Shown: positions 1-64,000 of the stretch, in pieces
How positions within the stretch are numbered: the stretch's first letter is position 1
Layout: every line of letters begins with the position of its first letter
Assembly (NCBI GenBank): GCA_009392915.1
Contig: CP045477.1
Location: 160,001 to 224,000 of the forward strand
Reading direction: 5' to 3'
Length of the DNA stretch: 64,000 nt
Origin: Candidatus Forterrea multitransposorum CG_2015-17_Forterrea_25_41
GTDB lineage: Archaea; Iainarchaeota; Iainarchaeia; Iainarchaeales; CSSED10-239
Notes under the pieces: generated by a model
Databases searched by the model: none
Told to the model about the DNA's origin: nothing
The model's input: only the letters and a program-made list of their open reading frames with translations
Position numbers and translations under genes: made by a program

Positions 1-2480
1 TAGCAGAAATTAAATATTCTCCTAAAGATTTTGATAATCAATCAAAAATTATTCAAGAAGAATTATTTTTTGAAAGTGATTTATTTTCAGATTCATTAAC
101 TCTTCCAATAAACATTATTAAAACAGATTCTGCAATTGTCTACACTTATCCAGATCCAAAAAACTATAATAGCATAAGACTTGAAGTTGAGGAAAATGGT
201 TGGATCTTAAGTAATAGAGTAAATTATCCTTATAGTTTTACAGAAATGGAAGAAGTTTTTACTTTTAATTTAACTGAAGGTGCTTTTGGGTCCTTTAGAT
301 ATACTCTTAATAATTATAATGAAAATTTTGCAGATGTTACTGTTAATTATTTAGATAAAGAAGAATCTTTATCTTTTAGTAATTTTTTACCATCAAGTTA
401 TTTTTCTATAAATGATGGTAATTTTAATACAGATGTTATAAGTAAATTAAATAGAAATAATGGTCATTTAATATTTAACAATTATCAATTATATAATGTT
501 GTGGAAAACAGAAGAAAAAGAAGATTATCAATAAATGATAATTATCAAGATTCTTTAAATGTTTTATCAAGAAAAGAATATTCTTTAGTATATACTCCTT
601 CTTTTTATAATGAAAATAATTTTTATCTTCATTTAAATTCAGGAAAATACTTAAACCCAATAATTAAAGGTAACATGCATTTATTTTATGATGTTGATCC
701 TTTACTTTTCAAAACCATTGATTTGTTTATGATAAATAATGATAATGGTAAATTTTATTTTTCAGAAAACATGGCAAACTATAATTATAGTACAACAAGT
801 TTTCTTCTAGAAAACGATACTCTTAAAATCAATGAAATATATTCTTCAAAAGACTATACTTCTTTCCATATTCTTTTTAAAGATGAAAATGTTCCTATAG
901 TAATTTCAACAGATAGAAAAAATATTCTTTCAACAAACGATCCTTATTTTTATATTTATAAAGATTATTTTATAATGACTTTAAATGGTACTTTAAGAGT
1001 TTATAAAAATAAAAATATAAATATTACAGAAAAAGTAAACACTTATAGTAATTATGATGATAAATTTTTAACATTAACAGGCAGAAATCCTAATTTTGAT
1101 AAAAATCAAAACATTTATTTTACAAATAATCTAAAATTATTTAATGACTATATATATGATGTCTCAACAGCACAAGACCTATCTTTAATTGAACAAAAAG
1201 TATTTTGGGCAAATTCTTTTAAAAAAGCAGACTTAGAAGTTGATGATTGGTTCTCTGAAAATAGTTTTTGTGATTCTAATCTTTTAATGGAAGATTTTAA
1301 TAAAGTTTCAGAAAATCTAAAAAGACTAAATTTTACAATTCTTAAGTACCCTAATCTTAATTTAACTCCTTTTAGTAATGTTTTAGAAAATACTAAAAAC
1401 TATATTATTCCAAGAAACACTTTTACAAAAGAAAATTATGATTTTTTATGTAATTATACAAAAGAAGATTCTTTTAGAAACTATTCTAATATTATTTTAA
1501 ATTCTTCAGAATATTTAAATGATCAAAATAGTTTTATTGAACAACTTTCTTTTTTCCAAACTCCAATCTCTCAAATCTATCCTGGTCCTGATAATTATAA
1601 AGCTAAATATTTATCTGATTATTTTACTTCTTATAAAGAAGGTATTATTTTTATAGATGAAAATAATATTATTAAGGGTGCTTCTTCTCTTAATTTTAAG
1701 GATGATTATTCTTCAGTAATTGATTTCTTTTCAAATTATTTAGTGTTTGACAGATTATCTATCTTTTATCCTGATAATTTAGTTTTTAGTTTTGAAACTT
1801 CTGAAAATTTAGCAACTAGAAATTATATTAGAAATAATTTTTTAAAAGATAAAGAAAAATTATCTCTAAAATTTAAACTTCCAAAAAGAAGTGATGAGTT
1901 AGATGAAGATTATATTTATGAAAGATTTATTTTTCAAGATAGAGTAAATAATTATGTTGGTAATTGTACAAGGTTAAGTTTAGATGTTGCAAGAAAATAT
2001 ATCTATAACAATGTACGTAATTTTTCAGAAGATAACTCTTGGTGGGGTTCAGATTATAGAAGAGAAGATGCTTGGTTTCTTGCAAAAGAAAATCAAGTTA
2101 TTTGGAATCATGAAAATGATCTTCCTTTAAATCAAGAAAATGTTTTTGAAGGTGTTGTTTTAGGGGTCTATATTGGTTCAACAGAATACACTTATAGTCC
2201 TGATTCAACAGTTCTTATTAGAGCTGGAAAAACTTTTAAAGATCTAGAATACACACATACTATGCCATATCTTGATAATTATAAAAATAAAACAGGAATT
2301 ACTCTTAATGCAGGTTCAAGAAGTGTTAGTGTTGAAAACGCTTTTGAGTATACTTCTTCTTATGGAAGAGAATTAAGAGAGATAATTGTTCCTAGAAATT
2401 TTTATGATAATAAAATAAAAGATAAGTATGGTAAAACAGAACTTGATTATGTTAAAGAATATTTAACTTCTTTTGACTAA
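1..2480 (+). CDS. 5'-partial CDS for a large Asn/Tyr-rich hypothetical protein. The reading frame is open from window position 3 with no stop, so the true start lies upstream of the window.
   Basis: The ORF track gives 246..2480. Frame 3 translation of positions 3-245 (AEIKYSPKDFDNQSK...) has no stop and is in phase with 246. The low-complexity N/Y/F-rich composition is typical of DPANN surface proteins. No motif was recognised. Confidence 0.45.
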   Translation, partial: AEIKYSPKDFDNQSKIIQEELFFESDLFSDSLTLPINIIKTDSAIVYTYPDPKNYNSIRLEVEENGWILSNRVNYPYSFTEMEEVFTFNLTEGAFGSFRYTLNNYNENFADVTVNYLDKEESLSFSNFLPSSYFSINDGNFNTDVISKLNRNNGHLIFNNYQLYNVVENRRKRRLSINDNYQDSLNVLSRKEYSLVYTPSFYNENNFYLHLNSGKYLNPIIKGNMHLFYDVDPLLFKTIDLFMINNDNGKFYFSENMANYNYSTTSFLLENDTLKINEIYSSKDYTSFHILFKDENVPIVISTDRKNILSTNDPYFYIYKDYFIMTLNGTLRVYKNKNINITEKVNTYSNYDDKFLTLTGRNPNFDKNQNIYFTNNLKLFNDYIYDVSTAQDLSLIEQKVFWANSFKKADLEVDDWFSENSFCDSNLLMEDFNKVSENLKRLNFTILKYPNLNLTPFSNVLENTKNYIIPRNTFTKENYDFLCNYTKEDSFRNYSNIILNSSEYLNDQNSFIEQLSFFQTPISQIYPGPDNYKAKYLSDYFTSYKEGIIFIDENNIIKGASSLNFKDDYSSVIDFFSNYLVFDRLSIFYPDNLVFSFETSENLATRNYIRNNFLKDKEKLSLKFKLPKRSDELDEDYIYERFIFQDRVNNYVGNCTRLSLDVARKYIYNNVRNFSEDNSWWGSDYRREDAWFLAKENQVIWNHENDLPLNQENVFEGVVLGVYIGSTEYTYSPDSTVLIRAGKTFKDLEYTHTMPYLDNYKNKTGITLNAGSRSVSVENAFEYTSSYGRELREIIVPRNFYDNKIKDKYGKTELDYVKEYLTSFD

Positions 2481-2494
2481 ATATGTGATTTATA

Positions 2495-3484
2495 ATGAAA
2501 AAAATAATATCTTTAGGAATTGAATCAACTGCACATACTTTTGGTGTAGGGATTATTGATAATTCAGGAAAGATTTATGCAAATGTTAAAAAACAGTATA
2601 CTGCTGAGACAAAAGGAGAAGGTATTAGACCTTATGATGCATCTGTTTTTCACTTTCAAAACGCAATAGATGTTCTAAAACAAGCCTTAAGTGAATCAAA
2701 TTTAACTATTGATGATATTAATGTAATTTCTTTTGCAAGAAGTCCAGGTCTAGGACCTTGTTTGTCTGTAGGAGCAACTTTTGCAAGAAGTTTATCCTTA
2801 AAATACAATAAACCAATAGTTGGTGTAAACCACTGTGTTGCTCATTTAGAGATTGGAAAAACTTTAATGAAAGCAAAAGATCCTCTTTTCATATACACTT
2901 CTGGTGCAAACACACAAATAATTGCAAAAGACAATAAAAGATATAAGATATTAGGTGAAACTTTAGATATTGGTCTTGGAAATCTTTTTGATTCTTTTGC
3001 AAGAGATTTAGGTTTTGGTTTTCCAGGAGGACCTATTTTAGATAAAATGTATTTTCAGTCAAATAATTATATTCTTCTTCCATATTCTGTTAAAGGCATG
3101 GATATTGTTTTTTCTGGTCTTTTAACTTCTTCAAGAAAATTAATTGGAAAAGTAAAAACTGAAGATTTAGTTTATTCATTTATGCATACTGCTTATGCTA
3201 TGGTTTTAGAAGTTTGTGAAAGAGCATTATCTTATACAAATAAAAAAGAGATTATGGTTATTGGTGGTGTTGCAGCTTCAAAGGCTTTAAAAGAAATGCT
3301 TGAAAGTTTTTCAAAACAAAGAAATATTAAATTATTTATTCCTCCTGTTTCAGTTTGTCTTGATAATGGTGCTATGATTGCAGACTTAGGTTTAAAGCAT
3401 TTTATTTATGATAAAAAACAAAAAATGAAAGATACAGTTATTAATCCAGAAGAAAGAACTGATCAAATAATTATTAATTGGTGA
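2495..3484 (+). CDS. kae1: tRNA N6-adenosine threonylcarbamoyltransferase Kae1 (t6A synthesis; Kae1/TsaD/Qri7 family)
   Basis: The N-terminus GIESTAHTFGVGII..., the metal-binding motif NHCVAHLEIGK and the C-terminal IGGVAASKALKEML are present. Length 329 aa, with no fused Bud32 domain. Confidence 0.85.
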   Translation: MKKIISLGIESTAHTFGVGIIDNSGKIYANVKKQYTAETKGEGIRPYDASVFHFQNAIDVLKQALSESNLTIDDINVISFARSPGLGPCLSVGATFARSLSLKYNKPIVGVNHCVAHLEIGKTLMKAKDPLFIYTSGANTQIIAKDNKRYKILGETLDIGLGNLFDSFARDLGFGFPGGPILDKMYFQSNNYILLPYSVKGMDIVFSGLLTSSRKLIGKVKTEDLVYSFMHTAYAMVLEVCERALSYTNKKEIMVIGGVAASKALKEMLESFSKQRNIKLFIPPVSVCLDNGAMIADLGLKHFIYDKKQKMKDTVINPEERTDQIIINW

Positions 3485-3637
3485 ATATTAAATATGTTTA
3501 AAAGAATTAAATTTAAAACAAAAGATTTTTTTAATAACACTTCTTTAGGAGTTTCTTTAAGAGAGAGAAAACTTAAAAAAATTAGAGAAGAAAGATTAAA
3601 GGAAGAAAAATTAAAAAGAGATTTAAAGAAATAATAT

Positions 3638-4396
3638 TTATTTTTTTTTACTTTTAAAAATAATTGTAGGTCCAATTAATCTTACTAATTTTAATGGATA
3701 TACTTTTTTCCAGAAGTTTTTTGTCCATCCTTTTTCTATTTTTTCATCAAATGGTTCAATTATTTCTTCAACAATAAAGTTATTATCTACAAGGCATTTA
3801 TAAGTCTCACTAATTTTATGTGTGTACGCTATAAATTCTATTTTACTTCCATCTGGTCTAATTGTTTCTTGACTACATATTTTTAGTTTGTTGTAGTTTA
3901 AAACTAGTTTAGATGTTTTAGGATCTAAGCTTGAATAGAAAGGATGATCAAAACTAAAAACAAATAATCCATTTTTTTTTAAAACTCTGTTAACTTCTTT
4001 AAAACATTTTTTTAAATTAGGTATATACTGAAGTGCAAAAGCAGAAAAAACTATATCGTAACTATTTGATTTTATACCTTCAAGGTTTTGGATATTTTTT
4101 GTTGAAAAATCAACATTTACTTTTTCTTTTTTTGCAAGTTCTTTTGCATATTTTATTTGTTCTACACAAATATCTAATCCTTTACAAACTGCACCTCTTT
4201 TTGCAAAAGCAATTGAACATTGTCCTCCTCCACACCCAATTTCTAGAATCTTTTTGTTTTTTATATTTCCTAGTAATTTAAGTTTATCTTCGTGAGGCGC
4301 ATATGGTCCATAATGAGCATAGCTTGTACTTATTGTTGATTTTTCTTGATATTTTTTAGAAGATGCTTCCCAATATTTTTTAATTTTTTTAATCAT
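3638..4396 (-). CDS. Class I SAM-dependent methyltransferase
   Basis: Motif I ILEIGCGGGQCSIAFAKRG is followed by an acidic loop DICVEQI and a post-I D/N-x-F pattern. 252 aa. Confidence 0.7.
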   Translation of the reverse strand: MIKKIKKYWEASSKKYQEKSTISTSYAHYGPYAPHEDKLKLLGNIKNKKILEIGCGGGQCSIAFAKRGAVCKGLDICVEQIKYAKELAKKEKVNVDFSTKNIQNLEGIKSNSYDIVFSAFALQYIPNLKKCFKEVNRVLKKNGLFVFSFDHPFYSSLDPKTSKLVLNYNKLKICSQETIRPDGSKIEFIAYTHKISETYKCLVDNNFIVEEIIEPFDEKIEKGWTKNFWKKVYPLKLVRLIGPTIIFKSKKK

Positions 4397-4403
4397 ATTA
4401 ATT

Positions 4404-4970
4404 CTATTCTTTATAAGTCTCTTTATATCTTTTTAATGCTCTTAAAATTTCTTTTTGAGCCTCTTTTCTACCTTTTATTCCCATAATTGTGGATTTTTTT
4501 CCTTGAAGTTCTTTATATGTTTCAAAGAAATGTCTAATCTCTAAAATAACATGATCACTAAAGTCTTTAATATCCATTCTCTTATCCATTCTAGGGTCTG
4601 TTGAATGAACTGCAATTATTTTTTCATCTTTTTCATTATTGTCAACCATAAACATTACACCTATAGGTTTTGCTTTAACAATAACTCCTGGTGCTACAGG
4701 ATAATTTGAGATAATAATAATATCAAGTGGATCATTATCTTCAGATAAAGTTTGTGGAATAAAACCATAGTCTCCAGGATAATGTACTGCAGAATAAAGT
4801 ACTCTATCAAGTTTTATATGTCCTGAATCTTTATCAAGTTCGTATTTTAAGATACTACTTTTTGGAACTTCAATAAAAGCTGTTACTTCTTCAGGTATAT
4901 TTTCTCCAGGGCTAAGTTCATGCCATGGGTGTTGTACATGTTTTATTTTCTTATTCATTTTTTCTCGCAT
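4404..4970 (-). CDS. ppa: Family I inorganic pyrophosphatase
   Basis: HPWHELSPGENIPEEV...IEVPKSS..KYELDKDSG..KLDRVLYSAVHYPGDYGFIPQTL.EDNDPLDIII is the classic soluble PPase signature. Confidence 0.9.
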   Translation of the reverse strand: MREKMNKKIKHVQHPWHELSPGENIPEEVTAFIEVPKSSILKYELDKDSGHIKLDRVLYSAVHYPGDYGFIPQTLSEDNDPLDIIIISNYPVAPGVIVKAKPIGVMFMVDNNEKDEKIIAVHSTDPRMDKRMDIKDFSDHVILEIRHFFETYKELQGKKSTIMGIKGRKEAQKEILRALKRYKETYKE

Positions 4971-5059
4971 TTTTTATTTATTTTAGTAATATATAATATA
5001 TATCTATAATTTTATAAACAAATAGTTTTTTTAAAGAAAAAATCTGTTTTTAAACTTAT

Positions 5060-5455
5060 TTGTCTTTACATATTATATTTAAGAATATTTATTTTAATTA
5101 TAAAAGGGAGAGATATAATATGGAATATGTCTTTAAGATTGAAAAAAAAGTAACACATATGGAAAGTCCTTCTAGAAATACTTTAGAAGAAAACACAATA
5201 GCTGTAGAAATTAATGATTCTTTTGAAGAAGATGGTAATGATGGTCATGTTTTTAAATTATTGTCTGCAAATGGAAAAGATGCATGCTTAGAGTATGATA
5301 GACATTATTTAGTTAAAAATGAACATAAAGGTTATGAGTTTAATACAGACTTAATAATTAACCAACCAAAACAAATAACTTCAATGTGGGGTCCTAAACA
5401 AATAACTTATACTTTAACTTATTTAGGAATCTACGGTGAACATTTTAAAGAATAA
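5060..5455 (+). CDS. Hypothetical protein (131 aa)
   Basis: Intact ORF in a dense gene context. No recognisable motif. Confidence 0.35.
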   Translation: MSLHIIFKNIYFNYKRERYNMEYVFKIEKKVTHMESPSRNTLEENTIAVEINDSFEEDGNDGHVFKLLSANGKDACLEYDRHYLVKNEHKGYEFNTDLIINQPKQITSMWGPKQITYTLTYLGIYGEHFKE

Positions 5456-5457
5456 AT

Positions 5458-5805
5458 ATGTATAAACAAATAATTCTTGTAAGAAATGATTTAAAGCTTG
5501 GAAAAGGCAAGATTGCTGCCCAAGCTTCTCATGCATCTTTAGAAAGTTATCTTTTAACTTCAAGAAAAACTCCTTCTATTGCAGAAAATTGGCTTTCTGA
5601 AGGTCAAAAGAAAGTTGTTTTAAAAGTTGAAAGTAGAGAAGAACTTTTAAAAGTCTTTCAAGAAGTAAAATCTTATTTTCCTGCAGTCTTAATTAAAGAT
5701 GCAGCTCATACACAATTAAAGGAACCTGATTTTACTTGTGTTGGTGTTGGTCCTATTAAGGAATTTGAAATTGATAAGTTTACAAAAAGATATAAGTTAT
5801 TATGA
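5458..5805 (+). CDS. pth2: Archaeal-type peptidyl-tRNA hydrolase (PTH2)
   Basis: LGKGKIAAQASHASLESY and the C-terminal block match the PTH2 family. 115 aa. Translationally coupled to flanking genes. Confidence 0.85.
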   Translation: MYKQIILVRNDLKLGKGKIAAQASHASLESYLLTSRKTPSIAENWLSEGQKKVVLKVESREELLKVFQEVKSYFPAVLIKDAAHTQLKEPDFTCVGVGPIKEFEIDKFTKRYKLL

Positions 5806-6320
5806 ATGAAATAAAATATAAACTAATAGATTATAATAATTTTTCAGAACTTACAAAAGAAACTTTAATACAAGTACATGATATTTTAAAAAAAGAAGCT
5901 TCCTGGAACGATACTTTTTCTGAATTTAAAAAAAGATATACAAAAAGTAATTTTAAGAATACTAAGTTATTTTTAGTTTTTGAAAGTACAAAACTTGCAG
6001 GCTTTATTGAAGGTTATTCTATAGGGGATAAAGAGTTTTATGCAAGATCTTTTTATGTTTCTTCAGAGTTTAGAAATAAAAATATTGGAACAAAGTTAAA
6101 GGGTAGAGTTTTAGCTCATTTAAAAAAATTAGGTTATAAAAAATATTCAGATGGTTTAGTTGTAAATCCTTTAGTTTCAAAAATAAGTGATAATCTTATT
6201 AAAAGAAGAAAAAAAGATTCTTTAAAAAAACAACCTAAATTAACTTTTCCTTATGGTTTTAAAGATAAGGGAAGTATTTTGTTTAAAAATATTAAAAAAA
6301 GAAAGCCTGGTAAAAAATAA
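5802..6320 (+). CDS. Putative GNAT-family N-acetyltransferase
   Basis: FYVSSEFRNKNIGTKLKGRVLAHLKKLGY resembles GNAT motif A (R/Q-x-x-G-x-G/A). The start overlaps the pth2 stop by 4 nt. Confidence 0.45.
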   Translation: MNEIKYKLIDYNNFSELTKETLIQVHDILKKEASWNDTFSEFKKRYTKSNFKNTKLFLVFESTKLAGFIEGYSIGDKEFYARSFYVSSEFRNKNIGTKLKGRVLAHLKKLGYKKYSDGLVVNPLVSKISDNLIKRRKKDSLKKQPKLTFPYGFKDKGSILFKNIKKRKPGKK

Positions 6321-6326
6321 AATTTA

Positions 6327-6461
6327 TATTGCATCTTTTCTATTTTTAAGTTCTGATAAGGCTTTTATTGCATTTTCATAAAGAATTCTATTTTTTAATC
6401 CTTTTTCTTTTAACATATCTCTTTTAAGGCTTGCAATTACTTCTTCAAGTTCTAAAAACAT
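6327..6461 (-). CDS. Possible small ORF (45 aa, MFLELEEVIASLKRDMLKEKGLKNRILYENAIKALSELKNRKDAI) beginning 3 nt after the hjc stop
   Basis: It is below the ORF-track size cutoff. The ATG at 6461 is read on the minus strand directly after the hjc TAA, suggesting translational coupling. No homology recognised. Confidence 0.2.
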
Positions 6462-6464
6462 AGT

Positions 6465-6869
6465 TTATCTATCCTCTTTTTTTTGTTTAATAAAATCATT
6501 AAAAATTAATCCTTTTTGAATAATTTCTTCTTTTTTTATAGAAAATGCTTTTTTTGTTTTATTTAGTTTACTAAAATGGACAAAATACCATTTTTTACCA
6601 GTTAGTCTCCAAGCAATATATGCTTTATGTCCTGATATTTTTTCCCAAGTCTCAAGCTCTTTTATCTGTTCTTCTCTAATATTTAGATATTCCCCTGATT
6701 TTGTCTTACATTCAATTGCAAAACCTATATTGTCTTTAATAACAATAATATCAGGTGTAGGAAGAGTAGAAGATCCTGAGCCTGCAACTCTTGCAGCCAT
6801 AAAACCAATGTCAAAGAACATAAAAAGAAGCTCTCTTTCTGCGTTTGACCCTTTTTTCTTATGCTGCAT
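6465..6869 (-). CDS. hjc: Holliday junction resolvase Hjc
   Basis: GSNAERELLFMFFDIGFMAARVAGSG...PDIIVIKDN.GFAIECKTKSG is the archaeal Hjc catalytic core (E..D..E.K). Confidence 0.8.
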   Translation of the reverse strand: MQHKKKGSNAERELLFMFFDIGFMAARVAGSGSSTLPTPDIIVIKDNIGFAIECKTKSGEYLNIREEQIKELETWEKISGHKAYIAWRLTGKKWYFVHFSKLNKTKKAFSIKKEEIIQKGLIFNDFIKQKKEDR

Positions 6870-7128
6870 GTATGTTTTTCACATTTAATCTATTATATAA
6901 ATATAATATAGAACAATAATGTTTATATATAGTTTGATACTATATATTTTATAGTAGAGAATATATTTGTTTTTAGATATAAGATGTTCTACAGTTTATT
7001 ATTAAATTATAAATTAAACATAAATTATTAAAAAGAAGAAAAGTACTTTTAAAAAAATAAAAGAACTTTTTTATAAAAAAACTTAAACAATTAAATTAAT
7101 CTTTTAAAAGTTATTTAAAATAAATAGT

Positions 7129-7362
7129 ATGACTAAAAATTTACAGTTAAAAGCAGGCGAAATTATTGAAGTTACTGTGGTATGTAATTCAAAGTTTCAA
7201 GAGATTCAGAAGTTATCAGAAATTTACAAAATAAGGCTTAAATCACAAGCTATTAAAGGAAAAGCCAATAAAGAGTTAAAGGAATATTTTAAGTCTTTAG
7301 GGTATTTAGTAGAAATAGTTAAAGGAGAAAGGTCAAACCATAAGTATATTAAAATTTTATAG
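7129..7362 (+). CDS. DUF167 (YggU/UPF0235) family small protein
   Basis: IRLKSQAIKGKANKELKEYFKSLGYLVEIVKGERSNHKYIKI matches the DUF167 pattern (KG.AN..L..FL...L......I..G..S..K.I.I). Confidence 0.55.
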   Translation: MTKNLQLKAGEIIEVTVVCNSKFQEIQKLSEIYKIRLKSQAIKGKANKELKEYFKSLGYLVEIVKGERSNHKYIKIL

Positions 7363-7515
7363 TTTGGTTTTTTATTTAAGTATTTCATAGTTTTTTTATA
7401 AAAAAATATTTGTTTTTTTAAAATCATTTGTTTTCTTTAAAAGATTTTTATTTCTTTTAACAAAAATCTTCTTTTTTTTAGTTTATAGAGAAAATACATT
7501 ACAGGTGATTTTAAA

Positions 7516-9327
7516 ATGGGTAAAACTTATTTAGAAACAATTAAATATTTAATTGTTGCAGATTTTCAAGTAGATGGTTTAGTTGAAAAACCAGATGTTA
7601 TTGGTGCTATTTTTGGACAATCTGAAGGTCTTTTAGGTTCACAACTTGATATTAAAGAACTTCAACAGAATGGAAAAATAGGAAGAATAGAAATTACAAC
7701 TAGTCATAATAACAATAAAACTTTTGGAACTTTAAAACTTCCATGTTCTCTTTCAATGGTTGAAACTGTAATCATAGGTGCATCTATTGAATCTATTGAT
7801 AAAGTTGGTCCATGTGACACTAGATTTACTATTAAGAAAGTAGAAGATACAAGAGGACTTAAAAGAAAACAAATTAAAGATAGAGCAATTGATCTTTTAG
7901 GAAAATTAATGCAAGAAGAAATTCCTGACACAAAAGAGCTTATGGAAGAAATTGTTGATACTTTTAAAACAAAAGAAATTGTTTTTTATGGTCCAGATAA
8001 ACTTCCAGCAGGCCCAACAATTGATGCAAATAAAGAAATTATTATTGTTGAAGGAAGAGCAGATGTAATAACTATGTTAAAATATGGATTTACAAATGTT
8101 ATTTCAACTGGTGGTGCTAGAGTTCCAGCTTCTCTTGCAAATATTTGTAAAGATAAAATGGTAACTTTATTTTTAGATGGAGATAGAGGTGCTGATATTC
8201 AACAAAATCAACTTGTAAGAGCAATTAAAGTTGATTATATTGCAAGAGCTCCAGATGGAAAAGAAGTTGAAGAATTAACACAAAAAGAAATTAATCAAGC
8301 ACTTAGAAGAAGAATTAAATCAACTTTTGTTTTAGATTTAAAAGATAAAAGTAAAGATGATAGAAATTCTAAAAGTTTTTCAACTCAACCAAATATTGTT
8401 AAAAATACTAAATTTTCAACAACAAATGATCATAAAGTAATTTCTTCAAGACCAAGCTTTGATTCAAGACCTAAGTTTGATGGAAATAGAAGAGATGATA
8501 GAAGAGATGATAGAAGAGATGATAGGTTTAAAGAAAAACCTGTAAATGATTTTTCAAGTATGCTTTCAAATATTCCTGATGTTGAAAGAATTGATGTTTC
8601 TAATGAAAGATCTAACTTTAGAGATAATAATAGAAATAAACATAATTCATTTCAAAAAGAAAGACCAAACTATGATAGAAACTCTAAATTTGATTCTTCT
8701 AAAAAGACTTTTGATTCTAAAAAGACTTTTGATTCAAGAAAACCTTTTGACTCAAAAAATAATTTAGAGGCTGATAAAGCATTAAATAAACCTTCTCAAA
8801 CTAAAATAACTTTAAAAGATAGACTTGAGAGTGCTTTAAAAGAATTTGATAGTAAATCACAAGGAGATAAGTCTTTAAAAGAAAGTGTTTCTGAATCTAT
8901 TGATAAAAAAATAAATACTTCTCTAAAAACTGAAGCTTCTTATCCTGTAAAAGCAGCTGAAGCTTTAAATAAACCAAAAGAAGAAGTTAAAGTAGAGGTT
9001 AAAAAGAAAAAACCTCTTGCAAAGATTACAGAAAAAAGTAAAAAGAATTTTTTAAAGATTCTAGAAGAAGTTGATGGTAAAGGACAATCTAGAATTTTAA
9101 ATGAAAAATTAAGAAGGATAGGAAGTTCAAAGAGTAGTGAACTTTTATCTAAAATAAAATCTTTTAAAACTGGTAAGATTTTTGCAGTTGTAACTGATCT
9201 TGAAGTTGATGTTGAGATTTTAAAACTTTTAAAAGAAAAAGATGCTTCTTTTATTGTTTCTCCAAAATCTAAAATTAAAGAAGATCAAGAGATAAACATT
9301 GTAACTTACAATGAATTAAAGAAATAG
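7516..9327 (+). CDS. dnaG: Archaeal DNA primase DnaG (Toprim domain) with a long low-complexity repeat-rich C-terminal half
   Basis: The N-terminal MGKTYLETIKYLIVADFQVDGLVEKPDVIGAIFGQSEGLLG and the Toprim block IIVEGRADVITMLKYGF...LFLDGDRGADI are characteristic. Internal repeats RRDDRRDDRRDDR and KKTFDSKKTFDSRKPFDSK. Confidence 0.8.
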   Translation: MGKTYLETIKYLIVADFQVDGLVEKPDVIGAIFGQSEGLLGSQLDIKELQQNGKIGRIEITTSHNNNKTFGTLKLPCSLSMVETVIIGASIESIDKVGPCDTRFTIKKVEDTRGLKRKQIKDRAIDLLGKLMQEEIPDTKELMEEIVDTFKTKEIVFYGPDKLPAGPTIDANKEIIIVEGRADVITMLKYGFTNVISTGGARVPASLANICKDKMVTLFLDGDRGADIQQNQLVRAIKVDYIARAPDGKEVEELTQKEINQALRRRIKSTFVLDLKDKSKDDRNSKSFSTQPNIVKNTKFSTTNDHKVISSRPSFDSRPKFDGNRRDDRRDDRRDDRFKEKPVNDFSSMLSNIPDVERIDVSNERSNFRDNNRNKHNSFQKERPNYDRNSKFDSSKKTFDSKKTFDSRKPFDSKNNLEADKALNKPSQTKITLKDRLESALKEFDSKSQGDKSLKESVSESIDKKINTSLKTEASYPVKAAEALNKPKEEVKVEVKKKKPLAKITEKSKKNFLKILEEVDGKGQSRILNEKLRRIGSSKSSELLSKIKSFKTGKIFAVVTDLEVDVEILKLLKEKDASFIVSPKSKIKEDQEINIVTYNELKK

Positions 9328-9360
9328 TTTTTTTTAAAAAAATAAAAAAAAAGAAAGAAA

Positions 9361-9789
9361 TTATTTCTTTTTCTTTCTTACTACTTTTTTCTTTTTAGTA
9401 GTTGGTTTTACAATTGCTTTAACTTTTGTTTCTTTTACTTTTTTTGTTTCTGTTTTATTTCTTTTACTTGAGATATATAAAAAGTCTCCAAGTATTATTA
9501 AAAGAACAGCAAGTAAAACATTAATTATTTGTCTTATATAGATTTTAAGGTATTGTCCTGTTGTAAACTCTACTTGGTTTGTTCTAATTGCAATTCCAAG
9601 TCCTTCAGATACATTTTCTTTACAGATATCTAATACTTCTGGTTGATATTTTGAAACTTCAATACAGTTACTATATTGGTCCATAAAGTCTATATCGTTA
9701 AAAATATTAGTAATTGATAAAAGTAAGAAAAATATACCAAAAACAAATATAAAAGCTCCAATTACTTTTAAAATATTATTTTTTTCCAT
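9361..9789 (-). CDS. Hypothetical membrane protein with two TM segments and a Lys-rich tail
   Basis: Hydrophobic segments VIGAFIFVFGIFFLLL and INVLLAVLLIILGDFL, then a C-terminal KKKKVVRKKKK tail. Confidence 0.4.
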   Translation of the reverse strand: MEKNNILKVIGAFIFVFGIFFLLLSITNIFNDIDFMDQYSNCIEVSKYQPEVLDICKENVSEGLGIAIRTNQVEFTTGQYLKIYIRQIINVLLAVLLIILGDFLYISSKRNKTETKKVKETKVKAIVKPTTKKKKVVRKKKK

Positions 9790-9968
9790 TTTTAAATCAC
9801 CTTTTTATTATAAACTATAATAATACATAAGATTATAGTTTATTTAAATCTTTTGTTTTTGTATAGATCTTTTGTGTATAATAAAAAGAAATACCTTTTT
9901 ATATCTTTTCTATATTAAATATATTACTTAAAATCTTTTTTTAAAAAGCAAAAGATTAAATCAAAAAA

Positions 9969-10041
9969 GGTTCTGTGGTCTAGTGGTTATGATATCGCCC
10001 TTACAAGGCGAGGATCGGCGGTTCGAATCCGCCCAGAACCA
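9969..10041 (+). tRNA. tRNA-Val (anticodon TAC)
   Basis: Hand-folded. Acceptor GGTTCTG/CAGAACC, anticodon arm TCGCC-CTTACAA-GGCGA, T-arm GGCGG-TTCGAAT-CCGCC, discriminator A. Confidence 0.85.
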
Positions 10042-10115
10042 CTTTTTAAAATCTCTTTTTATTAAAAATATAATATTAATTTATTTTATAAATATTATGG
10101 TATACTATTTTTCTT

Positions 10116-11897
10116 ATGAAATTTAAAATTATTTTACTTATATTTTTATTATTAATTACTCCTTTAGGATATCTTGAAGAAACAGATAGTCAATCTTTAG
10201 ATTTTGATGTAATAAAAACAAAATTTATGGATGTTAATGTTTCAATTGAAATTCCAATATATCTTGATCAATATTCTCAAGAATCTTCTTTTGTCTTAAC
10301 TACTCCTGTTTTTGTAACAACTAATTCTCAATCAGTAGACTTAGAGGCTTATTATTTAGAAAATGGACAAAAAGTTTATGCAGATTACAGTGAAGATGAA
10401 TATGGTAATAAATTTGCAATTTTTGATATTAAAAAAATAACTAAAGCTCAATATTCTTTTTTTGTAGATGCAAGAATAGTTTCTGAAAATAAAATTATTT
10501 TTGCAGAAGATGTTTTTTCTCTTGAAAATGAAATTACTGATTTTAAGGAATATAAAGCTTCAACAAGATATATTAATTCAGATAGTAGTGAAATTATTTC
10601 AATGGCAAATTATTTAAAAAAATCAGATAATGCTTTAAAAGAACTTACAAATATTATTGATTGGACTTATAATTTTGTCGAATATGATTTAAGTTATTCA
10701 GATAAAACTGTTGAAGCAGTAAATGTTTTATCAGAAAGAAAAGGAGTTTGTTCAGAGTTTGCAATTCTTGCAGCTGCTATCTTAAGAGAAAGAGGTTTTC
10801 CTACAAGATATGTGACAGGTTATGCAAATAGTACTCTTGATTGGCAAGCCCATGCATGGCTTGAAGTATACATCCCTGGACAAGGTTGGGTTCTTGCAGA
10901 TCCTACTTTTGGAGAAGTTGGTCTTGTTGATGCAAGTCATCTTTTAATTTCAAGATCTTTTGATCCTTCAGAAATTAAAGATAGAATAACTTCTTTTGGA
11001 AATGTATCTTTAAGATTTGGAGAAAAAAAAGCAAGCTTTAAGATTAATGATCATAAAAGTTTTTCAGATCTTGGATATTCAAATGCAATTTCTGTAAATT
11101 TTGATTTTCCTGAAAAAATAAAAGAAAATTCTGCTTTTTTTATAAAAGCAAATATTACAAATACAACCTCAAGAGCAATGTCTGTTTTTTTTATGTTAAA
11201 TACACATCAGGATTTTGAATTAATCTATCCTGAAAATACAGATAAAATAATATATCTTGAACCATTTAAAGAAGAAGTTTTAACTTTTTATTTAAAATCA
11301 AATGTTGATGTTCCAAATAATTATTATAAAACTTATAGTTTTAATCTTAAGTCACAAGTAACAGACTATAGTGGTTCTTTAAATATTTATAATGATGAAG
11401 GTTATTTTCAAGAAGCTTTTTTTGTAACAGCGCCTTTATTGTATGTTGATAAAGATGTTTTAAAATATAGTTTAGAAATTATTAATTTTACTGATGAAAA
11501 AAAAGTTTTAAATTTTGATTTTAATAACAATAATGTTTTAAGTTCTGAAATTATAGAGGTTCCAATTAATTCTACGTATGTTTTTGAAAAAGAATTTGGT
11601 GTTTTAAAAGATACTTCTTTTAGTTATTTAATTTCACAAGATTATGATCTTTCAAATAATTTTTTTATTTTTGATGATTCTATTGAAGAAAAAGAAGTTG
11701 TTGTAATTGATGGTAATGTTCAAGATCAAGTTAAGCCTTCTGAAAAAGATAATAATTTAGTTGTTTGGGAAGATGAAAAATTTCCTAAAGAAGAAACTTC
11801 TTCAAATAACTTAATTGGTATAATTATTGTGATTGTTTTTATTATTTTTACAATAGTTATTTTTGTTTCAAATAAGAAAAATAAAGAAGGTTTATAG
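10116..11897 (+). CDS. Membrane-anchored extracellular transglutaminase-like cysteine protease superfamily protein
   Basis: N-terminal signal MKFKIILLIFLLLITPLG. Cys-His-Asp core: KGVCSEFAILAAAILRERGFPTRYVTGY, then QAHAWLEVYIPGQGWVLADPT. C-terminal TM helix IIIVIVFIIFTIVIFV. Confidence 0.7.
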   Translation: MKFKIILLIFLLLITPLGYLEETDSQSLDFDVIKTKFMDVNVSIEIPIYLDQYSQESSFVLTTPVFVTTNSQSVDLEAYYLENGQKVYADYSEDEYGNKFAIFDIKKITKAQYSFFVDARIVSENKIIFAEDVFSLENEITDFKEYKASTRYINSDSSEIISMANYLKKSDNALKELTNIIDWTYNFVEYDLSYSDKTVEAVNVLSERKGVCSEFAILAAAILRERGFPTRYVTGYANSTLDWQAHAWLEVYIPGQGWVLADPTFGEVGLVDASHLLISRSFDPSEIKDRITSFGNVSLRFGEKKASFKINDHKSFSDLGYSNAISVNFDFPEKIKENSAFFIKANITNTTSRAMSVFFMLNTHQDFELIYPENTDKIIYLEPFKEEVLTFYLKSNVDVPNNYYKTYSFNLKSQVTDYSGSLNIYNDEGYFQEAFFVTAPLLYVDKDVLKYSLEIINFTDEKKVLNFDFNNNNVLSSEIIEVPINSTYVFEKEFGVLKDTSFSYLISQDYDLSNNFFIFDDSIEEKEVVVIDGNVQDQVKPSEKDNNLVVWEDEKFPKEETSSNNLIGIIIVIVFIIFTIVIFVSNKKNKEGL

Positions 11898-11965
11898 ATT
11901 ATTATATTTATAAAAATAGATATCAAATCTATTTATAAATATTTATCTTCTTAATTATAGTATAG

Positions 11966-12037
11966 GCACTCGTAGTATAGTGGTTAGTATGGGAGCTTGC
12001 CAAGCTTTCGGCCCGGGTTCGACCCCCGGCGAGTGCA
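11966..12037 (+). tRNA. tRNA-Gly (anticodon GCC)
   Basis: Acceptor GCACTCG/CGAGTGC, anticodon arm GGAGC-TTGCCAA-GCTTT, T-arm CCGGG-TTCGACC-CCCGG, discriminator A. Confidence 0.85.
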
Positions 12038-12038
12038 T

Positions 12039-12070
12039 CAACTGGTTATGCTCAGTTGACACGCAAAAAT
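12039..12070 (+). ncRNA. Conserved hairpin (CAACTG-gttatgct-CAGTTG) followed by ACACGCAAAAAT immediately 3' of tRNA-Gly. Member 1 of a three-copy motif family.
   Basis: A perfect 6-bp inverted repeat with an 8-nt loop, then the ACGCGCAA-like tail. The same architecture recurs at 44314-44342 and 44351-44379 with compensatory stem changes. Confidence 0.4.
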
Positions 12071-12132
12071 ATCCAAGCTTGCAGGCGTTGTTGTCATGCA
12101 AAACTTGCTAAGCTTTAAGGCGTTTTTTATAT

Positions 12133-12438
12133 ATGGTTAAAGATAAAAAAAAAGTTATTGAAAAAATAAATTTTTTAATCGATTTTGCAATTTCTCAAAA
12201 ACAAGAAAGTAATCCTTATATTTATGATTATATTAATATTTCTTTTAATTTAGCAAAAAAAATAAACTACAGGATGCCAAAAGAGATACATAGAAAAGTT
12301 TGCAAAAATTGTTTTTCTATAAGATCTTTAGAAAACACAAAGATTAGAACTTTAAGAGATAAGAAAAATGGTGTTATTGTAAAATCTATAAAGCTTCACT
12401 GTCTTTCCTGCAACCATATTAAAAAAATAAGAGTTTAA
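12133..12438 (+). CDS. rnp4: RNase P protein component Rpp21/Rpr2 (Rnp4), a zinc-ribbon protein
   Basis: Basic N-terminal helices (VKDKKKVIEKINFLIDFAI...AKKINYRMPKEIHRKVCKNC) and a C-terminal C-x2-C...C-x2-C ribbon (CKNC...CLSC). About 100 aa. Confidence 0.65.
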   Translation: MVKDKKKVIEKINFLIDFAISQKQESNPYIYDYINISFNLAKKINYRMPKEIHRKVCKNCFSIRSLENTKIRTLRDKKNGVIVKSIKLHCLSCNHIKKIRV

Positions 12439-12491
12439 TCTTCTTTATATGTTTAACACTCTTATATTTATTTTAAAATCTATTTTTTTAC

Positions 12492-12591
12492 AAAATCCTT
12501 ATATTTATAAATATTATGCCTAACATATAAGTATAATATATTTTAATAAATGATAGCTGATGTTTATAGATAGAATAAAAATTCAAAGAAA
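12492..12591 (+). promoter_or_regulatory. 100-nt promoter/leader block, copy A, identical to 15412-15511. It contains a TATA-like element (tttataaata) upstream of pilin-like gene A.
   Basis: Exact 100/100 identity with 15412-15511. The AT-rich TATA-like box lies about 30-40 nt upstream of the ORF. Confidence 0.6.
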
Positions 12592-14044
12592 GGTACAACC
12601 TTTTTTTGAAAAAAATGTTAACGAAAAAAGAAAAGCTATTAGTCCACTTATAGCAACCATTCTTTTAGTGGTTGTTGCCATAGCTATAATCGGTATTGTT
12701 CTTTCCTGGGGTAAAGGTTTTACAAACACAACTCTTTCTTCTGCAGATAATATTAATACCAAAAATTCTTTCACAGGTCTTGTTTGGTCTTTTGAAACTT
12801 TTGGAAATAATGTCTTGGTTGAAAATAAATCAAAACAAGATTTAAACATTACTGGTTATACTATTAACTCTCTTGATCATAATGGTTTTTGGATAAACTC
12901 ATATCATCCTTTAGAAACTACTTTATCAATTTCTCCTGGAACTTCAAACAATGTTCCTTTGATCTGTATGCCTGAGGGAAAATTTATTTTAACTCTAAAG
13001 ACATCCTCAAATGAAAATATACCTCTTAACATCTCTCCTTCGAAAACACTTTTAGGAGGAACTTGTGAAGAATATAATGTTTCTCTTTGGGAATTTGCAG
13101 CAGAAACTGGAAGTTATGAGATTAATGAGATTGCTTTAGAGCAGGGTAATAATTATAGTAATTATAATTTTTTATTTAGTTGGACTGAAGTAAGTGCTAC
13201 TATAAATGATTCTAATACATTTAGTTCAACAAGTGTTGGTGGAATCACTAAGCAAACTACATGGATGGAGGTAGGTAAGAGATATAAATTAAAAATTTCA
13301 GGGACAACAACCGCTTCAGGAATAGTTATATTTTCTGGAAACAACGGAACATATATAGGTTCTTTAACTACTGGCAATTTTAGTCAAACATTTAAAAAAA
13401 CAATACTTGCTGTAAATCCTGGTTTAGACTTATATATAAGGAATTCATCAGCAGGAGTTACAACAATTACTGAATTGTCAGTAATAGAAATTCCTCCCCT
13501 TCCTGATTTTAACACAGGCACAAAATATTTACAAAATACTACTTCAGGAACAACTGCTATTGAAAGTAAACAAGCTTATGGTGAATGGGAGTTTGATGTT
13601 TATAAAGGTAGTACATTAACCAATTCATTTGTAAAAATAATCTCAGATGCCATAATAGGCAGCGTAGGTGGAAATTCTTATACTATTCAATTTAATGTAG
13701 ATGAAGCATTAAAGTTATGGAGAGGTGGCACTGCCATTATGAGTACAGCAAATTCCTACATCTCCAAAAACACTTGGTACAGAATAAAAGTAGCAAGACT
13801 TCAAAGTTCTGGAACATTTGCAATTATAGTTCCTTCGATGACCACAACCTATCCAAAAGACACATTTGCAGTTTTCATAAAAGGTGGGGAGTTTGGAGAT
13901 GATTGGACTTTAGTAGATACAACAGGTGGAAGTGGAACAAACCCTGTCACAGACTCTACATACACTACAAGCAATTATTTTGTTGCAGACCTTGATGTTG
14001 GAGATAGAATAGCAAATATTAAAATGAAGGAGAGTGTTGACTAA
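12560..14044 (+). CDS. Type IV pilin-like (class III signal peptide, DUF361-like N-terminus) surface protein A with a large beta-rich extracellular domain. Mosaic paralog of 15480..17333.
   Basis: KRKA|ISPLIATILLVVVAIAIIGIVLSWGKGF matches the archaeal prepilin site [KR][GA]|, followed by a hydrophobic helix. It shares the N-terminal ~180 aa and C-terminal ~75 aa with paralog C. The annotated ATG may be upstream of the true start. Confidence 0.65.
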   Translation: MFIDRIKIQRKVQPFFEKNVNEKRKAISPLIATILLVVVAIAIIGIVLSWGKGFTNTTLSSADNINTKNSFTGLVWSFETFGNNVLVENKSKQDLNITGYTINSLDHNGFWINSYHPLETTLSISPGTSNNVPLICMPEGKFILTLKTSSNENIPLNISPSKTLLGGTCEEYNVSLWEFAAETGSYEINEIALEQGNNYSNYNFLFSWTEVSATINDSNTFSSTSVGGITKQTTWMEVGKRYKLKISGTTTASGIVIFSGNNGTYIGSLTTGNFSQTFKKTILAVNPGLDLYIRNSSAGVTTITELSVIEIPPLPDFNTGTKYLQNTTSGTTAIESKQAYGEWEFDVYKGSTLTNSFVKIISDAIIGSVGGNSYTIQFNVDEALKLWRGGTAIMSTANSYISKNTWYRIKVARLQSSGTFAIIVPSMTTTYPKDTFAVFIKGGEFGDDWTLVDTTGGSGTNPVTDSTYTTSNYFVADLDVGDRIANIKMKESVD

Positions 14045-14045
14045 A

Positions 14046-15383
14046 ATGTTTTCAAAAGTAAATAAAAAAGCTATTAGTCCACTTATAGCAACCATCCTTT
14101 TAGTGGTTGTTGCCGTAGCTATCATCGGTATTGTTCTTTCTTGGGGAAAAGGCTTTACAAACACAACTCTTTCAAAAGCTTCAAGTATTGAAGTTTATTC
14201 AGAATCAGAAATTGGTTTTTATTTAAATCTTCAAAACTCAATAAACGGAAGAACCACAGTTTCTTATAACCCTCCACAAAATACTACTTATAATAATCTA
14301 ACAATAGTTGGTTATGGCCTTTTAGGATATACAACAAACATAGTTCCTTTAGAACCTCCAATAACTATTTCAAAATCACAAACTGCAAATATTGATCATG
14401 GTATAATTTTACCTGAATTTGATTTAGTTTTATATTTAGATAACAATACTATGATAACTAAATTTAATTTAAAACAAGAAATTAAACAACCTTCTTCTTG
14501 TCCTGAAGGTTTTATTCCAGTTCCTGGAAATCATTTATATGGAACCATGAATGAAAGAGGTGGTTTTTGTGTAATGAAATATCATGCAAAAAATGACACT
14601 GGCTCAAAAATAAATTCAACTTGTATAACAGGTCTAGAAGGTTCTGATAGTAATCTAACAGTTAAATCAGTTCCAGAAATTGCTCCTTCAGTAAATATAA
14701 ATTATTGTGCTGCAAAAAAATCTTGTGAAAATTCAGGATATATTTTAATGAATAATTCTCATTGGATGACTATTGCAAGAAATATTGAACTAAATGAATT
14801 AAATTATGTTTCTGGAAATCTAGGTGAAGGCTTTATTTTTAGAGGGCATTATAATAATAATCCATCTTTAATTATTGAAGCAAATTCAGATGATTCAAAT
14901 AATTTTTATTTAATAAACAGTCCAAACTCAGATCAAAGAAGAACTTTATATTTATCTAATGGAGAAATAATTTGGGATTTTACTGGAAATGCATGGAATA
15001 TATTAGAAGATTTAGTTTTAATAAAGGATCATGCAGATGGTTTTTATACTTCTGATGATACTGAGTTTAATTCTGGTAATGATAATTTATTTCTAACGGA
15101 TTATTATAAAGGTAGTAATAATTATTATTTAAAATTTAATCAATTAGGTAATACTATTTTTAATTATAAAGATATTTATTTATTAAATTCAAAATACAAT
15201 GCTGTAAATAATGGTATTGGTATTTACCATGGAAATAGTAATAGAGGAAGTGTTTCTGAAACTATTACTTTTATGATGAGAGGTGGAGATAAACAAAATG
15301 GTCAATATTCTGGTTTAATGGAATTAACATTCCCTAATTTAAGTTCTAATGGAAATACAGTTGGATTTAGATGTGTGAAATAA
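14046..15383 (+). CDS. Type IV pilin-like signal peptide fused to an FGE-sulfatase (SUMF1/C-type-lectin-like fold) family domain
   Basis: MFSKVNKKA|ISPLIATILLVVVAVAIIGIVLSWGKGFTNTTL has the same mature N-terminus as the neighbours. Ordered FGE-sulfatase hallmarks: HWMTIARN, GEIIWDFTGNAWNILED (like GN.WEW), MMRGGDKQNG (like RGGSW) and terminal GFRCVK. The track start at 14034 is GTG. The ATG at 14046 is more likely. Confidence 0.55.
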   Translation: MFSKVNKKAISPLIATILLVVVAVAIIGIVLSWGKGFTNTTLSKASSIEVYSESEIGFYLNLQNSINGRTTVSYNPPQNTTYNNLTIVGYGLLGYTTNIVPLEPPITISKSQTANIDHGIILPEFDLVLYLDNNTMITKFNLKQEIKQPSSCPEGFIPVPGNHLYGTMNERGGFCVMKYHAKNDTGSKINSTCITGLEGSDSNLTVKSVPEIAPSVNINYCAAKKSCENSGYILMNNSHWMTIARNIELNELNYVSGNLGEGFIFRGHYNNNPSLIIEANSDDSNNFYLINSPNSDQRRTLYLSNGEIIWDFTGNAWNILEDLVLIKDHADGFYTSDDTEFNSGNDNLFLTDYYKGSNNYYLKFNQLGNTIFNYKDIYLLNSKYNAVNNGIGIYHGNSNRGSVSETITFMMRGGDKQNGQYSGLMELTFPNLSSNGNTVGFRCVK

Positions 15384-15411
15384 ATATATCTCTTTTTTTA
15401 AAAAATTATTA

Positions 15412-15511
15412 AAAATCCTTATATTTATAAATATTATGCCTAACATATAAGTATAATATATTTTAATAAATGATAGCTGATGTTTATAGATAGAATAAAA
15501 ATTCAAAGAAA
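15412..15511 (+). promoter_or_regulatory. 100-nt promoter/leader block, copy B, identical to 12492-12591
   Basis: Exact duplicate of copy A, sitting upstream of pilin-like gene C. Confidence 0.6.
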
Positions 15512-17333
15512 AGAAAAAACTTTTTTTGAAAAAAATGTTGACAAAAAAAGAAAAGCTATTAGTCCACTTATAGCAACCATCCTTCTTGTAGTTGTTGCTG
15601 TTGCCATCATCGGTATTGTTCTTTCTTGGGGAAAAGGTTTTACAAACACAACTCTTTCTTCTGCAGATAATGTTAATACCAAAAATTCTTTCACAGGTCT
15701 TATTTGGTCTTTTGAAACTTTTGGAAATAATGTTTTAGTTGAGAATAAATCAAAACAAGATTTAAATATTACTGGTTATACTATTAATTCTCTTGATCAT
15801 AATGGTTTTTGGATAAACTCTTATCATCCTTTAGAAACCACTCTTTCAATATCTCCTGGAACTTCAGATAATGTGTCTTTGATTTGTATGCCAGAGGGTA
15901 AATTTATTTTAACTTTAAAAACCTCAACAAATGAAAACATACCTCTTAACATCTCTCCTTCAAAAACAAGTAGAGGTTCTACTTGTGAGGAGTATAATGT
16001 TTCTCTTTGGGAGTTTGTAGCAGAAACTGGAAGTTATTCTATTAATACTTTTACAATGCAGGAAGGAGAACTTGTAACTAACGGTGGGTTTGAGACTGAT
16101 TTATCTGGTTGGTTAAGAACAAGTCATATTATTCAAAATAATGATGTTGCAGATGTTAATCTTATTGGCTCTGATTATATTTTAGAACAACAAAATGTTG
16201 TAGAAATGGGTAAAAGTTACTTAGTTACTTTTGAAATTAAAAACTATTATTCAGGTGCAGTTTATTTTTATAATGTTAATTTGCCAGGGGTAGGTAGTGG
16301 TTATACTGCAACTTCAAATGGGGTTTATGCACTAACATTTACATCTAGTGGAAATAACATCTTATTTCGAACTGTAACTAATTTTGTAGGATCTATTGAT
16401 AATATCTCAATAGTAGAAATCCCTCCTCTTGAAACAATAACCACAGGCACAAAATACTTAGAGAACACAACAGCAGGAACAACTGCTATTGAAAATAAAC
16501 AAGCTTATGGTACTTGGGAATTTGATGTTTATAAAGAAAATGCAAATTATCATTATACATATTTTATAAATTCTACCACAAATACAATGGATAATAGTTA
16601 TAGAATTACTTTAAAAAATTTTAATGCTTTAGATTTAAGAAAACAAGGTGATTCAACTTTAACATTATTATTAACTTCTGATAATTATATTCAAGATAAT
16701 ACTTGGTATAGAATAAAAGTTGCAAGACTTCAAAGCGAAGGTGTGTTTAACGACATACCTACTTTGCAGACTAGTGATATGGTGAATAGTGCAACACAAC
16801 CTTACCAATCATTTACAAGTAAGGGGAGATATGGATTCAGTGCTATTGCAAATGGAACTACAATTACTCATGCTAATACAGCAGATGAAATAGACCTTGT
16901 AAATACAGGAAAATACCTTGTAGAATTTGATTTAAAATTAAACAGCGGGATAGCCCCAGATGTAGCATTAGCAGCAAGTGTAACAAGTGGGTTGTATTCT
17001 AATTCAGTTCAATCTATTGTAGGGAGAAATAGTTTTATACTTACTGCAAGTAATTCAATTACAGGGATATTAAGGTTTTATAACAGTTCTACTGAGTCTG
17101 CAGACTACGAAGTTTCAAACTTAACAATCAGAAGAATCTACCCAAAAGACACATTTGCAGTATTTATTAAAGGTGGAGAGTTTGGAGATGATTGGACTTT
17201 AGTAGATACAACAGGTGGAAGTGGAACAAACCCTGTCACAGACTCTACATATACAACAAGCAATTACTTTGTAGCTGACCTTGATGCTGGAGATAGAATA
17301 GCTAATGTTAAAATAAAACCAAATATTGAATAA
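15480..17333 (+). CDS. Type IV pilin-like surface protein C with a CBM4_9-like carbohydrate-binding module. Mosaic paralog of A.
   Basis: Same signal and helix (KRKA|ISPLIATILLVVVAVAIIG). NGGFETDLSGWLRTSHI is the CBM_4_9 signature. Shared blocks with A include IEIPPLxxxTGTKYLxNTTxGTTAIExKQAYGxWEFDVYK, NTWYRIKVARLQS.G and the C-terminal YPKDTFAVFIKGGEFGDDWTLVDTTGGSGTNPVTDSTYTTSNYFVADLD.GDRIAN. Confidence 0.65.
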   Translation: MFIDRIKIQRKEKTFFEKNVDKKRKAISPLIATILLVVVAVAIIGIVLSWGKGFTNTTLSSADNVNTKNSFTGLIWSFETFGNNVLVENKSKQDLNITGYTINSLDHNGFWINSYHPLETTLSISPGTSDNVSLICMPEGKFILTLKTSTNENIPLNISPSKTSRGSTCEEYNVSLWEFVAETGSYSINTFTMQEGELVTNGGFETDLSGWLRTSHIIQNNDVADVNLIGSDYILEQQNVVEMGKSYLVTFEIKNYYSGAVYFYNVNLPGVGSGYTATSNGVYALTFTSSGNNILFRTVTNFVGSIDNISIVEIPPLETITTGTKYLENTTAGTTAIENKQAYGTWEFDVYKENANYHYTYFINSTTNTMDNSYRITLKNFNALDLRKQGDSTLTLLLTSDNYIQDNTWYRIKVARLQSEGVFNDIPTLQTSDMVNSATQPYQSFTSKGRYGFSAIANGTTITHANTADEIDLVNTGKYLVEFDLKLNSGIAPDVALAASVTSGLYSNSVQSIVGRNSFILTASNSITGILRFYNSSTESADYEVSNLTIRRIYPKDTFAVFIKGGEFGDDWTLVDTTGGSGTNPVTDSTYTTSNYFVADLDAGDRIANVKIKPNIE

Positions 17334-17543
17334 AAACCAAATATTTAGTAACTTTTAATTTTTTTAAACTATTTTTAACCATAAAGAAACATATTTAAAT
17401 AGAACTCTACCTATATTATATATTATTAGACTTTTTTATATTAGTTGTTTAAACAATAACTTTTTAAAAAAAAAGAATCTATAAAGATGAGAATATATTC
17501 TTATATAAAAGATATATTTGATATAAACATGAGGTGAGAACTC

Positions 17544-18047
17544 TTGACAAGTGTTAAAGATGTAAATCCACACGCCCTTATCAATATGGTCGCAAAGGAC
17601 CTTAAAGAAACAAAGGGTGTCAAGATGCCAGAGTTTGCCGCATTTGTAAAAACCGGCTCTCATAGAGAAAGAACCCCAGATAATCCAGACTGGTGGTTTG
17701 TAAGAATGGCATCTATTTTAAGAAAAGTATACATTTCTGGAAGCGTTGACGTAAATTCTTTAAGGAATTATTATGGTGGACGTAAGAATAGAGGTGTTAG
17801 ACCAGAGATTTTTAGAAAAGCTGGTGGAAAAATAATTAGAGTTTGTCTACAAGATTTAGAAAAATTAGGTTTTGTTAAAATTTCAGATAATAAGACTGGA
17901 AGAATTTTAACATCTAAAGGACAAAAATATCTTGATTTAATGGCAAGTAATTTATCTAAAGTTTCTCCTAAAGAAATCAAAAAAGAACCTCTTGAAAAGA
18001 AAATTAAACAAGAAAAGCCAAAAGTAGAGGTTGAAGAAAAACAATAA
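17544..18047 (+). CDS. rps19e: Ribosomal protein S19e
   Basis: VKDVNPHALINMVAKDLKE...PEFAAFVKTGSHRERTPDNPDWWFVRMASILRKVY...GGRKNRGVRP matches the S19e family. Confidence 0.9.
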   Translation: MTSVKDVNPHALINMVAKDLKETKGVKMPEFAAFVKTGSHRERTPDNPDWWFVRMASILRKVYISGSVDVNSLRNYYGGRKNRGVRPEIFRKAGGKIIRVCLQDLEKLGFVKISDNKTGRILTSKGQKYLDLMASNLSKVSPKEIKKEPLEKKIKQEKPKVEVEEKQ

Positions 18048-18071
18048 AATGTTTTTAGGAGTTGAATATTT

Positions 18072-18392
18072 ATGGCAAGAAATAAAGATAAAGAATTTAA
18101 AGAGTTTTTAATAGCTCAAAGGAAAAAAGTTGGTCCAGGTTATATGAATACTCCTGTTTGGATTATTCAAAAAGCAGGAAAAAGAATCTGGAATAGAAGA
18201 CAAAAAAGAAATTGGAAAGAAACCGAATTTGGTGCCCAATATAAACAATTAAAAGAAGATCAAGAAAAAGCTAAAGCAAAAACTTATTTTAAGAGTGGAA
18301 AAAGAGTAAAATCTTCTAAGTCTTCTACAAGAAAGGTAAGAAATAGGAATACTACTATTGTACCTAAAAAAATAAAAGGTAAAAAAAGGTGA
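18072..18392 (+). CDS. rpl39e: Ribosomal protein L39e with a roughly 55-aa Lys-rich C-terminal extension
   Basis: MARNKDKEFKEFLIAQRKKVGPGYMNTPVWIIQKAGKRIWNRRQKRNWKETEFG aligns to archaeal L39e (MARNKPLAKK..LAKA.KQNRRVPVWV.VKT.R.V..NPKRR.WRR.KL). The tail is unusual. Confidence 0.75.
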   Translation: MARNKDKEFKEFLIAQRKKVGPGYMNTPVWIIQKAGKRIWNRRQKRNWKETEFGAQYKQLKEDQEKAKAKTYFKSGKRVKSSKSSTRKVRNRNTTIVPKKIKGKKR

Positions 18393-18399
18393 ATAGATT

Positions 18400-18897
18400 A
18401 TGCCTGCAGAAAGTTATATAGTACCATTACAAAGAGCTTATGATAAGCCTAGAACTAGAAGATCAAATGTTGCTGTTAAAGAAGTTTTTGATTTTTTATT
18501 TAAACATACAAGAAAGAAAAAAGAAAACATTATTATTTCAAAGGAAGTTAATGAATATATCTGGAGTAGAGGTATTCAAAAACCACCTAGAAAAGTTGCA
18601 ATTTCTATTAAAGAAAAAGACAACAATGTTTATGTTTTTTTAAAAGATTCAAAAGAAATTGAAAAATTCTTAAACAAAGATAAAGAAGTTAAAGAAAAAA
18701 AATCAATTAAACAAACAGTAACTGAAATTAAGGAAAACATACAAAATCCTACAGCAACAAAAAAGACTTCTGTTAAAAAAGAAGAAAAAGCTCCTGTTAA
18801 AAAAGAAGTTGCTTCTTCTCCAAAAACAGAAGAAAAATCTTCAGTTAAAAAAGAAGAAAAAACTAAAGATGATTCTTTAGATAAAAAGGAAGAATAG
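18400..18897 (+). CDS. rpl31e: Ribosomal protein L31e with a K/E-rich C-terminal extension
   Basis: YIVPLQRAYDKPRTRRSNVAVKEVFDFLFKHTRK...ISKEVNEYIWSRGIQKPPRKVAISIKEKDNNVYVFL is the L31e core. The C-terminus is rich in KKEEK repeats. Confidence 0.8.
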   Translation: MPAESYIVPLQRAYDKPRTRRSNVAVKEVFDFLFKHTRKKKENIIISKEVNEYIWSRGIQKPPRKVAISIKEKDNNVYVFLKDSKEIEKFLNKDKEVKEKKSIKQTVTEIKENIQNPTATKKTSVKKEEKAPVKKEVASSPKTEEKSSVKKEEKTKDDSLDKKEE

Positions 18898-18901
18898 TTT
18901 T

Positions 18902-19579
18902 ATGAGACTTTCAAGAACAAAAATAAATAATACACCTTATTTAGGTGTATATTCTGTGTGTACAGATGATTTTTGTATTGTTCCAAACAATATCTTAAAA
19001 AAAGAAGAAGCTGTTTTAGAAAAGTTTCTTCAAACAAAAATCATTAAGACATCTATAAATGATTCTCCATTGATAGGTGTTTATCTTTTAGCACATAGAA
19101 ATAAAGTTGTTGCTTGTAAAAATTCTATTAAAAAATATGAAATTGATTTACTTGAAAAGAATGGTATTGAAGTTAAATTAATTAAAGAAGAACATAATGC
19201 TTTAGGAAATTTAGTTTCATTTAATTCAAATTATGGTTTTGCAAGTCCAATTCTTTCAGATAAAACAGTTTCAGAGATTTCTTCTTTTTTTGATATAAAA
19301 ATTGAAAAAAAAGAATTATTATCTTTAGATATTCTAGGAAGTATTCTTTATGCTAATGATTATCTTTTTATTATAAATCCAACTATTGATGAAAAAGATT
19401 TTTTAGCAATTAAGAAAAAACTAAAAGTTGAAGGTATTGCAACAACTCTTAATTATGGTGGTTTATTTGTTGGTAATGATATTATTGCAAATAAAAATGC
19501 TGTTTTAGTTGGAGCTAATACAAGTAACATTGAAATAATGAAAGTTGATGATGTTGTTTTAATGCATGATAAATTATAA
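18902..19579 (+). CDS. eif6: Translation initiation factor 6 (eIF6/aIF6)
   Basis: MRLSRTKINNTPYLGVYSVCTDDFCIVP matches the eIF6 N-terminus, and the pentein-repeat pattern runs throughout. Position after L31e is the conserved archaeal arrangement. Confidence 0.85.
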   Translation: MRLSRTKINNTPYLGVYSVCTDDFCIVPNNILKKEEAVLEKFLQTKIIKTSINDSPLIGVYLLAHRNKVVACKNSIKKYEIDLLEKNGIEVKLIKEEHNALGNLVSFNSNYGFASPILSDKTVSEISSFFDIKIEKKELLSLDILGSILYANDYLFIINPTIDEKDFLAIKKKLKVEGIATTLNYGGLFVGNDIIANKNAVLVGANTSNIEIMKVDDVVLMHDKL

Positions 19580-19593
19580 AGGAGTGAAATAAA

Positions 19594-20055
19594 ATGCCAG
19601 GAAATGAAAAAAAGACTATTAAACTTAATAAAGATCAAACAATTTCACTTTATAAAGCTAAAGAAAATGAAATTAATGGTATTTCTAAAAGACTTCAAGA
19701 AATTAATAATCTTTTTACAGAAATATCAAAAGCAGAAAATACATTAAATGAAATAAAAAATGTAAAATCTTCTGAAAGTATTTTAATGAATATTGGTGCT
19801 GGAGTATTAGTTGAATGTAAAGTTAATAATACAAAAGAAGTTAAAATTTCTCTTCCAGGAACAATAATTGTTTCAAAAGATATTGATTCTGTTATTAAAG
19901 ATATTGAAAACAGAAAACAAGAGTTATTAGATATTAGAAAAAAATTATCTGATGCTTATAATAATAATGTTAAGACATTACAACAAATTTCAAAAGCAAT
20001 TCAAGTAATGCAAAAACAAAACAATAAAGAAGCTGACTCAAATAACGTGAGTTAG
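19594..20055 (+). CDS. pfdA: Prefoldin alpha subunit (coiled-coil chaperone)
   Basis: Two coiled-coil segments flank two beta-hairpin segments (NIGAGVLVECKV, LPGTIIVSKD). Conserved archaeal position between eif6 and ftsY. Confidence 0.55.
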   Translation: MPGNEKKTIKLNKDQTISLYKAKENEINGISKRLQEINNLFTEISKAENTLNEIKNVKSSESILMNIGAGVLVECKVNNTKEVKISLPGTIIVSKDIDSVIKDIENRKQELLDIRKKLSDAYNNNVKTLQQISKAIQVMQKQNNKEADSNNVS

Positions 20056-20098
20056 ATTTTCTTTTATCTTTTTTTAATTAATAGAGGTTTTTTAAAAT

Positions 20099-21391
20099 AT
20101 GTTTGGTCTTTTAAAAAAGAAATTCAAAGATTTGTCAGATAAAATATTAGGTAAATCTAAAGAAAAAATTGATTCTGAAGATCAAAGTCAAGAAGAAACT
20201 TCTTCTGATACTTCTAAGACTTTAGATGTTCCTGAAGAAAAATCTCCTGTTTCTAAAGAGCCAATATCTAATTCTGAAGAACTTTCTGTTCCTAAAGTTG
20301 AAGATGCTAAAGAAGAAATCCCTGTTCCTAAGGTTGAAGATGTTAAAGAAGAAAAATCTACTCCTAAGGTTGAAGATGTTAAAGAAGAAATCCCTATTCC
20401 TAAAGTTGAAGAAATTAAAGAAGAAAAACCTATTTTAAAAGAAGAAATAAAAGAAGATAAACAACCTTCAAAAGCATATACAGATTTAGAATCTAAAAAA
20501 GTTGAAGACGTAAAAAAAACAACTTTTACAAAAATAAAAAGTTTATTTTCATCAAAAATAAAATTATCTGAAAAAGAAATATCTGAATTTTTAGATGATT
20601 TTGAAATTTCTTTACTTGAAGCAGATGTTTCTATTGATTCTTCAACAGCAATTATTGAAGATTTAAAAAAAAGATTAGTTAATGCTTCTTTTTCAAAAAC
20701 AAATATCTTAGAAGATATTAAAAAAAATATTAAAGAAACTTTAAAAGAACAATTAAATATTGATTGTGATATTAATAATTATATTTCTCAAAAACAAAAT
20801 GAACCTTTAATAATTTTAATAATTGGACCTAATGGTGCTGGAAAAACAACAACTATTTCTAAATTTGCAAATCTTTATAAAAATCAAGGTAAATCTGTGG
20901 TTCTAGCTTCTTCAGATACTTTCAGAGCAGGAAGTATTGATCAATTAGAAGTGCATGCAAAGAGATTAGGTGTAAAAGTTGTAAAACAAAATTATGGTTC
21001 AGATCCTGCTGCAGTTGCTTTTGATGCAGTTGCTTCTGCTAAAGCAAATAAAAACGATGTTGTTTTAATTGATACTGCTGGTAGACAAGATACAAATATT
21101 AATCTAATGCAAGAACTCTCAAAAATAAAAAGAGTAGTAAAACCAGATCTTACAATTTATATTGGAGAATCTCAATCTGGACAAACAATTGTTGAACAAA
21201 TACAAAAGTTTGATAAAGAAATAGGTGTTACTGGAGTAATTTTAACAAAGATTGATACTGACCCAAAAGGTGGAGTTGCAATTTCTATTCTTAATGAAAT
21301 TAAAAAACCTATTTTCTATATTGGTACAGGTCAAGAGTATAATGATATAGAAAAATTTTCTCCAGAATATATTATTGAAAGAATTGTTTAG
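20099..21391 (+). CDS. ftsY: Signal recognition particle receptor FtsY
   Basis: N-terminal acidic A-domain with four VPKVEDVKEE(I/K)P repeats. The NG domain has GPNGAGKTTTISKFA, DTFRAGSIDQL and DTAGRQ motifs. Confidence 0.9.
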   Translation: MFGLLKKKFKDLSDKILGKSKEKIDSEDQSQEETSSDTSKTLDVPEEKSPVSKEPISNSEELSVPKVEDAKEEIPVPKVEDVKEEKSTPKVEDVKEEIPIPKVEEIKEEKPILKEEIKEDKQPSKAYTDLESKKVEDVKKTTFTKIKSLFSSKIKLSEKEISEFLDDFEISLLEADVSIDSSTAIIEDLKKRLVNASFSKTNILEDIKKNIKETLKEQLNIDCDINNYISQKQNEPLIILIIGPNGAGKTTTISKFANLYKNQGKSVVLASSDTFRAGSIDQLEVHAKRLGVKVVKQNYGSDPAAVAFDAVASAKANKNDVVLIDTAGRQDTNINLMQELSKIKRVVKPDLTIYIGESQSGQTIVEQIQKFDKEIGVTGVILTKIDTDPKGGVAISILNEIKKPIFYIGTGQEYNDIEKFSPEYIIERIV

Positions 21392-21394
21392 ATT

Positions 21395-21685
21395 TTATTT
21401 TCTAAAAGCTTTTTTAACATTTTCTTTAAATCTTTTAATTTCTGGTGTTTCTGGTGTTTTACTATTACTTAATTTTTCTTGAATAGTTTTTATATTTTTT
21501 CTAAGTATTTTTAAAGCAAGTTCTTTTTGAGCTGGTGTTGCAGTTTTATTTTCTTTAATAATTTCCATTTTTTTTCTAATGGTATTTATAGCTTCTCTTG
21601 GATTTTCTATTTTACTTTTTTCTTTAATTACAAATTTAGCATTTCCTGTTCTTAGTTTATGTGCTCTTGGATTTGGTTTTGGCAT
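21395..21685 (-). CDS. Hypothetical Lys-rich coiled-coil protein (96 aa)
   Basis: Intact ORF between ftsY and srp54. Lys/Glu-rich with no motif recognised. Confidence 0.3.
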   Translation of the reverse strand: MPKPNPRAHKLRTGNAKFVIKEKSKIENPREAINTIRKKMEIIKENKTATPAQKELALKILRKNIKTIQEKLSNSKTPETPEIKRFKENVKKAFRK

Positions 21686-21701
21686 TTTTAATCAACCTCT
21701 T

Positions 21702-22088
21702 TTATTTTTTCATTTCTTTAAGATAAGTTTTTTTAACACTTTCAAGTTGTTTTTCTAAAATATTTAAAAAAAGCTCTTTTTGTTTCTGGTCTATTGTTTT
21801 ATCAAGTCTTATTTTTCTAATATTTTCTTTAATTTTTGAATATCTTTCTTTACTAATTTCTAAAACATTTTTTTTAACATTTAATGATTTCTTTGCAGCA
21901 ATTCTATTTATATTATTTTCAAGAGATTTTTTTCCTGTTCCTGTTTTTGAAGAAATTAATTTTAAGGCTTTATTTCTCTTTTCAGCATTTTCTTTTTCAG
22001 CAAGAAATCTATTCTTAGTAGGACTAGATGTTTTTGTAATTTCTCTATTTCTTTTATTTTTAATTATAGGCATATTTTCTAACTCCAC
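21702..22088 (-). CDS. Hypothetical Lys-rich coiled-coil protein (128 aa)
   Basis: Intact ORF co-oriented with 21395..21685. Basic, with no motif recognised. Confidence 0.3.
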   Translation of the reverse strand: MELENMPIIKNKRNREITKTSSPTKNRFLAEKENAEKRNKALKLISSKTGTGKKSLENNINRIAAKKSLNVKKNVLEISKERYSKIKENIRKIRLDKTIDQKQKELFLNILEKQLESVKKTYLKEMKK

Positions 22089-22208
22089 AAATAATTAACT
22101 AATTAACTATTGTTTATAAATATATTACTTTTAAATCAATTTATATTTATATCTTTTGATATATTATATATAATATACACTTAAAAAACCACACAAATGT
22201 TTTAAAAT

Positions 22209-23612
22209 ATGGGCTTTGGAGAAAAATTAAAAAGTGCAATTGATAAAATTAAAAATTCAATGCATGTTGATAAAGATTTAATTAAAGAAGTTATTAAAGA
22301 TATTCAAAGAGCATTGATCTCTTCAGATGTAAATGTACAACTAGTTTTAAAAATTTCAAAAGAAATAGAAACTGAAGCTTTTGAAAAAATCCCTGAAGGT
22401 CTTTCAAGAAAAGAACATTTAGTTAAAACTTGTTATGATGTTATTTTAAAATATATTGGTGGAAGAGAACAAAAAAAGCTTCCTGAAAATCCAGAAACAA
22501 TTCTTCTTTGTGGTCTTTTTGGTTCTGGTAAAACAACAACTACTGCAAAACTTGCAAAATTCTATAAAAAAAGAGGTTTTAAAGTTGGAGTTATTGCTGC
22601 AGATGTTTACAGGCCAGCAGCTTATGAACAACTTGAACAATTATCAAAGCAAGTAGATTGTATTTTTTATGGTGAAAAAGAAAATAAAGTTGCAGGAGAA
22701 GTTGTTAAAAATGGTCTTTCTATTTTAAAGAAAAAAGGAGCTAATCTTATAATTGTTGATTCTGCTGGTAGATCTGCTTTAGACCAAGAGCTTACCAAAG
22801 AGCTTAAAGAAATACACTTACAATTAAATCCTAAATTTTCATTTTTAGTTCTTTCTGCAGATATTGGACAGGCTGCAAAAGATCAAGCTGAAAACTTTAA
22901 TCAAGCAGTTGGAGTTAATGGTGTAATAATAACTAAGCTTGATGGTTCTGCAAAAGGTGGTGGAGCTTTAACTGCTTGTTATATTACAAATTCTCCAATA
23001 TATTTTATTGGAACTGGAGAAAAAGTTGATGATTTAGAAATTTTTGATGCAAATAGATATCTTTCAAGAATCTTAGGTTTTGGGGATTTAGAAGGTCTTT
23101 TAGAAAAAGTTAAAGAACTTCAAGAAACTGAAGATTTACAAGATGTTAATCCTGATGATATTTTAAAAGGAGATTTTTCATTTTATCTTTTTAAAAAACA
23201 AATTTCAGCTGCTAAAAAATTAGGTCCTTTTAATAAGATTATAGGTATGCTTGGTATTGGTGGTAACATTTCAAAAGATCAAATGAATTTAGGTCAAGAA
23301 AAAATGAAAAAATATAAAGTTATGCTTGATTCTTTTACAAAAAAAGAACTTTATTTTGAACCTCAAGAAATAAATAAAAGCAGAATTAAAAGAATTTCAA
23401 ATGGTTCTGGAACAAAAGAAGAAGAAGTAAAAGAACTTGTTTCTCATGTTAAAAAAATGAAAAAAATGTTTAAACAATTTTCATCAAAAGGTGGAGGTTC
23501 TGCTGGAATGATGAAAAAGATGTTTGGTGGAAAAATGCCTGACATGTCAAAATTTAATGACATGGATCCTAAACAAATGGAAGATATGGCAAAGCAGTTT
23601 AAACTAAAATAA
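22209..23612 (+). CDS. srp54: Signal recognition particle protein SRP54
   Basis: GLFGSGKTTTTAKLA, DVYRPAAYEQL, DSAGR and a Met-rich C-terminal M-domain (MMKKMFGGKMPDM). Confidence 0.9.
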   Translation: MGFGEKLKSAIDKIKNSMHVDKDLIKEVIKDIQRALISSDVNVQLVLKISKEIETEAFEKIPEGLSRKEHLVKTCYDVILKYIGGREQKKLPENPETILLCGLFGSGKTTTTAKLAKFYKKRGFKVGVIAADVYRPAAYEQLEQLSKQVDCIFYGEKENKVAGEVVKNGLSILKKKGANLIIVDSAGRSALDQELTKELKEIHLQLNPKFSFLVLSADIGQAAKDQAENFNQAVGVNGVIITKLDGSAKGGGALTACYITNSPIYFIGTGEKVDDLEIFDANRYLSRILGFGDLEGLLEKVKELQETEDLQDVNPDDILKGDFSFYLFKKQISAAKKLGPFNKIIGMLGIGGNISKDQMNLGQEKMKKYKVMLDSFTKKELYFEPQEINKSRIKRISNGSGTKEEEVKELVSHVKKMKKMFKQFSSKGGGSAGMMKKMFGGKMPDMSKFNDMDPKQMEDMAKQFKLK

Positions 23613-23619
23613 AAAGGAT

Positions 23620-24483
23620 TTGTGTATTTTAATGATTGAAATAATTTTATTTATTAAACTTTTTATAATATTAATTGCCACAAGTATAGGTGCTTGGACA
23701 GACTATAAAACAGGGTATATCTATAACTGGATAACTTTTCCTTTAATTATCTTAGGTTTATTATTATTAATTTTAGAATCTTTTGTTTTATTTAATCTTG
23801 GTTGGTTTTATTTTTTAAAAGTGTTTATAATTGGTTTATTAATATATGGTATTGGTTATTTATTTTATTATTTTGGAAAATTAGGAGGAGGAGATGTAAA
23901 ATTATTTTTAGGAATTCATCTTTTAGTTCCTTATGTAAATGGTCAACTTTTAATTTTATGGGTTTTAATTTTATCTTCTCTATTATCTGTCTTAATTGTT
24001 TCAATTAAATATTTATTTATTCTTTTTAGAAAAATTACATTTACTGAATTTAAAAAAATTATAAAAACAAGAACCTCTAAAATGATTATTTATTTATTAA
24101 TGTTTATTTTTTTTGTTTTTCTCTTATATTCTGCAATCTATAATGTTGGTTTTTCAAAATATTATTACTTATTATTAATTCCTATATTTATAGGTCTTTT
24201 AACAGTTTTATTTGAAGAAGAAATTAAGAAATATATTTATCTTAAAAGAAAAGTTTTAAGGAAAATAGAAGAAGGAGATGTTTTAGCAATTGAGTTTTTA
24301 TCAAAAGAACTTCTTAATAAACTAAATATGGGAAATAGACAAGTTATTGAAGAAAAAGATTTATTGATTATTAAAAATTTAGATGTTAAATCTTTACCTA
24401 TATATGATAATCTTCCAAGATTTGGACCTTATATACTTTTAGGTTTTATTTTTTCTTTTTTATATTTATTTTTCTTATTTTAA
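23620..24483 (+). CDS. A24-family prepilin/preflagellin peptidase (PibD/FlaK-like), a polytopic membrane protein
   Basis: The first catalytic Asp is in IGAWTDYKTGYI and the second in YFGKLGGGDVKLFLG (GxGD-like). Multiple TM helices. It is the likely processor of the KRKA| and KG|A signal peptides in this window. Confidence 0.55.
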   Translation: MCILMIEIILFIKLFIILIATSIGAWTDYKTGYIYNWITFPLIILGLLLLILESFVLFNLGWFYFLKVFIIGLLIYGIGYLFYYFGKLGGGDVKLFLGIHLLVPYVNGQLLILWVLILSSLLSVLIVSIKYLFILFRKITFTEFKKIIKTRTSKMIIYLLMFIFFVFLLYSAIYNVGFSKYYYLLLIPIFIGLLTVLFEEEIKKYIYLKRKVLRKIEEGDVLAIEFLSKELLNKLNMGNRQVIEEKDLLIIKNLDVKSLPIYDNLPRFGPYILLGFIFSFLYLFFLF

Positions 24484-24505
24484 GGAATAATTAAAAAAAG
24501 GTTAC

Positions 24506-25702
24506 TTGAAAAATATGTATTTTAATCTTCATTCTGGAAAAAAGATTTTTATTCAAGATAAATCTTTTCAATTTATTTTTGTAGTTTTTTTAATTAGTTT
24601 AGGAATTGGTATATTTGATGCTATTTTTTCAATTTATTTAGAAAATATTTTAAAAGATCCTTCTCTTGTTGGTTTTGTAAGTGCAATCATTACAATGATT
24701 ATGTTTTTTACATATCTTTTTTTAACACAAATGTATTCTAAATATCCAGTAACTCATGTTTGGCTTGTAAGTACTTTGCTTATGGGTTTTTGTTTATTTT
24801 TACTTTATTTTTTTTCACAAATAGTTATCTTTGCAATACTTATTGGTTTAGTTGTAATTTCTATGACTCTTCATTTTAATACTACAGCAATTATTTTAAG
24901 GCATTCCAGTACTCTAGAAAATATTGGTAAAATTCAAGGTTATTATTATACTTTTAGAAATATTGGTTGGGTTATAGGTCCATTAATCTCAAGTTTTATT
25001 TTATATAAGTTTGGACTTTTAAATAATTTTCTTGCAATTGGTTTATTTATATTTTCTGGTTGGCTTTTATTCTTATATTATCAAATTAAGGCTTATGAAG
25101 AAAATAAACCTCAAACAATTAGTTTAAAGTCAATAAGACAAAATATTGTTGATTATTTTAGAAATAAAGAATTATTTAAATTATATTTTCTAAGAGGTGC
25201 ACTTTCTCTATATTGGTCTGTATTTTATATATTTACTCCATTATATATTTTGTATAATGGACTTTCAATAAGTTTTATTGGAATTTTTTTAGGAGTTGCA
25301 ACAATTCCTGTTGTTGTTATTGAATATTTTATTGCAAAGAAAATTGATGTTATTTTAAAAAAAGAATTATTTATTACAGGAAGCTTTTTAATTTCTTTAT
25401 TTTTAATTTTAGCTTTTGTTTTTAGTGGATATATTTATTTAAGTTTAATTTTTATATTACTTTCAATAATTGGTGCTGGTTTTTTAGAACCAACTTGTGA
25501 AACTTATTTCTTTAATAATGTAAATCAGTTTATTGCAGATAGATATTATGGTGTTTATAGAACTTCAGATTCTTTATTTAGTTTAACTTCTAGACTTTTC
25601 TTTGGTTTTATTTTATTATTTTTAAAGATTAAGTTTATATATTTATTTACAGGTATATTCTTTATACTTATATATTTTATTTCAAAAAACATAAAAAATT
25701 AG
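24506..25702 (+). CDS. Polytopic membrane transporter, MFS-like
   Basis: About 12 predicted TM helices over 398 aa with a short cytoplasmic central loop. No precise family motif. Confidence 0.4.
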   Translation: MKNMYFNLHSGKKIFIQDKSFQFIFVVFLISLGIGIFDAIFSIYLENILKDPSLVGFVSAIITMIMFFTYLFLTQMYSKYPVTHVWLVSTLLMGFCLFLLYFFSQIVIFAILIGLVVISMTLHFNTTAIILRHSSTLENIGKIQGYYYTFRNIGWVIGPLISSFILYKFGLLNNFLAIGLFIFSGWLLFLYYQIKAYEENKPQTISLKSIRQNIVDYFRNKELFKLYFLRGALSLYWSVFYIFTPLYILYNGLSISFIGIFLGVATIPVVVIEYFIAKKIDVILKKELFITGSFLISLFLILAFVFSGYIYLSLIFILLSIIGAGFLEPTCETYFFNNVNQFIADRYYGVYRTSDSLFSLTSRLFFGFILLFLKIKFIYLFTGIFFILIYFISKNIKN

Positions 25703-25711
25703 GTTTTATTT

Positions 25712-26821
25712 ATGAGTTTTACAATTACAAAAAAAGATAAAAAAACAAATGCAAGAATTGGTATTTTTAAAACTAATCATGGAACCATAAAGACTCCTTT
25801 TTTTATGCCAGTTGTAACTAAAGGAATTGCAAAGTTTATAACTTTAGATATTTTAGATGATATTAAAACACAATGTTTTATTTCAAATTGTTATTTATTA
25901 TACTTAAAACCAGGAAAAGAACTTTTAGAAAAAACAAAAGGTTATCATAATTTTATAAATTGGAAAAAACCTATTTTTACAGATTCTGGTGGGTTTCAAC
26001 TTAAAAATCCAAGTTTTTTTATATCAATGAATGATAAAGGAGTTTGGTTTAAATCTCCTTTTGATGGATCTAAACATTTTATGTCTCCTGAAAAAGTAAT
26101 TGAGATGCAGAATGTTATTGGTTCTGATATTGCAATGATATTAGATGATATGCAAGATGCTAATCTTTCAAGAGAAGCTTATGAAATTGCAACTGATAGA
26201 ACTATAGCTTGGGCAAAAAGAGCTATCCTTGCACATAAAAATAAGAAGCAAATGCTTTTTGGAATAGTTCAAGGTGGTGTATATAAGGATTTAAGAGAAA
26301 AATGTGCAAAAGAAATAAATAAACTTCCATTTGATGGTCTTGCAATTGGTGGACTTGCTTTAGGTGAGCCTAAAGAATCCATGCATAAAGCAATTGATTA
26401 TTCTTTAAAACATTTAGATGAAGAGAAAATAAAATATTTAATGGGTTTAGGATCTCCAGAAGACATTATTGTTTCAATTGGTAAAGGAGTTGATTGTTTT
26501 GATTCTATATATCCTACAAAAATGGCAAGACATGGTTTTATTTTTACAAGAAAAGGTCCTATTTTTTTAAAGAAAGCAAAATATAAAGATGTTTTTGAGC
26601 CTATTGAAAAAGATTGTGATTGCCCTACTTGTAAAAGGCATACACTTGCATACCTTCATCATCTTTTAAGACTTGATGAGCCAGGTGTTAAGATTCTTTT
26701 ATCTATTCATAATATTAGATTTTTACATAGGCTTTTAGAAGATTCTAGAAAAGAAATAGAAAAAGGAACTTTTGAGAGTTTTCAAAAGAAATTTTTAAAA
26801 GAATTTAAAAAAAGAGATTAA
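25712..26821 (+). CDS. tgtA: Archaeosine tRNA-guanine transglycosylase, catalytic domain
   Basis: TGT fold with a zinc site CDCPTCKRHTLAYLHHL. Motifs FMPV.TKG, FTDSGGFQL and LGSPEDI. Confidence 0.85.
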   Translation: MSFTITKKDKKTNARIGIFKTNHGTIKTPFFMPVVTKGIAKFITLDILDDIKTQCFISNCYLLYLKPGKELLEKTKGYHNFINWKKPIFTDSGGFQLKNPSFFISMNDKGVWFKSPFDGSKHFMSPEKVIEMQNVIGSDIAMILDDMQDANLSREAYEIATDRTIAWAKRAILAHKNKKQMLFGIVQGGVYKDLREKCAKEINKLPFDGLAIGGLALGEPKESMHKAIDYSLKHLDEEKIKYLMGLGSPEDIIVSIGKGVDCFDSIYPTKMARHGFIFTRKGPIFLKKAKYKDVFEPIEKDCDCPTCKRHTLAYLHHLLRLDEPGVKILLSIHNIRFLHRLLEDSRKEIEKGTFESFQKKFLKEFKKRD

Positions 26822-26846
26822 AGAATAGTTTTTAAAAAAATAAAAA

Positions 26847-27299
26847 CTATCTTAAAAATAATTTAGCAATCTTATATTTAATAGATCTAAAAAAACCTTT
26901 AGTCTTAATCTCAAGTTCTTTTGTTTTAAAAGCTTGATTAATTTCTGTCATTGGATCTTCTGCTTCTAAGATTCTATTTATTACTTCTTCTTTTCCTGTA
27001 ATCCAAACATTTACGTTTTCAATATTTTCTTTTGTAACTTTATATTCTTTATTTTCAAGTCTTTCAATAAAAATTTCTAAAGGTTCTTCAGTTGTTTGAA
27101 TCTCAATTTTCATTTTATCATTTTTAATTGCATTTTGTGCAATTTTTGGTAATTGTTCAATGTTGTTTACAAAGTCTATTTTTACTTCGTCTATATTTTC
27201 ATAATAATATCTAATATCTTTTGATTCTGCAAAAACCATTGTGCTATTAAATATTAATAATGCTAAAGTTATTCCAAATAATATATTTTTATAGTTCAT
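26847..27299 (-). CDS. Secreted hypothetical protein (150 aa)
   Basis: N-terminal signal peptide MNYKNILFGITLALLIFNSTMVFA. Confidence 0.35.
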   Translation of the reverse strand: MNYKNILFGITLALLIFNSTMVFAESKDIRYYYENIDEVKIDFVNNIEQLPKIAQNAIKNDKMKIEIQTTEEPLEIFIERLENKEYKVTKENIENVNVWITGKEEVINRILEAEDPMTEINQAFKTKELEIKTKGFFRSIKYKIAKLFLR

Positions 27300-27325
27300 A
27301 AAGTATTTAAAGCTTCAAAATATTT

Positions 27326-27994
27326 TTAAATAAGATTGTTTTCTTTAAATGAGAAATATTTTTGATTTGTAATTATTAAATGATCTAAAAAAGTTATCTC
27401 TAAAAGCTTGCAAGCTTCTTTTATTTTTGTCGTAGCTATTTTATCTTCTCTTGAAGGATAACATTCTCCTGAAGGGTGATTGTGTGCTATGATTATTGCT
27501 TGAGCATTTTCTTTTAAAGCTTCTTTTAATATTTCTTTTTCAGAAACTAAGGTTTGGTTATCTGTTCCAATAGTTATTATTTTTTTTGAAATAACTTCGT
27601 TTCCTTTTAGAAATAGTGTGATTAAATGTTCTTGTTCTTTATTTTCAATATCATGTCTTAATATTTCATATGCTGTTTTTGGAGAATAAATTTTTTCTGA
27701 AGTTTTTATATTTTTTATAGATATCCTTTTGTAAAGTTCTATGATTGCTTTTATTTGAGAGGCTTTTACAATACCAATACCTTTTATCTTAAGAAGTTGA
27801 TTAATTGATATATTTTCAAGATCTTGAAAGGTATATCTTGAAAGAATCTGGTTTGATATATCTAGAACATTATATTCTTTTGTTCCTGTCTTTAGAATGA
27901 TTGCTAGAAGTTCGCTATTTGATAGACTTTTTTCTCCATCTCTTGAAAGTCTTTCAAGAGGTCTGTTTTCTGGTGCTATATCTTTTAGTCTCAT
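27326..27994 (-). CDS. radC: RadC-like JAB/MPN-domain protein
   Basis: N-terminal helix-hairpin-helix region (KIKGIGIVKASQI) plus the JAMM motif IIIAHNHPSGECYPSREDKIATTKIKEAC. Confidence 0.8.
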   Translation of the reverse strand: MRLKDIAPENRPLERLSRDGEKSLSNSELLAIILKTGTKEYNVLDISNQILSRYTFQDLENISINQLLKIKGIGIVKASQIKAIIELYKRISIKNIKTSEKIYSPKTAYEILRHDIENKEQEHLITLFLKGNEVISKKIITIGTDNQTLVSEKEILKEALKENAQAIIIAHNHPSGECYPSREDKIATTKIKEACKLLEITFLDHLIITNQKYFSFKENNLI

Positions 27995-28140
27995 TTTATT
28001 TAAAAAAGAAAATAAATATTTCTCTCCACTAATAAATATACTTAATCCTTTATTTAAGGGAGGGGAAAAAAAGGTCTTTCCATAAAAGAAAGTACCTTTC
28101 TAATAGATGCATATTTCTAAATAATATATATCCTTTAACA

Positions 28141-28190
28141 AATATATCTCTTTTCAAGCAGGGGGTAGCTGGCCGAGTAAATTAATTTAG
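28141..28190. repeat. GC-rich 50-nt direct repeat, copy R1 (aatatatctcttttcaagcagggggtagctggccgagtaaattaatttag), upstream of the radC-like gene when read on the minus strand
   Basis: 50/50 identical to R2 at 28856-28905. The first 30 nt are identical in R3 at 29943-29972. The GC-rich core is anomalous in this AT-rich genome. Confidence 0.8.
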
Positions 28191-28513
28191 TATTTAAATC
28201 TCTTTTCATAACTTTTATGATTAAACCATTCTATAATAATAGATATAATTTTAATTTGATCACTTTTAATTGTGTATACTAATCTCCATCCATTAAATAG
28301 ATTATATTTCCAAAGGTTTGTAATTTTATATTTTTTAATATATTCTTTTGGCCATAATTTTTTTGAAATTTTAATTCCAGAAGTAGGATCTTTTTTAAGA
28401 GTTTCAATTGCTTTTAGAATATTTTTATACAAATCATGATTTTCTTTAAGGTTTTCAAAATTAATTTCTAATTCTCTTGAAACAAATACAACATAATTTT
28501 CTTTATCAATCAT
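28187..28513 (-). CDS. relE: RelE/ParE-superfamily toxin (type II toxin-antitoxin system)
   Basis: 108 aa. ...LWPKEYIKKYKITNLWKYNLFNGWRLVYTIKSDQIKIISIIIEWFNHKSYEKRF follows the RelE/YafQ pattern (W.Y.L...WRLVY.I......I....H). Overlaps the upstream antitoxin ORF by 4 nt. Confidence 0.65.
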   Translation of the reverse strand: MIDKENYVVFVSRELEINFENLKENHDLYKNILKAIETLKKDPTSGIKISKKLWPKEYIKKYKITNLWKYNLFNGWRLVYTIKSDQIKIISIIIEWFNHKSYEKRFKY

Positions 28514-28779
28514 CTTAATTTAACACCTAAAGATAATATTTTTGAAATATTTTTTTTATCATATATCCAAATTACAATATTATCTTTATCAATAATAATC
28601 TTACTAGATTCTTCTAGATATTCAAGAATTATTTTGTATGTCTGATACATCATTTTTTTAGGTATTTTTTTCCATAATTGATAGATAGTATACTGAGAAC
28701 TATATTTTTTAATAGTATTTTCAACCATTAAGATACTCTCAAGCTTTGGACTATGATATTTTATTTTTTCTTTAGGCAT
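28510..28779 (-). CDS. Putative antitoxin partner of the RelE-family toxin. Start taken at MPKEKIKYHS.
   Basis: An 89-aa ORF immediately upstream of, and overlapping, the toxin gene. The ORF-track start at 28872 would run through repeat R2 and is probably too long. Confidence 0.4.
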   Translation of the reverse strand: MPKEKIKYHSPKLESILMVENTIKKYSSQYTIYQLWKKIPKKMMYQTYKIILEYLEESSKIIIDKDNIVIWIYDKKNISKILSLGVKLR

Positions 28780-28855
28780 ATTATATAACTTTATATAAGT
28801 TAAATTTTTAAATATTTTTATTTGCCTAAAGTATATATTAATATGTGTTTTAAAA

Positions 28856-28905
28856 AATATATCTCTTTTCAAGCAGGGGGTAGCTGGCCGAGTAAATTAA
28901 TTTAG
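28856..28905. repeat. GC-rich 50-nt direct repeat, copy R2, upstream of the antitoxin-toxin operon
   Basis: Identical to R1. Confidence 0.8.
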
Positions 28906-29904
28906 AACTTTTTTTAATTCTTTTTCATTTGGTAAAAATGTACTTAATTTTTTAGGAATTTTAGATAATTTGTATTCTGCTATTCCTAATGGATATTTAT
29001 TATTTAATAAAGAATATTCTACTATTGTCTTATTCTTAGATTTACATATTAATAATCCAATAGTTTCTTTATCTTCTTTTCTTTTCATATCTTTATTTAT
29101 TACATTAATATAAAACCCTATTTGGCCAAGATATTCTGGTTTGAATTCAGTAATTTTTAATTCAATTACTATAAATCTTTTTAAAATATAATTATAAAAT
29201 AATAAATCTATATAAAAATCTTTATTTCCAACATTAATTTTAAATTGTTTTCCAATAAATGCAAATCCTTTTCCTAATTCTATTAAAAATTTAGATATAT
29301 TTGAAACAATAGATTCTTCTAATTCTTTTTCATTAAATTCTTCTTTTAAATGTAAAAAATCTAATATATAATTTTCTTTAAAATAATTTAAAATAAATTT
29401 TGAATCTTTTTTTGGAAGTGTGTTTAAAAAATTAATGTTTATGTTTTTTTTTCTTGCATATAAATTTAATTCTATTTGATGTTCTAATAATACTTTAGAC
29501 CATAAATTATTAATTGATTCTTGAATATAGAAAAGTGCTTCTTCTTTATTTTTAATTTTATCTAGAATTAATCTTATTTGATTCCAAGGTAATTGTGCCA
29601 CAACTTGTGGCACATTTTCTGTTTTAAAAAATAAATAGAATTTTCTCATATAAAATAAATTTCTTCTCGAAAAACCTTTTACATTAGGGAATTCTTTTCT
29701 TAAATCTTTTTCTATTTGCCCAATTAAATTTATTCCCCAATTACTTTCTTTTTGTTTAAAATAAATTTCTTTTCCAAGAGTGTAATAAAGATTAATTAAT
29801 TCTGAATTTACTTTTAATATTGCATTTTGTCTTGATTTAATAATGTTTTCTTTAATTTTAGAAATAAATTCTATATATTCTTTATTAAATATATTTTTTT
29901 CCAT
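28897..29904 (-). CDS. YhcG-like DUF1016 protein with a C-terminal PD-(D/E)XK nuclease domain
   Basis: The N-terminal region resembles DUF1016 (KENIIKSRQNAILKVNSELINLYYTLGKEI). The C-terminal DLLFYNYILKRFIVIELKITEFKPEYLGQIGFYIN carries the D...E.K restriction-endonuclease-like motif. Confidence 0.65.
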   Translation of the reverse strand: MEKNIFNKEYIEFISKIKENIIKSRQNAILKVNSELINLYYTLGKEIYFKQKESNWGINLIGQIEKDLRKEFPNVKGFSRRNLFYMRKFYLFFKTENVPQVVAQLPWNQIRLILDKIKNKEEALFYIQESINNLWSKVLLEHQIELNLYARKKNININFLNTLPKKDSKFILNYFKENYILDFLHLKEEFNEKELEESIVSNISKFLIELGKGFAFIGKQFKINVGNKDFYIDLLFYNYILKRFIVIELKITEFKPEYLGQIGFYINVINKDMKRKEDKETIGLLICKSKNKTIVEYSLLNNKYPLGIAEYKLSKIPKKLSTFLPNEKELKKVLN

Positions 29905-29942
29905 ATCTTATCTATTCTAGATATATTTTATATTTTTACAAA

Positions 29943-29982
29943 AATATATCTCTTTTCAAGCAGGGGGTAGCTAGCTGAGTAA
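29943..29982. repeat. GC-rich direct repeat, copy R3 (the first 30 nt identical, then agctgag in place of ggccgag), upstream of the yhcG-like gene
   Basis: aatatatctcttttcaagcagggggtagct is identical, followed by a variant tail agctgagtaaa. Confidence 0.75.
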
Positions 29983-30083
29983 AAAAGATTAAATTTTAAT
30001 TTCTATAGCCAATAACCTACATTAACATTATAAACTCTTTCTCTCTTAAATATATTATTAAATATAAAAAATAAGATTATATT

Positions 30084-31298
30084 ATGAGATATTCACATTC
30101 TTCCATGGAGACTTTTAGAAATTGTCCTCTTCAATTTAAATATAAGTATATTGAAAAAGTAGATATACCTATTAAAAATAATATAGAAGCATTCATGGGT
30201 TCAATGGTCCATAATACTTTAGAAAAATTATATACAGATCTAAAATATAATAAATTATTATCTTTAGATGAAGTATTAGATTATTACAATAAATCTTGGA
30301 CAGATAATTTTTCATTTGATAAAGTAGAAATTATAAGAGAAGGTTATACTGAAGAAAACTACAAGTCTTTAGGTCAAGATTACCTAAAAAATTATTATAA
30401 TACTTATAAACCTTTCAATCAAGGAAAAACTATTGGCCTTGAAATGCAAGTAAATATTTCTTTATATGATAAAGAAAGACAAAAAACTTATGATCTTATA
30501 GGTTATATTGATAGACTTTCTTTAGTTTCAGATAATCATATAGAAATTATAGATTATAAAACAAATAATTCTGCAAAAACTCAACAAGAGGTAGATGTTG
30601 ATAAACAACTTGCTCTTTATTCTATAGCAATTAAAGAAAAATTTCCTTTTGTTGAAAAAATAGATCTTTGTTGGTTTTTTTTGTCAGCTGGTATAAAACA
30701 AGTTTCAACAAGAACTGTAGATGATTTAGAAAAATTAAAACAAGAAACAATAGAAATTATAAGGGAGATCGAAGATTCTAAGCAAAAAAATAATTTTCCA
30801 GGTAAACCTTCTGCTCTTTGTGATTGGTGTGCTTTTAGGTCAATTTGTCCTTTTAAAGCACACGATGTTATTACTAAAAATCTTTCAGAAAATGAATATT
30901 TAAAAGAAGAGGGTGTTTTCTTAGTTGATAAGTATCAAGAATTTACTGAAAAAAAGAAAGCTTTACTTGATGAAATTGATCCAGAGATTGAAAAGGTAAA
31001 AGAAGCAATAATTAATTATTCTAAAAAGAATAATTTAGAAAAGCTTTTTGGAAAAGAAAAATCTTTAATTGTAAAAGAATATTCTTCTTTTAAAATACCT
31101 GAAAAAAAATCAAAAGAAAGAGAAGAACTTGAAGCTCTTTTAAAGGAAAATAATTTTTGGCCTTTTGTTTCTGATCTTTCATATATAGAAATTTCAAATC
31201 TTATAAAAAATGGTTTTTTTGAAAGTTCTTTTAAAGAAAAACTTTTAAAATATTTAAAAGAAGAAAAAATAAATAGACTTTATTTAAATAAAAAATAA
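30084..31298 (+). CDS. PD-(D/E)XK-family nuclease with a C-terminal Cys cluster (Cas4/RecB-like nuclease fold), with no CRISPR nearby
   Basis: Catalytic block GYIDRLSLVSDNHIEIIDYKTN (D...E.K). The cysteine cluster CDWCAFRSICPF plus an N-terminal CPLQF suggests a 4Fe-4S-binding Cas4-like domain. Confidence 0.6.
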   Translation: MRYSHSSMETFRNCPLQFKYKYIEKVDIPIKNNIEAFMGSMVHNTLEKLYTDLKYNKLLSLDEVLDYYNKSWTDNFSFDKVEIIREGYTEENYKSLGQDYLKNYYNTYKPFNQGKTIGLEMQVNISLYDKERQKTYDLIGYIDRLSLVSDNHIEIIDYKTNNSAKTQQEVDVDKQLALYSIAIKEKFPFVEKIDLCWFFLSAGIKQVSTRTVDDLEKLKQETIEIIREIEDSKQKNNFPGKPSALCDWCAFRSICPFKAHDVITKNLSENEYLKEEGVFLVDKYQEFTEKKKALLDEIDPEIEKVKEAIINYSKKNNLEKLFGKEKSLIVKEYSSFKIPEKKSKEREELEALLKENNFWPFVSDLSYIEISNLIKNGFFESSFKEKLLKYLKEEKINRLYLNKK

Positions 31299-31300
31299 TT

Positions 31301-31564
31301 TTATTTATTTCTCATAAAAAACTCTAAAACTTCTTGTTTAGTTTTACCTGTTTTTTCTGCAACTTCTTTAATAATAATTTCTACAAATTTAGAAGATACT
31401 ACTTTATTTCCTTTTTTTAAAATTATTTCTCTACCATGACTATCTCTAAAAACAATATGTCTATGGTTTCCTTTTTCCTTTTCAAAACCAAGTTTATTGT
31501 ATATTCTTTCAAGTTGTTCTGGTCTTAATGTTGAAGGTTTTTTTCCATTAAAAGGTTTTGCCAT
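31301..31564 (-). CDS. hicA: HicA-like (YcfA family) mRNA-interferase toxin, with no recognisable HicB partner
   Basis: LERIYNKLGFEKEKGNHRHIVFRDSHGREIILKKGNKVVSSKFVEIIIKEVAEKTG follows the HicA pattern (l.k.Gf....kGSH..f.hp.g....vP.h...l..g.l.sIlkqag). Confidence 0.5.
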   Translation of the reverse strand: MAKPFNGKKPSTLRPEQLERIYNKLGFEKEKGNHRHIVFRDSHGREIILKKGNKVVSSKFVEIIIKEVAEKTGKTKQEVLEFFMRNK

Positions 31565-31578
31565 TTTTAATCTTTCCT

Positions 31579-32142
31579 TTATTTAAAATCCATATTTATT
31601 TTAATTTCTTCTAAAACAGCAGTAATAAATTCATTTAAGGGTATATTTAGTTTAGTTTCACATAATCTTATTTCTTCTCTTGAAACAGCTGCTGCAAATG
31701 TTTTGTCTTTAAATTTTTTAATAATAGATTTTGTTTCTGCATTTTTAATTTCTTTATCTGGTCTCATTAAAACATATGCTCTAATAATTCCAGTTAAGCC
31801 ATCTACAGAAAAGAGAGCATTTTCTACAGTTTCTTTTCTTTCTATTTTCAAAGCATCGTTATGTGATTTAATAATATCTATTATCTCTTGAGAGATTCCT
31901 TCTTCTTGTAATATTTTTTCTCCAACTAAACAATGCACATTAATATCTCCATTATATTTTTCAATATCAATGTCATGGAGTGCACCAATCAAAAACCATT
32001 CTTCTTGTTTTTCTTCTGGTAATTTAAGATATTTAGAAACTCCTTTCATTCCATAACCTACCATTAAACAATGTTCAAGGTTTGCTTTTTCTTTAATATG
32101 TTTGTTTAATATTTCTATAGTTTTTTCTTTTGTATTGTTCAT
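31579..32142 (-). CDS. HD-domain phosphohydrolase
   Basis: His...HD...D motif (LMVGYGMKG...FLIGALHDIDIEKYNGD). 187 aa, lying 15 nt upstream of the hicA-like gene. Confidence 0.55.
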   Translation of the reverse strand: MNNTKEKTIEILNKHIKEKANLEHCLMVGYGMKGVSKYLKLPEEKQEEWFLIGALHDIDIEKYNGDINVHCLVGEKILQEEGISQEIIDIIKSHNDALKIERKETVENALFSVDGLTGIIRAYVLMRPDKEIKNAETKSIIKKFKDKTFAAAVSREEIRLCETKLNIPLNEFITAVLEEIKINMDFK

Positions 32143-32154
32143 ATTTTAAAACCT

Positions 32155-35100
32155 TTAATTTTGATATTTATATCTTACAATAACAATTCCAGAACCACCA
32201 TTTCCACCATTTGCTGATGAATTTGTTGCTGATCCGTTTCCACCATTTCCTGTGTTTGCAGCAGCAGAAGATGCATCTGAGTGAGCATCACCACCTTTAG
32301 CATAAGTGTTTCCCCAAATGGTCATACCAGGACCTCCATTAGGTACTGTTCCAGGTCCTCCCGCTCCTCCTCCTCCACCAGCTCCAACATTAACAACAGA
32401 GGTTGCACCAGGATATCCAAATCCTGTATTAGGATACCCATCATTTGTACTTGGTTGTGTTGCACTTCCACCATTTGCAGGCACTGCACTATAAAGGTTT
32501 GCACCTCCACCTGAACCACCTGATGTACCATCTCTGGAAGGATTATCTCTTGATCCTCCACCACCACCACCATATGCAATTAAATTTTTAAATACAGAAT
32601 TATTTCCATTATTTCCTGTAAAGTCTTGATTTGTAGAACCTGTTCCTCCTGCTCCTACAGTAACAGTAATATTTCCAGTACTTGAAAGTGTGTAGTCTTC
32701 AACATATACAAGACCTCCAGCACCTCCTCCTCCAGGATTTCTTAAAGTATTTGTTCCTGCTTTTCCAGCACCTCCACCACCACCAACAACTAAAACATCT
32801 ACTTTTCCCTCTCCTAATGTTGTTACATTAAATGTTCCACTTGATGTAAAAGTATGATATTTATAGTCTCCAGAAGTTGTAACTGTTCCTCCTGTTGCTT
32901 CTAAATATCCTTGATTTATTGTTAAGTTTATAGATGCTCCTGCTGTTTGATATTGATCATTTACTATTAAAGTTATCTTATGTTCTCCTGATGATAGATT
33001 AGTTGTTGAAAAGTTACAAGTTGAACTTAAAGTTCCATCTATATTTGAATCCCAATAACATGAATGGCTTCCAGATGGATTTGTAATTGTTGAATTAAAA
33101 GTTAGGTTTTCGCCATAATTATGTGTTGATGAGTTTGAGGGAGTATCAATTGTAACTGATATTGGATTAGGTATGCTACGCATAAATATCCAAGATATAC
33201 CTACAATTCCAATTTCTTCAACTCTTAATAAAGGAATTGTACCATCGGGATCAAATGAAGAAATACTGACTGATGTAAAATCTCCACTTGTTCCTGTTAC
33301 AACTGTTGAATTATTAATTATTAAATTTCCTGAATTTGAAGAATAAGATGCAGCAGTAGATCCTAATCCATAATAGACTCTTAATTGGTTTATGTCACTA
33401 GGTCCATTCCATGTATTCATTGTAAGTAATCCATTATCTGCAGGTCCACTATAGAAAAATGATAAAAATTCAGGTCTTCTTGTATAACTTGCAAAATTAA
33501 CATTTACTCCATCATTATAATGTGTATAATAATCTAGATTATAACCATATGTAGATAGATCTGTAGTTAATATACGGTTACCATTCCATGCAGGATAAGA
33601 TGAGTCATAAGTATTATCTGTTGAAAATGAAGAATACAACATCCAACCTCCTCCATTATCTTCCATATTACAATAAATTTGAGTTGGAACTCCGTCTTTT
33701 AATATCCAATAAACTCCGTTTGTAGCACTTGGATTGTTATTTTTAATATACATTGCAGAAGGTGCTGCTTTTTCTGAAGAACTTCCATCTAAATCTATAA
33801 TTGTTATTGAAATATTTTTATCTATAGTTTGTTCTTGATCAGTAACAGATAATGTTATTGTATGTTCTCCAACTGTTAAACTACTTGTTGAAAAATCACA
33901 ATTACTTGATAAACTTCCATCTATAGATGATACCCAAGAACAACTATAACTTCCGTTTTCATTTTCTATTTGAGAATTAAAATCAATTGCTTCTCCAAAA
34001 CTGAATGTTTGTAAGTTTGTAGGAGAATTAATATTTATTGTAAGTTCTTCAACATATTCATTTTTAGTATTATCATAAATTGCTTTAATTTCATTTAAAT
34101 TTAAACTTCTGCCATATAGTCTATAGTCTGAAATCATTCCTTTAAAATATCTTGTATTTGTAGAATTTATTCCAAATTTAACTCCTCCACCTTGTGTTTC
34201 ATAACTATAAATTTCTTCTAATGTTTTTTCTAAGTTTCCATTAATATAACCTTTTAAAGTTTTTAATGTTTCATCATATGTAACTGTATAATTAATCCAT
34301 TTATTTTCTTCAACAGGATCTGAAAGCTCATAAGTTGAATATCCTCCATCTAAATCTCTCCATCTTATTTCCATTTTTTTATCAACAGGATTAATACTAA
34401 CTCTAAGATTATTTTTTTGAGACCAAAAGAAACTTTCATGTTCTAAACTTTGATTTTCTGTATAATATATCCATCCATTTATTGTAAATGAACTATAATC
34501 ACCTACATTTGAAACATTAATATAATCATTAGCTCCATCTAAATTTAATTTAGAACTACTATTCCAATTTGCAGTTCCAACAATACTTCCATTATTAGAA
34601 TTTCCTGAATAATCGTATACTGTGCTTCCTTCTCCTTCATCTATTTTCCAATATCCAATTATTTGATAATCAATACAGTCAAGTACATTATAGTTATTTG
34701 TTTTAATAGGTTTTACAATTTCTCTCCCTTTATCTGTATTTAATTTTAATATATAATTTTCTTCAGGAGCACATACAACATCTATTTCTTTAGTTTCTTT
34801 TTTTTCAATAGTTATTGGTTCTTCAAAAAATATATTTTTATTTAAATATTCTGTATCAACAGCATCTGATGCAATAAAATAACTAGTTAATACTAAATCT
34901 TGATTAATATTGTTGTTTGAAAGTACAATACTTTGATTTACAACTTCTTCAATTAAGATTTCATCTCCAATTCTTTGTATCTCAATTATAGGAATATTAT
35001 TATTTTTATCCACAACACTAAATCTTAATTCTTCAAGTCCAGGCATAATATCAATGTAGTTATAAAAAAGAATATTATTATTATAATCAATATTATAAAG

Positions 35101-35463
35101 TAGACTTGTTTCTTGTCTATTAATTATAAGTGATCCTATTTGGCTTTGTGTTTTTAGATTTTCAATACTTCTTTTATTTTTAATTTCTTGTCTTAAATAA
35201 AGATTACTTGAGTTATTATCAACTGTAATTGGGTCACTTAAATCTAAATAAACTTCTTTATAGCTTCCAACTTCTGAATCTTTTAAATCTGTTAAAATAT
35301 CATTAATATATGCTAAGTTATCTCTGTTGTTTTTCATTCTTTGTGAATCTTCTAGAGTTCCAAAATAATTCATTGCAAAATAAATAAATATACCTAAAAA
35401 TATAATACTTACAAAAAGAATTGCTATTCCTGAAAATAAAGATGTTACTCCTTTTTGATTCAT
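32155..35463 (-). CDS. Giant pilin-signal adhesin (1102 aa) with a class III signal peptide, LamG/ConA-like domain, PKD-like domains, a fibrinogen-related domain and a Gly-rich C-terminal beta-rich domain
   Basis: Signal MNQKG|VTSLFSGIAILFVSIIFLGIFIYFA. LamG_3 region IGYWKIDEGEGSTVYDYSGNSNNGSIVG...TINGWIYY. PKD-like repeats ending GEHTITLSVTDQEQT / GEHKITLIVNDQYQT. Fibrinogen motif GVYWILKDGVPTQIYCNMEDNGGGWMLY. C-terminal VDVLVVGGGGGAG...GGGGAGG...GSGIVIVRYKY. Confidence 0.7.
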   Translation of the reverse strand: MNQKGVTSLFSGIAILFVSIIFLGIFIYFAMNYFGTLEDSQRMKNNRDNLAYINDILTDLKDSEVGSYKEVYLDLSDPITVDNNSSNLYLRQEIKNKRSIENLKTQSQIGSLIINRQETSLLYNIDYNNNILFYNYIDIMPGLEELRFSVVDKNNNIPIIEIQRIGDEILIEEVVNQSIVLSNNNINQDLVLTSYFIASDAVDTEYLNKNIFFEEPITIEKKETKEIDVVCAPEENYILKLNTDKGREIVKPIKTNNYNVLDCIDYQIIGYWKIDEGEGSTVYDYSGNSNNGSIVGTANWNSSSKLNLDGANDYINVSNVGDYSSFTINGWIYYTENQSLEHESFFWSQKNNLRVSINPVDKKMEIRWRDLDGGYSTYELSDPVEENKWINYTVTYDETLKTLKGYINGNLEKTLEEIYSYETQGGGVKFGINSTNTRYFKGMISDYRLYGRSLNLNEIKAIYDNTKNEYVEELTININSPTNLQTFSFGEAIDFNSQIENENGSYSCSWVSSIDGSLSSNCDFSTSSLTVGEHTITLSVTDQEQTIDKNISITIIDLDGSSSEKAAPSAMYIKNNNPSATNGVYWILKDGVPTQIYCNMEDNGGGWMLYSSFSTDNTYDSSYPAWNGNRILTTDLSTYGYNLDYYTHYNDGVNVNFASYTRRPEFLSFFYSGPADNGLLTMNTWNGPSDINQLRVYYGLGSTAASYSSNSGNLIINNSTVVTGTSGDFTSVSISSFDPDGTIPLLRVEEIGIVGISWIFMRSIPNPISVTIDTPSNSSTHNYGENLTFNSTITNPSGSHSCYWDSNIDGTLSSTCNFSTTNLSSGEHKITLIVNDQYQTAGASINLTINQGYLEATGGTVTTSGDYKYHTFTSSGTFNVTTLGEGKVDVLVVGGGGGAGKAGTNTLRNPGGGGAGGLVYVEDYTLSSTGNITVTVGAGGTGSTNQDFTGNNGNNSVFKNLIAYGGGGGGSRDNPSRDGTSGGSGGGANLYSAVPANGGSATQPSTNDGYPNTGFGYPGATSVVNVGAGGGGGAGGPGTVPNGGPGMTIWGNTYAKGGDAHSDASSAAANTGNGGNGSATNSSANGGNGGSGIVIVRYKYQN

Positions 35464-35993
35464 TATTCTTCACTTTTATTAAAATCTAATAATTCTATTT
35501 CTATAATTATTTTATTTTCATCAAGATTATAATCTTGATAACTAAAAACATAATTTGTTTGTCCTTGATTTAAATTAATTAAATTACAATCTATGTTTAT
35601 TTGGGAATTATTGTTTATTGTTTTTTTAAAATAGGCTCTATTTGATTCTTTACTAACTTCAATATCTTTTATTGTAACTAATTGATCATCTCTAATCTCT
35701 GAGTTAAAGATTATTTCTCCTCTGATTTCATTTTGATTACAATCAATCTCTAAGACTTCTGGATTATATATTGTAATTTCTTTTGCTGAAAATCTAGATT
35801 TTGAAATTTCTTGAAAAGTATTTGAAATTAAATCTATGTTTTCAATCATTTGATCAAAATTATATTTTTCTTGATTTTTTTCAATAGTATCTTGCACCAT
35901 ATAAAGTATGCTTGAAAGAATGGCTATACTTACAAATATATATAGAAAGTATGAAAATAAATTTGCTGCTCCTTTTTCTTTTCTTAAAAACAT
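35463..35993 (-). CDS. Small pilin-like protein (176 aa) with a class III signal peptide, a candidate minor pilin of the adhesin operon
   Basis: MFLRKEKG|AANLFSYFLYIFVSIAILSSILYMV. Its TAA shares one base with the downstream ATG (TAATG) and it lies 12 nt downstream of the 802-aa gene. Confidence 0.55.
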   Translation of the reverse strand: MFLRKEKGAANLFSYFLYIFVSIAILSSILYMVQDTIEKNQEKYNFDQMIENIDLISNTFQEISKSRFSAKEITIYNPEVLEIDCNQNEIRGEIIFNSEIRDDQLVTIKDIEVSKESNRAYFKKTINNNSQINIDCNLINLNQGQTNYVFSYQDYNLDENKIIIEIELLDFNKSEE

Positions 35994-36005
35994 ATTTTAA
36001 AACCT

Positions 36006-38414
36006 TTATTCTATATTTAAATTTAAATTTTCAGTAATAGTTTGTTCTTGATCTGTCACTGATAATGTTATTGTGTGTTCTCCAACAGACAATGTTGAAA
36101 TATTAATATCACAATTATCTAAAGAATATTGATTATTATATAGTTTTGAAACATCTTCTTGATCTATTGCTTCATCAAAAATTAAAATATCATCCATTTT
36201 ACCATTAAAAAAATGATCATAAGTTCCAACAACTCCATTATAAGCTATAGCAGCACCAATTGCAACTGGCAAGCTATTTGATATTGATCCATAAGTTCCA
36301 ATAGGAACACTAGCATCAAGAATTCCATTAATATAAAAATTTAAATCTTGGTTGTCTTTATAAGACATAATAACATTATACCAATTATTTTGAGCATATA
36401 GAGAACCACAATTACTACAACTTTTATAGTTACTTTGAGCATCATCAATACCAGAATAAATATCCCAATTACTAGAAACATTATTAATCATTAATTGCCA
36501 ACCTGCATAACTTCCTCCGGCACCTCTTCCTCTAGTATTAATTATTCTTTGATATCCAGAACCAGTAGGATTTATCCATGTTGATACAGTAATTTCATCT
36601 AAATTTGAACTAATATTATTATCTAAAGTTGCATAGCTTGAAGTTCCATTAAAACTTAATGCATTATTTTCTCTTCCAAATCTGTCTGTTGTTCTAGTTA
36701 CATTAAATAAAGTTCCGTCAATATTCCCTATATTATCATAAATAGTATCTCCTGTAGTTTCTTCAAATCTATATTCTGCATATGGTTTTTGATATGTTAA
36801 ATTTCCATCAATTGATGATGCCCAAGAACAAGAATAATTTCCTACATTATTTGTAATATTTGTATCTATTTCTATATTATCTCCTAAAGTATATACATTT
36901 GAATCAATATTTATTTCTGCATTTAAAGATGGATTTTCTACAGTTATATTTTTTGTTTCAGTAATAGTTTGTTCTTGATCGGTCACTGATAAAGTTATGG
37001 TGTGTTCTCCAACAGACAATGTTGAAATATTAATATCACAATTATTTGAAGAATATTGATTATTATATAGTTTTGAAACATCAGAACTAGAAATTCCATT
37101 ATTAAAAATAATAATATCATCTAACTTTCCATTAAAAAAATGATTAAAAGTTCCATACACTCCATTATATGCAACTGATGTCCCAATTGCTGTTGGTAAG
37201 CTGTTTGTTATATTTCCATATGGATCTAAATTTACACTTTCATCTAATTGTCCATCAACATAAAAATTAAGATTATTATCTTCATCAAAAGACATAACAA
37301 AATGATACCATTTTCCAAGTGTCAAACTATTTCCACAAGTGTTACAACCAGTAAATGGACTTGTTGAAGAATCAACTCCTGAATAAAGATAAAAATTACT
37401 AGTTGTATCATTAATTAATATTTGCCATCCTTCAACATCTGAAGCTGCAGATCCTCTTGTGTTTATAATTCTCTGATATGTACTAGATCCATTTGATAAA
37501 AACCATCCTGATATTGCAAATCTATTAAGTTCTTGACTTATATTATTATCTAATAAAACATAGCTTGAAGTTCCATTAAAGCTTAAAGCCTTATTTTCTC
37601 TTCCAAATCTATCTGTAGTTCTTGTAATGTTATATCCATTACCATCAATATTACCTATTAAATCATAAATTATATTTCCTGAAGTTTCATTAAAATCCCA
37701 TCTTGCATAAGGTGTTTTACTTGGTATTAAGTTTCCATCAATTGATGATGCCCAAGAACAAGAATAACTTCCAACAGGGTTATTTACTTCTGATGTGAAA
37801 TTAATTGGTTCTGAAAATAAGAAAGAAGTTGCTTCTATTGGATTTGAAATATCTATAGTTGTCACAGTTTCTATTGGATTTAGATTTGGTCTTTCTTTTT
37901 GAAGATTTAATTTTTCAGAAGAATCAATTTCTCTTAAAAAACTTATTTTGTTTCTACTTATTTTTTTAATATAAATAATTGTTTTTGTGTTATTAAGATA
38001 TATTCCTTGTTCTATATCTATTCCATTGATGTCTAAACCAACAATTAATTTTTCAAATTCTCTAAAAGTATAAATTTCTCCTTCTCTAATTAATTGTCCT
38101 TCTTTATAATAATTTCCAGAAATATTATGAAATATTTCTATTTTATCTAAATTAGAATCTGCTTCAAAACTTAAACCATCAAGGTCTATTACAAAAGAGA
38201 CAACAGATCCATTTGAATTTTCTAAAACTTCTTGTATTTTTCCTTGAATTTCTTCAATATACATTCTAGATTCTTCAAATTTTTGTTGTGAATTATTTCT
38301 TTCAATTGCAGGAACAACTCCTTGATAAATAAGTCCTACAACAGCAACAATAATAAATATAACTAAGATATAACTTAAAATTTCAGAAGCTCCTCTCTGA
38401 TTTAGTCTTTTCAT
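36006..38414 (-). CDS. Giant pilin-signal adhesin (802 aa) with a class III signal peptide and two tandem [PKD-like + LamG/ConA-like lectin] units
   Basis: Signal MKRLNQRG|ASEILSYILVIFIIVAVVGLIY. Two copies of ...SYSCSWASSIDGNL...YARWDF.ETSG..IYD.IGNIDG.....TRTTDRFGREN.ALSFNGTSSY (LamG_3 signature). Each ends with the PKD-like GEHTITLSVTDQEQTIT. Confidence 0.7.
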   Translation of the reverse strand: MKRLNQRGASEILSYILVIFIIVAVVGLIYQGVVPAIERNNSQQKFEESRMYIEEIQGKIQEVLENSNGSVVSFVIDLDGLSFEADSNLDKIEIFHNISGNYYKEGQLIREGEIYTFREFEKLIVGLDINGIDIEQGIYLNNTKTIIYIKKISRNKISFLREIDSSEKLNLQKERPNLNPIETVTTIDISNPIEATSFLFSEPINFTSEVNNPVGSYSCSWASSIDGNLIPSKTPYARWDFNETSGNIIYDLIGNIDGNGYNITRTTDRFGRENKALSFNGTSSYVLLDNNISQELNRFAISGWFLSNGSSTYQRIINTRGSAASDVEGWQILINDTTSNFYLYSGVDSSTSPFTGCNTCGNSLTLGKWYHFVMSFDEDNNLNFYVDGQLDESVNLDPYGNITNSLPTAIGTSVAYNGVYGTFNHFFNGKLDDIIIFNNGISSSDVSKLYNNQYSSNNCDINISTLSVGEHTITLSVTDQEQTITETKNITVENPSLNAEINIDSNVYTLGDNIEIDTNITNNVGNYSCSWASSIDGNLTYQKPYAEYRFEETTGDTIYDNIGNIDGTLFNVTRTTDRFGRENNALSFNGTSSYATLDNNISSNLDEITVSTWINPTGSGYQRIINTRGRGAGGSYAGWQLMINNVSSNWDIYSGIDDAQSNYKSCSNCGSLYAQNNWYNVIMSYKDNQDLNFYINGILDASVPIGTYGSISNSLPVAIGAAIAYNGVVGTYDHFFNGKMDDILIFDEAIDQEDVSKLYNNQYSLDNCDINISTLSVGEHTITLSVTDQEQTITENLNLNIE

Positions 38415-38513
38415 AATTATTCTTTATTTTTAAATATATTTTACTAATATATTATATATGAAATCTTTATAAACATATTTAATCTATATTATATATACAA
38501 TACAAAATATTGT

Positions 38514-38586
38514 GGTCCGAATAGTGTAGTGGTTAGCATATGGGTCTGTGGATCCCATGACTCGGGTTCGAATCCCGGTTCGGACC
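38514..38586 (+). tRNA. tRNA-His (anticodon GTG)
   Basis: Anticodon arm TGGGT-CTGTGGA-TCCCA gives GTG. T-arm TCGGG-TTCGAAT-CCCGG. Acceptor GGTCCGA/TCGGACC. The exact 5' end and the acceptor/T-stem junction are ambiguous by 1 nt. A genomically encoded G-1 is possible. Confidence 0.7.
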
Positions 38587-38739
38587 CTCTTTATTCTTTT
38601 AAATTGTTTTAAAAATTATTTTTTCTATTTTTTTAAAAATATTTTTATATGTTTTGCCATTCATTTGTTTTTTTAAAAAAACAATCTATTTTTAAATCAT
38701 ATGATTTACTATATTTTTAAAATATAAAGGTGATATATA

Positions 38740-40188
38740 ATGCACGAAGATCTTTTTAACACCCTAAACCCACATCAAAAAGCATATATTAATTTTGAAA
38801 TTCCAAATGTTAAAAATGGAGAATATATGTTATGTGCTTTCCATTTAAGACCTGGAGGAGATTTAAATATCTTACAAGCAGCTTGTGAAACAGCAGCTGA
38901 ATCTTCAACTGGTACAAATTTTTTAGTAAACACAGAAACTCCTTTTGCAAGAGAGATGAATGCTTTAGTTTATAAATTAGATTTAGAAAAAAGTTTAGTA
39001 TGGATAGCATATCCTTGGAGACTTTTTGATAGAGGAGGAAATGTTCAAAATATCTTAACATACATTGTAGGAAATGTTTTAGGTATGAAAGAAGTTTCTG
39101 CAATTAAACTTTTAGATGTTTGGTTTCCACCAGCTATGCTTGAACAATACGATGGACCTTCCTATACTTTAGATGATATGAGAAAATATTTAGATGTTTA
39201 TGATAGACCAATTTTAGGAACAATTATAAAACCAAAAATGGGTTTAACTTCAGCAGAATATGCAGAAGCATGCTATGATTTCTGGGTTGGTGGAGGAGAT
39301 TTTGTTAAAAATGATGAACCTCAAGCAAACCAAGATTTCTGTCCATATGATAAAATGGTAAAACATGTAAAAGAAGCTATGGATAAAGCTGTAAAAGAAA
39401 CTGGTCATAAAAAAGTACATTCTTTCAATGTTTCAGCTGCAGATTATGATACAATGATTGAAAGATGTGAAATGATTGTTAATGCAGGTTTTGAAAAAGG
39501 ATCTTATGCATTTTTAATAGATGGAACTACTGCAGGTTGGATGGCAGTTCAAACTTTAAGACGTAAATATCCTGATGTTTTCCTTCATTTCCATAGAGCA
39601 GGACATGGAGCATATACAAGACCTGAAAATCCAATTGGTTTTTCTGTTTTAGTATTATCTAAATTTGCAAGACTTGCAGGAGCTTCTGGTATTCATACAG
39701 GAACTGCAGGTGTAGGAAAAATGGCAGGTACTCCAACAGAAGATATTACAGCTGCAACTGGTATTTTAAAATTAGTCTCAGAAGGACATATTTTCCATCA
39801 ATCATGGTCAACTGTTCCTGAAAAAGATTTAGATGTTGTAAAGCTTGCACAAGAGGATGAAGCTCATCATGTTATCTTAGAAGATGATAGTTGGAGAGGT
39901 CTTAAAAAATGTACTCCAATAATCTCTGGTGGTCTAAATCCAACTCTTCTTAAACCATTTATTGATTTAATGGGTGGAGTTGATTTTATAACAACTATGG
40001 GTGCTGGTTGTCATGCTCATCCAAAAGGTACACAAGCAGGCGCTAAGGCTTTAGTTCAAGCATGTGAAGCATACCAGAAAGGAATTTCTATTGAAGAATA
40101 TTCAAAAGATAGACCTGAGCTTGCAGAAGCTATTGAGTTTTTTACAAAGAAAAAGCATGTTGATAACTTAAAGAAGGAGTTTTCTTAA
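38740..40188 (+). CDS. rbcL: Ribulose-1,5-bisphosphate carboxylase, form III (archaeal nucleotide-salvage type), large subunit
   Basis: YINFEIPNVKNGEYMLCAFHLRPGGD...TGTNF, the catalytic Lys region GGGDFVKNDEPQANQ, and the loop-6 and C-terminal GGLNPTL..GGVDFITTMGAGCHAHPKG. Confidence 0.9.
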   Translation: MHEDLFNTLNPHQKAYINFEIPNVKNGEYMLCAFHLRPGGDLNILQAACETAAESSTGTNFLVNTETPFAREMNALVYKLDLEKSLVWIAYPWRLFDRGGNVQNILTYIVGNVLGMKEVSAIKLLDVWFPPAMLEQYDGPSYTLDDMRKYLDVYDRPILGTIIKPKMGLTSAEYAEACYDFWVGGGDFVKNDEPQANQDFCPYDKMVKHVKEAMDKAVKETGHKKVHSFNVSAADYDTMIERCEMIVNAGFEKGSYAFLIDGTTAGWMAVQTLRRKYPDVFLHFHRAGHGAYTRPENPIGFSVLVLSKFARLAGASGIHTGTAGVGKMAGTPTEDITAATGILKLVSEGHIFHQSWSTVPEKDLDVVKLAQEDEAHHVILEDDSWRGLKKCTPIISGGLNPTLLKPFIDLMGGVDFITTMGAGCHAHPKGTQAGAKALVQACEAYQKGISIEEYSKDRPELAEAIEFFTKKKHVDNLKKEFS

Positions 40189-40247
40189 ATTAATTTTTTT
40201 AAGAAAATCTTTTTCTTTTTTTCTTTGTTTTTTGGACAAGAGGTTTT

Positions 40248-40844
40248 GTGTTTATGCAGATAGATAAAAGTAAAATTTATTTTGAAACAGATCGTTTAAT
40301 AATAAGATTATTAAAGCCATCTGATGCTTCTGATATTTTTGAAAATTATAAGGATAAAGTATATTCTAAAAATATACCTAATCTTCCTTATCCTTATACT
40401 TTAAAACATGCAAATGATTTTATTAAAAAAAATAAATCTAAAATTAATAGAAAAAAAGATCCTGGAATTGAGTTTGCAATTTTTTCAAAAGAAGAAAATC
40501 GAGTTATTGGTGGTGCTTCTTTAAACCATATTGATTTTAAAAATAAAAAATGTGAAAGCGCTTCTTGTCTTTCAAAAAAATATTGGGGTAAAAAATATAT
40601 TTATGAAGCAAAGCTTGAAATCTATAAATATGCTTTCAATATTTTAAAATTAAATAAAATTTATGCTGATGTTTTTACTTATAATTTAAGAAGTAAAAAG
40701 CATTTAGAAAAGTTAGGTTTTAAGGAAGTCGGGCTTAAAAGAAAAGATATCTTCCATAAAAATAAGTTTATAGATCTTTACAGGCTTGATCTTTTAAAAG
40801 AGGAATTTAAGTATAAAGATTTAAAGAAAAATCTTCTTTCTTAA
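40248..40844 (+). CDS. GNAT-family N-acetyltransferase (RimJ/RimL-like)
   Basis: ETDRLIIRLLKPSDASDIFENY is the typical RimL N-terminus. The acetyl-CoA motif region is ASCLSKKYWGKKY. Confidence 0.65.
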   Translation: MFMQIDKSKIYFETDRLIIRLLKPSDASDIFENYKDKVYSKNIPNLPYPYTLKHANDFIKKNKSKINRKKDPGIEFAIFSKEENRVIGGASLNHIDFKNKKCESASCLSKKYWGKKYIYEAKLEIYKYAFNILKLNKIYADVFTYNLRSKKHLEKLGFKEVGLKRKDIFHKNKFIDLYRLDLLKEEFKYKDLKKNLLS

Positions 40845-40967
40845 TTTTTTTTTAATTTTTTAGAAAAATTTAAAAACTTTTCTAGAAAATATTTTTATTT
40901 TTTTTGTTACATTATATATTTATTAACAAAAACTATTTTTAAAAAAACAAAAAAAGGTGGTGTAACT

Positions 40968-41447
40968 ATGAAAAAATATACTATCTGGGATGAAATGAGA
41001 AGAATGCAAAGAGAGATGGATTCTTTATTTGATGACTTTGTTTATTCTCAAAAACCATATCTTCTTTCAGGTTCTAAAAAAGATGAAAATTCTTTAACTT
41101 CTTTAGAAAACTATAGAGAACCAGTTTGTGATGTTAAAGAAGATAATGATAAATATAATCTTTCTTTAGAAATTCCTGGTTCAAAAAAAGAAGATATTAA
41201 AATAAATGTAAATGATAACAACTTAGAAATAAAGGTTGAACATAAAAGTGAAGAAAAAAAAGAGGATAAAGAAAAAGGTTACTATAGCTATTCAAAAAGT
41301 TATTCTGGCTTTTATAGATCCTTCTCTCTTCCAAGAAATATAGATAAGGATAACATAGATGCAGAGTACAAGGATGGTGTCTTACATCTTAAACTTCCAA
41401 AAAAAGAAATATCTTCTTCTTTAAACAAGTTAATAGAGGTTAAATAA
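40968..41447 (+). CDS. hsp20: Small heat-shock protein (Hsp20/alpha-crystallin family)
   Basis: DVKEDNDKYNLSLEIPGSKKEDIKINVNDNNLEIKVEH...FYRSFSLPRNIDKDNIDAEYKDGVLHLKLPK is the alpha-crystallin domain. Confidence 0.85.
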   Translation: MKKYTIWDEMRRMQREMDSLFDDFVYSQKPYLLSGSKKDENSLTSLENYREPVCDVKEDNDKYNLSLEIPGSKKEDIKINVNDNNLEIKVEHKSEEKKEDKEKGYYSYSKSYSGFYRSFSLPRNIDKDNIDAEYKDGVLHLKLPKKEISSSLNKLIEVK

Positions 41448-41462
41448 TTTTTTTAACCTCTT

Positions 41463-42002
41463 TTATTCTTTAAGTAAATAATAAATATCTTTATCTAAGA
41501 TTAAGTTATTTACTTTTCCTAATTTTTCTTTTTTAATAATACCATTTTCTTCAAGTTTTAAAATTAGTCTATGAACTTTAATCTTTGATAACCCATCAAT
41601 ATATGTAAGTTCATATTGCCTTACTTTTCCATCATTTTCTAATATCTTTTCAATAATCTTTTTTTCATCTTTAGTTAAAAGATTAAGTATGGTTTTACTC
41701 TTAACATTAATATTTTTTTCTTTTTGATTAATTTCTTCAGATAAAAGATAGTAGATAAGTAACCCTACAAACATTCCAAAGAATGCACTAATAGGTATTA
41801 GATAAAAAGAATAATTTGATTTTTCTGGTTTATTTAACATCTGTTCTTTAAGTTCATCTATAGTATAAAGATCTATTGTTGTAATATCAATAGTATTCTG
41901 ACTTCTATTTATCTTTTGTTGTGCAGATAAAAATAAAAGAGTTGAAACTATTAATAATATAAAAGATAATAAGACAGCTAAGATAATTATTTTTTTGTTC
42001 AT
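41463..42002 (-). CDS. Membrane-anchored putative winged-helix DNA-binding protein
   Basis: Two TM helices, then LTKDEKKIIEKILENDGKVRQYELTYIDGLSKIKVHRLILKLEENGIIKKEK, which is MarR/TrmB-like wHTH. Confidence 0.4.
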   Translation of the reverse strand: MNKKIIILAVLLSFILLIVSTLLFLSAQQKINRSQNTIDITTIDLYTIDELKEQMLNKPEKSNYSFYLIPISAFFGMFVGLLIYYLLSEEINQKEKNINVKSKTILNLLTKDEKKIIEKILENDGKVRQYELTYIDGLSKIKVHRLILKLEENGIIKKEKLGKVNNLILDKDIYYLLKE

Positions 42003-42178
42003 AATAGATATATTGTTCTTTTCTGTTTTTATTCTTTATTGTTTATATATAGTTTCAGTTAATCAAACCATAGTTTCATAAAAGAGTATATATCGTTACA
42101 CTTATAATTATCTAGTACTTTAAAGGGTTTTTTTAAAAGTTTGTTAAAAACTTTTTAAAGTAAAATTAAAAAAAAAAG

Positions 42179-42613
42179 GTGAAAAAAAATATGAATAATA
42201 AAACAAAAATAATTGCCTCTATCCTTACATTGTTTAGTTTTCTTTTAGTTTTAGGAACAGTAAGTGCATACAGAGGAGATGTAACAAAGCTAGGTCCAAA
42301 CTACGATCCTGTAGTACATGCAAATATGCAATTTGCAATTGAAGCTGGAGATTATCAAGCTTGGAATGATATTGTTTCTTTAAGAGATAATAATTCAAAG
42401 ATAACTACATATATAACAGAAGAAAACTTTGAAGAATACAGTAAAGCATACCTTTCTGCTTTATCAGGAGATTCATCTTCTTTACAAGAGTTTAGAGCTT
42501 CTTTAGGTTTAGGCCAAGGTAATCAATATAGAGGATCTAATAAAGGTTCTTTAAATGAAAACTCTAATTCTTTAGGTCAAAAGAAAATGAATAGATACAA
42601 CTCTACAAATTAG
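42179..42613 (+). CDS. Small secreted hypothetical protein
   Basis: Signal peptide MKKNMNNKTKIIASILTLFSFLLVLGTVSA. Confidence 0.35.
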   Translation: MKKNMNNKTKIIASILTLFSFLLVLGTVSAYRGDVTKLGPNYDPVVHANMQFAIEAGDYQAWNDIVSLRDNNSKITTYITEENFEEYSKAYLSALSGDSSSLQEFRASLGLGQGNQYRGSNKGSLNENSNSLGQKKMNRYNSTN

Positions 42614-42765
42614 TTTTTTTTAATAGGTTATAAAAATTAATTAAGATTATTTATTTAATCTTTTTTTCTTTTATAAGTTCTTTTTTTAAATGTATTTATG
42701 CTTAATTATATTATTAGTTTATAATTCTATTTTTCTTTTAAGAAGAATATTTTATATGAATTTTT

Positions 42766-42837
42766 GCTTCTGTGGCTCAGTGGTAGAGCGCAACCTTGGT
42801 AAGGTTGAGGTCGCGGGTTCGACTCCCGCCAGAAGCT
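42766..42837 (+). tRNA. tRNA-Thr (anticodon GGT)
   Basis: Acceptor GCTTCTG/CAGAAGC, D-arm GCTC-AGTGGTA-GAGC, anticodon arm CAACC-TTGGTAA-GGTTG, T-arm GCGGG-TTCGACT-CCCGC. Confidence 0.85.
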
Positions 42838-42995
42838 TGATGCACAAAAATAACTAATTTGTGCATTTGAAATATACTTTTTAATCTTTAATTATACCAA
42901 ATTATATGCATTTATAAATAGATTATAACGGACTTATAATCTTTTAGTAAAAGACTATATTTAAAAACATTTCTGTTATATATTATATTAGTGAT

Positions 42996-44267
42996 TTGTA
43001 TATGGATAAAGATTTTTTAAGAAATGTTATTACTGATCAATATGAAGATCTAAAAGATGTTTCTAAAACGGTTTTAAGATATGATTTAAAAGAAATAACA
43101 TCTTTTGTAGAAAATCCTGCAATTTCAATAATTTCAGGAATTAGAAGATGTGGAAAATCAACTTTTTTAGAACAAATAATTAACCTACATTATAAAGATG
43201 ATTTTTATTATTTTGATTTTTCAGATGAAAGAATTTCAAGATTTCAAACAGAAGATTTTCAAAAACTATATGAAGTATTTTTAGAAAAATTTGGAAAAAG
43301 AAAAGCATTTTTCTTTGATGAGATACAAGAAGTTCCAGATTGGAATAAATTCGTAAATAGAATGAATAAAATAGGCTATAAATGTTTTGTTACTGGTTCA
43401 AACTCAAATTTATTAAGCAAAGAATTATCCACATACCTTACAGGAAGACATATAGATAAAGTTTTATTTCCATTTTCTTTTAAAGAATATTTAGTATATA
43501 AAAATATAAATATTGACTTAGATTCTACAAAATCAAAAACCTTAATTATTAAAGAATTTAAAAATTATTTTAAATTAGGGGGTTTTCCAGAAGTTGTTTT
43601 AACAAATGACACTTCAATTTTATTAAATATTTATTCAGATATTATTTCAAAAGACATTATTGAAAGATTTAAAATAAATGATATTTCTCTATTTAAAGAA
43701 TTTTGTAATTATGTTATATCTTTATCTACAAATGAATTTACTTATAAATCATTAAAAGATAATTTTAAAATTCAAAATATAACTACTGTTTCAAATTATC
43801 TTGATTATTTAAAACTTACATATCTTGTTTATGAAGTTAAAAGATTTTCTCCTGCTTTACAGAAATTAAATAAATTTCCAAAAAAATATTATTGTATTGA
43901 TAATGGGTTATTAAATAAAGTTGGTTTTGGATATTCAATAGAAGAGAGTAGATTTTTAGAAAATCAAGTTTTTATTGAACTTTGGAGAAACAATTTAAAT
44001 TCTGAAATTTATTATTATAGAAATAAAGATAATAAAGAATGTGATTTTTTAGTATTAAATAACAGAAAAGTTGCTAAAGCTATTCAAGTTTGTTATGCTT
44101 TTAAAAAAGCAGAAACAAGAAATAGAGAAATTGAAGGTTTATTATCTGCTTTAAAAGAATTTAATTTGTCTTTTGGAGAAATTATAACCTTTGAACATAA
44201 AGAAAGATTAGAAATTGAGGGTAAAATTATAGAAATGATTCCTATCTATGAGTGGTTATTAAAATAA
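42996..44267 (+). CDS. AAA-family ATPase with a DUF4143-type C-terminal domain, common in archaeal mobile or defence contexts
   Basis: Walker A GIRRCGKSTF and Walker B FFFDEIQ. The C-terminal DUF4143-like region includes KECDFLVLNN. Confidence 0.65.
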   Translation: MYMDKDFLRNVITDQYEDLKDVSKTVLRYDLKEITSFVENPAISIISGIRRCGKSTFLEQIINLHYKDDFYYFDFSDERISRFQTEDFQKLYEVFLEKFGKRKAFFFDEIQEVPDWNKFVNRMNKIGYKCFVTGSNSNLLSKELSTYLTGRHIDKVLFPFSFKEYLVYKNINIDLDSTKSKTLIIKEFKNYFKLGGFPEVVLTNDTSILLNIYSDIISKDIIERFKINDISLFKEFCNYVISLSTNEFTYKSLKDNFKIQNITTVSNYLDYLKLTYLVYEVKRFSPALQKLNKFPKKYYCIDNGLLNKVGFGYSIEESRFLENQVFIELWRNNLNSEIYYYRNKDNKECDFLVLNNRKVAKAIQVCYAFKKAETRNREIEGLLSALKEFNLSFGEIITFEHKERLEIEGKIIEMIPIYEWLLK

Positions 44268-44289
44268 AAAATGAGCGCTTTTAACCTAA

Positions 44290-44312
44290 GGTTTAGTTCC
44301 TGCCAGAAGCTT
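44290..44312 (+). repeat. Partial direct copy of the 3' end of tRNA-Thr (ggtttagttcctGCCAGAAGCTT, with the last 11 nt exact). Candidate attR of an integrated element whose attL is tRNA-Thr at 42766-42837.
   Basis: Fifteen of the last 15 nt of tRNA-Thr (tcccGCCAGAAGCTt) are matched 14/15, and the T-arm remnant ggtt..tcc is matched partially. It lies 1.45 kb downstream of the intact gene and brackets the DUF4143 ATPase. Confidence 0.55.
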
Positions 44313-44313
44313 T

Positions 44314-44342
44314 GAACCGGTTTCGCTCGGTTCACGCGCAAT
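44314..44342 (+). ncRNA. Hairpin motif copy 2, GAACCG-gtttcgct-CGGTTC followed by ACGCGCAAT
   Basis: Same architecture as 12039-12070, with fully compensatory stem changes (CAACTG/CAGTTG versus GAACCG/CGGTTC). Confidence 0.4.
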
Positions 44343-44350
44343 CTTTAAAA

Positions 44351-44379
44351 GAGCTGGTTTCGATCAGTTAACACGCAAT
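44351..44379 (+). ncRNA. Hairpin motif copy 3 (degenerate), GAGCTG-gtttcgat-CAGTTA followed by ACACGCAATGG
   Basis: The loop GTTTCGAT and the tail ACACGCAA are conserved. The stem is partly degraded. Confidence 0.3.
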
Positions 44380-44402
44380 GGTTCTTCTTTTTCTTCTAGA
44401 AA

Positions 44403-45170
44403 TTAAGCTTTTCTGAACAATAAAAATCCAATTGTAATTAAAAATAAAGCAATACAAATAGATGCAGCAGTAATTATTTCAGGATATTGATTATTAAAAC
44501 CAACAGAACTTGTATGCTTAATAATAATCCCAAAATATGCCCACGCAAAAACTAAAATATAAGCAATATCTCTATTTCTAACACTGGTTAAAATACCAAT
44601 AATAGAACCTACTAAAAGAATAGCAATTGTCCAAATACTTTCACTAATACCAAAACCATTCCATCCAACACTAACAAGAAAAGCTGTAATATTTGCAATT
44701 GTTGCAACTGTTATCCATCCAAAGTAAATACTAAATGGAAGGGATAAAAAGAAAAAATCTTTAGACTTATTTTCTCTTATTAGTAAATTAATTTTAATTA
44801 AACAAAATAATATACCTAGCATAAAGATTATAGATACCCATAATAAACCATAATGCCAAGAAAAGATCCATAATGCATTAGCTACAGAACTTATAATAAA
44901 ATAAATACTTATCTTGTTTAATAATTTATTTTCTTTTAAACTAATTTTTTTAAAAGTTTCAAATTGATATAAAACAAATAAACCTAATAACAAATAAATT
45001 ATACCCCAGATAGAAAAAGTAATTCCTGCAGGAGCAAATAAGTTAGGATATAGGTCAGAGACAGCCCCTGTATCAATGTTATTTATTGGCAGGGCATTAG
45101 CTAAATAATTAACTACAATCATTACTATATAGACTAATGCTACAAAAATTTTTCTTAATATAAAATTCAT
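44403..45170 (-). CDS. Polytopic membrane protein, possibly related to the TspO/MBR tryptophan-rich sensory protein family
   Basis: YLANALPINNIDTGAVSDLYPNLFAPAGITFSIWGIIYLLLGLFVLY resembles the TspO N-terminal motif. The length (255 aa) is atypical. Confidence 0.3.
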   Translation of the reverse strand: MNFILRKIFVALVYIVMIVVNYLANALPINNIDTGAVSDLYPNLFAPAGITFSIWGIIYLLLGLFVLYQFETFKKISLKENKLLNKISIYFIISSVANALWIFSWHYGLLWVSIIFMLGILFCLIKINLLIRENKSKDFFFLSLPFSIYFGWITVATIANITAFLVSVGWNGFGISESIWTIAILLVGSIIGILTSVRNRDIAYILVFAWAYFGIIIKHTSSVGFNNQYPEIITAASICIALFLITIGFLLFRKA

Positions 45171-45316
45171 AATTATTTCTTAAACCAAAACATATTTATA
45201 TGTTATTTCTTAAATATTTTTTTAAAATTAATCTACAAATATTTTTTAACTTAAGTTTTTAGCTAAAATTTTAATAATTAATATTTTTTAAAAATACATC
45301 TCTATTTATATTTTTT

Positions 45317-45784
45317 TTGTTTTATTTCTTAATTATGGCAACAAATAAAGCTGTAAAAGCAATAATCTTTAATAAAGATAATCAAATGTTAATTTTAAAA
45401 AGAACTCCTCTTTATAAAAGAAAAGGCAAAATTAATGTTTTAAAAAAATATGCACATTTAGATAAAAAAAATATATATGATCTCCCTGGTGGAAGACTTG
45501 AAATAAATGAAACTATCAAAACTGGCCTTAAAAGAGAAGTTTTTGAAGAAACAGGACTTAAAATTAAAATCTTAAAAAAAGTAAGTTCTTGGGAATTTAT
45601 TTCTTTAGATAATAAAAAAGTAGAAGTGACTAATTTTCTTTGTGAAATTAAAAAGAATACTTCAAATAAAATAATTTTAAGTCAAGAACATGATAATTAT
45701 AAATGGGTTGATCTTAAAAATATTAAAAGATATAGTTTTAAAGATAAAAGTTTTTTTGATTCTTTAAAATTTTTATCTAAATAA
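45317..45784 (+). CDS. NUDIX hydrolase
   Basis: Nudix box LPGGRLEINETIKTGLKREVFEETGL (GX5EX7REUXEEXGU). The true start is probably at MATNKAVKAII (45338). Confidence 0.75.
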   Translation: MFYFLIMATNKAVKAIIFNKDNQMLILKRTPLYKRKGKINVLKKYAHLDKKNIYDLPGGRLEINETIKTGLKREVFEETGLKIKILKKVSSWEFISLDNKKVEVTNFLCEIKKNTSNKIILSQEHDNYKWVDLKNIKRYSFKDKSFFDSLKFLSK

Positions 45785-45814
45785 TTTTTTAAAGAAAAAA
45801 AAAGAAAAGAAGAA

Positions 45815-48013
45815 TTATCTATATGTTTCATCTATATAGCTAATATCTTCTCCAATAACAACTTCTGTTTCTTCTTGACTTGTAAAGTTATATGTCTTTA
45901 ATAAATTATTAGTTATAGTATACAATTCATCTCCAATATATAAACTTCTAGCAATAGATCCATAGTAATATCTATTTTTCTTTGTGTGATCAATAGTTGT
46001 TATTTTACTAATACCATCTTTATCTGCTTTTAAAACAACAAATCCAAACTCAGAAGATGATGTATTATATCTTTCAGTAATAGGAAGTACAACTAAATTA
46101 TTCTTTGAAATATATAAGAATGCTTTATGATCGTAAGATACTTGTGTATTTGAATAACTTGCACTTGAAACCCATTTTCCAACTTCTTTAGGATTTGAAA
46201 AATCACTTACATCAAACAAAGCAACCTTAACTCCAGAATTATTAGTTCCACCCCATTCATTAGCTTCAGTTTCTTGACCAATACCTAATATTAAATTTTC
46301 AGATATTGGATGAAGATAATCAGAGTAACCTGAAATTTTTAAATAACCTAGAACTTTTGGTTTTGTAGGGTTTTCTAAATCAATTACAAAGAAAGGATCA
46401 ACTTGTCTGTATGTAACTAAATAAAGTTTATCTCCCATAAATCTAGCACTATATATTCTTTCATTTGGTGCAATTTCATCAACAATTCCAACTTCATTTA
46501 AAGAACTATTTAAAACTGTAACTGCATTTTTTGAAATAGTAGAATATCCGTTGTAATCTTGATAAGTTGTTGCAACTCTTAAATAACCTTCTTCTTCATC
46601 TAATGAAAATTGATTTAAAAGTTTTCCTTTAACTTCTCCTTGTGATATACTTCCAAAGCTACCATCTAAAAGAAGTTCAATTCTGTTAATGTATGTTTTA
46701 TCATATTGATTTCTTTCTTCTTGATAATATTTATCAGATTCTTCTTGTATTAAATTATATAATTCTTCTTTTTCTTCTTTGTCAAGAGTTTGATAGTAGT
46801 TATTTAATATTTCAATTAATTTTTCAGAATCATTTAAATTACTTTCAATTTCTTTAGCTATATTTGTAGGATATACTTTTTCATAGATTGATTCAAAAAC
46901 TAAATCTTTTGAATAGTTATTCCATCCAAATCTAAAGAAAGGATAATACATATTTTTTTCAGTTACAACATATAGGTTATTATTACTCATATATATTGTA
47001 TTTGAATTATCAAGTATGATTTCTATACTATCAATAATTGAAGATTCTTTTTCTAAATAATTAAGTGAAGTTAAATTATACATTACTTTAGATTCTTCAC
47101 TAACATCTCTTGGCATAATTATTTTAGATTCAAAATTACTTACAACATCATTTTTAATTTCTTTAACAGGCATTATAAATCTATCATAATAGATGTTAGG
47201 GTTAAAATCATATAGATAATCATTAGTTATAATATATACAATTCCATCTTTCATTCTTGATTGATAGTAGTTGCCTTTAATTTCTACGCTGTTAAGTTTT
47301 GAAAGAGAATTTTCTTCTATTCTATAAGTTTCAACAACAGTAAATGGTATATAAGTCATTTGAGGATAAAGATAAGAATATTGAGTAAATTTACTTTCTA
47401 CAATATTTTTTTCAATTATTACATATAAAAGGTCTTCTGTATCTAAGAACATTCCTTTAATTGTTAAATATTCTGCATTTTGATCATTAATTTTAACAGT
47501 ATATTTTTCTTCATCAGCTATAGGAACATCAACATCATTTATTACTGTTATTGTTTTGTCTTTTGCAATAAATATTTGTTTTCCATTAGTTTTTACAATA
47601 TCTCCTTCATCTATACCAGAAACTTGTACATTAGTTTGAGAAAAATCATTTTCAGCTCCTGTTGATTGAACAGAACTATCAGTTGCCATAATAGGCATTG
47701 ATTCTTCCATGGTTTTAGACATATCTCCTACTCTAATACTATTACTTGAATTAGTGGTAGTTAAAAGAGTTAATAGTTCTTGGGAGGTAATTGTTACAAA
47801 TGGTGATTCTTCATTTGTTTTAAAATCACTATATGTTAAATTTTCATAGTTTTTTTCTGTTGATTGATCACTAAGATATTCATCTTGGTTATCATCTATT
47901 ATTTTATTTTTTAAAATATTTTGATTAATTACAAGTCCAACAACTAATAGTGCAAGAACAAGTATTATAATCCCTAAAAATAAATTTGATTTATTTTTCA
48001 TATATCTTTTCAC
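45815..48013 (-). CDS. Large secreted, membrane-anchored hypothetical protein (732 aa), possibly with a beta-propeller domain
   Basis: N-terminal TM anchor LFLGIIILVLALLVVGLVI. Long beta-rich Asn/Tyr-rich sequence. The domain assignment is tentative. Confidence 0.3.
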   Translation of the reverse strand: MKRYMKNKSNLFLGIIILVLALLVVGLVINQNILKNKIIDDNQDEYLSDQSTEKNYENLTYSDFKTNEESPFVTITSQELLTLLTTTNSSNSIRVGDMSKTMEESMPIMATDSSVQSTGAENDFSQTNVQVSGIDEGDIVKTNGKQIFIAKDKTITVINDVDVPIADEEKYTVKINDQNAEYLTIKGMFLDTEDLLYVIIEKNIVESKFTQYSYLYPQMTYIPFTVVETYRIEENSLSKLNSVEIKGNYYQSRMKDGIVYIITNDYLYDFNPNIYYDRFIMPVKEIKNDVVSNFESKIIMPRDVSEESKVMYNLTSLNYLEKESSIIDSIEIILDNSNTIYMSNNNLYVVTEKNMYYPFFRFGWNNYSKDLVFESIYEKVYPTNIAKEIESNLNDSEKLIEILNNYYQTLDKEEKEELYNLIQEESDKYYQEERNQYDKTYINRIELLLDGSFGSISQGEVKGKLLNQFSLDEEEGYLRVATTYQDYNGYSTISKNAVTVLNSSLNEVGIVDEIAPNERIYSARFMGDKLYLVTYRQVDPFFVIDLENPTKPKVLGYLKISGYSDYLHPISENLILGIGQETEANEWGGTNNSGVKVALFDVSDFSNPKEVGKWVSSASYSNTQVSYDHKAFLYISKNNLVVLPITERYNTSSSEFGFVVLKADKDGISKITTIDHTKKNRYYYGSIARSLYIGDELYTITNNLLKTYNFTSQEETEVVIGEDISYIDETYR

Positions 48014-48180
48014 CTTTACTTTTTTATGTAAAATTATTATTAATAAGTATTCTATGCTCTAAAGTCAATATAAACCCTATTTTTTAGTTAGGTTATTTCC
48101 TTTTTATAGTTTATTTTAATTTTAAGTTATTTTTATTTGTTAAAGATTGTTTTTTAAATTATTTGTAACATTTATATTCT

Positions 48181-49008
48181 ATGCATTTTTATATTATTGA
48201 GTTTGTTATAATAATTTTATTTATACTTACTTTAATTCATTTTAGAAAAAATAAGCGATTTTTAATATTTTCATTTATTTTTGCATGTCTTTTTGAAATA
48301 TTTGGAGTCTTTATTTCAGGTTATCTTTATTCTAATGATTTTTTAATAAATATTTATGGTGTTCCAATTTTTATAATTTTATCTTGGGTTATTATTCTAA
48401 CCACATCTTATAACTTAATTTCAACTATAACAAATCATAAATTAACAAAAGCTATTTTAGTATCATTATCAGCAACTGCTTTAGACTTAGTTTTTGAAGC
48501 ATCAGCTGTTTTTCTAAATTTTTGGACTTGGAAAGTAACAGTTCCAAATATTTTAGTAAGTATTGATCCAGCTAATTTTATTGGATGGATGATTGTAAGT
48601 TTTTGTTTTGTTTACTTATATGAGCTAAATTATAAAGCAGGTATGCTTTTTTCTTTTCCTTTTTATGTTTTTTTAGGGATATCTTATAAAATAATATATG
48701 ATTTAATTTTTAAAAATAGTAATATTGATCCTTTTTTCCCTTTCTTTCTATTATTTACTTTTGTTTTTGTTTTGGCAGTTTATTTATTATATAAAAATTA
48801 TAAATTTTCTAAAAATAATCTTTGGTGGTACTCTTTTCTTTTAAGAGTGCCTTTTTTGATATTTGGAGTTTTCTTTTCAATAAAATTTAAACTATTTATT
48901 GATAATTATATTTTACTTTTTATAGTCATGGGACTTTTAATAGAAATTGTTTTCTTATATCTTAGTTTCTCTTATAAATATAATAAATTTAAAAAACATA
49001 TGAAATAA
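48181..49008 (+). CDS. Polytopic membrane protein (275 aa), unknown function
   Basis: About 8 hydrophobic helices. No motif recognised. Confidence 0.3.
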   Translation: MHFYIIEFVIIILFILTLIHFRKNKRFLIFSFIFACLFEIFGVFISGYLYSNDFLINIYGVPIFIILSWVIILTTSYNLISTITNHKLTKAILVSLSATALDLVFEASAVFLNFWTWKVTVPNILVSIDPANFIGWMIVSFCFVYLYELNYKAGMLFSFPFYVFLGISYKIIYDLIFKNSNIDPFFPFFLLFTFVFVLAVYLLYKNYKFSKNNLWWYSFLLRVPFLIFGVFFSIKFKLFIDNYILLFIVMGLLIEIVFLYLSFSYKYNKFKKHMK

Positions 49009-49075
49009 AATTCATTTATAAACCTTACTTCTCATATTTATATATACAATATAATTTTGTGAGAGGTAAATTAAT

Positions 49076-49441
49076 ATGAATTCAAATAAACAAAAAAAAA
49101 TTAATTTTTTAATTAAAATTAATACTTATTTTTTAGCTGCTTTGGTGCTTTATGCAGGAATAAATAAATTATTTATAAATGGAATTGATGGTGTTATTGG
49201 TATGCTTACAGGAGCAGGTTTCTTTTTACCAGTGTTTTTAGCATGGGTTTTAGTTATTTCAGAAATCGGTTCAGGTATAATGCTTTTTACTGGTCTTTAT
49301 AAAAAGTATGTTGTTTTAGTTCCAGCATTTATAATGATTGTGATCACTTTTACAATAGCTTTTGGTAATTGGCAAAGTATGATACAACATTTATTAATAG
49401 CATCTAATTATTTACTTATAGGTTGTATTTCCTCTAAGTAA
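49076..49441 (+). CDS. DoxX-like small membrane protein
   Basis: Four TM segments with the LYAGINKLF...G..G..G pattern typical of DoxX. Confidence 0.4.
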   Translation: MNSNKQKKINFLIKINTYFLAALVLYAGINKLFINGIDGVIGMLTGAGFFLPVFLAWVLVISEIGSGIMLFTGLYKKYVVLVPAFIMIVITFTIAFGNWQSMIQHLLIASNYLLIGCISSK

Positions 49442-49532
49442 TTTTCTTTTTTTTATTTCTTTATTTTTTGGACAGAATCTATTTAAAAACCTTTAGAAAT
49501 ATAATTATTTCATAAAACGGAGTTGATATTTT

Positions 49533-50126
49533 ATGGTTGTTAAACAAAATGATTGGATTGAAGTTGAATATACTGGAAAGCTTAAAGACGGTAATATTTT
49601 TGATACTTCAAAGGGAAGAGAAACCTTAAAATTTAAGGTTGGAACTGGTATGGTTATTCCTGGTTTTGATGCAGCTGTAATAGGTATGGATGAAAATACT
49701 GATAAAGATTTTACTATCCCTTTTGCAGAAGCTTATGGACCAAAAAACACAGAAGCAGTTGAAATCCCTAAAACATCTTTTAAAGATGTAACTAATTTAG
49801 AAAAGGGTAAAAGTTATAATTTTATGACAGATATGGGTCCTATAAAAATTGATGTTGAAGAAGTTTTAGATGAAAAAATTAAGGCAACAGTAAATCATCC
49901 TTTAGCTGGTGAAGACTTAACTTTTGAAATAAAACTTGTAAAAATTTTATCTCCAGAAGAAGCTAAATCTTATGAAGATGCATTAATTGCTCAACATCAA
50001 AATCATGAACATGCTCATTCTGATAAAGAAGGTTCTTGTGCATGTGGAGATCCTGATTGTGAATGTGATGATGATTGTGATTGTTCAGATTCAAAAGATT
50101 CATGTGGTTGTGGACACGATCATTAA
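49533..50126 (+). CDS. slyD: FKBP-type peptidyl-prolyl cis-trans isomerase (SlyD-like) with a His/Cys/Asp-rich metal-binding tail
   Basis: VEYTGKLKDGNIFDTS...KFKVGTGMVIPGFDAAVIGM is the FKBP core. The insert-in-flap region and C-terminal HQNHEHAHSDKEGSCACGDPDCECDDDCDCSDSKDSCGCGHDH are present. Confidence 0.8.
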   Translation: MVVKQNDWIEVEYTGKLKDGNIFDTSKGRETLKFKVGTGMVIPGFDAAVIGMDENTDKDFTIPFAEAYGPKNTEAVEIPKTSFKDVTNLEKGKSYNFMTDMGPIKIDVEEVLDEKIKATVNHPLAGEDLTFEIKLVKILSPEEAKSYEDALIAQHQNHEHAHSDKEGSCACGDPDCECDDDCDCSDSKDSCGCGHDH

Positions 50127-50153
50127 TTTTTTTAAAATAAATAGGATATATTT

Positions 50154-50684
50154 ATGAATAAGTTTCTACATTTATTTAGAAAATTTTCTGCATATATCTT
50201 ATTTATTTCTACTTTACTTTCTTTTATTTTTTCTGAAAATGAATTTTTAAGTATTTTATTTGTATCAATTGCTTTCGTTGCTTTTTTTAAAATAAATATT
50301 TTTGAATTATTTAAAAATAAAAGATATTTATCAAAATTAGAATTATTCTTCTCAATTTTATTATTTGTAAAAGTAATTTTATTATTTGATGTAAATATTT
50401 TTTATAAATATTTAAGTTATTTTTTTGGTTTTTTCTTTTTAATAGTTTATTTTTTATTTTTTTCAAATACACAAAATATTACTACAAATATCTTAGGTGT
50501 TAAGAAAGATAAGGCTTCTCAAGAAGATGATCTTGAAGATTATGACAATTATGAGGATGATTCTCAAGAAGTAGAAGAAGATTCTGATTTTGAGTTAGAA
50601 GATGATTTTGAAGAAGATGAAGATAATTTAGAAGAAGATGAAGATGATTTAGACGAAAATGAGGATATTTCTAAAAAACATTAA
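50154..50684 (+). CDS. Membrane protein with a strongly acidic C-terminal tail
   Basis: Three to four TM helices, then EDDLEDYDNYEDDSQEVEEDSDFELEDDFEEDEDNLEEDEDDLDENED. Confidence 0.3.
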   Translation: MNKFLHLFRKFSAYILFISTLLSFIFSENEFLSILFVSIAFVAFFKINIFELFKNKRYLSKLELFFSILLFVKVILLFDVNIFYKYLSYFFGFFFLIVYFLFFSNTQNITTNILGVKKDKASQEDDLEDYDNYEDDSQEVEEDSDFELEDDFEEDEDNLEEDEDDLDENEDISKKH

Positions 50685-50745
50685 AAATAATTCCTTTATA
50701 TTTTTTTTGCTTCTATATTATATTATACTTGTTATTAAAAAAAAA

Positions 50746-50827
50746 GCAGGGGTTCCCGAGTGGTCAAAGGGGCACGGCTAAGAACCGTGTGCTTAGTGCT
50801 TCGCAGGTTCGAATCCTGTCCCTTGCA
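50746..50827 (+). tRNA. tRNA-Leu (type II, long variable arm, A73). The anticodon loop reads CTAAGAA, giving an apparent AAG anticodon.
   Basis: Acceptor GCAGGGG/CCCTTGC (one G-U pair), D-arm CCC-GAGTGGTCAAA-GGG, anticodon arm CACGG-CTAAGAA-CCGTG, 13-nt variable arm, T-arm GCAGG-TTCGAAT-CCTGT. A34 is unusual for archaea and needs confirmation. Confidence 0.65.
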
Positions 50828-50843
50828 TTATATTTTTTTAAAT

Positions 50844-50917
50844 GCTCGAATAGTGTAGCCCGGTAATCATATCAGACTCTCACTCTGATGACGGGGGTTC
50901 GAATCCCCCTTCGAGCA
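50844..50917 (+). tRNA. tRNA-Glu (anticodon CTC)
   Basis: Acceptor GCTCGAA/TTCGAGC, D-region GTGTAGCCCGGTAATCATA (typical archaeal Glu), anticodon arm TCAGA-CTCTCAC-TCTGA, T-arm GGGGG-TTCGAAT-CCCCC. Confidence 0.8.
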
Positions 50918-50972
50918 CTTATAATATTTTTTAAAAATCTATTTAATAACTTAAATTTGTAATTACTTAATT

Positions 50973-52421
50973 TTGTGTTTTATTATGATTTTCAAACAAT
51001 CAAAGAATCAAATTAAAAGAGATTTCTCTTTTTCTGTAAAAGATGGGATTTTTTGGGTACTAATGAATTCTATAGCTATAATTTTTTTAGTTCCATATTT
51101 AGTTTCTTTAGGTGCAAATTCTTTTCAAATAGGTCTTTTAAATTCATTTCCTTTATTTATAACTTCTTTTTTAGTTTTAATATCTTATAAACTTTTAAAA
51201 ATATTTAAATCTAAAAAACATGCAGTTGTAATTTTTTTAACATTACAAGCTTTAATGTGGATTCCTCTTGCAATGGCTTATTTCTTTTTTCCAAATTCAA
51301 TTACTATTTGGATTATAATTTTAATTTATACAATAATAACTGCTTTAGGAACAATTATTCATCCAATTTACATGGACTGGATAAGAAAACTTTTTCCAAC
51401 AAAACAAATGGGTTCTTATATTGCAAAAAAAAATATAATTTTAGAGTTTGTTTCAATTTTTCCAATTTTTTTAATAGGTTATATTTTAGATGTTATTTTC
51501 AAATCAAATACTTTTATTGGTTATTCAATAATTTTTGTATTTGCAGGAATATTTAGATATTTTTCAACAAGATTTTTAAATAAAATGAGTGAAACAGAAG
51601 ATAAAGAAGCTATTTTAAAACTTGTAAAAGAAAAAGAAAAAATTCCTCTTTTAAAATCTTTTAAAGATGAAGTTATAAAAGATAAGTCTTTTTTAAAGTT
51701 TTTAATTTTTATCATTCTATCATATATTGGTATTCACTTAGCAACTTCTTATGTTTCTTATTTTGTTTTAAACTTTTTAAATTATTCTTCTACTCAATAT
51801 GTTCTATGGAAAATTTCTTTTATTTTAGGAACTGTTTTAAGTTTAAGTTATTGGGGTTATATTTCAGATAAATATAGTCCTGTAAAAGTTTTACAAATAA
51901 GTACTTTATTTATGCCTTTATTTTTAATAATTCCTGCATTCTTTTATTCTAGTTATTCTTTAATGATTTTTTCAATTTTTGTTGGAGGTGTTATTTTTGG
52001 TGCTTTTAATTTAGGGGTTTTAGATTATCTTTTTAAAAATATAAAAAGAGATTTAATAGGTCATAGTTCTTATTTTTTAATAATACAAGCAAGTTCAATT
52101 TTTATTGGAACTCTTCTAGGTTCTGGAATAATTTATTTAGCAACAAAATTTTATTCTTCAGAATTCAAGGCTTTAATATTTTTATTTGTATTTACAATAT
52201 TTTTTAGATACATAGCATTTTTCTATTCTTTAAAGCTTAAAAAATTAGAAAGAAGAGATCTTAGATTTTTTAAATATGTTATTTTTCAAAGACCTGTTCT
52301 TTATGGTTTACTTCAATTTACTCATCTTTCACATGAAGAAAAAAAATTACTACTTGATTTAAAATTAAAATCTGAATTTAAAAAAATTAAATCAAAATTA
52401 TTTAATCAGAAAAAACAGTAG
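50973..52421 (+). CDS. Polytopic membrane transporter, MFS-like
   Basis: About 12 TM helices with a central cytoplasmic loop (KMSETEDKEAILKLVKEKEK). The true start is probably at MIFKQSK. Confidence 0.4.
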   Translation: MCFIMIFKQSKNQIKRDFSFSVKDGIFWVLMNSIAIIFLVPYLVSLGANSFQIGLLNSFPLFITSFLVLISYKLLKIFKSKKHAVVIFLTLQALMWIPLAMAYFFFPNSITIWIIILIYTIITALGTIIHPIYMDWIRKLFPTKQMGSYIAKKNIILEFVSIFPIFLIGYILDVIFKSNTFIGYSIIFVFAGIFRYFSTRFLNKMSETEDKEAILKLVKEKEKIPLLKSFKDEVIKDKSFLKFLIFIILSYIGIHLATSYVSYFVLNFLNYSSTQYVLWKISFILGTVLSLSYWGYISDKYSPVKVLQISTLFMPLFLIIPAFFYSSYSLMIFSIFVGGVIFGAFNLGVLDYLFKNIKRDLIGHSSYFLIIQASSIFIGTLLGSGIIYLATKFYSSEFKALIFLFVFTIFFRYIAFFYSLKLKKLERRDLRFFKYVIFQRPVLYGLLQFTHLSHEEKKLLLDLKLKSEFKKIKSKLFNQKKQ

Positions 52422-54924
52422 CTGTTTTTCCTCCATCCCATGTAATTCTTGGTCTTATTTTTAGAAGCATTACTTTTTCGGAGTTATCATCAATCATTAT
52501 TGCATATCCTTGTTCTTTTGGCATTTGTGCATAATATTTATCCATAGGTATATTTAGATAACTAGGTCTAATTGATGAAACTGCTTGAATATCTTCTTGT
52601 GCTGTCATTCTCATACTTAAGAAAAGATCACATTGAGAGATTGTTTCAGAATGTAGTTTATTTGGTCTTTGGGTTGCAAGGATTAATGAAAGTCCTGGTT
52701 GCCTTCCAACTCTTATCCATTGCAATAAAACATCTAAAGCCATACTAGGTCTGTCTTGAGGCATAAACATGTGTGCTTCATCTATTACCATCCAGACAAT
52801 AGGCATTTCACTTGTTTTTCTTTTTCCTTCAAGAAGATTTTTTTCTTCTTCTTTTCTATAAAGCATTCTTTCTTCATATAGTCTTTTTCCTAAAAGTCCA
52901 ACTATAAGTTCTTGAACTGATTCCATTCCAATTGCTTGTTTATATGTTGAAACATCAATTGTTGTAATTGTTCCTGGCTTTGCAAATTCTTTCATAGTTG
53001 TTCCTGATTTTGAAAAAAGACCCCATGATTTTGCAATTTTCATTCTATTTATTAAAGAGTCTTTAATTTCTTTTGTTGTTTCTGAATCTGTTAAAGCTAC
53101 TTTAATAATATCATCAATATCATAAAGATTTCCAAGTTTTTGTTTTAAAATATCAATACTTCTTGACAGAAGTCCAGATTCTGGATCTCTCCAAGTTAGT
53201 CTAAAAAGACCAAGCCAGTCTTCTAAATCTACTTGTGAAGATCTTATTGAAAAAGGTGAATCAAAAGGTATTTCTTTTTCTTTATAAAAATCTTGTTTTC
53301 CTGCAGGAATCATATTTCTAATACCAATACCATCTGCCTTTAAATCCCATTTATCTAATAGTTCTTTAGGTACTTCTTTATTTGGATAGTTCATGGTCCA
53401 AAAAATACCTACAGTGTCAATAACAATTACAGAAAGTCTATCTTTAACATCAAAAGGTTGTCTTGCAAATTCTTCCATAACAACAGATAGAGTATAACTG
53501 TTGTGTATTATTATATTATTTGCAATAAAATTATGGTTTTTTAAAACTGTTATGTCATAAACTTCAAATTTTCCTTTTAAATGATTAATTTCTTTAATCT
53601 CATCCCAATAGATATCTGATGTTGCTATTTTTTCAAGTTCTTTATTATTTTCTTTTTTTGCAATAATTAATAATTTTTCTCTTGAAGGTGCATAATTTAT
53701 TGATGATCTAATTGCTTTTGGTGTTTTATAATTAAATTCTACACCAATATTTTTCCATCCGTTTAAAGGTTTAAAATTATTCCAAATTTCTTTAGGAATT
53801 GTATCAATATTTGGATTTTTAATTTTATTTTTATATTTTAATGTTTTTTTTTCTTTTTCTCCAATAAATCCAATTTCTTTAATATATTTTTCTACATCTT
53901 GTTCTAATATTTCAAGTTCATAACTATCTCTTTTTTTAGTTTTCTTTTTTCTAATTTTTGAAAGTATTTCTAGTTTTAATAAGATTCCTTGAATCTGTAG
54001 TATCATTTTTTTAGAAGAAGATGAGTAACTTATTCTACATCTTTTTTCTTTTTCAAAATAAATTGTTCCATCACAACTAAACATTCTATTTAAAAATAAA
54101 GCAAGGTTTTCTTTTTTTTGTTTAAATATAATTTCTGGAATTTCTTTTTGATATGATAATTTATTATACATTCCAATTTGTTTAATATATTCTTTTAAAC
54201 TTCCTTTCTGGTATGGATTTTCTTTTCCTTTTTTCCATATAACTTTGTAATTATATTTTCCTATTTCTTTTAAGTCTAGTTCTTTATCAAATAATTTTAT
54301 TGAAGATCTAAAATCATTTACAATTTTGTCATCACCATTACAAAAAAGTACAACTCTATTTGAAAGATGCCCTTCTGCAAGAAGATATGCAATTAATTTA
54401 ATATTTTCTTTTTTTAATTTATCTTTACCTATATTATTTAATTTTCTAGGTGTTGCAATTCTTGACTTTACTTTAAGATCTTTTGCTTCTTTCCAACCTT
54501 CTAAAGTAAGTAATGGATGTTCTAAAGTTAATTTTATTTCTTTTCCACTTCTAAGTTTAATTTCTAAAAGTTCATTTACTTTTCTTTTAAAAAAGTTTTC
54601 TTTTTTAGCTTTTTCTATTTTTAAATTATCATTAATAGACATTACTTTAAGATTTGTATTTTCTAAATCTTTTATTTCAATTTCTCTTCCATCTTCTAAA
54701 GCTATTAAAGTGTCTCCAGTTACACATTTTCCGCCGCCCCTTTTTCCGCAGATAATCATTACATGTGATCTTGAAAGATCCATTAATACTTTTTTACCTA
54801 AAACAGGGTCATCTCCTCCAGAGACAACTACTTTTCCTAAATATCCAGTTGCTTTTTCTTTGTATTTATCAAGATCGCTTTGTTTTCTTCCAACTACAAT
54901 ATTATCTGTAAAATCTAAACTCAT
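52402..54924 (-). CDS. HerA/FtsK-superfamily (DUF87-like) P-loop ATPase interrupted by an intein. The mature extein is about 431 aa.
   Basis: The HAS-barrel-like N-terminus leads into Walker A MIICGKRGGGK, which is immediately interrupted at Cys67. After the intein come SYTLSVVMEE... and the HerA-type Walker B and arginine-finger block MVIDEAHMFMPQDRPSMALDVLLQWIRVGRQPGLSLILATQRPNKLHSETISQCDLFLSMRM. Confidence 0.7.
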   Translation of the reverse strand: MSLDFTDNIVVGRKQSDLDKYKEKATGYLGKVVVSGGDDPVLGKKVLMDLSRSHVMIICGKRGGGKCVTGDTLIALEDGREIEIKDLENTNLKVMSINDNLKIEKAKKENFFKRKVNELLEIKLRSGKEIKLTLEHPLLTLEGWKEAKDLKVKSRIATPRKLNNIGKDKLKKENIKLIAYLLAEGHLSNRVVLFCNGDDKIVNDFRSSIKLFDKELDLKEIGKYNYKVIWKKGKENPYQKGSLKEYIKQIGMYNKLSYQKEIPEIIFKQKKENLALFLNRMFSCDGTIYFEKEKRCRISYSSSSKKMILQIQGILLKLEILSKIRKKKTKKRDSYELEILEQDVEKYIKEIGFIGEKEKKTLKYKNKIKNPNIDTIPKEIWNNFKPLNGWKNIGVEFNYKTPKAIRSSINYAPSREKLLIIAKKENNKELEKIATSDIYWDEIKEINHLKGKFEVYDITVLKNHNFIANNIIIHNSYTLSVVMEEFARQPFDVKDRLSVIVIDTVGIFWTMNYPNKEVPKELLDKWDLKADGIGIRNMIPAGKQDFYKEKEIPFDSPFSIRSSQVDLEDWLGLFRLTWRDPESGLLSRSIDILKQKLGNLYDIDDIIKVALTDSETTKEIKDSLINRMKIAKSWGLFSKSGTTMKEFAKPGTITTIDVSTYKQAIGMESVQELIVGLLGKRLYEERMLYRKEEEKNLLEGKRKTSEMPIVWMVIDEAHMFMPQDRPSMALDVLLQWIRVGRQPGLSLILATQRPNKLHSETISQCDLFLSMRMTAQEDIQAVSSIRPSYLNIPMDKYYAQMPKEQGYAIMIDDNSEKVMLLKIRPRITWDGGKTATVFSD
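53500..54726 (-). mobile_element. Intein (409 aa, residues 67-475 of the host ATPase) with LAGLIDADG-type homing-endonuclease motifs, inserted in the P-loop
   Basis: N-terminal splice block CVTGDTLIALEDG. C-terminal block NNIIIHN followed by the +1 Ser (SYTL). Endonuclease motifs LIAYLLAEGHLSN and LNRMFSCDGTIYFEK. The flanks rejoin as GKRGGGK|S, a canonical Walker A. Confidence 0.7.
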
Positions 54925-55601
54925 ATTTTTTCTTTTTTATATTTTTTTAAAAATTCTTTAATTGTTTTTATTGTTATATATCCTGATGCTAATATAATTA
55001 ATATAAATATTATAACTATTAGTACATATGCAATTGATCTTAAATTTATAAAGAAAATAAATAATATTTTAATTAAGTGTGTTTGTATAATTGCTCCTAC
55101 CATTATTGAAATTAAAGCTATGTAAAATAATTTAATATCTTGTTTTGTAAAGAAAATAGCTCTTATCTTATATTTATCTTCTTTAATGATTAAATTATTT
55201 AAAAATATTTTTACAATTAATAATAATGTTTTTATTCCAAGTGTTGAAAATATAATGTATGATATAAAAAATAAAAATTGAGGTATTAATTGAACTAATA
55301 ATTTTACTTGACCTAAAAATGAAGATGTTAATAGTTCAACATGAATATATGCATATTGTATACCTATTGTTAAATAAGCAAATGGTGTGAAAAAAAGATC
55401 TAATGAATTATTAAATATTTCATAAATTGTTTGTTTGAAATAAATTGCACTTGTAAGAGATAAATTTTGTATAAAGTTTGATCCTTCTGTAATTAGGATG
55501 TCTCCTCTTGAGGCATAGATAAAAGCAATTATAATTCCAATAATATATGAAATTCCAAAAGTTGAAGCAATTACTCTATAATAGTTATCTATCTTTACCA
55601 T
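54921..55601 (-). CDS. Polytopic membrane protein (226 aa) whose stop overlaps the start of the HerA-like ATPase gene by 4 nt
   Basis: Five to six TM helices. Same strand, 4-nt overlap (ATGA-type) with the downstream ATPase. Confidence 0.35.
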   Translation of the reverse strand: MVKIDNYYRVIASTFGISYIIGIIIAFIYASRGDILITEGSNFIQNLSLTSAIYFKQTIYEIFNNSLDLFFTPFAYLTIGIQYAYIHVELLTSSFLGQVKLLVQLIPQFLFFISYIIFSTLGIKTLLLIVKIFLNNLIIKEDKYKIRAIFFTKQDIKLFYIALISIMVGAIIQTHLIKILFIFFINLRSIAYVLIVIIFILIILASGYITIKTIKEFLKKYKKEKI

Positions 55602-55720
55602 ATTATTAAATATATTTAAGAAAATAGTTTAAAAGACTATGGTTTTTAAGTATTATGTTGGTTTTATAAAAATATAGGTTTTTAATATATTTATTGTTTA
55701 TTTAAATGAGATAATTAGAT

Positions 55721-56161
55721 ATGAAAAGAAAAATTAAAGATTTAAGAAATAAAAAAAATACTGCAGAAAATCATTCTGGAGTTTTAAGAATAAAAAGTGA
55801 AAGATTTAAAATTGAAAGAAATTTAGCTTCTCAAAAACCTCTTGCTATGGAATATAAGTCTGAATATAAGCAAGGATGTTTATTTATTAAGAAAATTTTA
55901 GATTATAAACAAAAAAATAAATTAATATTTTTTACTGGAAAACAAGCTGGTGAGATTTTAAAAAAATATCCAAAACTAGATTCTCCAGAAGCTATAAAAA
56001 GTATATTGATTGCAAGTTCTAATCCTAATTTAAATATTAAAAAAATAAATTCTATAGTTTCTGAAATATATAGTAAAAAGATCTCTGAAAAAGAAAGAAA
56101 AGATATTATTTTTACAATGATCAGAAGTATAAAAATAGAAAACTATGAATACCTTTTATAG
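55721..56161 (+). CDS. Hypothetical protein (146 aa)
   Basis: Intact ORF with no motif recognised. Confidence 0.3.
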   Translation: MKRKIKDLRNKKNTAENHSGVLRIKSERFKIERNLASQKPLAMEYKSEYKQGCLFIKKILDYKQKNKLIFFTGKQAGEILKKYPKLDSPEAIKSILIASSNPNLNIKKINSIVSEIYSKKISEKERKDIIFTMIRSIKIENYEYLL

Positions 56162-56205
56162 TTTTTATTTTTTAAAAAAATAAGAAAAAAAAAGAGAAAG
56201 AAAAA

Positions 56206-56490
56206 CTATTCTTGTTTAATTTCAGTTTTCTTCATTCTTTTTGGTATTACAAAATAACTTTTAGCTTTACAAACTGAACATTCAGCTGTATAAACTGGTT
56301 TTTTATTTTGTTTTTTAACAGGTTTGATTAATTTTGCTTTTCCACCATAACCTGACTTATGTTTAGCTTCATTTTTTCTAGTACCAATAGACATAGCTCT
56401 TGCTTTTCTAGGTTTGAATGCTTTTAATTTTTGTTCTGTATGTTTTTTACATTTTTTACAATATCCTTTTACTGTTTTTGGAAGGTTCAT
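56206..56490 (-). CDS. rpl44e: Ribosomal protein L44e (zinc-ribbon)
   Basis: MNLPKTVKGYCKKCKKHTEQK...GYGGKAKLIKPVKKQNKKPVYTAECSVCKAK is the L44e pattern, with C-x2-C...C-x2-C. Confidence 0.85.
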   Translation of the reverse strand: MNLPKTVKGYCKKCKKHTEQKLKAFKPRKARAMSIGTRKNEAKHKSGYGGKAKLIKPVKKQNKKPVYTAECSVCKAKSYFVIPKRMKKTEIKQE

Positions 56491-56599
56491 AATTATTCAC
56501 TCTTTTTTTATAAATTTTAATTTTTAAATAAGTTGTTCACTCTTACTCTTATATAATATATATAAGCAAGCTTTAAAAACAAATTGTTTTTTAAAGAAT

Positions 56600-58504
56600 T
56601 TAAGAAAAGAACTTTAAAATCTCTTCTTTGTATTCTTTTGTTTTTATAAATTTAATATTTTTAGGAATATGTCTCTTATAATTATCCCATTCATACCTAG
56701 AATCTAGATAAAAAACAACTCCTCTATCTTTTTCACTTCTAATTACTCTACCTGCACTTTGTATTACTTTCTGAATTGCTGGTTGAATATATGCATATTG
56801 CCATCCTTTTTTATAAAGTTTATCATAATATTCAATTCTAGCTTTAGTATAGATTTCTAATTTTGAAAGAGGTATTCCAATTATTACAGCTCCTAAAAGT
56901 AAATTCCCAGGCAGGTCAATTCCTTCTGAGGCTTTTCCACCCATTACTGCAAACAAACAAGATCCTAAAAGTCTAGATCCATCTTTAAAATCATTAATCA
57001 TTTTTTCAAAATCATCAGTTGTACTTTCTTCTAATTGATATATTTTAGGTTTATTTATTTTAATATATTTCTCAATATCTCTCATCATTTCAAAACTTGG
57101 AAAGAAAACAACTGTATTTCCTGGTATGGAGTTAACTATTTGTGAAGTAATATCTCCTATTTTTTTATATTCATCAATATTTCTATTTGTAAATTTTGTT
57201 GTAACATTATTAATTAGAATATCTAGTCTATTTTCTTTTAAAAAAGGGGAATCATATTCTTTTAAAACAGAATTATCTTTAATTCCATATATTTCTTCAT
57301 ACATAGAAAGAGGAGTTAATGTTCCTGACATTATAACAGATGAAAAGCAATTTTTAAAAACTTCTTTTGTAATTGTTGAAACATCTAAAGCATTATTTTT
57401 AAGAGTTATTACATTTTTTTCAATTTTTATATATTTTACAAAATCTTTTTCTTTTATTAAAAACCAACTTTCAAGAAAAAGAGCAACTGTTACAAGAGAA
57501 GATCTAGTTTCATTTTTCTTTTCAATATAGCTAATTCCAGCTTCTTCAATTTCTATTATTTTTTCTTCAATATCTTTTATATGTTTTTCAGAAATTATTT
57601 CATTTTCTTTTACAAATTCTTCTTTTTCATATAGACTTTTTTTATCTTTAAATTTATTGTGTGCTATTTCTTCAAGTTTTAAAACAAATTCTTTTAAGAA
57701 ACTTTCAACATTTTTTTCATCAATTTCTTCTGCTTCTTTAATAGCTCTATTTATTATATTAAGATTAATTGTTTTTGAAAGAAGTTTAATTATTCTTTCT
57801 TCTAAGTTATGTGCTTCATCAACAATAACTATACAATCTTTAATATCTACATTTATTTCTGCAAGGAAAGTTGAAGATATTTTCTTTGAAAATAAATGAT
57901 TATAATCTGCAATTATTATTTGACAAGTTCTTGCAAATATTTTTGAAAACTCATAAGGACAAAGAGGTGCTGGTTTTCCATGTAAATTTTTAAAATCATA
58001 TGAGATATTTCGTGAATTTTCTGCAGAAAGAATTGTAAGACTTCTATTTTCTCTTTCAATTAATTGTTCTGTAATTTCTCTTTCTGTTTTATTTGCAGGT
58101 CTTACATTATTATAAAAAGGACATTGTTTATTCATACATGCATTTTTACAAACTTCATAAAATCCAGCCTTTACTTGTGAAATTCCAGGTTCAATACAAA
58201 GGTTTCTTTTTCCTACAAAATCAATTGCTTTAACTCCTAAATTATACTTAAAATTTATTTCTCTAATAACTTCTAAAGCAATTTTATGTTGAGAGGTTTT
58301 TGGTGTTAGAAAAAGTATTTTTTTATCATGTTCAATTGCATAGCTAATGGCTGCTGAAAGAGAGGCATCTGTTTTCCCAGTTCCTGTTGGTGCATGTAGA
58401 ATAATGTTTTTTCTATTTTCAAAAGCTTCAAGTATGTCTATAATGATTTGTTTCTGTCCTTCTCTAAAGGATGAATGTCTAAAGTATATTTTTTTAAGCA
58501 CCAT
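56600..58504 (-). CDS. xpd: XPD/Rad3-family (DinG-like) superfamily 2 helicase with an Fe-S cluster domain
   Basis: Walker A HAPTGTGKT. DEAH box IVDEAHNLEE. Four-cysteine Fe-S insertion CIEPG...CKNAC..KQCPFY. Helicase motif VI QSAGRVIRSEKDRG. Confidence 0.8.
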   Translation of the reverse strand: MVLKKIYFRHSSFREGQKQIIIDILEAFENRKNIILHAPTGTGKTDASLSAAISYAIEHDKKILFLTPKTSQHKIALEVIREINFKYNLGVKAIDFVGKRNLCIEPGISQVKAGFYEVCKNACMNKQCPFYNNVRPANKTEREITEQLIERENRSLTILSAENSRNISYDFKNLHGKPAPLCPYEFSKIFARTCQIIIADYNHLFSKKISSTFLAEINVDIKDCIVIVDEAHNLEERIIKLLSKTINLNIINRAIKEAEEIDEKNVESFLKEFVLKLEEIAHNKFKDKKSLYEKEEFVKENEIISEKHIKDIEEKIIEIEEAGISYIEKKNETRSSLVTVALFLESWFLIKEKDFVKYIKIEKNVITLKNNALDVSTITKEVFKNCFSSVIMSGTLTPLSMYEEIYGIKDNSVLKEYDSPFLKENRLDILINNVTTKFTNRNIDEYKKIGDITSQIVNSIPGNTVVFFPSFEMMRDIEKYIKINKPKIYQLEESTTDDFEKMINDFKDGSRLLGSCLFAVMGGKASEGIDLPGNLLLGAVIIGIPLSKLEIYTKARIEYYDKLYKKGWQYAYIQPAIQKVIQSAGRVIRSEKDRGVVFYLDSRYEWDNYKRHIPKNIKFIKTKEYKEEILKFFS

Positions 58505-58795
58505 TTATTTTCTTAATTAATATTTTGTTTTCTTTATTTTAAGTAAAAGAAGATATAATATATTGTTTCTAAAAGAATATATATCTTTTGTAGGTTCTTG
58601 GCTTTTATAAAATAGTTTATAAAAGTTTCTAATGTATTAATTATCTGTAAAATATATAAATATATTTTATTTTAAGGTATGAATTAAAATGAATAATGTA
58701 AGGGAAATAATTAATTTTCATACATATTTTTTTAAGAATAAAAATTGATTTTTTCTAAACATTTGTCTGGTAAAAAGAAATAAAAAAGAAATTTT

Positions 58796-59746
58796 ATGCC
58801 AATTTTAAAAAATAAAAATAAACCTTTAAAAGGAAATTTAACACAAGGAAGATATAGAGAAAAGCTACCTTTAAAAAAACCAGTTAACTTTAAAAAAATG
58901 AAATCTCCTGGTGAGTTGTTTAAAGGTAAGTTTTCAAAATCTGTTGTAAAGTATATTTATCAACTTTATCTTGGAAAATTAAATTTAACATCTAGATCAG
59001 GGATAAAGACATATCCTTTTGCAACTAAACAAGAATTAACTAAATCTTTTGTTTTTCTTAAAAATAAACTTAAAGAAAAAAATATAGATATTTTTAATAA
59101 TTCTGGCCAGAAACTACATTTTATTTTTCCTCTTTCAGGTATGAGTCCTGTTGGTTATTTTTATAAAGGAATTATTGAACAGTTAATGCCTAAGGCAAGA
59201 ATTACTTTTTTAAAAACTATTGGAAATCGCAGAAATGTTCCTGGCTATGATTTAGTAAATCTTAAAAAGTCAATTAATAAATATGATGAATTATTTTGTG
59301 TGATTGATTATTTTGAAAAAGGTAGTACATTAAGATTAATTGAAAATAATTTAAAAGAAATTAATCCTAAGTTTGATTTAATTGGAGTTAATTCTCCAGA
59401 ATCAAGGATAGATCTTGAATCTTATAATATTATAAATAATAATAAAAATTTATTAGATATAATAGATAATGAATATAATAATAGTAATAAATTTATTAGT
59501 AAAAGTACTTTTAGAGAGAAGATGTCACCTCAAAAACCTTTAACAAGATCTTTTTATAAAGATATTGCTCAAATAAATACAAATAGATTAATAATTCCAA
59601 ACTATCAAGCTTATAAAATAGAAGCTTTAGAAAAAGGATTTTTTAATGAAAAAGTTTTTAATGCTTTAAAAGAAATGGATAAAGCACAAAAGTATACCTA
59701 TTATTATTTAGGAACTAGATTTATTAGTAATGTTTTAAAAAAATAA
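58796..59746 (+). CDS. Hypothetical protein with a phosphoribosyltransferase-like PRPP-binding motif
   Basis: DELFCVIDYFEKGSTLRLI resembles the PRTase motif (hydrophobic-hydrophobic-D-D/Y-x-x-x-G-x-T). Otherwise unrecognised. Confidence 0.3.
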   Translation: MPILKNKNKPLKGNLTQGRYREKLPLKKPVNFKKMKSPGELFKGKFSKSVVKYIYQLYLGKLNLTSRSGIKTYPFATKQELTKSFVFLKNKLKEKNIDIFNNSGQKLHFIFPLSGMSPVGYFYKGIIEQLMPKARITFLKTIGNRRNVPGYDLVNLKKSINKYDELFCVIDYFEKGSTLRLIENNLKEINPKFDLIGVNSPESRIDLESYNIINNNKNLLDIIDNEYNNSNKFISKSTFREKMSPQKPLTRSFYKDIAQINTNRLIIPNYQAYKIEALEKGFFNEKVFNALKEMDKAQKYTYYYLGTRFISNVLKK

Positions 59747-59761
59747 AAAAATATTTTAATT

Positions 59762-60574
59762 ATGGACTTTAAAAAAATAAAAAATATAGCAATTTATTAT
59801 TTCTCAGGAACAGGAAACACTTTGTTTATTTCTGAAACTTATAATAAATATTTTTTACTTAAAAGTAAATCTGTAGATTTAAAACCTATTGAAAATATTG
59901 AAATTGTTTCAAGTCAAGGTAAATATGATATGCTTGTAATTGCTTTTCCGGTTCATGCTTTTAAAGCTCCTAAGTTAGTTGAAAAGTTTATAAATAATCT
60001 TCCATCTTCAACAACTAAAAAACCAGTATTATTACTTGCAAGCTGTGGAGGAATGCCTGGATCTTCTTTTAGTATATTAAATAAAATTTTAATAAAAAAA
60101 GGATATTATATAGCTTCAAATTTTTATTATTCAATGCCAGATAATGTTTCTTTTATGTTTTCAAAAGACTTAATTTCAGAAAAAGAAATTATGGATAAAA
60201 TTGCTTTAGCAAAAGATAAATCTTTTAAAGATTTTACAAATCTTTATTCTGGAAAAGAAGAGGTTATTAAGTCTAATATTTTTAAAAGATTATTTTCAAA
60301 TATTGTTTTTTATTTTTTATCTAAATCTTTAAAGAAGAATAAATGGGTTGTTGATTATAATAAATGTATTTTTTGTGAAATTTGTTCTAAAAATTGCCCT
60401 ACTCAAAACATTACTGTTAAAAAACAGAAGAGAGAGGTTAAATTTTCAGATAAATGTATTATGTGTACAAGGTGTTATAATCTTTGTCCAGTAAATGCTA
60501 TTAATTATAAGTCTGAAAAGACTAAAGATTTTAAGAGATATAATATTTTTAAAAAGGAACTTATATCAAAATAA
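59762..60574 (+). CDS. Flavodoxin-like domain fused to a 2x[4Fe-4S] ferredoxin domain
   Basis: The N-terminal IAIYYFSGTGNT is flavodoxin-like. Two Cx2Cx2Cx3CP motifs: CIFCEICSKNCP and CIMCTRCYNLCP. Confidence 0.6.
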   Translation: MDFKKIKNIAIYYFSGTGNTLFISETYNKYFLLKSKSVDLKPIENIEIVSSQGKYDMLVIAFPVHAFKAPKLVEKFINNLPSSTTKKPVLLLASCGGMPGSSFSILNKILIKKGYYIASNFYYSMPDNVSFMFSKDLISEKEIMDKIALAKDKSFKDFTNLYSGKEEVIKSNIFKRLFSNIVFYFLSKSLKKNKWVVDYNKCIFCEICSKNCPTQNITVKKQKREVKFSDKCIMCTRCYNLCPVNAINYKSEKTKDFKRYNIFKKELISK

Positions 60575-60605
60575 ATTTTAATAAAATTAGTAAAGTGATT
60601 AGATT

Positions 60606-62342
60606 ATGAAAAAAATATTATTAATACTTTTAATAGTAGTTCTTTTACTACCTTCTTTTACATTTGCAAGGTCTTTATCCATAGATAATTATTCTATAGA
60701 TTATGTGATTAATACAGATGGACAAGTAAATGTTTCAGAAAAATTAACTTATACTTTAGAGAGGTGTTATACAGAGCTTTATCTTCAAAGACCAACTTCT
60801 CTACAAATACTAAATGCAAGTGGTTCTTGTGATGGAAAAGAATGTTTTTTTAGACATGACTTAAAAGATACCCCTTCAGGAGATCAAGAACTTGTTTTAA
60901 AAAGTAATTATTGTGATGAAACTGTAAATATTAATTTTGAATATTCTTTAACAAATGTTATAAATCAACTACAAGATGGTTATTTTCAATTTTATTATCA
61001 ACTTTATGGAAAAGAGACTGATTATTCTACAGATTTAAAAATATCTTTAACAATACCAAATAGTTTTGATAATACAGAATATTTTCTTCATTCAAAAGAT
61101 TATAACTTAAATGTAGTTAATAATCAATTGTTTTTTTCAAAGAAAGTTTTGCCAAAAGAACCAGTAGAGATTAATATTTTAATGCCTAGTAATTATCTTG
61201 TAAAATCTGATAAAATTAAATTAGATTCAACAACTTCTAATAATGTTAAAAATTTGGAAGAAAATTGGGAAAATGAGTATGATAAATATATAAAATCAAT
61301 AACTCCTTTATCTACATTTAATCAAATAATTATAATTTTCTTATATCTATTAATACCTTTTATTATATTTTTCTTAATTTGGAAAAAACATTCAAAAGAA
61401 TTTTCCAAAGAAGAAGTTGGTTTCTTTGAAGAATATTATAGAGAACTTCCTGATAATAAAGATCCTTTGTTTGCAAATTATTTTGTAAATGAAAAATTTT
61501 CTCAAAATTGGTTTTCATCAGGAATAATGTATCTTGTATGGAAAGAAAAATATTTGCTTGATAAGGAAGAAGATAATTATTTTTTAACAAGAACAGAAAA
61601 AGAAATTTCTCTTCCAGAATATGTTTCAAAGATTGATCAATTTATTTTTAAATATTTCAAAAATGATAAATTTAATGTTTTAGATATTTCTAAAAGTTTA
61701 AAAGGTCGTAATGTATTAAATGGAAATATTATAGATAATTATAAAAGATCTACTCAAATGTTAAATGATTTTAGAAAAATGGCAACAGAAATTGAGAAAG
61801 ATTATGATACTAAATTCTATAAGAACAAAGAAATTTATAATAGGAAAGGAAAAAAGTTTGCAAGTATTTTTTCAGGGTTTTATTTAATTGGTATTTTTAT
61901 ATATACTATGATAATTATAAATAGAATGCCACTTTTATTTATTTTTCTTATGTTAGTATTTGTAGCTACTTTATTTTTAATTAATTCAAGAGTATTTGGT
62001 AGATTTACAAAAGAAGGAAGAATAATTAATCTTAAATGGACTGGTTTTAAAAAATATATTACTGATTTTTCAGATATTAAAAACCATCCTCCAAAGCATG
62101 TTATTCTTTGGGAAGAATATTTAGTTTATGCAACTTCTTTTGGTATTGCAAGAACAGTTTTAAAAAATATTAAATCTTTAAATTTAGAAACTTTTAATAA
62201 TAATTCAAGACTTGGTGTCTATTCTTCATTTATTGTTTCAAATAGTTTTTCAAATTTAAATACTCTTTCATCAACTTCTTCTTCAGGTTCAGGAGGAGGT
62301 TTTGGTGGAGGTGGTGGTGGCGGCGGTGCCGGTGGAAGATAA
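60606..62342 (+). CDS. DUF2207-family membrane protein with a signal peptide, an extracellular domain, TM helices and a Gly-rich C-terminus
   Basis: Signal MKKILLILLIVVLLLPSFTFA. Internal TM helices. The C-terminal SSGSGGGFGGGGGGGGAGGR is typical of DUF2207. Confidence 0.55.
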   Translation: MKKILLILLIVVLLLPSFTFARSLSIDNYSIDYVINTDGQVNVSEKLTYTLERCYTELYLQRPTSLQILNASGSCDGKECFFRHDLKDTPSGDQELVLKSNYCDETVNINFEYSLTNVINQLQDGYFQFYYQLYGKETDYSTDLKISLTIPNSFDNTEYFLHSKDYNLNVVNNQLFFSKKVLPKEPVEINILMPSNYLVKSDKIKLDSTTSNNVKNLEENWENEYDKYIKSITPLSTFNQIIIIFLYLLIPFIIFFLIWKKHSKEFSKEEVGFFEEYYRELPDNKDPLFANYFVNEKFSQNWFSSGIMYLVWKEKYLLDKEEDNYFLTRTEKEISLPEYVSKIDQFIFKYFKNDKFNVLDISKSLKGRNVLNGNIIDNYKRSTQMLNDFRKMATEIEKDYDTKFYKNKEIYNRKGKKFASIFSGFYLIGIFIYTMIIINRMPLLFIFLMLVFVATLFLINSRVFGRFTKEGRIINLKWTGFKKYITDFSDIKNHPPKHVILWEEYLVYATSFGIARTVLKNIKSLNLETFNNNSRLGVYSSFIVSNSFSNLNTLSSTSSSGSGGGFGGGGGGGGAGGR

Positions 62343-62400
62343 ACCTTTTAAAATAGAAGGTATATATTATTATTAAAAATAAATGTAGGTGTATGAAAAT

Positions 62401-64000
62401 ATGAATAAAGACAAATATATTTTATGGTTTAAAGAAATTTCAATTGAAGATGTTCCTATTGTTGGAGGAAAAAATGCATCTTTAGGAGAAATGTATAGAA
62501 ATTTAACTAAAAAAGGAGTTTCAATTCCTAATGGTTTTGCAATAACTGCTGATGCTTATAGATATTTACTTGAAAAAGATAAAATTTCACAAGAGATAAA
62601 ATCAACTTTAAAAGATTTAGATGTAAATAATTTAAAACAACTTTCAGAAAAAGGTTCTAAAATAAGAAAAATGATTAGAACTGCAGAAATTCCTCAAGAT
62701 CTTGAAAAACAAATTATTGATTCTTATTATACTTTATCAAAACAAGAGAAAACAAAAGAACTTGATGTTGCTGTAAGATCTTCTGCAACTGCTGAAGATT
62801 TGCCTGATGCTTCATTTGCTGGACAACAAGAAACTTATTTAAACATTAGAGGCCCTGAAGAGCTTTTAGATGCTTGTAAAAAATGTTTTGCTTCACTTTT
62901 CACAAATAGAGCAATAGCTTACAGAGTAGAAAAGAAATTTGATCACACAAAAGTTGCTCTTTCAATAACTGTTCAAAAAATGGTAAGAAGTGATTTAGCA
63001 TCTTCAGGTGTAATGTTTTCAATAGATACAGAAACTGGTTTTAGAGATGCTGTAGTTATTAATGGTGCTTATGGTCTTGGAGAAAATGTTGTTCAAGGTG
63101 CTGTTAATCCTGATGAATTTATGGTTTTTAAACCTACATTAAAACAAGGAAAGAATGCTATAATTTCAAAAAGACTTGGTGAAAAAGCAATTAAAATGGT
63201 TTATGATACTCAAGGTAATAAACCTGTTAAAAATATAAATGTTGATATTAATCATAGAAATCAATTTTGTATAACTGATAAAGATGTTATTACTTTAGCA
63301 AAATGGGCTTGTATTATTGAAGATTATTATTCTCAAAAAGCAGGACACTATAAACCAATGGATATGGAATGGGCAATTGATGGTGTTACTAAAAAAGTAT
63401 ATATTGTTCAAGCAAGACCAGAAACTGTTCAATCAAATAAAAATTTAAGTCAAATTGAAACCTATTCTATTTTAGAAGAGAAAGAAGCAATAGTTACAGG
63501 TATTTCAATTGGTCAAAAAATAGCAACAGGAAATGCTTCAATTATTAAAGATGTAAAAGATATTAATAAATTTAAAAAAGGAGATATCTTAATTACAGAA
63601 ATGACAGATCCTGATTGGGTACCTATTATGAAAATTGCTTCAGGTATTGTTACAAACAAAGGAGGAAAAACTTGTCATGCTGCAATTATTGCAAGAGAAC
63701 TTGGAATACCTTGTATTGTTGGAACAATAGATGCTACTTTAAAAATAAAAGATAAGTCTCCAATAACAATTGATTGTTCATCAGGAGATTATGGTTTTGT
63801 GTATGAAGGAACTTTAAAGTTTAAAAAAGATGTTCAAGATATTAAAAAAATACCTATAACAAAAACAAAAATAATGTTAAATGTTGGAAATCCAGAACAA
63901 GCTTTAGAACAATCTTTCCTTCCAGCAGATGGTGTAGGTCTTGCAAGAGAAGAATTTATTATTAATTCTTGGATAAAAATACATCCTTTAGCTTTAATTA
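62401..64000 (+). CDS. ppsA: Phosphoenolpyruvate synthase (PEP/pyruvate-binding and phospho-His domains). The 3' end is truncated by the window edge.
   Basis: WFKEISIEDVPIVGGKNASLGEMY matches the PpsA N-terminus. The phosphohistidine motif GGKTCHAAIIARELGIPCIVG is present. The ORF is still open at position 64000. Confidence 0.85.
   Translation, partial: MNKDKYILWFKEISIEDVPIVGGKNASLGEMYRNLTKKGVSIPNGFAITADAYRYLLEKDKISQEIKSTLKDLDVNNLKQLSEKGSKIRKMIRTAEIPQDLEKQIIDSYYTLSKQEKTKELDVAVRSSATAEDLPDASFAGQQETYLNIRGPEELLDACKKCFASLFTNRAIAYRVEKKFDHTKVALSITVQKMVRSDLASSGVMFSIDTETGFRDAVVINGAYGLGENVVQGAVNPDEFMVFKPTLKQGKNAIISKRLGEKAIKMVYDTQGNKPVKNINVDINHRNQFCITDKDVITLAKWACIIEDYYSQKAGHYKPMDMEWAIDGVTKKVYIVQARPETVQSNKNLSQIETYSILEEKEAIVTGISIGQKIATGNASIIKDVKDINKFKKGDILITEMTDPDWVPIMKIASGIVTNKGGKTCHAAIIARELGIPCIVGTIDATLKIKDKSPITIDCSSGDYGFVYEGTLKFKKDVQDIKKIPITKTKIMLNVGNPEQALEQSFLPADGVGLAREEFIINSWIKIHPLALI

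Follow-up and report, generated by a model that had tools for sequence, protein, structure and literature searches.

A probable single-gene integrative cassette at the 3′ end of an archaeal tRNA-Thr gene, and related tRNA-like sites following other small genes

The window analyzed here, by which we mean the whole 64 kb stretch of DNA, comes from a small AT-rich archaeon and carries a 1,474 bp insertion next to an intact tRNA-Thr(GGU) gene. We consider it probable (around 65%) that this segment, at positions 42,839–44,312, was captured by the 3′ end of the tRNA gene as a single-gene integrative cassette, through a recombinase encoded elsewhere. The cassette would comprise a promoter and operator region of its own, together with an intact ATPase gene of the PDC-S01 type and a terminal recombination site, which we call R. 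Site-specific recombination would have inserted it at the tRNA 3′ end with a crossover within the shared GCCAGAAGCTT, leaving the tRNA intact and moving its old flank, formed by hairpins, 1,474 bp downstream. R, the putative cassette-side attachment site, joins a motif designated M to a sequence that mimics the 3′ part of tRNA-Thr but has an internal deletion. Sites of the R type also bound many further small cassettes in AT-rich, DPANN-like relatives of this archaeon, with genes for defense, toxin-antitoxin, resistance and transport; these pile up in arrays of one orientation, which a tRNA-Thr gene can head, and would be moved by a recombinase from the host or from another element.

An Insertion with a Known Empty Site Downstream of tRNA-Thr

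ARAGORN predicted the intact tRNA-Thr gene (anticodon GGT) at 42,766–42,837 (+ strand), with an Rfam score of 74.2 bits; the gene, identical in loci L002 and L003, is the putative resident attachment site and array head. A left direct repeat (42,824–42,838, + strand; family D13) covers the 3′ strand of the T-stem, the 3′ strand of the acceptor stem, the discriminator and position +1. A preliminary description of this DNA had proposed that the tRNA 3′ end is repeated at the far side of an ATPase gene; the repeat is real and exceeds background frequency. The last 15 nt of tRNA-Thr (TCCCGCCAGAAGCTT) match 44,298–44,312 at 14 of 15 positions (11 exact), with no further copies at up to two mismatches elsewhere in the 64 kb window, and GCCAGAAGCTT occurs exactly twice (at 42,828 and 44,302) against 0.03 expected, none of 100 shuffles reaching two occurrences. 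Counted from the T-stem, 18 of 23 nt are identical between the tRNA end and the right copy, which continues in the 5′ direction as a degenerate copy of tRNA positions 22–35 (GAGCGC-TTTT-AACCT-AAGG, 44,273–44,291). The right copy might be taken for a chance resemblance, or for a decayed tandem tRNA-Thr pseudogene independent of the ATPase, given that exact identity is limited to 11 nt, that the remainder is degenerate and that Rfam scored no tRNA in 44,273–44,312. This reading is effectively refuted by the number of chance matches expected, by the presence of the same site after the same gene in other genomes, and by the fact that the bracketed segment is exactly what is missing from an empty site, that of L003.

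L003, a related metagenomic contig with flanks 89–97% identical to the window, has no ATPase at this site: tRNA-Thr is directly followed by the GAACCGG...CGGTTC hairpin, and this by the downstream gene also present in the window. Blastn comparison of L003 with the window showed the tRNA and the hairpin to be contiguous in L003, the window having 42,839–44,312 (+ strand; ~1.47 kb) in addition. This is the empty site that the preliminary description had predicted, so that its counter-scenario of a fixed arrangement with no empty variant does not apply; together with the unique repeat, it bears out the proposed insertion at a tRNA attachment site. Since the hairpin immediately follows tRNA-Thr in L003, the hairpin found after the partial copy is the older flank, again as proposed. 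An odd repeat beside a tRNA gene becomes, in this window, a dated and polarized insertion event with a known empty site; L003 could also be a secondary deletion instead of the ancestral state. A pattern search for the empty site in one-genome-per-species GTDB contigs gave no match. A 338-aa ORF from L003, considered as a reverse transcriptase or an integrase, was neither on examination. Every locus used for comparison is a contig from a metagenome or a MAG, where repeated R sites might cause misassembly.

The same chromosomal site was seen in four states: empty, in L003; occupied by an ATPase gene (ATPase-A) plus R, in the window; occupied, in L002, by the gene for a 46%-identical ATPase (ATPase-B) plus a glyoxalase fragment, between hairpin repeats of 19–21 nt and with flanks 97–98.7% identical to those of L003; and occupied, in L098, by ATPase-B plus R adjoining a 255-aa gene. 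The right anchor of this hotspot in the window is the conserved gene for the 255-aa product (44,403–45,170, − strand), which was matched in an exact-protein look-up and is TspO-like from the source names of its homologs. In loci with more distant homologs of this gene (L097 and, partly, L098), synteny with the tRNA is lost.

The Cargo Is an Intact ATPase Found in Diverse Contexts

As first described, the 1.45 kb bracketed segment contains no integrase: its sole ORF of at least 40 aa with a family match codes for a 421-aa ATPase (43,002–44,267, + strand) with Pfam domains AAA_14 and DUF4143. The mechanically called ORF starts at a TTG at 42,996, whereas all homologs and the JGI call start at the ATG at 43,002; the choice of start codon explains why exact-protein look-ups with the 423-aa ATPase ORF and with the upstream 144-aa ORF returned no match. 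The PADLOC PDC-S01 profile PDLC04787 aligns over its full length (E 5.1e-105; residues 25–423 against profile positions 10–408 of 412), and no sequence relative in the PDB and no NCBIfam match were found. Walker A and B are present, the gene has 421 codons in nine loci, and the Walker and E/D/Q motifs are invariant in 121 homologs. The nuclease motif contains QVC instead of ExK and was considered as a degenerate form, but the Q is invariant across the 121 homologs and QVC is therefore the normal state of the family and not a sign of decay. The dN/dS values, of 0.03–0.24 (0.09–0.22 against eight homologs), indicate purifying selection.

PDC-S01 is a single-gene defense candidate from PADLOC, consisting of an AAA ATPase fused to a PD-(D/E)XK domain, with unvalidated antiviral activity; it is enriched in Archaea, and multiple PDCs are enriched in DPANN (PMC12988326). 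The window ATPase shares with it the order of domains, AAA_14 and then DUF4143, as well as the full-length HMM match, although the label covers the presumed function of the cargo and not its mobility; the ATPase is thus a candidate for a role in defense.

Upstream of the gene there are two promoter-proximal palindromes (42,922–42,954, + strand), as seen in a comparison of upstream regions: ATTATAAcggacTTATAAT (42,922–42,940) and TCTTTTAGTAAAAGA (42,940–42,954). The first had already been noticed and is indeed present, but at these positions and not at ~42,928–42,946. A TCTTTT-N3-AAAAGA palindrome, likely an operator, is kept upstream of the ATPase in the window, L088, L092 and L094, and is degenerate in other loci.

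Close homologs of the ATPase (72–87% identity) occur in nine different contexts, where the ORF and its promoter recur as a unit among unrelated neighbors; in seven of the nine, an R site of ~40 nt lies within ~8 nt 3′ of the gene. The precomputed Pfam annotation of the array loci shows no integrase beside the ATPase in any of the nine. The preliminary description had read the segment as a decayed element that lost its integrase, and had suggested looking for other copies of the ATPase with integrase neighbors; decay is not supported, the gene being intact and under purifying selection, and the same unit lying in nine unrelated, integrase-less contexts. A broader version would have a larger element (virus, plasmid or genomic island) enter tRNA-Thr with its own integrase and then lose everything except the ATPase, leaving the segment as a remnant. 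An intact tRNA with a partial 3′ copy is the classic attL/attR configuration, the empty site is present, and R retains traces of ~50 nt of the tRNA (positions 22–73), which is a typical att length; furthermore, archaeal tRNA-integrated elements of 9–23 kb that leave partial tRNA genes (PMC9897764) and islands of degraded tRNA-integrating elements (10.1101/2020.12.28.424599) are documented. We nevertheless find such a remnant quite improbable. Decay would have had to halt independently at the same boundaries in at least seven contexts (~100–250 nt upstream, and with R ~8 nt past the stop codon) while sparing a gene under selection; no integrase or fragment of one lies near any copy of the ATPase; the neighboring cassettes, too, consist of one small gene with an R of its own; and neither the ATPase, R nor the tRNA end is on any viral contig of IMG/VR. 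The intact ATPase, the nine contexts lacking an integrase and the conserved R family therefore make the small unit look like a native mobile unit, and not like a wreck.

R Sites Bound Unrelated Genes in Same-Strand Arrays

The R site of the window (44,273–44,312, + strand; nhmmer E 5e-6) includes the right direct repeat (44,298–44,312) and is composed of the M motif, GAGCGCTTTTAACCTAAGG (44,273–44,291), and a tRNA-Thr-like segment spanning from the T-loop to the discriminator, GGTTTAGTTCCTGCCAGAAGCTT (44,290–44,312); the general pattern is GCGCTTTTxAC... plus a tRNA-like 3′ end. Homologs are present in L004, L088, L094–L096, L098 and L100–L105. A loose regular expression for M lacked specificity in AT-rich sequence, and an nhmmer model was used instead; trained on eight R copies, it retrieved new ones outside the training loci (L094, L095, L096, L098 and L100–L105), as well as further copies in L004. 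R copies were co-stranded with the preceding ORF in all loci but L098, where R is on the minus strand of the locus and co-oriented with the preceding ATPase ORF, and 19 of 25 copies lie 0–40 nt past the stop codon of an ORF, against ~6% expected. The partial tRNA copy of the window had been interpreted as an attR: it certainly repeats the tRNA 3′ end, but it belongs to a conserved family of sites that also follow unrelated genes in same-strand arrays (L004, L088 and L094–L096), including NYN, GNAT, APH, abhydrolase, radical SAM, Zn-ABC and HicAB genes.

An independent case is L096, where a tRNA-Thr(CGU) gene heads the array and is directly followed by an 84%-identical ATPase; in this locus, the 23-mer GGTTCAATTCCCGCCAGAAGCTT occurs in three perfect copies (the tRNA end and two R sites), with 0.00 expected. 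Cassettes change neighbors: the ATPase cassettes of L088, L094 and L095 share 94–95% DNA identity and are flanked by different genes, and NYN genes with 76% identity precede the ATPase in one array and follow it in another.

The R site from the window is more similar to that of L098 (20/23 nt) than to the local tRNA (18/23), and has a CCTG change in common with L004, which argues that R travelled with the cassette. On the other hand, the type of R tracks the array or host and not the cassette, because L088-type and L094-type R sites are found beside the same 95%-identical ATPase and homology stops near the stop codon. This behavior is not predicted for a simple cassette-borne attP, and is what gene conversion or duplication of a resident site would give. 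We therefore weighed the possibility that no dedicated recombinase exists and that the locus is a hotspot swapping cassettes by homologous or microhomology recombination through the tRNA end, the hairpins and R or M, including Campbell-type insertion of circles with a piece of the target in them. Direct repeats vary in length across loci (15, 19–21, 25 and 99 nt); the ATPase copy of L084 has no R and is flanked by perfect repeats of 99 nt, inside the 3′ end of an ordinary protein gene, that for a DGR reverse transcriptase; the insert of L002 is bracketed by a hairpin and not by the tRNA end; and no recombinase was found in the searches described below. The ATPase copy of L092 has neither R nor repeats. 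However, identities of 11–15 nt would give homologous recombination very little to work with, junctions coincide just past the discriminator in two different tRNA-Thr genes, and M is conserved at the junction across unrelated cargo and different hosts, which suggests that M is a protein-binding site. We thus consider exchange by homology alone to be unlikely, and favor site-specific recombination with R as the probable substrate.

The ATPase might also mobilize itself, with its C-terminal PD-(D/E)XK-like DUF4143 domain cutting tRNA-like targets and the gene spreading in a homing-like manner. It is the sole protein of the insert, two or three ATPase paralogs coexist in each of the arrays L094, L095, L096 and L100, the nuclease-like motif has invariant acidic and Q residues, and the family is common on plasmids. 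Distant homologs are also found between partial tRNA copies: in L008, a Thermoplasmatales MAG, copies of the tRNA-Arg 3′ end (19–20/23 nt) enclose the gene for a 40%-identical ATPase and, likewise, a MazF pair, with no integrase, an arrangement that also speaks for the cassette reading. Against this, the unrelated cargo listed above has the same R boundaries; among 80 GTDB loci with ATPase homologs, a tRNA is close to the ATPase only in L005, L025 and, at ~700 nt, L008; the family counts as a defense candidate (PMC12988326); and the arrays were retrieved via ATPase homologs, which biases their composition and the frequency of the ATPase in them. A self-mobile ATPase is accordingly very hard to reconcile with the data, and movement of the cassette by a trans-acting enzyme remains our preferred reading.

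Searches for a Recombinase or a Parent Element

No integrase was found among 10 mid-size ORFs of the window, and the array loci have none in their precomputed Pfam annotation. A split integrase, of the SSV type, is not present either: there are 163 nt of non-coding sequence from attL to the start of the ATPase gene, and 5 nt between its stop codon and R. The heads of the arrays lack intI, the upstream genes coding for a 144-aa protein with no family match, in the window, and for a SpoIIM-like protein, in L096. Likewise, an autonomous element with a cognate integrase and the same att was not found in ~100 loci or in IMG/VR, where scans for relatives of the ATPase, for L094-type R and for the tRNA-Thr 3′ end were all negative. 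A match in IMG/VR to a degenerate R (L099) was dismissed as due to chance, being within a coding region with no tRNA nearby. In view of the lack of a recombinase in the cassette and adjoining arrays, we infer that it would be encoded in trans.

Comparison with Other tRNA-Anchored and Cassette-Based Systems

The organization described here is a new variant of tRNA-anchored island, integron-like in its organization and made up of units lacking a recombinase. As with integrative elements targeting tRNA genes, such as PYG1 of Pyrococcus yayanosii with its 44-bp repeats (PMC9897764), insertion is in the 3′ part of the tRNA, which stays intact, with a partial 3′ copy at the far end and presence/absence polymorphism. 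Known archaeal elements, however, reach 9–23 kb or more, and encode or once encoded an integrase, whose gene is split on integration in SSV-type elements, whereas the 1.47 kb insert of the window has one non-recombinase gene and no pieces of an integrase, and its att copy shows the additional conserved M motif and an internal deletion. Of the hallmarks of tRNA-integrated islands, the intact tRNA, the 3′ repeat and the empty site are present, and the internal integrase is absent. The Tycheposon islands of Prochlorococcus (10.1101/2020.12.28.424599) are similar in their few tRNA anchors, scattered partial tRNAs, adaptive or defensive cargo and streamlined hosts, and in that repeated integrations push older material inwards. 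They differ in that they encode a tyrosine or serine recombinase themselves, often together with replication genes, and in that their partial tRNAs mark degraded elements; here, the units lack a recombinase, are mostly single genes in one orientation, and end in the conserved M plus a tRNA-like end.

Integrons have been reported in Archaea (10.1101/2022.02.06.479319). The arrays resemble them in their same-orientation, mostly single-gene cassettes, each with a site-like repeat, in the occurrence of the same cassette with different neighbors, and in a cargo rich in toxin-antitoxin, resistance and defense genes. In contrast to integrons, the array is headed by a tRNA gene and not by attI, there is no adjacent IntI, the type of R follows the array, and the cassettes seem to bring along a promoter region of their own. 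R was also considered as an integron attC and rejected: both cores (RYYYAAC and GTTRRRY) were found in 0 of 27 R sites, RYYYAAC in none, and MFE folds were inconsistent.

Small site-bounded units devoid of their own recombinase, and presumably served by an enzyme in trans, include the CIMEs of streptococci, which share att sites with known ICEs and IMEs that supply the integrase, and the pdif modules of Acinetobacter plasmids, which are moved by the host XerC/XerD and have inverted 11-6-11 Xer sites in alternating orientation. The att flanks and the lack of recombination genes are common to our cassettes. A partner element supplying the integrase, as for CIMEs, was not found in ~100 loci and IMG/VR; and, unlike pdif sites, R sites are tRNA-like direct repeats with no 11-6-11 dyad.

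We put forward, tentatively and as a possibility on the doubtful side, that these arrays represent an integron-like but distinct platform for gene capture in DPANN-like archaea, using tRNA-Thr 3′ ends and a site composed of M and the T-loop-to-discriminator segment, with the recombinase elsewhere in the host. Small cassettes, mostly single genes with their own promoters, would then be captured serially at tRNA-Thr and at earlier copies of the site, allowing genome-reduced archaea to renew accessory and defense genes without resident mobile-element machinery. The genomes of DPANN archaea are tiny, with few CRISPR or restriction systems, and few mobile elements have been recognized in them. An enrichment of compact single-gene defense candidates is reported for these archaea (PMC12988326). 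Travel of such genes as recombinase-less, stacking cassettes that dock at tRNA-Thr would explain how they exchange defense and niche genes. R would provide a sequence signature for locating the flexible gene pool of DPANN in metagenomes, and the putative recombinase, with its tRNA-like substrate, would be a tractable target.

Hairpins Adjoining tRNA Genes and R Sites

The trailer of the tRNA-Thr gene at the left end of the insert forms a hairpin, TGCACAAAAATAACTAATTTGTGCA followed by TTTGAA (42,841–42,865, + strand; z of −4.35 and −3.48); conserved versions of it with compensatory changes are present in L088, between two R sites, and in L002, where they mark the left end of the insert. To the right of the insert, folding revealed hairpin 1 plus tail (GAACCG-GTTTCGCT-CGGTTC-ACGCGCAAT; 44,314–44,342, + strand, with the stem at 44,314–44,333), corresponding to the pre-insertion flank of the tRNA. 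A second tandem copy, hairpin 2 plus tail (GAGCTG-GTTTCGAT-CAGTTA-ACACGCAAT; 44,351–44,379, + strand), is absent from L003 and matches, at 26 of 31 nt, a hairpin of the L094 array located after an M motif. Rfam contained no families for the hairpins, R or the tRNA-Gly trailer. The downstream tRNA-Gly fragments were considered as relics of the tRNA-Gly anticodon arm; since they fold as two hairpin arms followed by a U-run, this reading was dropped. The third member of the hairpin family (CAACTG-GTTATGCT-CAGTTG-ACACGCAA; 12,039–12,066, + strand) starts 1 nt past tRNA-Gly and shows compensatory changes in the stem. The sequence ACRCGCAA has only three occurrences in the window, against 0.1 expected.

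Insertion at the tRNA-Thr gene and its empty site

The tRNA-Thr(GGU) gene was located at 42766–42837 by ARAGORN and Rfam, and the repeat of its 3′ end noticed in the preliminary description is real: the terminal 15-mer recurs with 14 of 15 matches at 44298–44312 and at no other site in the window, and the 11-mer GCCAGAAGCTT is found only at 42828 and 44302 (expected 0.03). The sole gene between both copies (43002–44267) codes for a protein with AAA_14 and DUF4143 domains, hereafter the ATPase, and the bracketed segment does not differ in G+C content from its surroundings. The small palindrome reported in the segment is also present, at 42922–42940, and this position was the only correction needed to that observation.

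We searched metagenome contigs for a junction between an intact tRNA 3′ end and the hairpin that was proposed as the ancestral flank, and found two loci. One of them, L003 (NPID01000025.1), shares synteny with the window (tRNAs for His, Thr, Leu, and Glu in the same order), with flanks 89–97% identical, and reads tRNA-Thr|tAGAACCGGTTACGCTCGGTTCACGCGCAAT followed by the gene for a 255-aa protein (44403–45170, minus strand, in the window); at the tRNA-Thr site it contains neither the ATPase nor a second tRNA-like copy. Compared to L003, the window has 1,474 extra bp, at 42839–44312, bounded by the repeat. The predicted empty-site variant thus exists, supporting both the reading of the segment as inserted at a tRNA attachment site and the ancestral nature of the hairpin, which lies directly after tRNA-Thr in L003; the crossover in the window probably occurred within the shared GCCAGAAGCTT.

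The window is 100% identical to part of a 663.6-kb JGI metagenome contig, from which the locus compared (L001) corresponds to window positions 36403–53170. The gene content of the window (form III RuBisCO, HSP20, DUF7343, Kae1, archaeosine TGT, a protein with an SRP54-type GTPase domain, and tRNA genes that do not encode CCA) points to an archaeal chromosome, and its low G+C content (24.9%), together with the organism names of related records, suggests a DPANN-like host lineage. An 840-aa ORF (52402–54924, minus strand) has Intein_splicing and LAGLIDADG_3 matches in the precomputed annotation of the JGI contig and is an intein-containing gene.

Other states of the same locus

The second locus, L002 (Ga0334898_1000022), has flanks 97–98.7% identical to those of L003 and a different insert in the same place, with a gene for a 427-aa ATPase (46% identical to that from the window) and a glyoxalase-like fragment, bracketed by 19–21-nt repeats of the hairpin and not of the tRNA end. 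In a further locus, L098, an ATPase of the L002 type is followed by GAGCGCTTTTAACCTTTGGTTAAATTCCCGCCAGAAGCTTT, which abuts the 255-aa gene directly. Given the differing contents of these four loci, the interval between tRNA-Thr and the 255-aa gene is a hotspot that takes at least four states.

The glyoxalase-like ORF from L002 (1565–1938, minus strand) is broken by an in-frame TGA (…KRIC*NNSV…), and is either a pseudogene or contains a recoded stop. A second presence/absence polymorphism occurs 1.5 kb from the hotspot: L002 and L003 lack a 732-aa beta-propeller gene (45815–48013, minus strand), and their flanks join 45785 to 48108 directly. Additionally, immediately upstream of tRNA-Thr, L003 contains an extra 338-aa ORF (5971–6987, minus strand) that neither the window nor L002 has, indicating that variability extends to the upstream side of this tRNA; the ORF had no significant family match (GLE1-like, E 0.0049, below the Pfam cutoff).

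The cargo ATPase

The segment had been interpreted as the remnant of a decayed element, which is not supported: the ATPase gene is intact, is exactly 421 codons long in all nine genes compared, with dN/dS values of 0.03–0.24, and its product conserves Walker A (GxRRxGKST), Walker B (FFFDEIQ), and the nuclease-like domain motifs E, ExDF, and IQV, all of them invariant in 121 homologs. Along its full length, the ATPase matches PADLOC PDC-S01 (E 5e-105), a single-gene defence candidate consisting of an ATPase fused to a PD-(D/E)XK domain and enriched in Archaea (PMC12988326), and is likely to be a defence protein. The wider family includes 256 plasmid and 18 phage-like records, with identities of 38% or less.

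The palindrome TCTTTT-N3-AAAAGA, in many cases present twice with 32 nt between the copies, is found about 50–100 nt before the ATPase start in the window (42940–42954), L088, L092, and L094, with degenerate versions in L004, L084, and L095, and is probably an operator, with autoregulation as a candidate role. Elsewhere in the window (28897–31298), a YhcG/DUF1016 PD-(D/E)XK nuclease gene (minus strand) adjoins that of a PDDEXK_1/DUF2800 protein, and may be another defence or mobile islet; a DUF1016 gene is also present upstream of the L088 cassette array.

A tRNA-like site follows the cassette genes

Close relatives of the ATPase (72–87% identity) were found in nine different contexts, in seven of which a site of roughly 40 nt, designated R, lies within about 8 nt of the ATPase stop codon (44273–44312 in the window). 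R consists of a motif M, (A/T)GCGCTTTTxACxTxxxGG, and a tRNA mimic spanning from the T-loop to the discriminator and ending in ...AGAAGCT or ...GGAGCT. M resembles positions 22–35 of tRNA-Thr (GAGCGC^AACCTTGG) except for an inserted TTTT, and R as a whole therefore looks like the 3′ two-thirds of this tRNA after an internal deletion. The tRNA-like part of the window R is identical to that of L098 in 20 of 23 positions and to the local tRNA in 18 of 23, and shares a CCTG change with L004; this closer similarity to R sites elsewhere indicates that R arrived with the cassette.

An nhmmer profile built from eight copies retrieved further R copies in loci outside the training set. R was located 0–40 nt after an ORF stop at 19 of 25 sites (about 6% expected). 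All copies were on the strand of the preceding ORF, save for the one from L098, which is on the minus strand of its locus and has the same orientation as the ATPase ORF that precedes it. R is not a general terminator in these sequences, given the lack of a second R in the 64-kb window and of any R after the core genes from L096. A hairpin at the left end of the window insert (42841–42865) has conserved counterparts with compensatory changes, one in L002 and the other in L088, where it occupies a stretch without genes between two R sites.

Cassette arrays and shuffling

The array in L094 comprises at least seven consecutive genes on the same strand, including those for an abhydrolase, the ATPase, APH, a deformylase-methyltransferase, a second ATPase, and a radical SAM protein, each followed by R or a variant of it. 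The arrays in L095, L088, L004, and L100 are similar to it; among their cargo are a Zn-ABC operon, NYN, GNAT, and HicAB-like genes, and as many as three tandem ATPase paralogs. Two or three divergent DUF4143 ATPase paralogs often share an array (L094, L095, L096, and L100), as with the three in tandem (421, 437, and 433 aa) at 569–4934 of L100. The head of an array is seen in L096 (GCA_964617775.1), where an 84%-identical ATPase comes directly after tRNA-Thr(CGU) and precedes R, two small ORFs, a further R, and another ATPase, with three mismatch-free copies of GGTTCAATTCCCGCCAGAAGCTT (expected 0.00). This is an independent second case of a tRNA-Thr::ATPase junction, and its nucleotide position is that of the window junction.

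The ATPase cassettes from L088, L094, and L095 are 94–95% identical in DNA, and their neighbors are unlike: their orders are, respectively, NYN, ATPase, GNAT; abhydrolase, ATPase, APH; and Zn-ABC, ATPase, NYN. The NYN gene (76% identical) is thus on opposite sides of the ATPase in L088 and L095. Homology among these cassettes extends from just past the upstream ...GGAGCT to around the stop codon, and the type of R (L088-type or L094-type) tracks the array and not the cassette, a pattern that a simple cassette-borne attP does not account for and that differs from integron attC sites. These array-specific R types, together with the varied repeat lengths (15, 19–21, 25, and 99 nt), keep a homology-driven mechanism in play.

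Other contexts of the ATPase

Among 80 GTDB loci with ATPase homologs, a tRNA was near the gene only in L005, L025, and L008 (about 700 nt away), and no repeat of 10 nt or more was found in L005 or L025. The Thermoplasmatales MAG locus L008 (4867–7030) contains, in this order, tRNA-Arg(UCU), adjoining EF-1alpha/S10, a MazF toxin-antitoxin pair, a 20/23 copy of the tRNA 3′ end, an inverted ATPase gene (40% identical), and a 19/23 copy. The copies resemble each other more than they do the tRNA, sharing changes that it lacks. This arrangement indicates that small recombinase-less cassettes bounded by tRNA-end copies occur beyond a single lineage or tRNA. In L084–L087, an 87%-identical ATPase is inside the 3′ end of a DGR reverse transcriptase gene, between perfect 99-nt direct repeats (3993–4091 and 5542–5640 in L084) that regenerate the end of the RT reading frame; in L084, bAvd and RVT_1 are upstream and HicBA downstream. 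These four loci contain no R, only an M-like remnant, and L092 has neither R nor repeats.

Relationship with known systems

We found no recombinase gene in the insert, among ten window ORFs of 250–450 aa, in the Pfam annotation precomputed for the array loci, or in L008, nor any viral contig in IMG/VR with the ATPase, R, or the tRNA end. The segment is best read as a compact, recombinase-less single-gene cassette, with a likely defence ATPase, that docked at the tRNA-Thr 3′ end, and as a member of an R-bounded family building tRNA-anchored arrays. The nearest systems are archaeal "gene capture" and islands integrated at tRNA genes, tycheposon-shaped islands, integron arrays, and trans-mobilised modules such as CIMEs and pdif modules; the tRNA-Thr locus lacks a defining feature of each, be it an integrase, an attC and IntI pair, or Xer-type sites. 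That the R-bounded arrays constitute a distinct integron-like capture platform is a tentative proposal, which we consider rather unlikely.

The hairpin family

The hairpin of the pre-insertion flank, as shown by L003, is GAACCG-GTTTCGCT-CGGTTC-ACGCGCAAT. In the window, R is followed by two tandem copies, and a third, with compensatory stem changes, lies 1 nt past tRNA-Gly; the motif ACRCGCAA is found only in these three places (expected 0.1). In the L094 array, a hairpin with 26 of 31 nt identical to the second window copy follows an M motif; this, and the hairpin repeats bracketing the L002 insert, indicate that the hairpin also acts as, or derives from, a junction site. Speculatively, its layout (a stem, an 8-nt loop, 7 nt, and A) recalls a T-arm plus the 3′ strand of the acceptor.

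The trailer of tRNA-Gly (11966–12037), at 12038–12135, contains the hairpin+ACACGCAA member followed by a longer hairpin (AAGCUUGCAGG...CUUGCUAAGCUU) and a U-run, matches no Rfam family, and folds with an MFE of -26.1 kcal/mol (z -2.3); possible readings are a co-transcribed small RNA, a terminator, and a relic junction site.

Follow-up and report, generated by a model that had tools for sequence, protein, structure and literature searches.

A predicted class-1 homing intein in the Walker A motif of a HerA-like ATPase from a DPANN archaeon

The gene of a HerA-like ATPase in Candidatus Forterrea multitransposorum, which belongs to the Iainarchaeota (DPANN), carries 409 additional in-frame codons within its Walker A motif, and the question is whether this segment is an intein that could be removed by protein splicing, or whether it has inactivated the ATPase or become an integral part of it. 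In the original prediction the segment was taken to be an intein with a LAGLIDADG endonuclease, splitting the P-loop of a HerA/FtsK-superfamily ATPase. Re-translation of the window, the whole stretch of 64,000 nucleotides that was analysed, gave the same 840-residue reading frame on the minus strand (Table 1), and the quoted motifs LIAYLLAEGHLSN, LNRMFSCDGTIYFEK, VIDEAHMFMP and RVGRQPGLSLILATQRP were all found in the translation. At the base composition of the window (24.9% GC) stop codons are expected at 8.8% of codons, so that 409 open in-frame codons have a chance probability of ~5e-17; for the full 840-codon frame (25% GC) it is ~3e-34. The GC content of the intein is 21.4% and that of the exteins 31-34%. 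The precursor has a predicted mass of 97.2 kDa, of which the intein would account for 48.1 kDa; the spliced product, at a predicted 49.1 kDa, agrees with the ~50 kDa that had been proposed. An identical 840-aa protein is already public: it is encoded on a JGI contig of 663,621 bp and recurs in 81 blocks of the collection.

Table 1. Features of the precursor gene and its surroundings (nucleotide positions in the window; aa, precursor numbering unless stated; a slash marks the insertion point)
Feature	Position (nt)	Strand	Remarks
Whole precursor gene	52402..54924	-	840 codons, stop at 52402-52404; intein and both exteins share one frame
N-extein, aa 1-66	54727..54924	-	Ends with first seven Walker A residues, GKRGGGK (54727-54747)
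Predicted intein, aa 67-475	53500..54726	-	409 aa, 48.1 kDa; profiles, 1mi8 match, AF2 model, Foldseek
N-terminal splicing region	54505..54726	-	TIGR01445 aa 67-140; blocks A and B
Block A	54688-54726	-	Cys1, CVTGDTLIALEDG; within N-terminal splicing region
Block B	54505-54531	-	LTLEHPLLT, TxxH motif; T67 and H70 (intein numbering)
Nested LAGLIDADG homing-endonuclease domain	53662..54426	-	Intein residues ~101-355; PF14528, AF2, Foldseek
LAGLIDADG motif 1, aa 177-189	54358-54396	-	LIAYLLAEGHLSN; acidic residue E118 (LLAE118G; intein numbering)
LAGLIDADG motif 2, aa 278-292	54049-54093	-	LNRMFSCDGTIYFEK; acidic residue D219 (SCD219G; intein numbering)
C-terminal splicing region	53500..53565	-	Block F VYDITVLKNHNFIAN and block G NIIIHN, ends His408-Asn409 (intein numbering); TIGR01443 aa 454-476
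C-extein, aa 476-840	52405..53499	-	Ser+1 first (codon AGT, 53497-53499)
Walker B, MVIDEAHMFMP	52759-52791	-	In C-extein; VIDEAHMFMP is aa 713-722
RVGRQPGLSLILATQRP, aa 738-754	52663-52713	-	In C-extein
Predicted endonuclease target			Intein-free site, e.g. ...GGCGGCGGAAAA/AGTTATACTCTATCT...; candidate substrate, from empty alleles
Upstream gene, 226-aa polytopic membrane protein	54921..55601	-	Stop overlaps ATPase start by 4 nt (ATGA)

The junctions read ...MIICGKRGGGK(66)/C(67)VTGDTLIALEDG ... NNIIIHN(475)/S(476)YTLSVV, so that the insertion follows the Lys of Walker A and precedes its Ser (GKRGGGK/S). When residues 67-475 were removed in silico, a protein of 431 aa was obtained in which GKRGGGKS, fitting the Walker A consensus GxxxxGK[ST], is restored. 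The spliced protein matched 1828 proteins, many of them exactly 431 aa long, with up to 94% identity and 100% coverage. The ends of the segment were as originally quoted and the flanks rejoined contiguously, the uninterrupted 431-aa homologues aligning straight across the junction; GKRGGGK/SY was contiguous in all intein-free homologues aligned, with neither gap nor overlap at K66/S67 of the spliced protein. The serine is kept as the Walker A Ser across all homologues and, by its position, has a dual role as splicing nucleophile (Ser+1) and P-loop residue. The spliced gene and syntenic empty alleles are of equal length and share 85-88% nucleotide identity. Moreover, the DUF87 profile (PF01935) scored 18 bits with the intein and 36 bits without it, passing the cut-off of 23.2 only after removal. 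Among the 80 best-matching GTDB species loci the site was occupied in 12 and empty in 68. It is unlikely that the intein-free homologues are artefacts of assembly or gene calling, because 68 independent genomes show them.

The segment itself was recognized by intein profiles: Pfam Intein_splicing (PF14890) scored 108 bits (5.3e-31; cut-off 35.8), TIGR01445, the N-terminal region, 57.7 bits (cut-off 24.5), and TIGR01443, the C-terminal region, 27.5 bits (cut-off 15.6). The boundaries of the latter two coincide exactly with the proposed intein ends. Cys67 of the precursor corresponds to intein Cys1, which opens CVTGDTLI and is invariant in 19 aligned inteins; T67, H70, D391, H398, H408 and N409 (intein numbering) are likewise invariant among the aligned allelic inteins. 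Besides Cys1 the intein has two cysteines, C193 and C284 in precursor numbering. The AF2 model of the intein had a pLDDT of 92.1 and a pTM of 0.90. The sequence features of class-1 inteins are thus present, namely Cys1, the block B TxxH, the terminal His-Asn, Ser+1, the profile matches and the restored colinearity. As judged from sequence, residues 67-475 form a canonical class-1 intein that houses a LAGLIDADG endonuclease, and the above-threshold profiles and the splicing-block residues uphold the intein assignment first proposed.

A segment incapable of splicing was also considered, the gene being either an inactivated pseudogene or a longer variant of the ATPase in which the 409 residues are integral. 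This is most improbable. The splicing residues are all intact and conserved among alleles, the 840-codon frame is far longer than chance would leave open, and the exteins of occupied alleles are under strong purifying selection (dN/dS 0.055-0.15). Furthermore, the segment is missing from 68 of the 80 orthologues and its ends are those of the intein profiles. The 64-kb window holds no second copy of the ATPase.

Standard class-1 splicing follows a four-step pathway. In the precursor described here, an N-S acyl shift would occur at Cys1 after translation, Ser+1 would then receive the N-extein, Asn409 would cyclise, and an O-N shift would join the exteins. The expected products are a 49-kDa ATPase whose P-loop is intact and a freed 48-kDa endonuclease. 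The precursor, with its P-loop split, should be unable to bind ATP, and ATPase function would therefore depend on splicing. The anatomy, the exact junction and the homology are direct results, and from them we infer that this intein splices autocatalytically. Taken as a whole, the reading of the locus as a 97-kDa precursor, with a 409-aa class-1 homing intein in the Walker A of a 431-aa HerA-fold ATPase, that would both splice and home, is held with high confidence.

The nested domain matched LAGLIDADG_3 (PF14528) with 54.9 bits (1.1e-14; cut-off 22.5). In the AF2 model, repeated helix-strand units are seen and helices 106-118 and 205-219 terminate at E118 and D219, the acidic LAGLIDADG residues that serve as a criterion for distinguishing active from degenerate endonucleases (PMC8966425). 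D219 and G220 are invariant, and E118 is kept in most aligned full-length alleles. The profile score, the position of both acidic residues at helix ends and the fold agree with the endonuclease that had been predicted. In TliVMA (7qss), PI-PfuI (1dq3), 2cw7 and PI-SceI (1vde), as here, the Hint splicing domain is split by an endonuclease with two LAGLIDADG motifs. These archaeal and yeast inteins of solved structure were matched to the model by Foldseek at 2e-25 to 2e-12 with TM of at most 0.73 (TliVMA best, 2e-25, TM 0.73), with 11-21% sequence identity and with other host genes and sites. The free endonucleases I-DmoI and I-OnuI were also matched. Across five allele pairs the approximate dN/dS of the domain was 0.07-0.34, a constraint comparable to that of the splicing blocks; the values are rough because dS is 0.6-1.5, near saturation. 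The endonuclease would be expected to cut intein-free alleles across the insertion point, whereupon repair would copy the intein in (homing).

It is nevertheless possible, if rather doubtful, that the intein is splicing-competent with an inactive endonuclease, fixed in its lineage, vertically inherited and on the way to becoming a mini-intein. This intein and its nearest alleles (406-409 aa) fall ~10-30 aa short of most full-length alleles (417-468 aa), the deficit lying between the LAGLIDADG motifs, where it could alter DNA binding. Decay does occur in the population, five independently deleted mini-inteins having been found at the site, and parts of the intein tree agree with the extein tree (this allele/L010/L009, L020/L024 and L019/L023; neighbour-joining, without support values). 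Against inactivity, however, stand the retention of both E118 and D219, the constraint on the domain, and a predicted fold of high confidence that is nearest to the experimentally active TliVMA intein. Moreover, very close empty alleles exist, with exteins 94% identical, which fit ongoing gain and loss better than fixation.

The allelic inteins at the identical site form more than 40 protein clusters, the five differently deleted mini-inteins included. The site is occupied in GTDB loci L009, L010, L016-L021, L023-L025 and L087, and in the public proteins P0106 and most of P0121-P0166. These allelic inteins from DPANN metagenomes lie in orthologous or paralogous ATPases, share 45-97% intein identity and do not differ in kind from the one described here, which represents one allele in a widespread DPANN population that lacks annotation. 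In public records the proteins go by 'hypothetical protein', 'LAGLIDADG family homing endonuclease, partial' or, in error, 'replicative DNA helicase'. In the extein tree (neighbour-joining, without support values) the occupied alleles do not group apart from the empty ones but are scattered among them. The Ser+1 codon is AGY in all 12 occupied alleles and TCN in six of the seven empty close-clade alleles; these are raw counts that ignore kinship. The genome distribution and the purifying selection are direct results, and from them we infer mobility and site-specific cleavage of intein-free alleles. The population would then display the known homing cycle, with sites that are empty, sites that have been invaded and mini-inteins left by endonuclease decay. 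Among relatives in the ATPase family, inteins were also seen at Walker B (DE/C), and some proteins carry inteins at both Walker A and Walker B.

The nearest non-allelic relatives in sequence are bacterial DnaB inteins at the H4-motif site (Ssp DnaB 1mi8; PRK07773). PRK07773, the NCBIfam model of intein-containing DnaB, scored 263 bits over the whole intein, endonuclease domain included; the Ssp DnaB mini-intein 1mi8 matched at 1.6e-22, and an Anaerolineales DnaB intein (P0162) was 30% identical over 100% of the length. Both groups are class 1, with Cys1, a terminal HN and Ser+1. However, the DnaB inteins reside in Bacteria, in DnaB, within motif H4 (LRESG/C...HN/S[IL]EQDAD), whereas the present intein resides in DPANN Archaea, in the Walker A of a HerA-like ATPase. 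The preference of inteins for ATPase P-loops, invoked in the original prediction, is documented in a published survey, which lists the P-loop as a recurrent site in DnaB (site b), MCM (site a) and RFC-S (site a) (Novikova et al. 2016, PMC4760082). The main text of the survey does not mention HerA/DUF87. The P-loop inteins of DnaB, MCM and RFC-S are inserted at the same Walker A point, after the conserved Lys and with Ser or Thr as the +1 nucleophile, and in those ATPases, as presumably here, splicing is required for ATP binding. A DnaB with a P-loop intein (P0174; GRPSMGK/C...HN/TSF) belongs to another host family and showed weak similarity to this intein (30% over 24% of the query). P-loop inteins being already well documented, the present one is an ordinary further example.

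The position in the P-loop raises the further possibility of a conditional switch that benefits the host, the ATPase being kept off until splicing is permitted by a redox, metal or temperature signal. By sequence logic, activity must await splicing, and Cys1, C193 and C284 are available in the intein. Selective retention of P-loop inteins has been argued in PMC4760082, and conditional splicing is documented for RadA and DnaB inteins. Such a switch is nonetheless quite unlikely, given that the same host protein occurs without the intein in 68 of 80 related species, that near-identical host proteins occur both with and without it, and that a constrained, nested homing endonuclease is the expected cargo of a selfish element. 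It is also unlikely, though slightly less so, that the HerA-like family is a hotspot for selectively retained inteins gating the ATPase, with AGY and TCN codons for Ser+1 marking susceptible and immune alleles in an arms race. Were that so, gene flow among episymbiotic archaea, which are otherwise isolated, could be traced by whether the intein is present or absent.

In the host protein both Walker A (on splicing) and Walker B (MVIDEAH, hhhhDE) are present, and PADLOC HerA models matched, the best at 3e-20. The AF2 model of P0001, a protein 94% identical to the spliced extein, had a pLDDT of 82, and all 50 top PDB matches listed by Foldseek were HerA, chains of HerA complexes or the related TdpA. 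The ATPase fold and motifs are shared with the hexameric DNA translocases HerA of Sulfolobus (4d2i), Thermococcus HerA-NurA (9x1m) and bacterial anti-phage HerA (such as 8xau and 8wiv), at Foldseek values of 1.6e-16 (9x1m, the best match) to 1e-10, with a phmmer value of 2.4e-10 for 8xau. The assignment to the HerA/FtsK superfamily is accordingly supported both by these structural matches and by the DUF87 score of the spliced protein. Conservation of the host ATPase extends beyond Iainarchaeota to other DPANN archaea.

An orthologue of HerA in the strict sense, whether the end-resection helicase that pairs with NurA or anti-phage HerA, was ruled out by the short N-terminus, the absent partners and equivalog scores below cut-off. 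The extein has 431 aa compared with ~500-700 aa for HerA, and ~53 residues ahead of the P-loop strand compared with about 145-160 in 8xau and 8wiv, where the P-loop itself lies at about 145-165; judged from this length, there is no room for a HAS-barrel. NCBIfam HerA equivalogs scored 32-55 bits against cut-offs of 800-970 (best, HerA_antiphage_2, 55 bits, cut-off 850; helicase_HerA, 42.7, cut-off 970). Within +/-10 kb no NurA, Mre11/Rad50, Sir2 or DUF4297 partner was found; the neighbours include an XPD-like helicase, L44e, a membrane protein, MFS and FKBP. The host is, then, a HerA-fold ATPase that is HerA-like without being a HerA orthologue. Instead of the HerA partners NurA, Sir2 or DUF4297, it is adjoined by the gene of a clade-specific membrane protein with no Pfam family. 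In the 17 related loci that contain it (L002-L005, L009-L017, L019, L020, L022-L025), this gene is the next one upstream of the ATPase. It probably forms one operon with the host gene, outside the intein.

The 840-residue ORF that the original prediction had read as a LAGLIDADG intein splitting the P-loop of a HerA/FtsK-superfamily ATPase was confirmed by re-translation, and both quoted splice junctions, K66/C67 and N475/S476, proved exact (slashes within motifs mark splice junctions). In-silico deletion of residues 67-475 regenerated the canonical Walker A motif GKRGGGKS, as had been claimed. The reconstructed intein-free site of the window reads ...TGCGGAAAAAGGGGCGGCGGAAAA/AGTTATACTCTATCTGTTG..., the slash marking the insertion point. 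At the 24.9% GC of the window, 8.8% of codons should be stops, and an in-frame insert of 409 codons would stay open by chance with a probability of about 5e-17.

Features of the intein-bearing ATPase gene and its surroundings in the window
Feature	Coordinates (nt)	Strand	Remarks
Precursor ORF	52402..54924	-	840 aa; translated twice
N-extein, residues 1-66		-	ends ...MIICGKRGGGK; from translation
Intein, residues 67-475	53500..54726	-	409 aa; CVTGDTLI to NNIIIHN
C-extein, from residue 476	Ser+1 codon 53497-53499	-	starts SYTLSVV; Ser+1 codon AGT; from translation
Walker B-equivalent site, aa 715-718 (VIDE/AH)	~52771-52782	-	unoccupied
Polytopic membrane protein, 226 aa	54921..55601	-	upstream; 4-nt overlap (ATGA) with ATPase start
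MFS transporter ORF	50973..52421	+	convergent; 20-nt overlap with ATPase 3' end (52402-52421)
Predicted membrane protein, 176 aa	50154..50684	+	adjoins FKBP gene; extremely acidic Asp/Glu tail
FKBP-type isomerase	49533..50126	+	C-terminal tail rich in Cys/His/Asp: CACGDPDCECDDDCDCSDSKDSCGCGHDH

The spliced protein of 431 aa, assembled in silico, had 1828 homologues, many of them exactly 431 aa long, covered over 100% of the length and as much as 94% identical. A multiple alignment showed that all intein-free homologues are contiguous at the junction (GKRG[GAS]GK-SY), with neither gap nor overlap, so the comparison with uninterrupted homologues that had been proposed as a check supported the insertion point. 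In related genomes, the gene at syntenic empty loci is identical in length to the spliced window gene and 85-88% identical in DNA, within a common gene order of XPD-like helicase, L44e, 226-aa membrane protein, ATPase and MFS transporter. DUF87, the HerA central domain, scored 18 bits on the precursor and 36 bits on the spliced protein, against a cut-off of 23.2. The colinear rejoining of the flanks and the rise of DUF87 past its cut-off thus leave the original prediction standing. No second copy of the ATPase was found in the window.

The Pfam model Intein_splicing matched residues 74-475 (5.3e-31; 108 bits against a cut-off of 35.8), and the NCBIfam models of the N-terminal and C-terminal splicing regions fell on residues 67-140 and 454-476, their ends coinciding with those proposed. 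The top single match was the intein part of PRK07773, an intein-containing DnaB model (263 bits, all 409 aa). When solved structures were searched, the Ssp DnaB mini-intein 1mi8 aligned to both splicing halves (1.6e-22). The class-1 residues are complete (Cys1, T67-x-x-H70 of block B, D391 and H398 of block F, H408-N409 and Ser+1), and those within the intein are invariant across the aligned alleles. An AlphaFold2 model computed from 19 allelic sequences (pLDDT 92.1, pTM 0.90) has a helix/strand endonuclease domain splitting a beta-rich splicing domain; its nearest PDB structures are the endonuclease-containing inteins TliVMA (2e-25, TM 0.73), PhoVMA, PI-PfuI, 2cw7 and PI-SceI. Splicing-domain match, end models, class-1 residues and modelled fold agree, and the 409-aa insert is very probably an intein with an exact K66/S junction. 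A phmmer comparison of this intein with every six-frame segment of 60 aa or longer and a block-G motif scan, which very divergent inteins could escape, revealed no others in the window.

By established intein chemistry, splicing would begin with an acyl shift at Cys1, followed by transesterification onto Ser+1 and cyclisation of Asn409. An O-N shift would then complete the mature ATPase and the excised intein/endonuclease, with predicted masses of 49.1 kDa and 48.1 kDa from a precursor of 97 kDa. Since the precursor is unable to form the P-loop, it should be inactive.

LAGLIDADG_3 (Pfam) matched residues 274-352 of the precursor (1.1e-14). The LAGLIDADG helices, at model residues 106-118 and 205-219, terminate in E118 and D219; acidic residues in these motifs are the criterion that divides active from degenerate intein endonucleases (PMC8966425). 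Together with the endonuclease-containing PDB neighbours, these matches bear out the assignment of a homing endonuclease. The dN/dS of the endonuclease domain was 0.07-0.34 in five pairs, near the values of the splicing blocks, with dS close to saturation. Between the LAGLIDADG motifs, the window intein is ~10-30 residues shorter than most alleles. The endonuclease is probably still active; it would cleave empty alleles, into which repair would then copy the intein.

A search in which just the intein served as query returned 58 proteins. The top ~40 of these (45-57% identical) and several lower-ranked mini-inteins share the site GKRG[GS]GK/C...HN/SY in the ATPase family, and come from Diapherotrites, Nanoarchaeota, Woesearchaeota and Parvarchaeota. 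Five mini-inteins of 154-246 aa occur at the Walker A site (proteins P0106, P0158, P0161, P0164 and P0166), and their deletion end-points within the endonuclease domain differ, which indicates several independent losses of the endonuclease. Of the 80 GTDB species genomes that match best, 12 have the intein, in every case at full length (406-433 aa), and 68 have an empty site. When the exteins were placed in a neighbour-joining tree, occupied and empty alleles were intermixed, and five sister pairs each joined an occupied to an empty allele. Moreover, the inteins diverge faster than the exteins, the window and the GTDB locus L009 being 77% identical in the former against 94% in the latter. Intermixed alleles, mini-inteins, fast intein divergence and a constrained endonuclease are together what the published homing cycle of inteins leads one to expect (PMC1654191).

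Base composition (intein 21% GC, exteins 31-34%, window 25%) was considered as a sign of recent transfer and rejected, because a highly constrained ATPase core and an insert that evolves fast would be expected to differ in this way. A viral vector for the ATPase was likewise rejected, as a scan of IMG/VR with the ATPase family alignment as query returned no relative on viral contigs.

The Ser+1 codon was compared among the window and the GTDB ATPase loci L002, L009-L025 and L087. In the close clade, the codon was AGY in 12/12 occupied alleles and TCN in 6/7 empty ones (Fisher p ~3e-4, in a test that ignores phylogeny). Outside this clade, TCT occurs in one occupied allele, and the empty alleles are of mixed codon type. 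A switch between the two Ser codon families takes two substitutions, and the dimorphism therefore marks either descent or co-conversion, the codon having been inherited or converted together with the intein, or TCN sites that resist the endonuclease, reflecting target specificity or immunity. With regard to a co-conversion tract, no position within +/-15 nt other than the Ser+1 codon separated occupied from empty alleles. Natural empty alleles with TCA or TCG at +1 are found at loci L002, L022 and L013. With its junction exactly defined and empty alleles available in nature, the locus offers ready material for a splicing construct and for endonuclease substrates, among them a natural AGT/TCA pair at +1.

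An intein-free homologue of the host protein (94% identical) was modelled (pLDDT 82) and compared with the PDB. The top 50 matches listed were all HerA chains or the related TdpA; Thermococcus HerA-NurA was the best (1.6e-16), and Sulfolobus HerA was also among them. The proposed HerA/FtsK-superfamily host held in its fold and in the DUF87 score once spliced, but requires refinement, as the protein is not a HerA orthologue. Its P-loop strand follows after only ~53 residues, versus ~145-160 in solved HerAs, so a full HAS barrel cannot fit. Furthermore, the NCBIfam HerA equivalogs scored 32-55 bits against cut-offs of 800-970, and the 10 kb on either side of the gene contain no NurA, Mre11, Rad50, Sir2 or DUF4297 partner. 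Length, equivalog scores and missing partners exclude HerA orthology for this HerA-fold ATPase. Conservation of the family extends beyond Iainarchaeota (formerly Diapherotrites) to other DPANN lineages; relatives are encoded at at least 561 loci of GTDB species genomes, and 204 clusters (50% identity) match the family at E <= 1e-30. The window gene and two 200-nt probes were identical to part of a 663,621-bp JGI metagenome contig, on which the convergent MFS/ATPase overlap was called likewise. The closest named relatives are 'Candidatus ainarchaeum sp. STF1_257' (extein 99%, intein 97% identity) and 'Candidatus Iainarchaeum archaeon FAS170219_bin_363'.

In the 17 close-clade loci that have it, the 226-aa membrane protein is the immediate upstream neighbour of the ATPase, which suggests that the ATPase acts at the membrane in this clade. 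There may be a resemblance to membrane-associated HerA/VirB4-type DNA transport such as the crenarchaeal Ced system. A reading of the ATPase function from this neighbour was given up because it belongs to no known family (no Pfam, PHROG or meaningful PADLOC match) and has only 25 homologue clusters, all unnamed, in 5.8 billion proteins. Distant Iainarchaeia (e.g. AR10) lack it. A conserved soluble protein of 159 aa, unrelated to the membrane protein, was found there in 35 loci (e.g. L007:5333-5812(+)), in most of them 0.2-2.5 kb upstream of the ATPase.

P-loop inteins of ATPases are a documented, recurrent class, known from DnaB site b, MCM site a, RFC-S site a and many more cases (PMC4760082). 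The window intein occupies the corresponding place, with the Walker A Lys on one side and, on the other, the Ser/Thr that serves as +1 nucleophile. A DnaB P-loop intein recovered by the search likewise lies between Lys and Thr (GRPSMGK/C...HN/T). The nearest non-allelic relatives, bacterial DnaB inteins with 30-44% identity including the endonuclease domain, are at a different site (LRESG/C...HN/S[IL]EQDAD). Their presence in bacterial DnaB indicates that at some time the intein lineage passed from one ATPase gene to an unrelated one and crossed from one domain of life to another. Literature searches turned up no description of an intein in HerA-like/DUF87 proteins or in Iainarchaeota, and this one may be listed in the supplementary tables of Novikova et al. 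The class being known, the window intein is a well-delimited further example that will not surprise a specialist, and the understanding of intein function is unchanged.

Proteins of the intein-bearing ATPase are already public under uninformative or wrong names, allelic fragments being labelled 'LAGLIDADG endonuclease, partial', 'hypothetical' or, wrongly, 'replicative DNA helicase'. The last label, or K02314 or COG0305, is carried by fragments P0121, P0126, P0141, P0147 and P0150; it stems from annotation transfer via similarity to DnaB inteins and not to DnaB itself. Such labels inflate or distort the functional inventories of very small DPANN genomes. The correct annotation is an intein-containing HerA-like ATPase with a mature product of 431 aa. 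For protein engineering, this DnaB-type intein, which has Ser+1 and comes from a source of 25% GC that is presumably mesophilic, may be useful, as may the natural mini-derivatives of 154-246 aa. In addition, the mixture of occupied, mini and empty alleles among close Iainarchaeota can serve to trace recombination and gene flow within a hard-to-study group.

A second intein site of the family lies in Walker B (hhhhDE/C...HN/CHEF) and is represented by the relatives P0219, P0220, P0234, P0236, P0240, P0310 and P0347. The window gene reads DEAH there, with Ala and hence no +1 nucleophile. Some relatives carry both Walker A and Walker B inteins and reach 1071-1308 aa.
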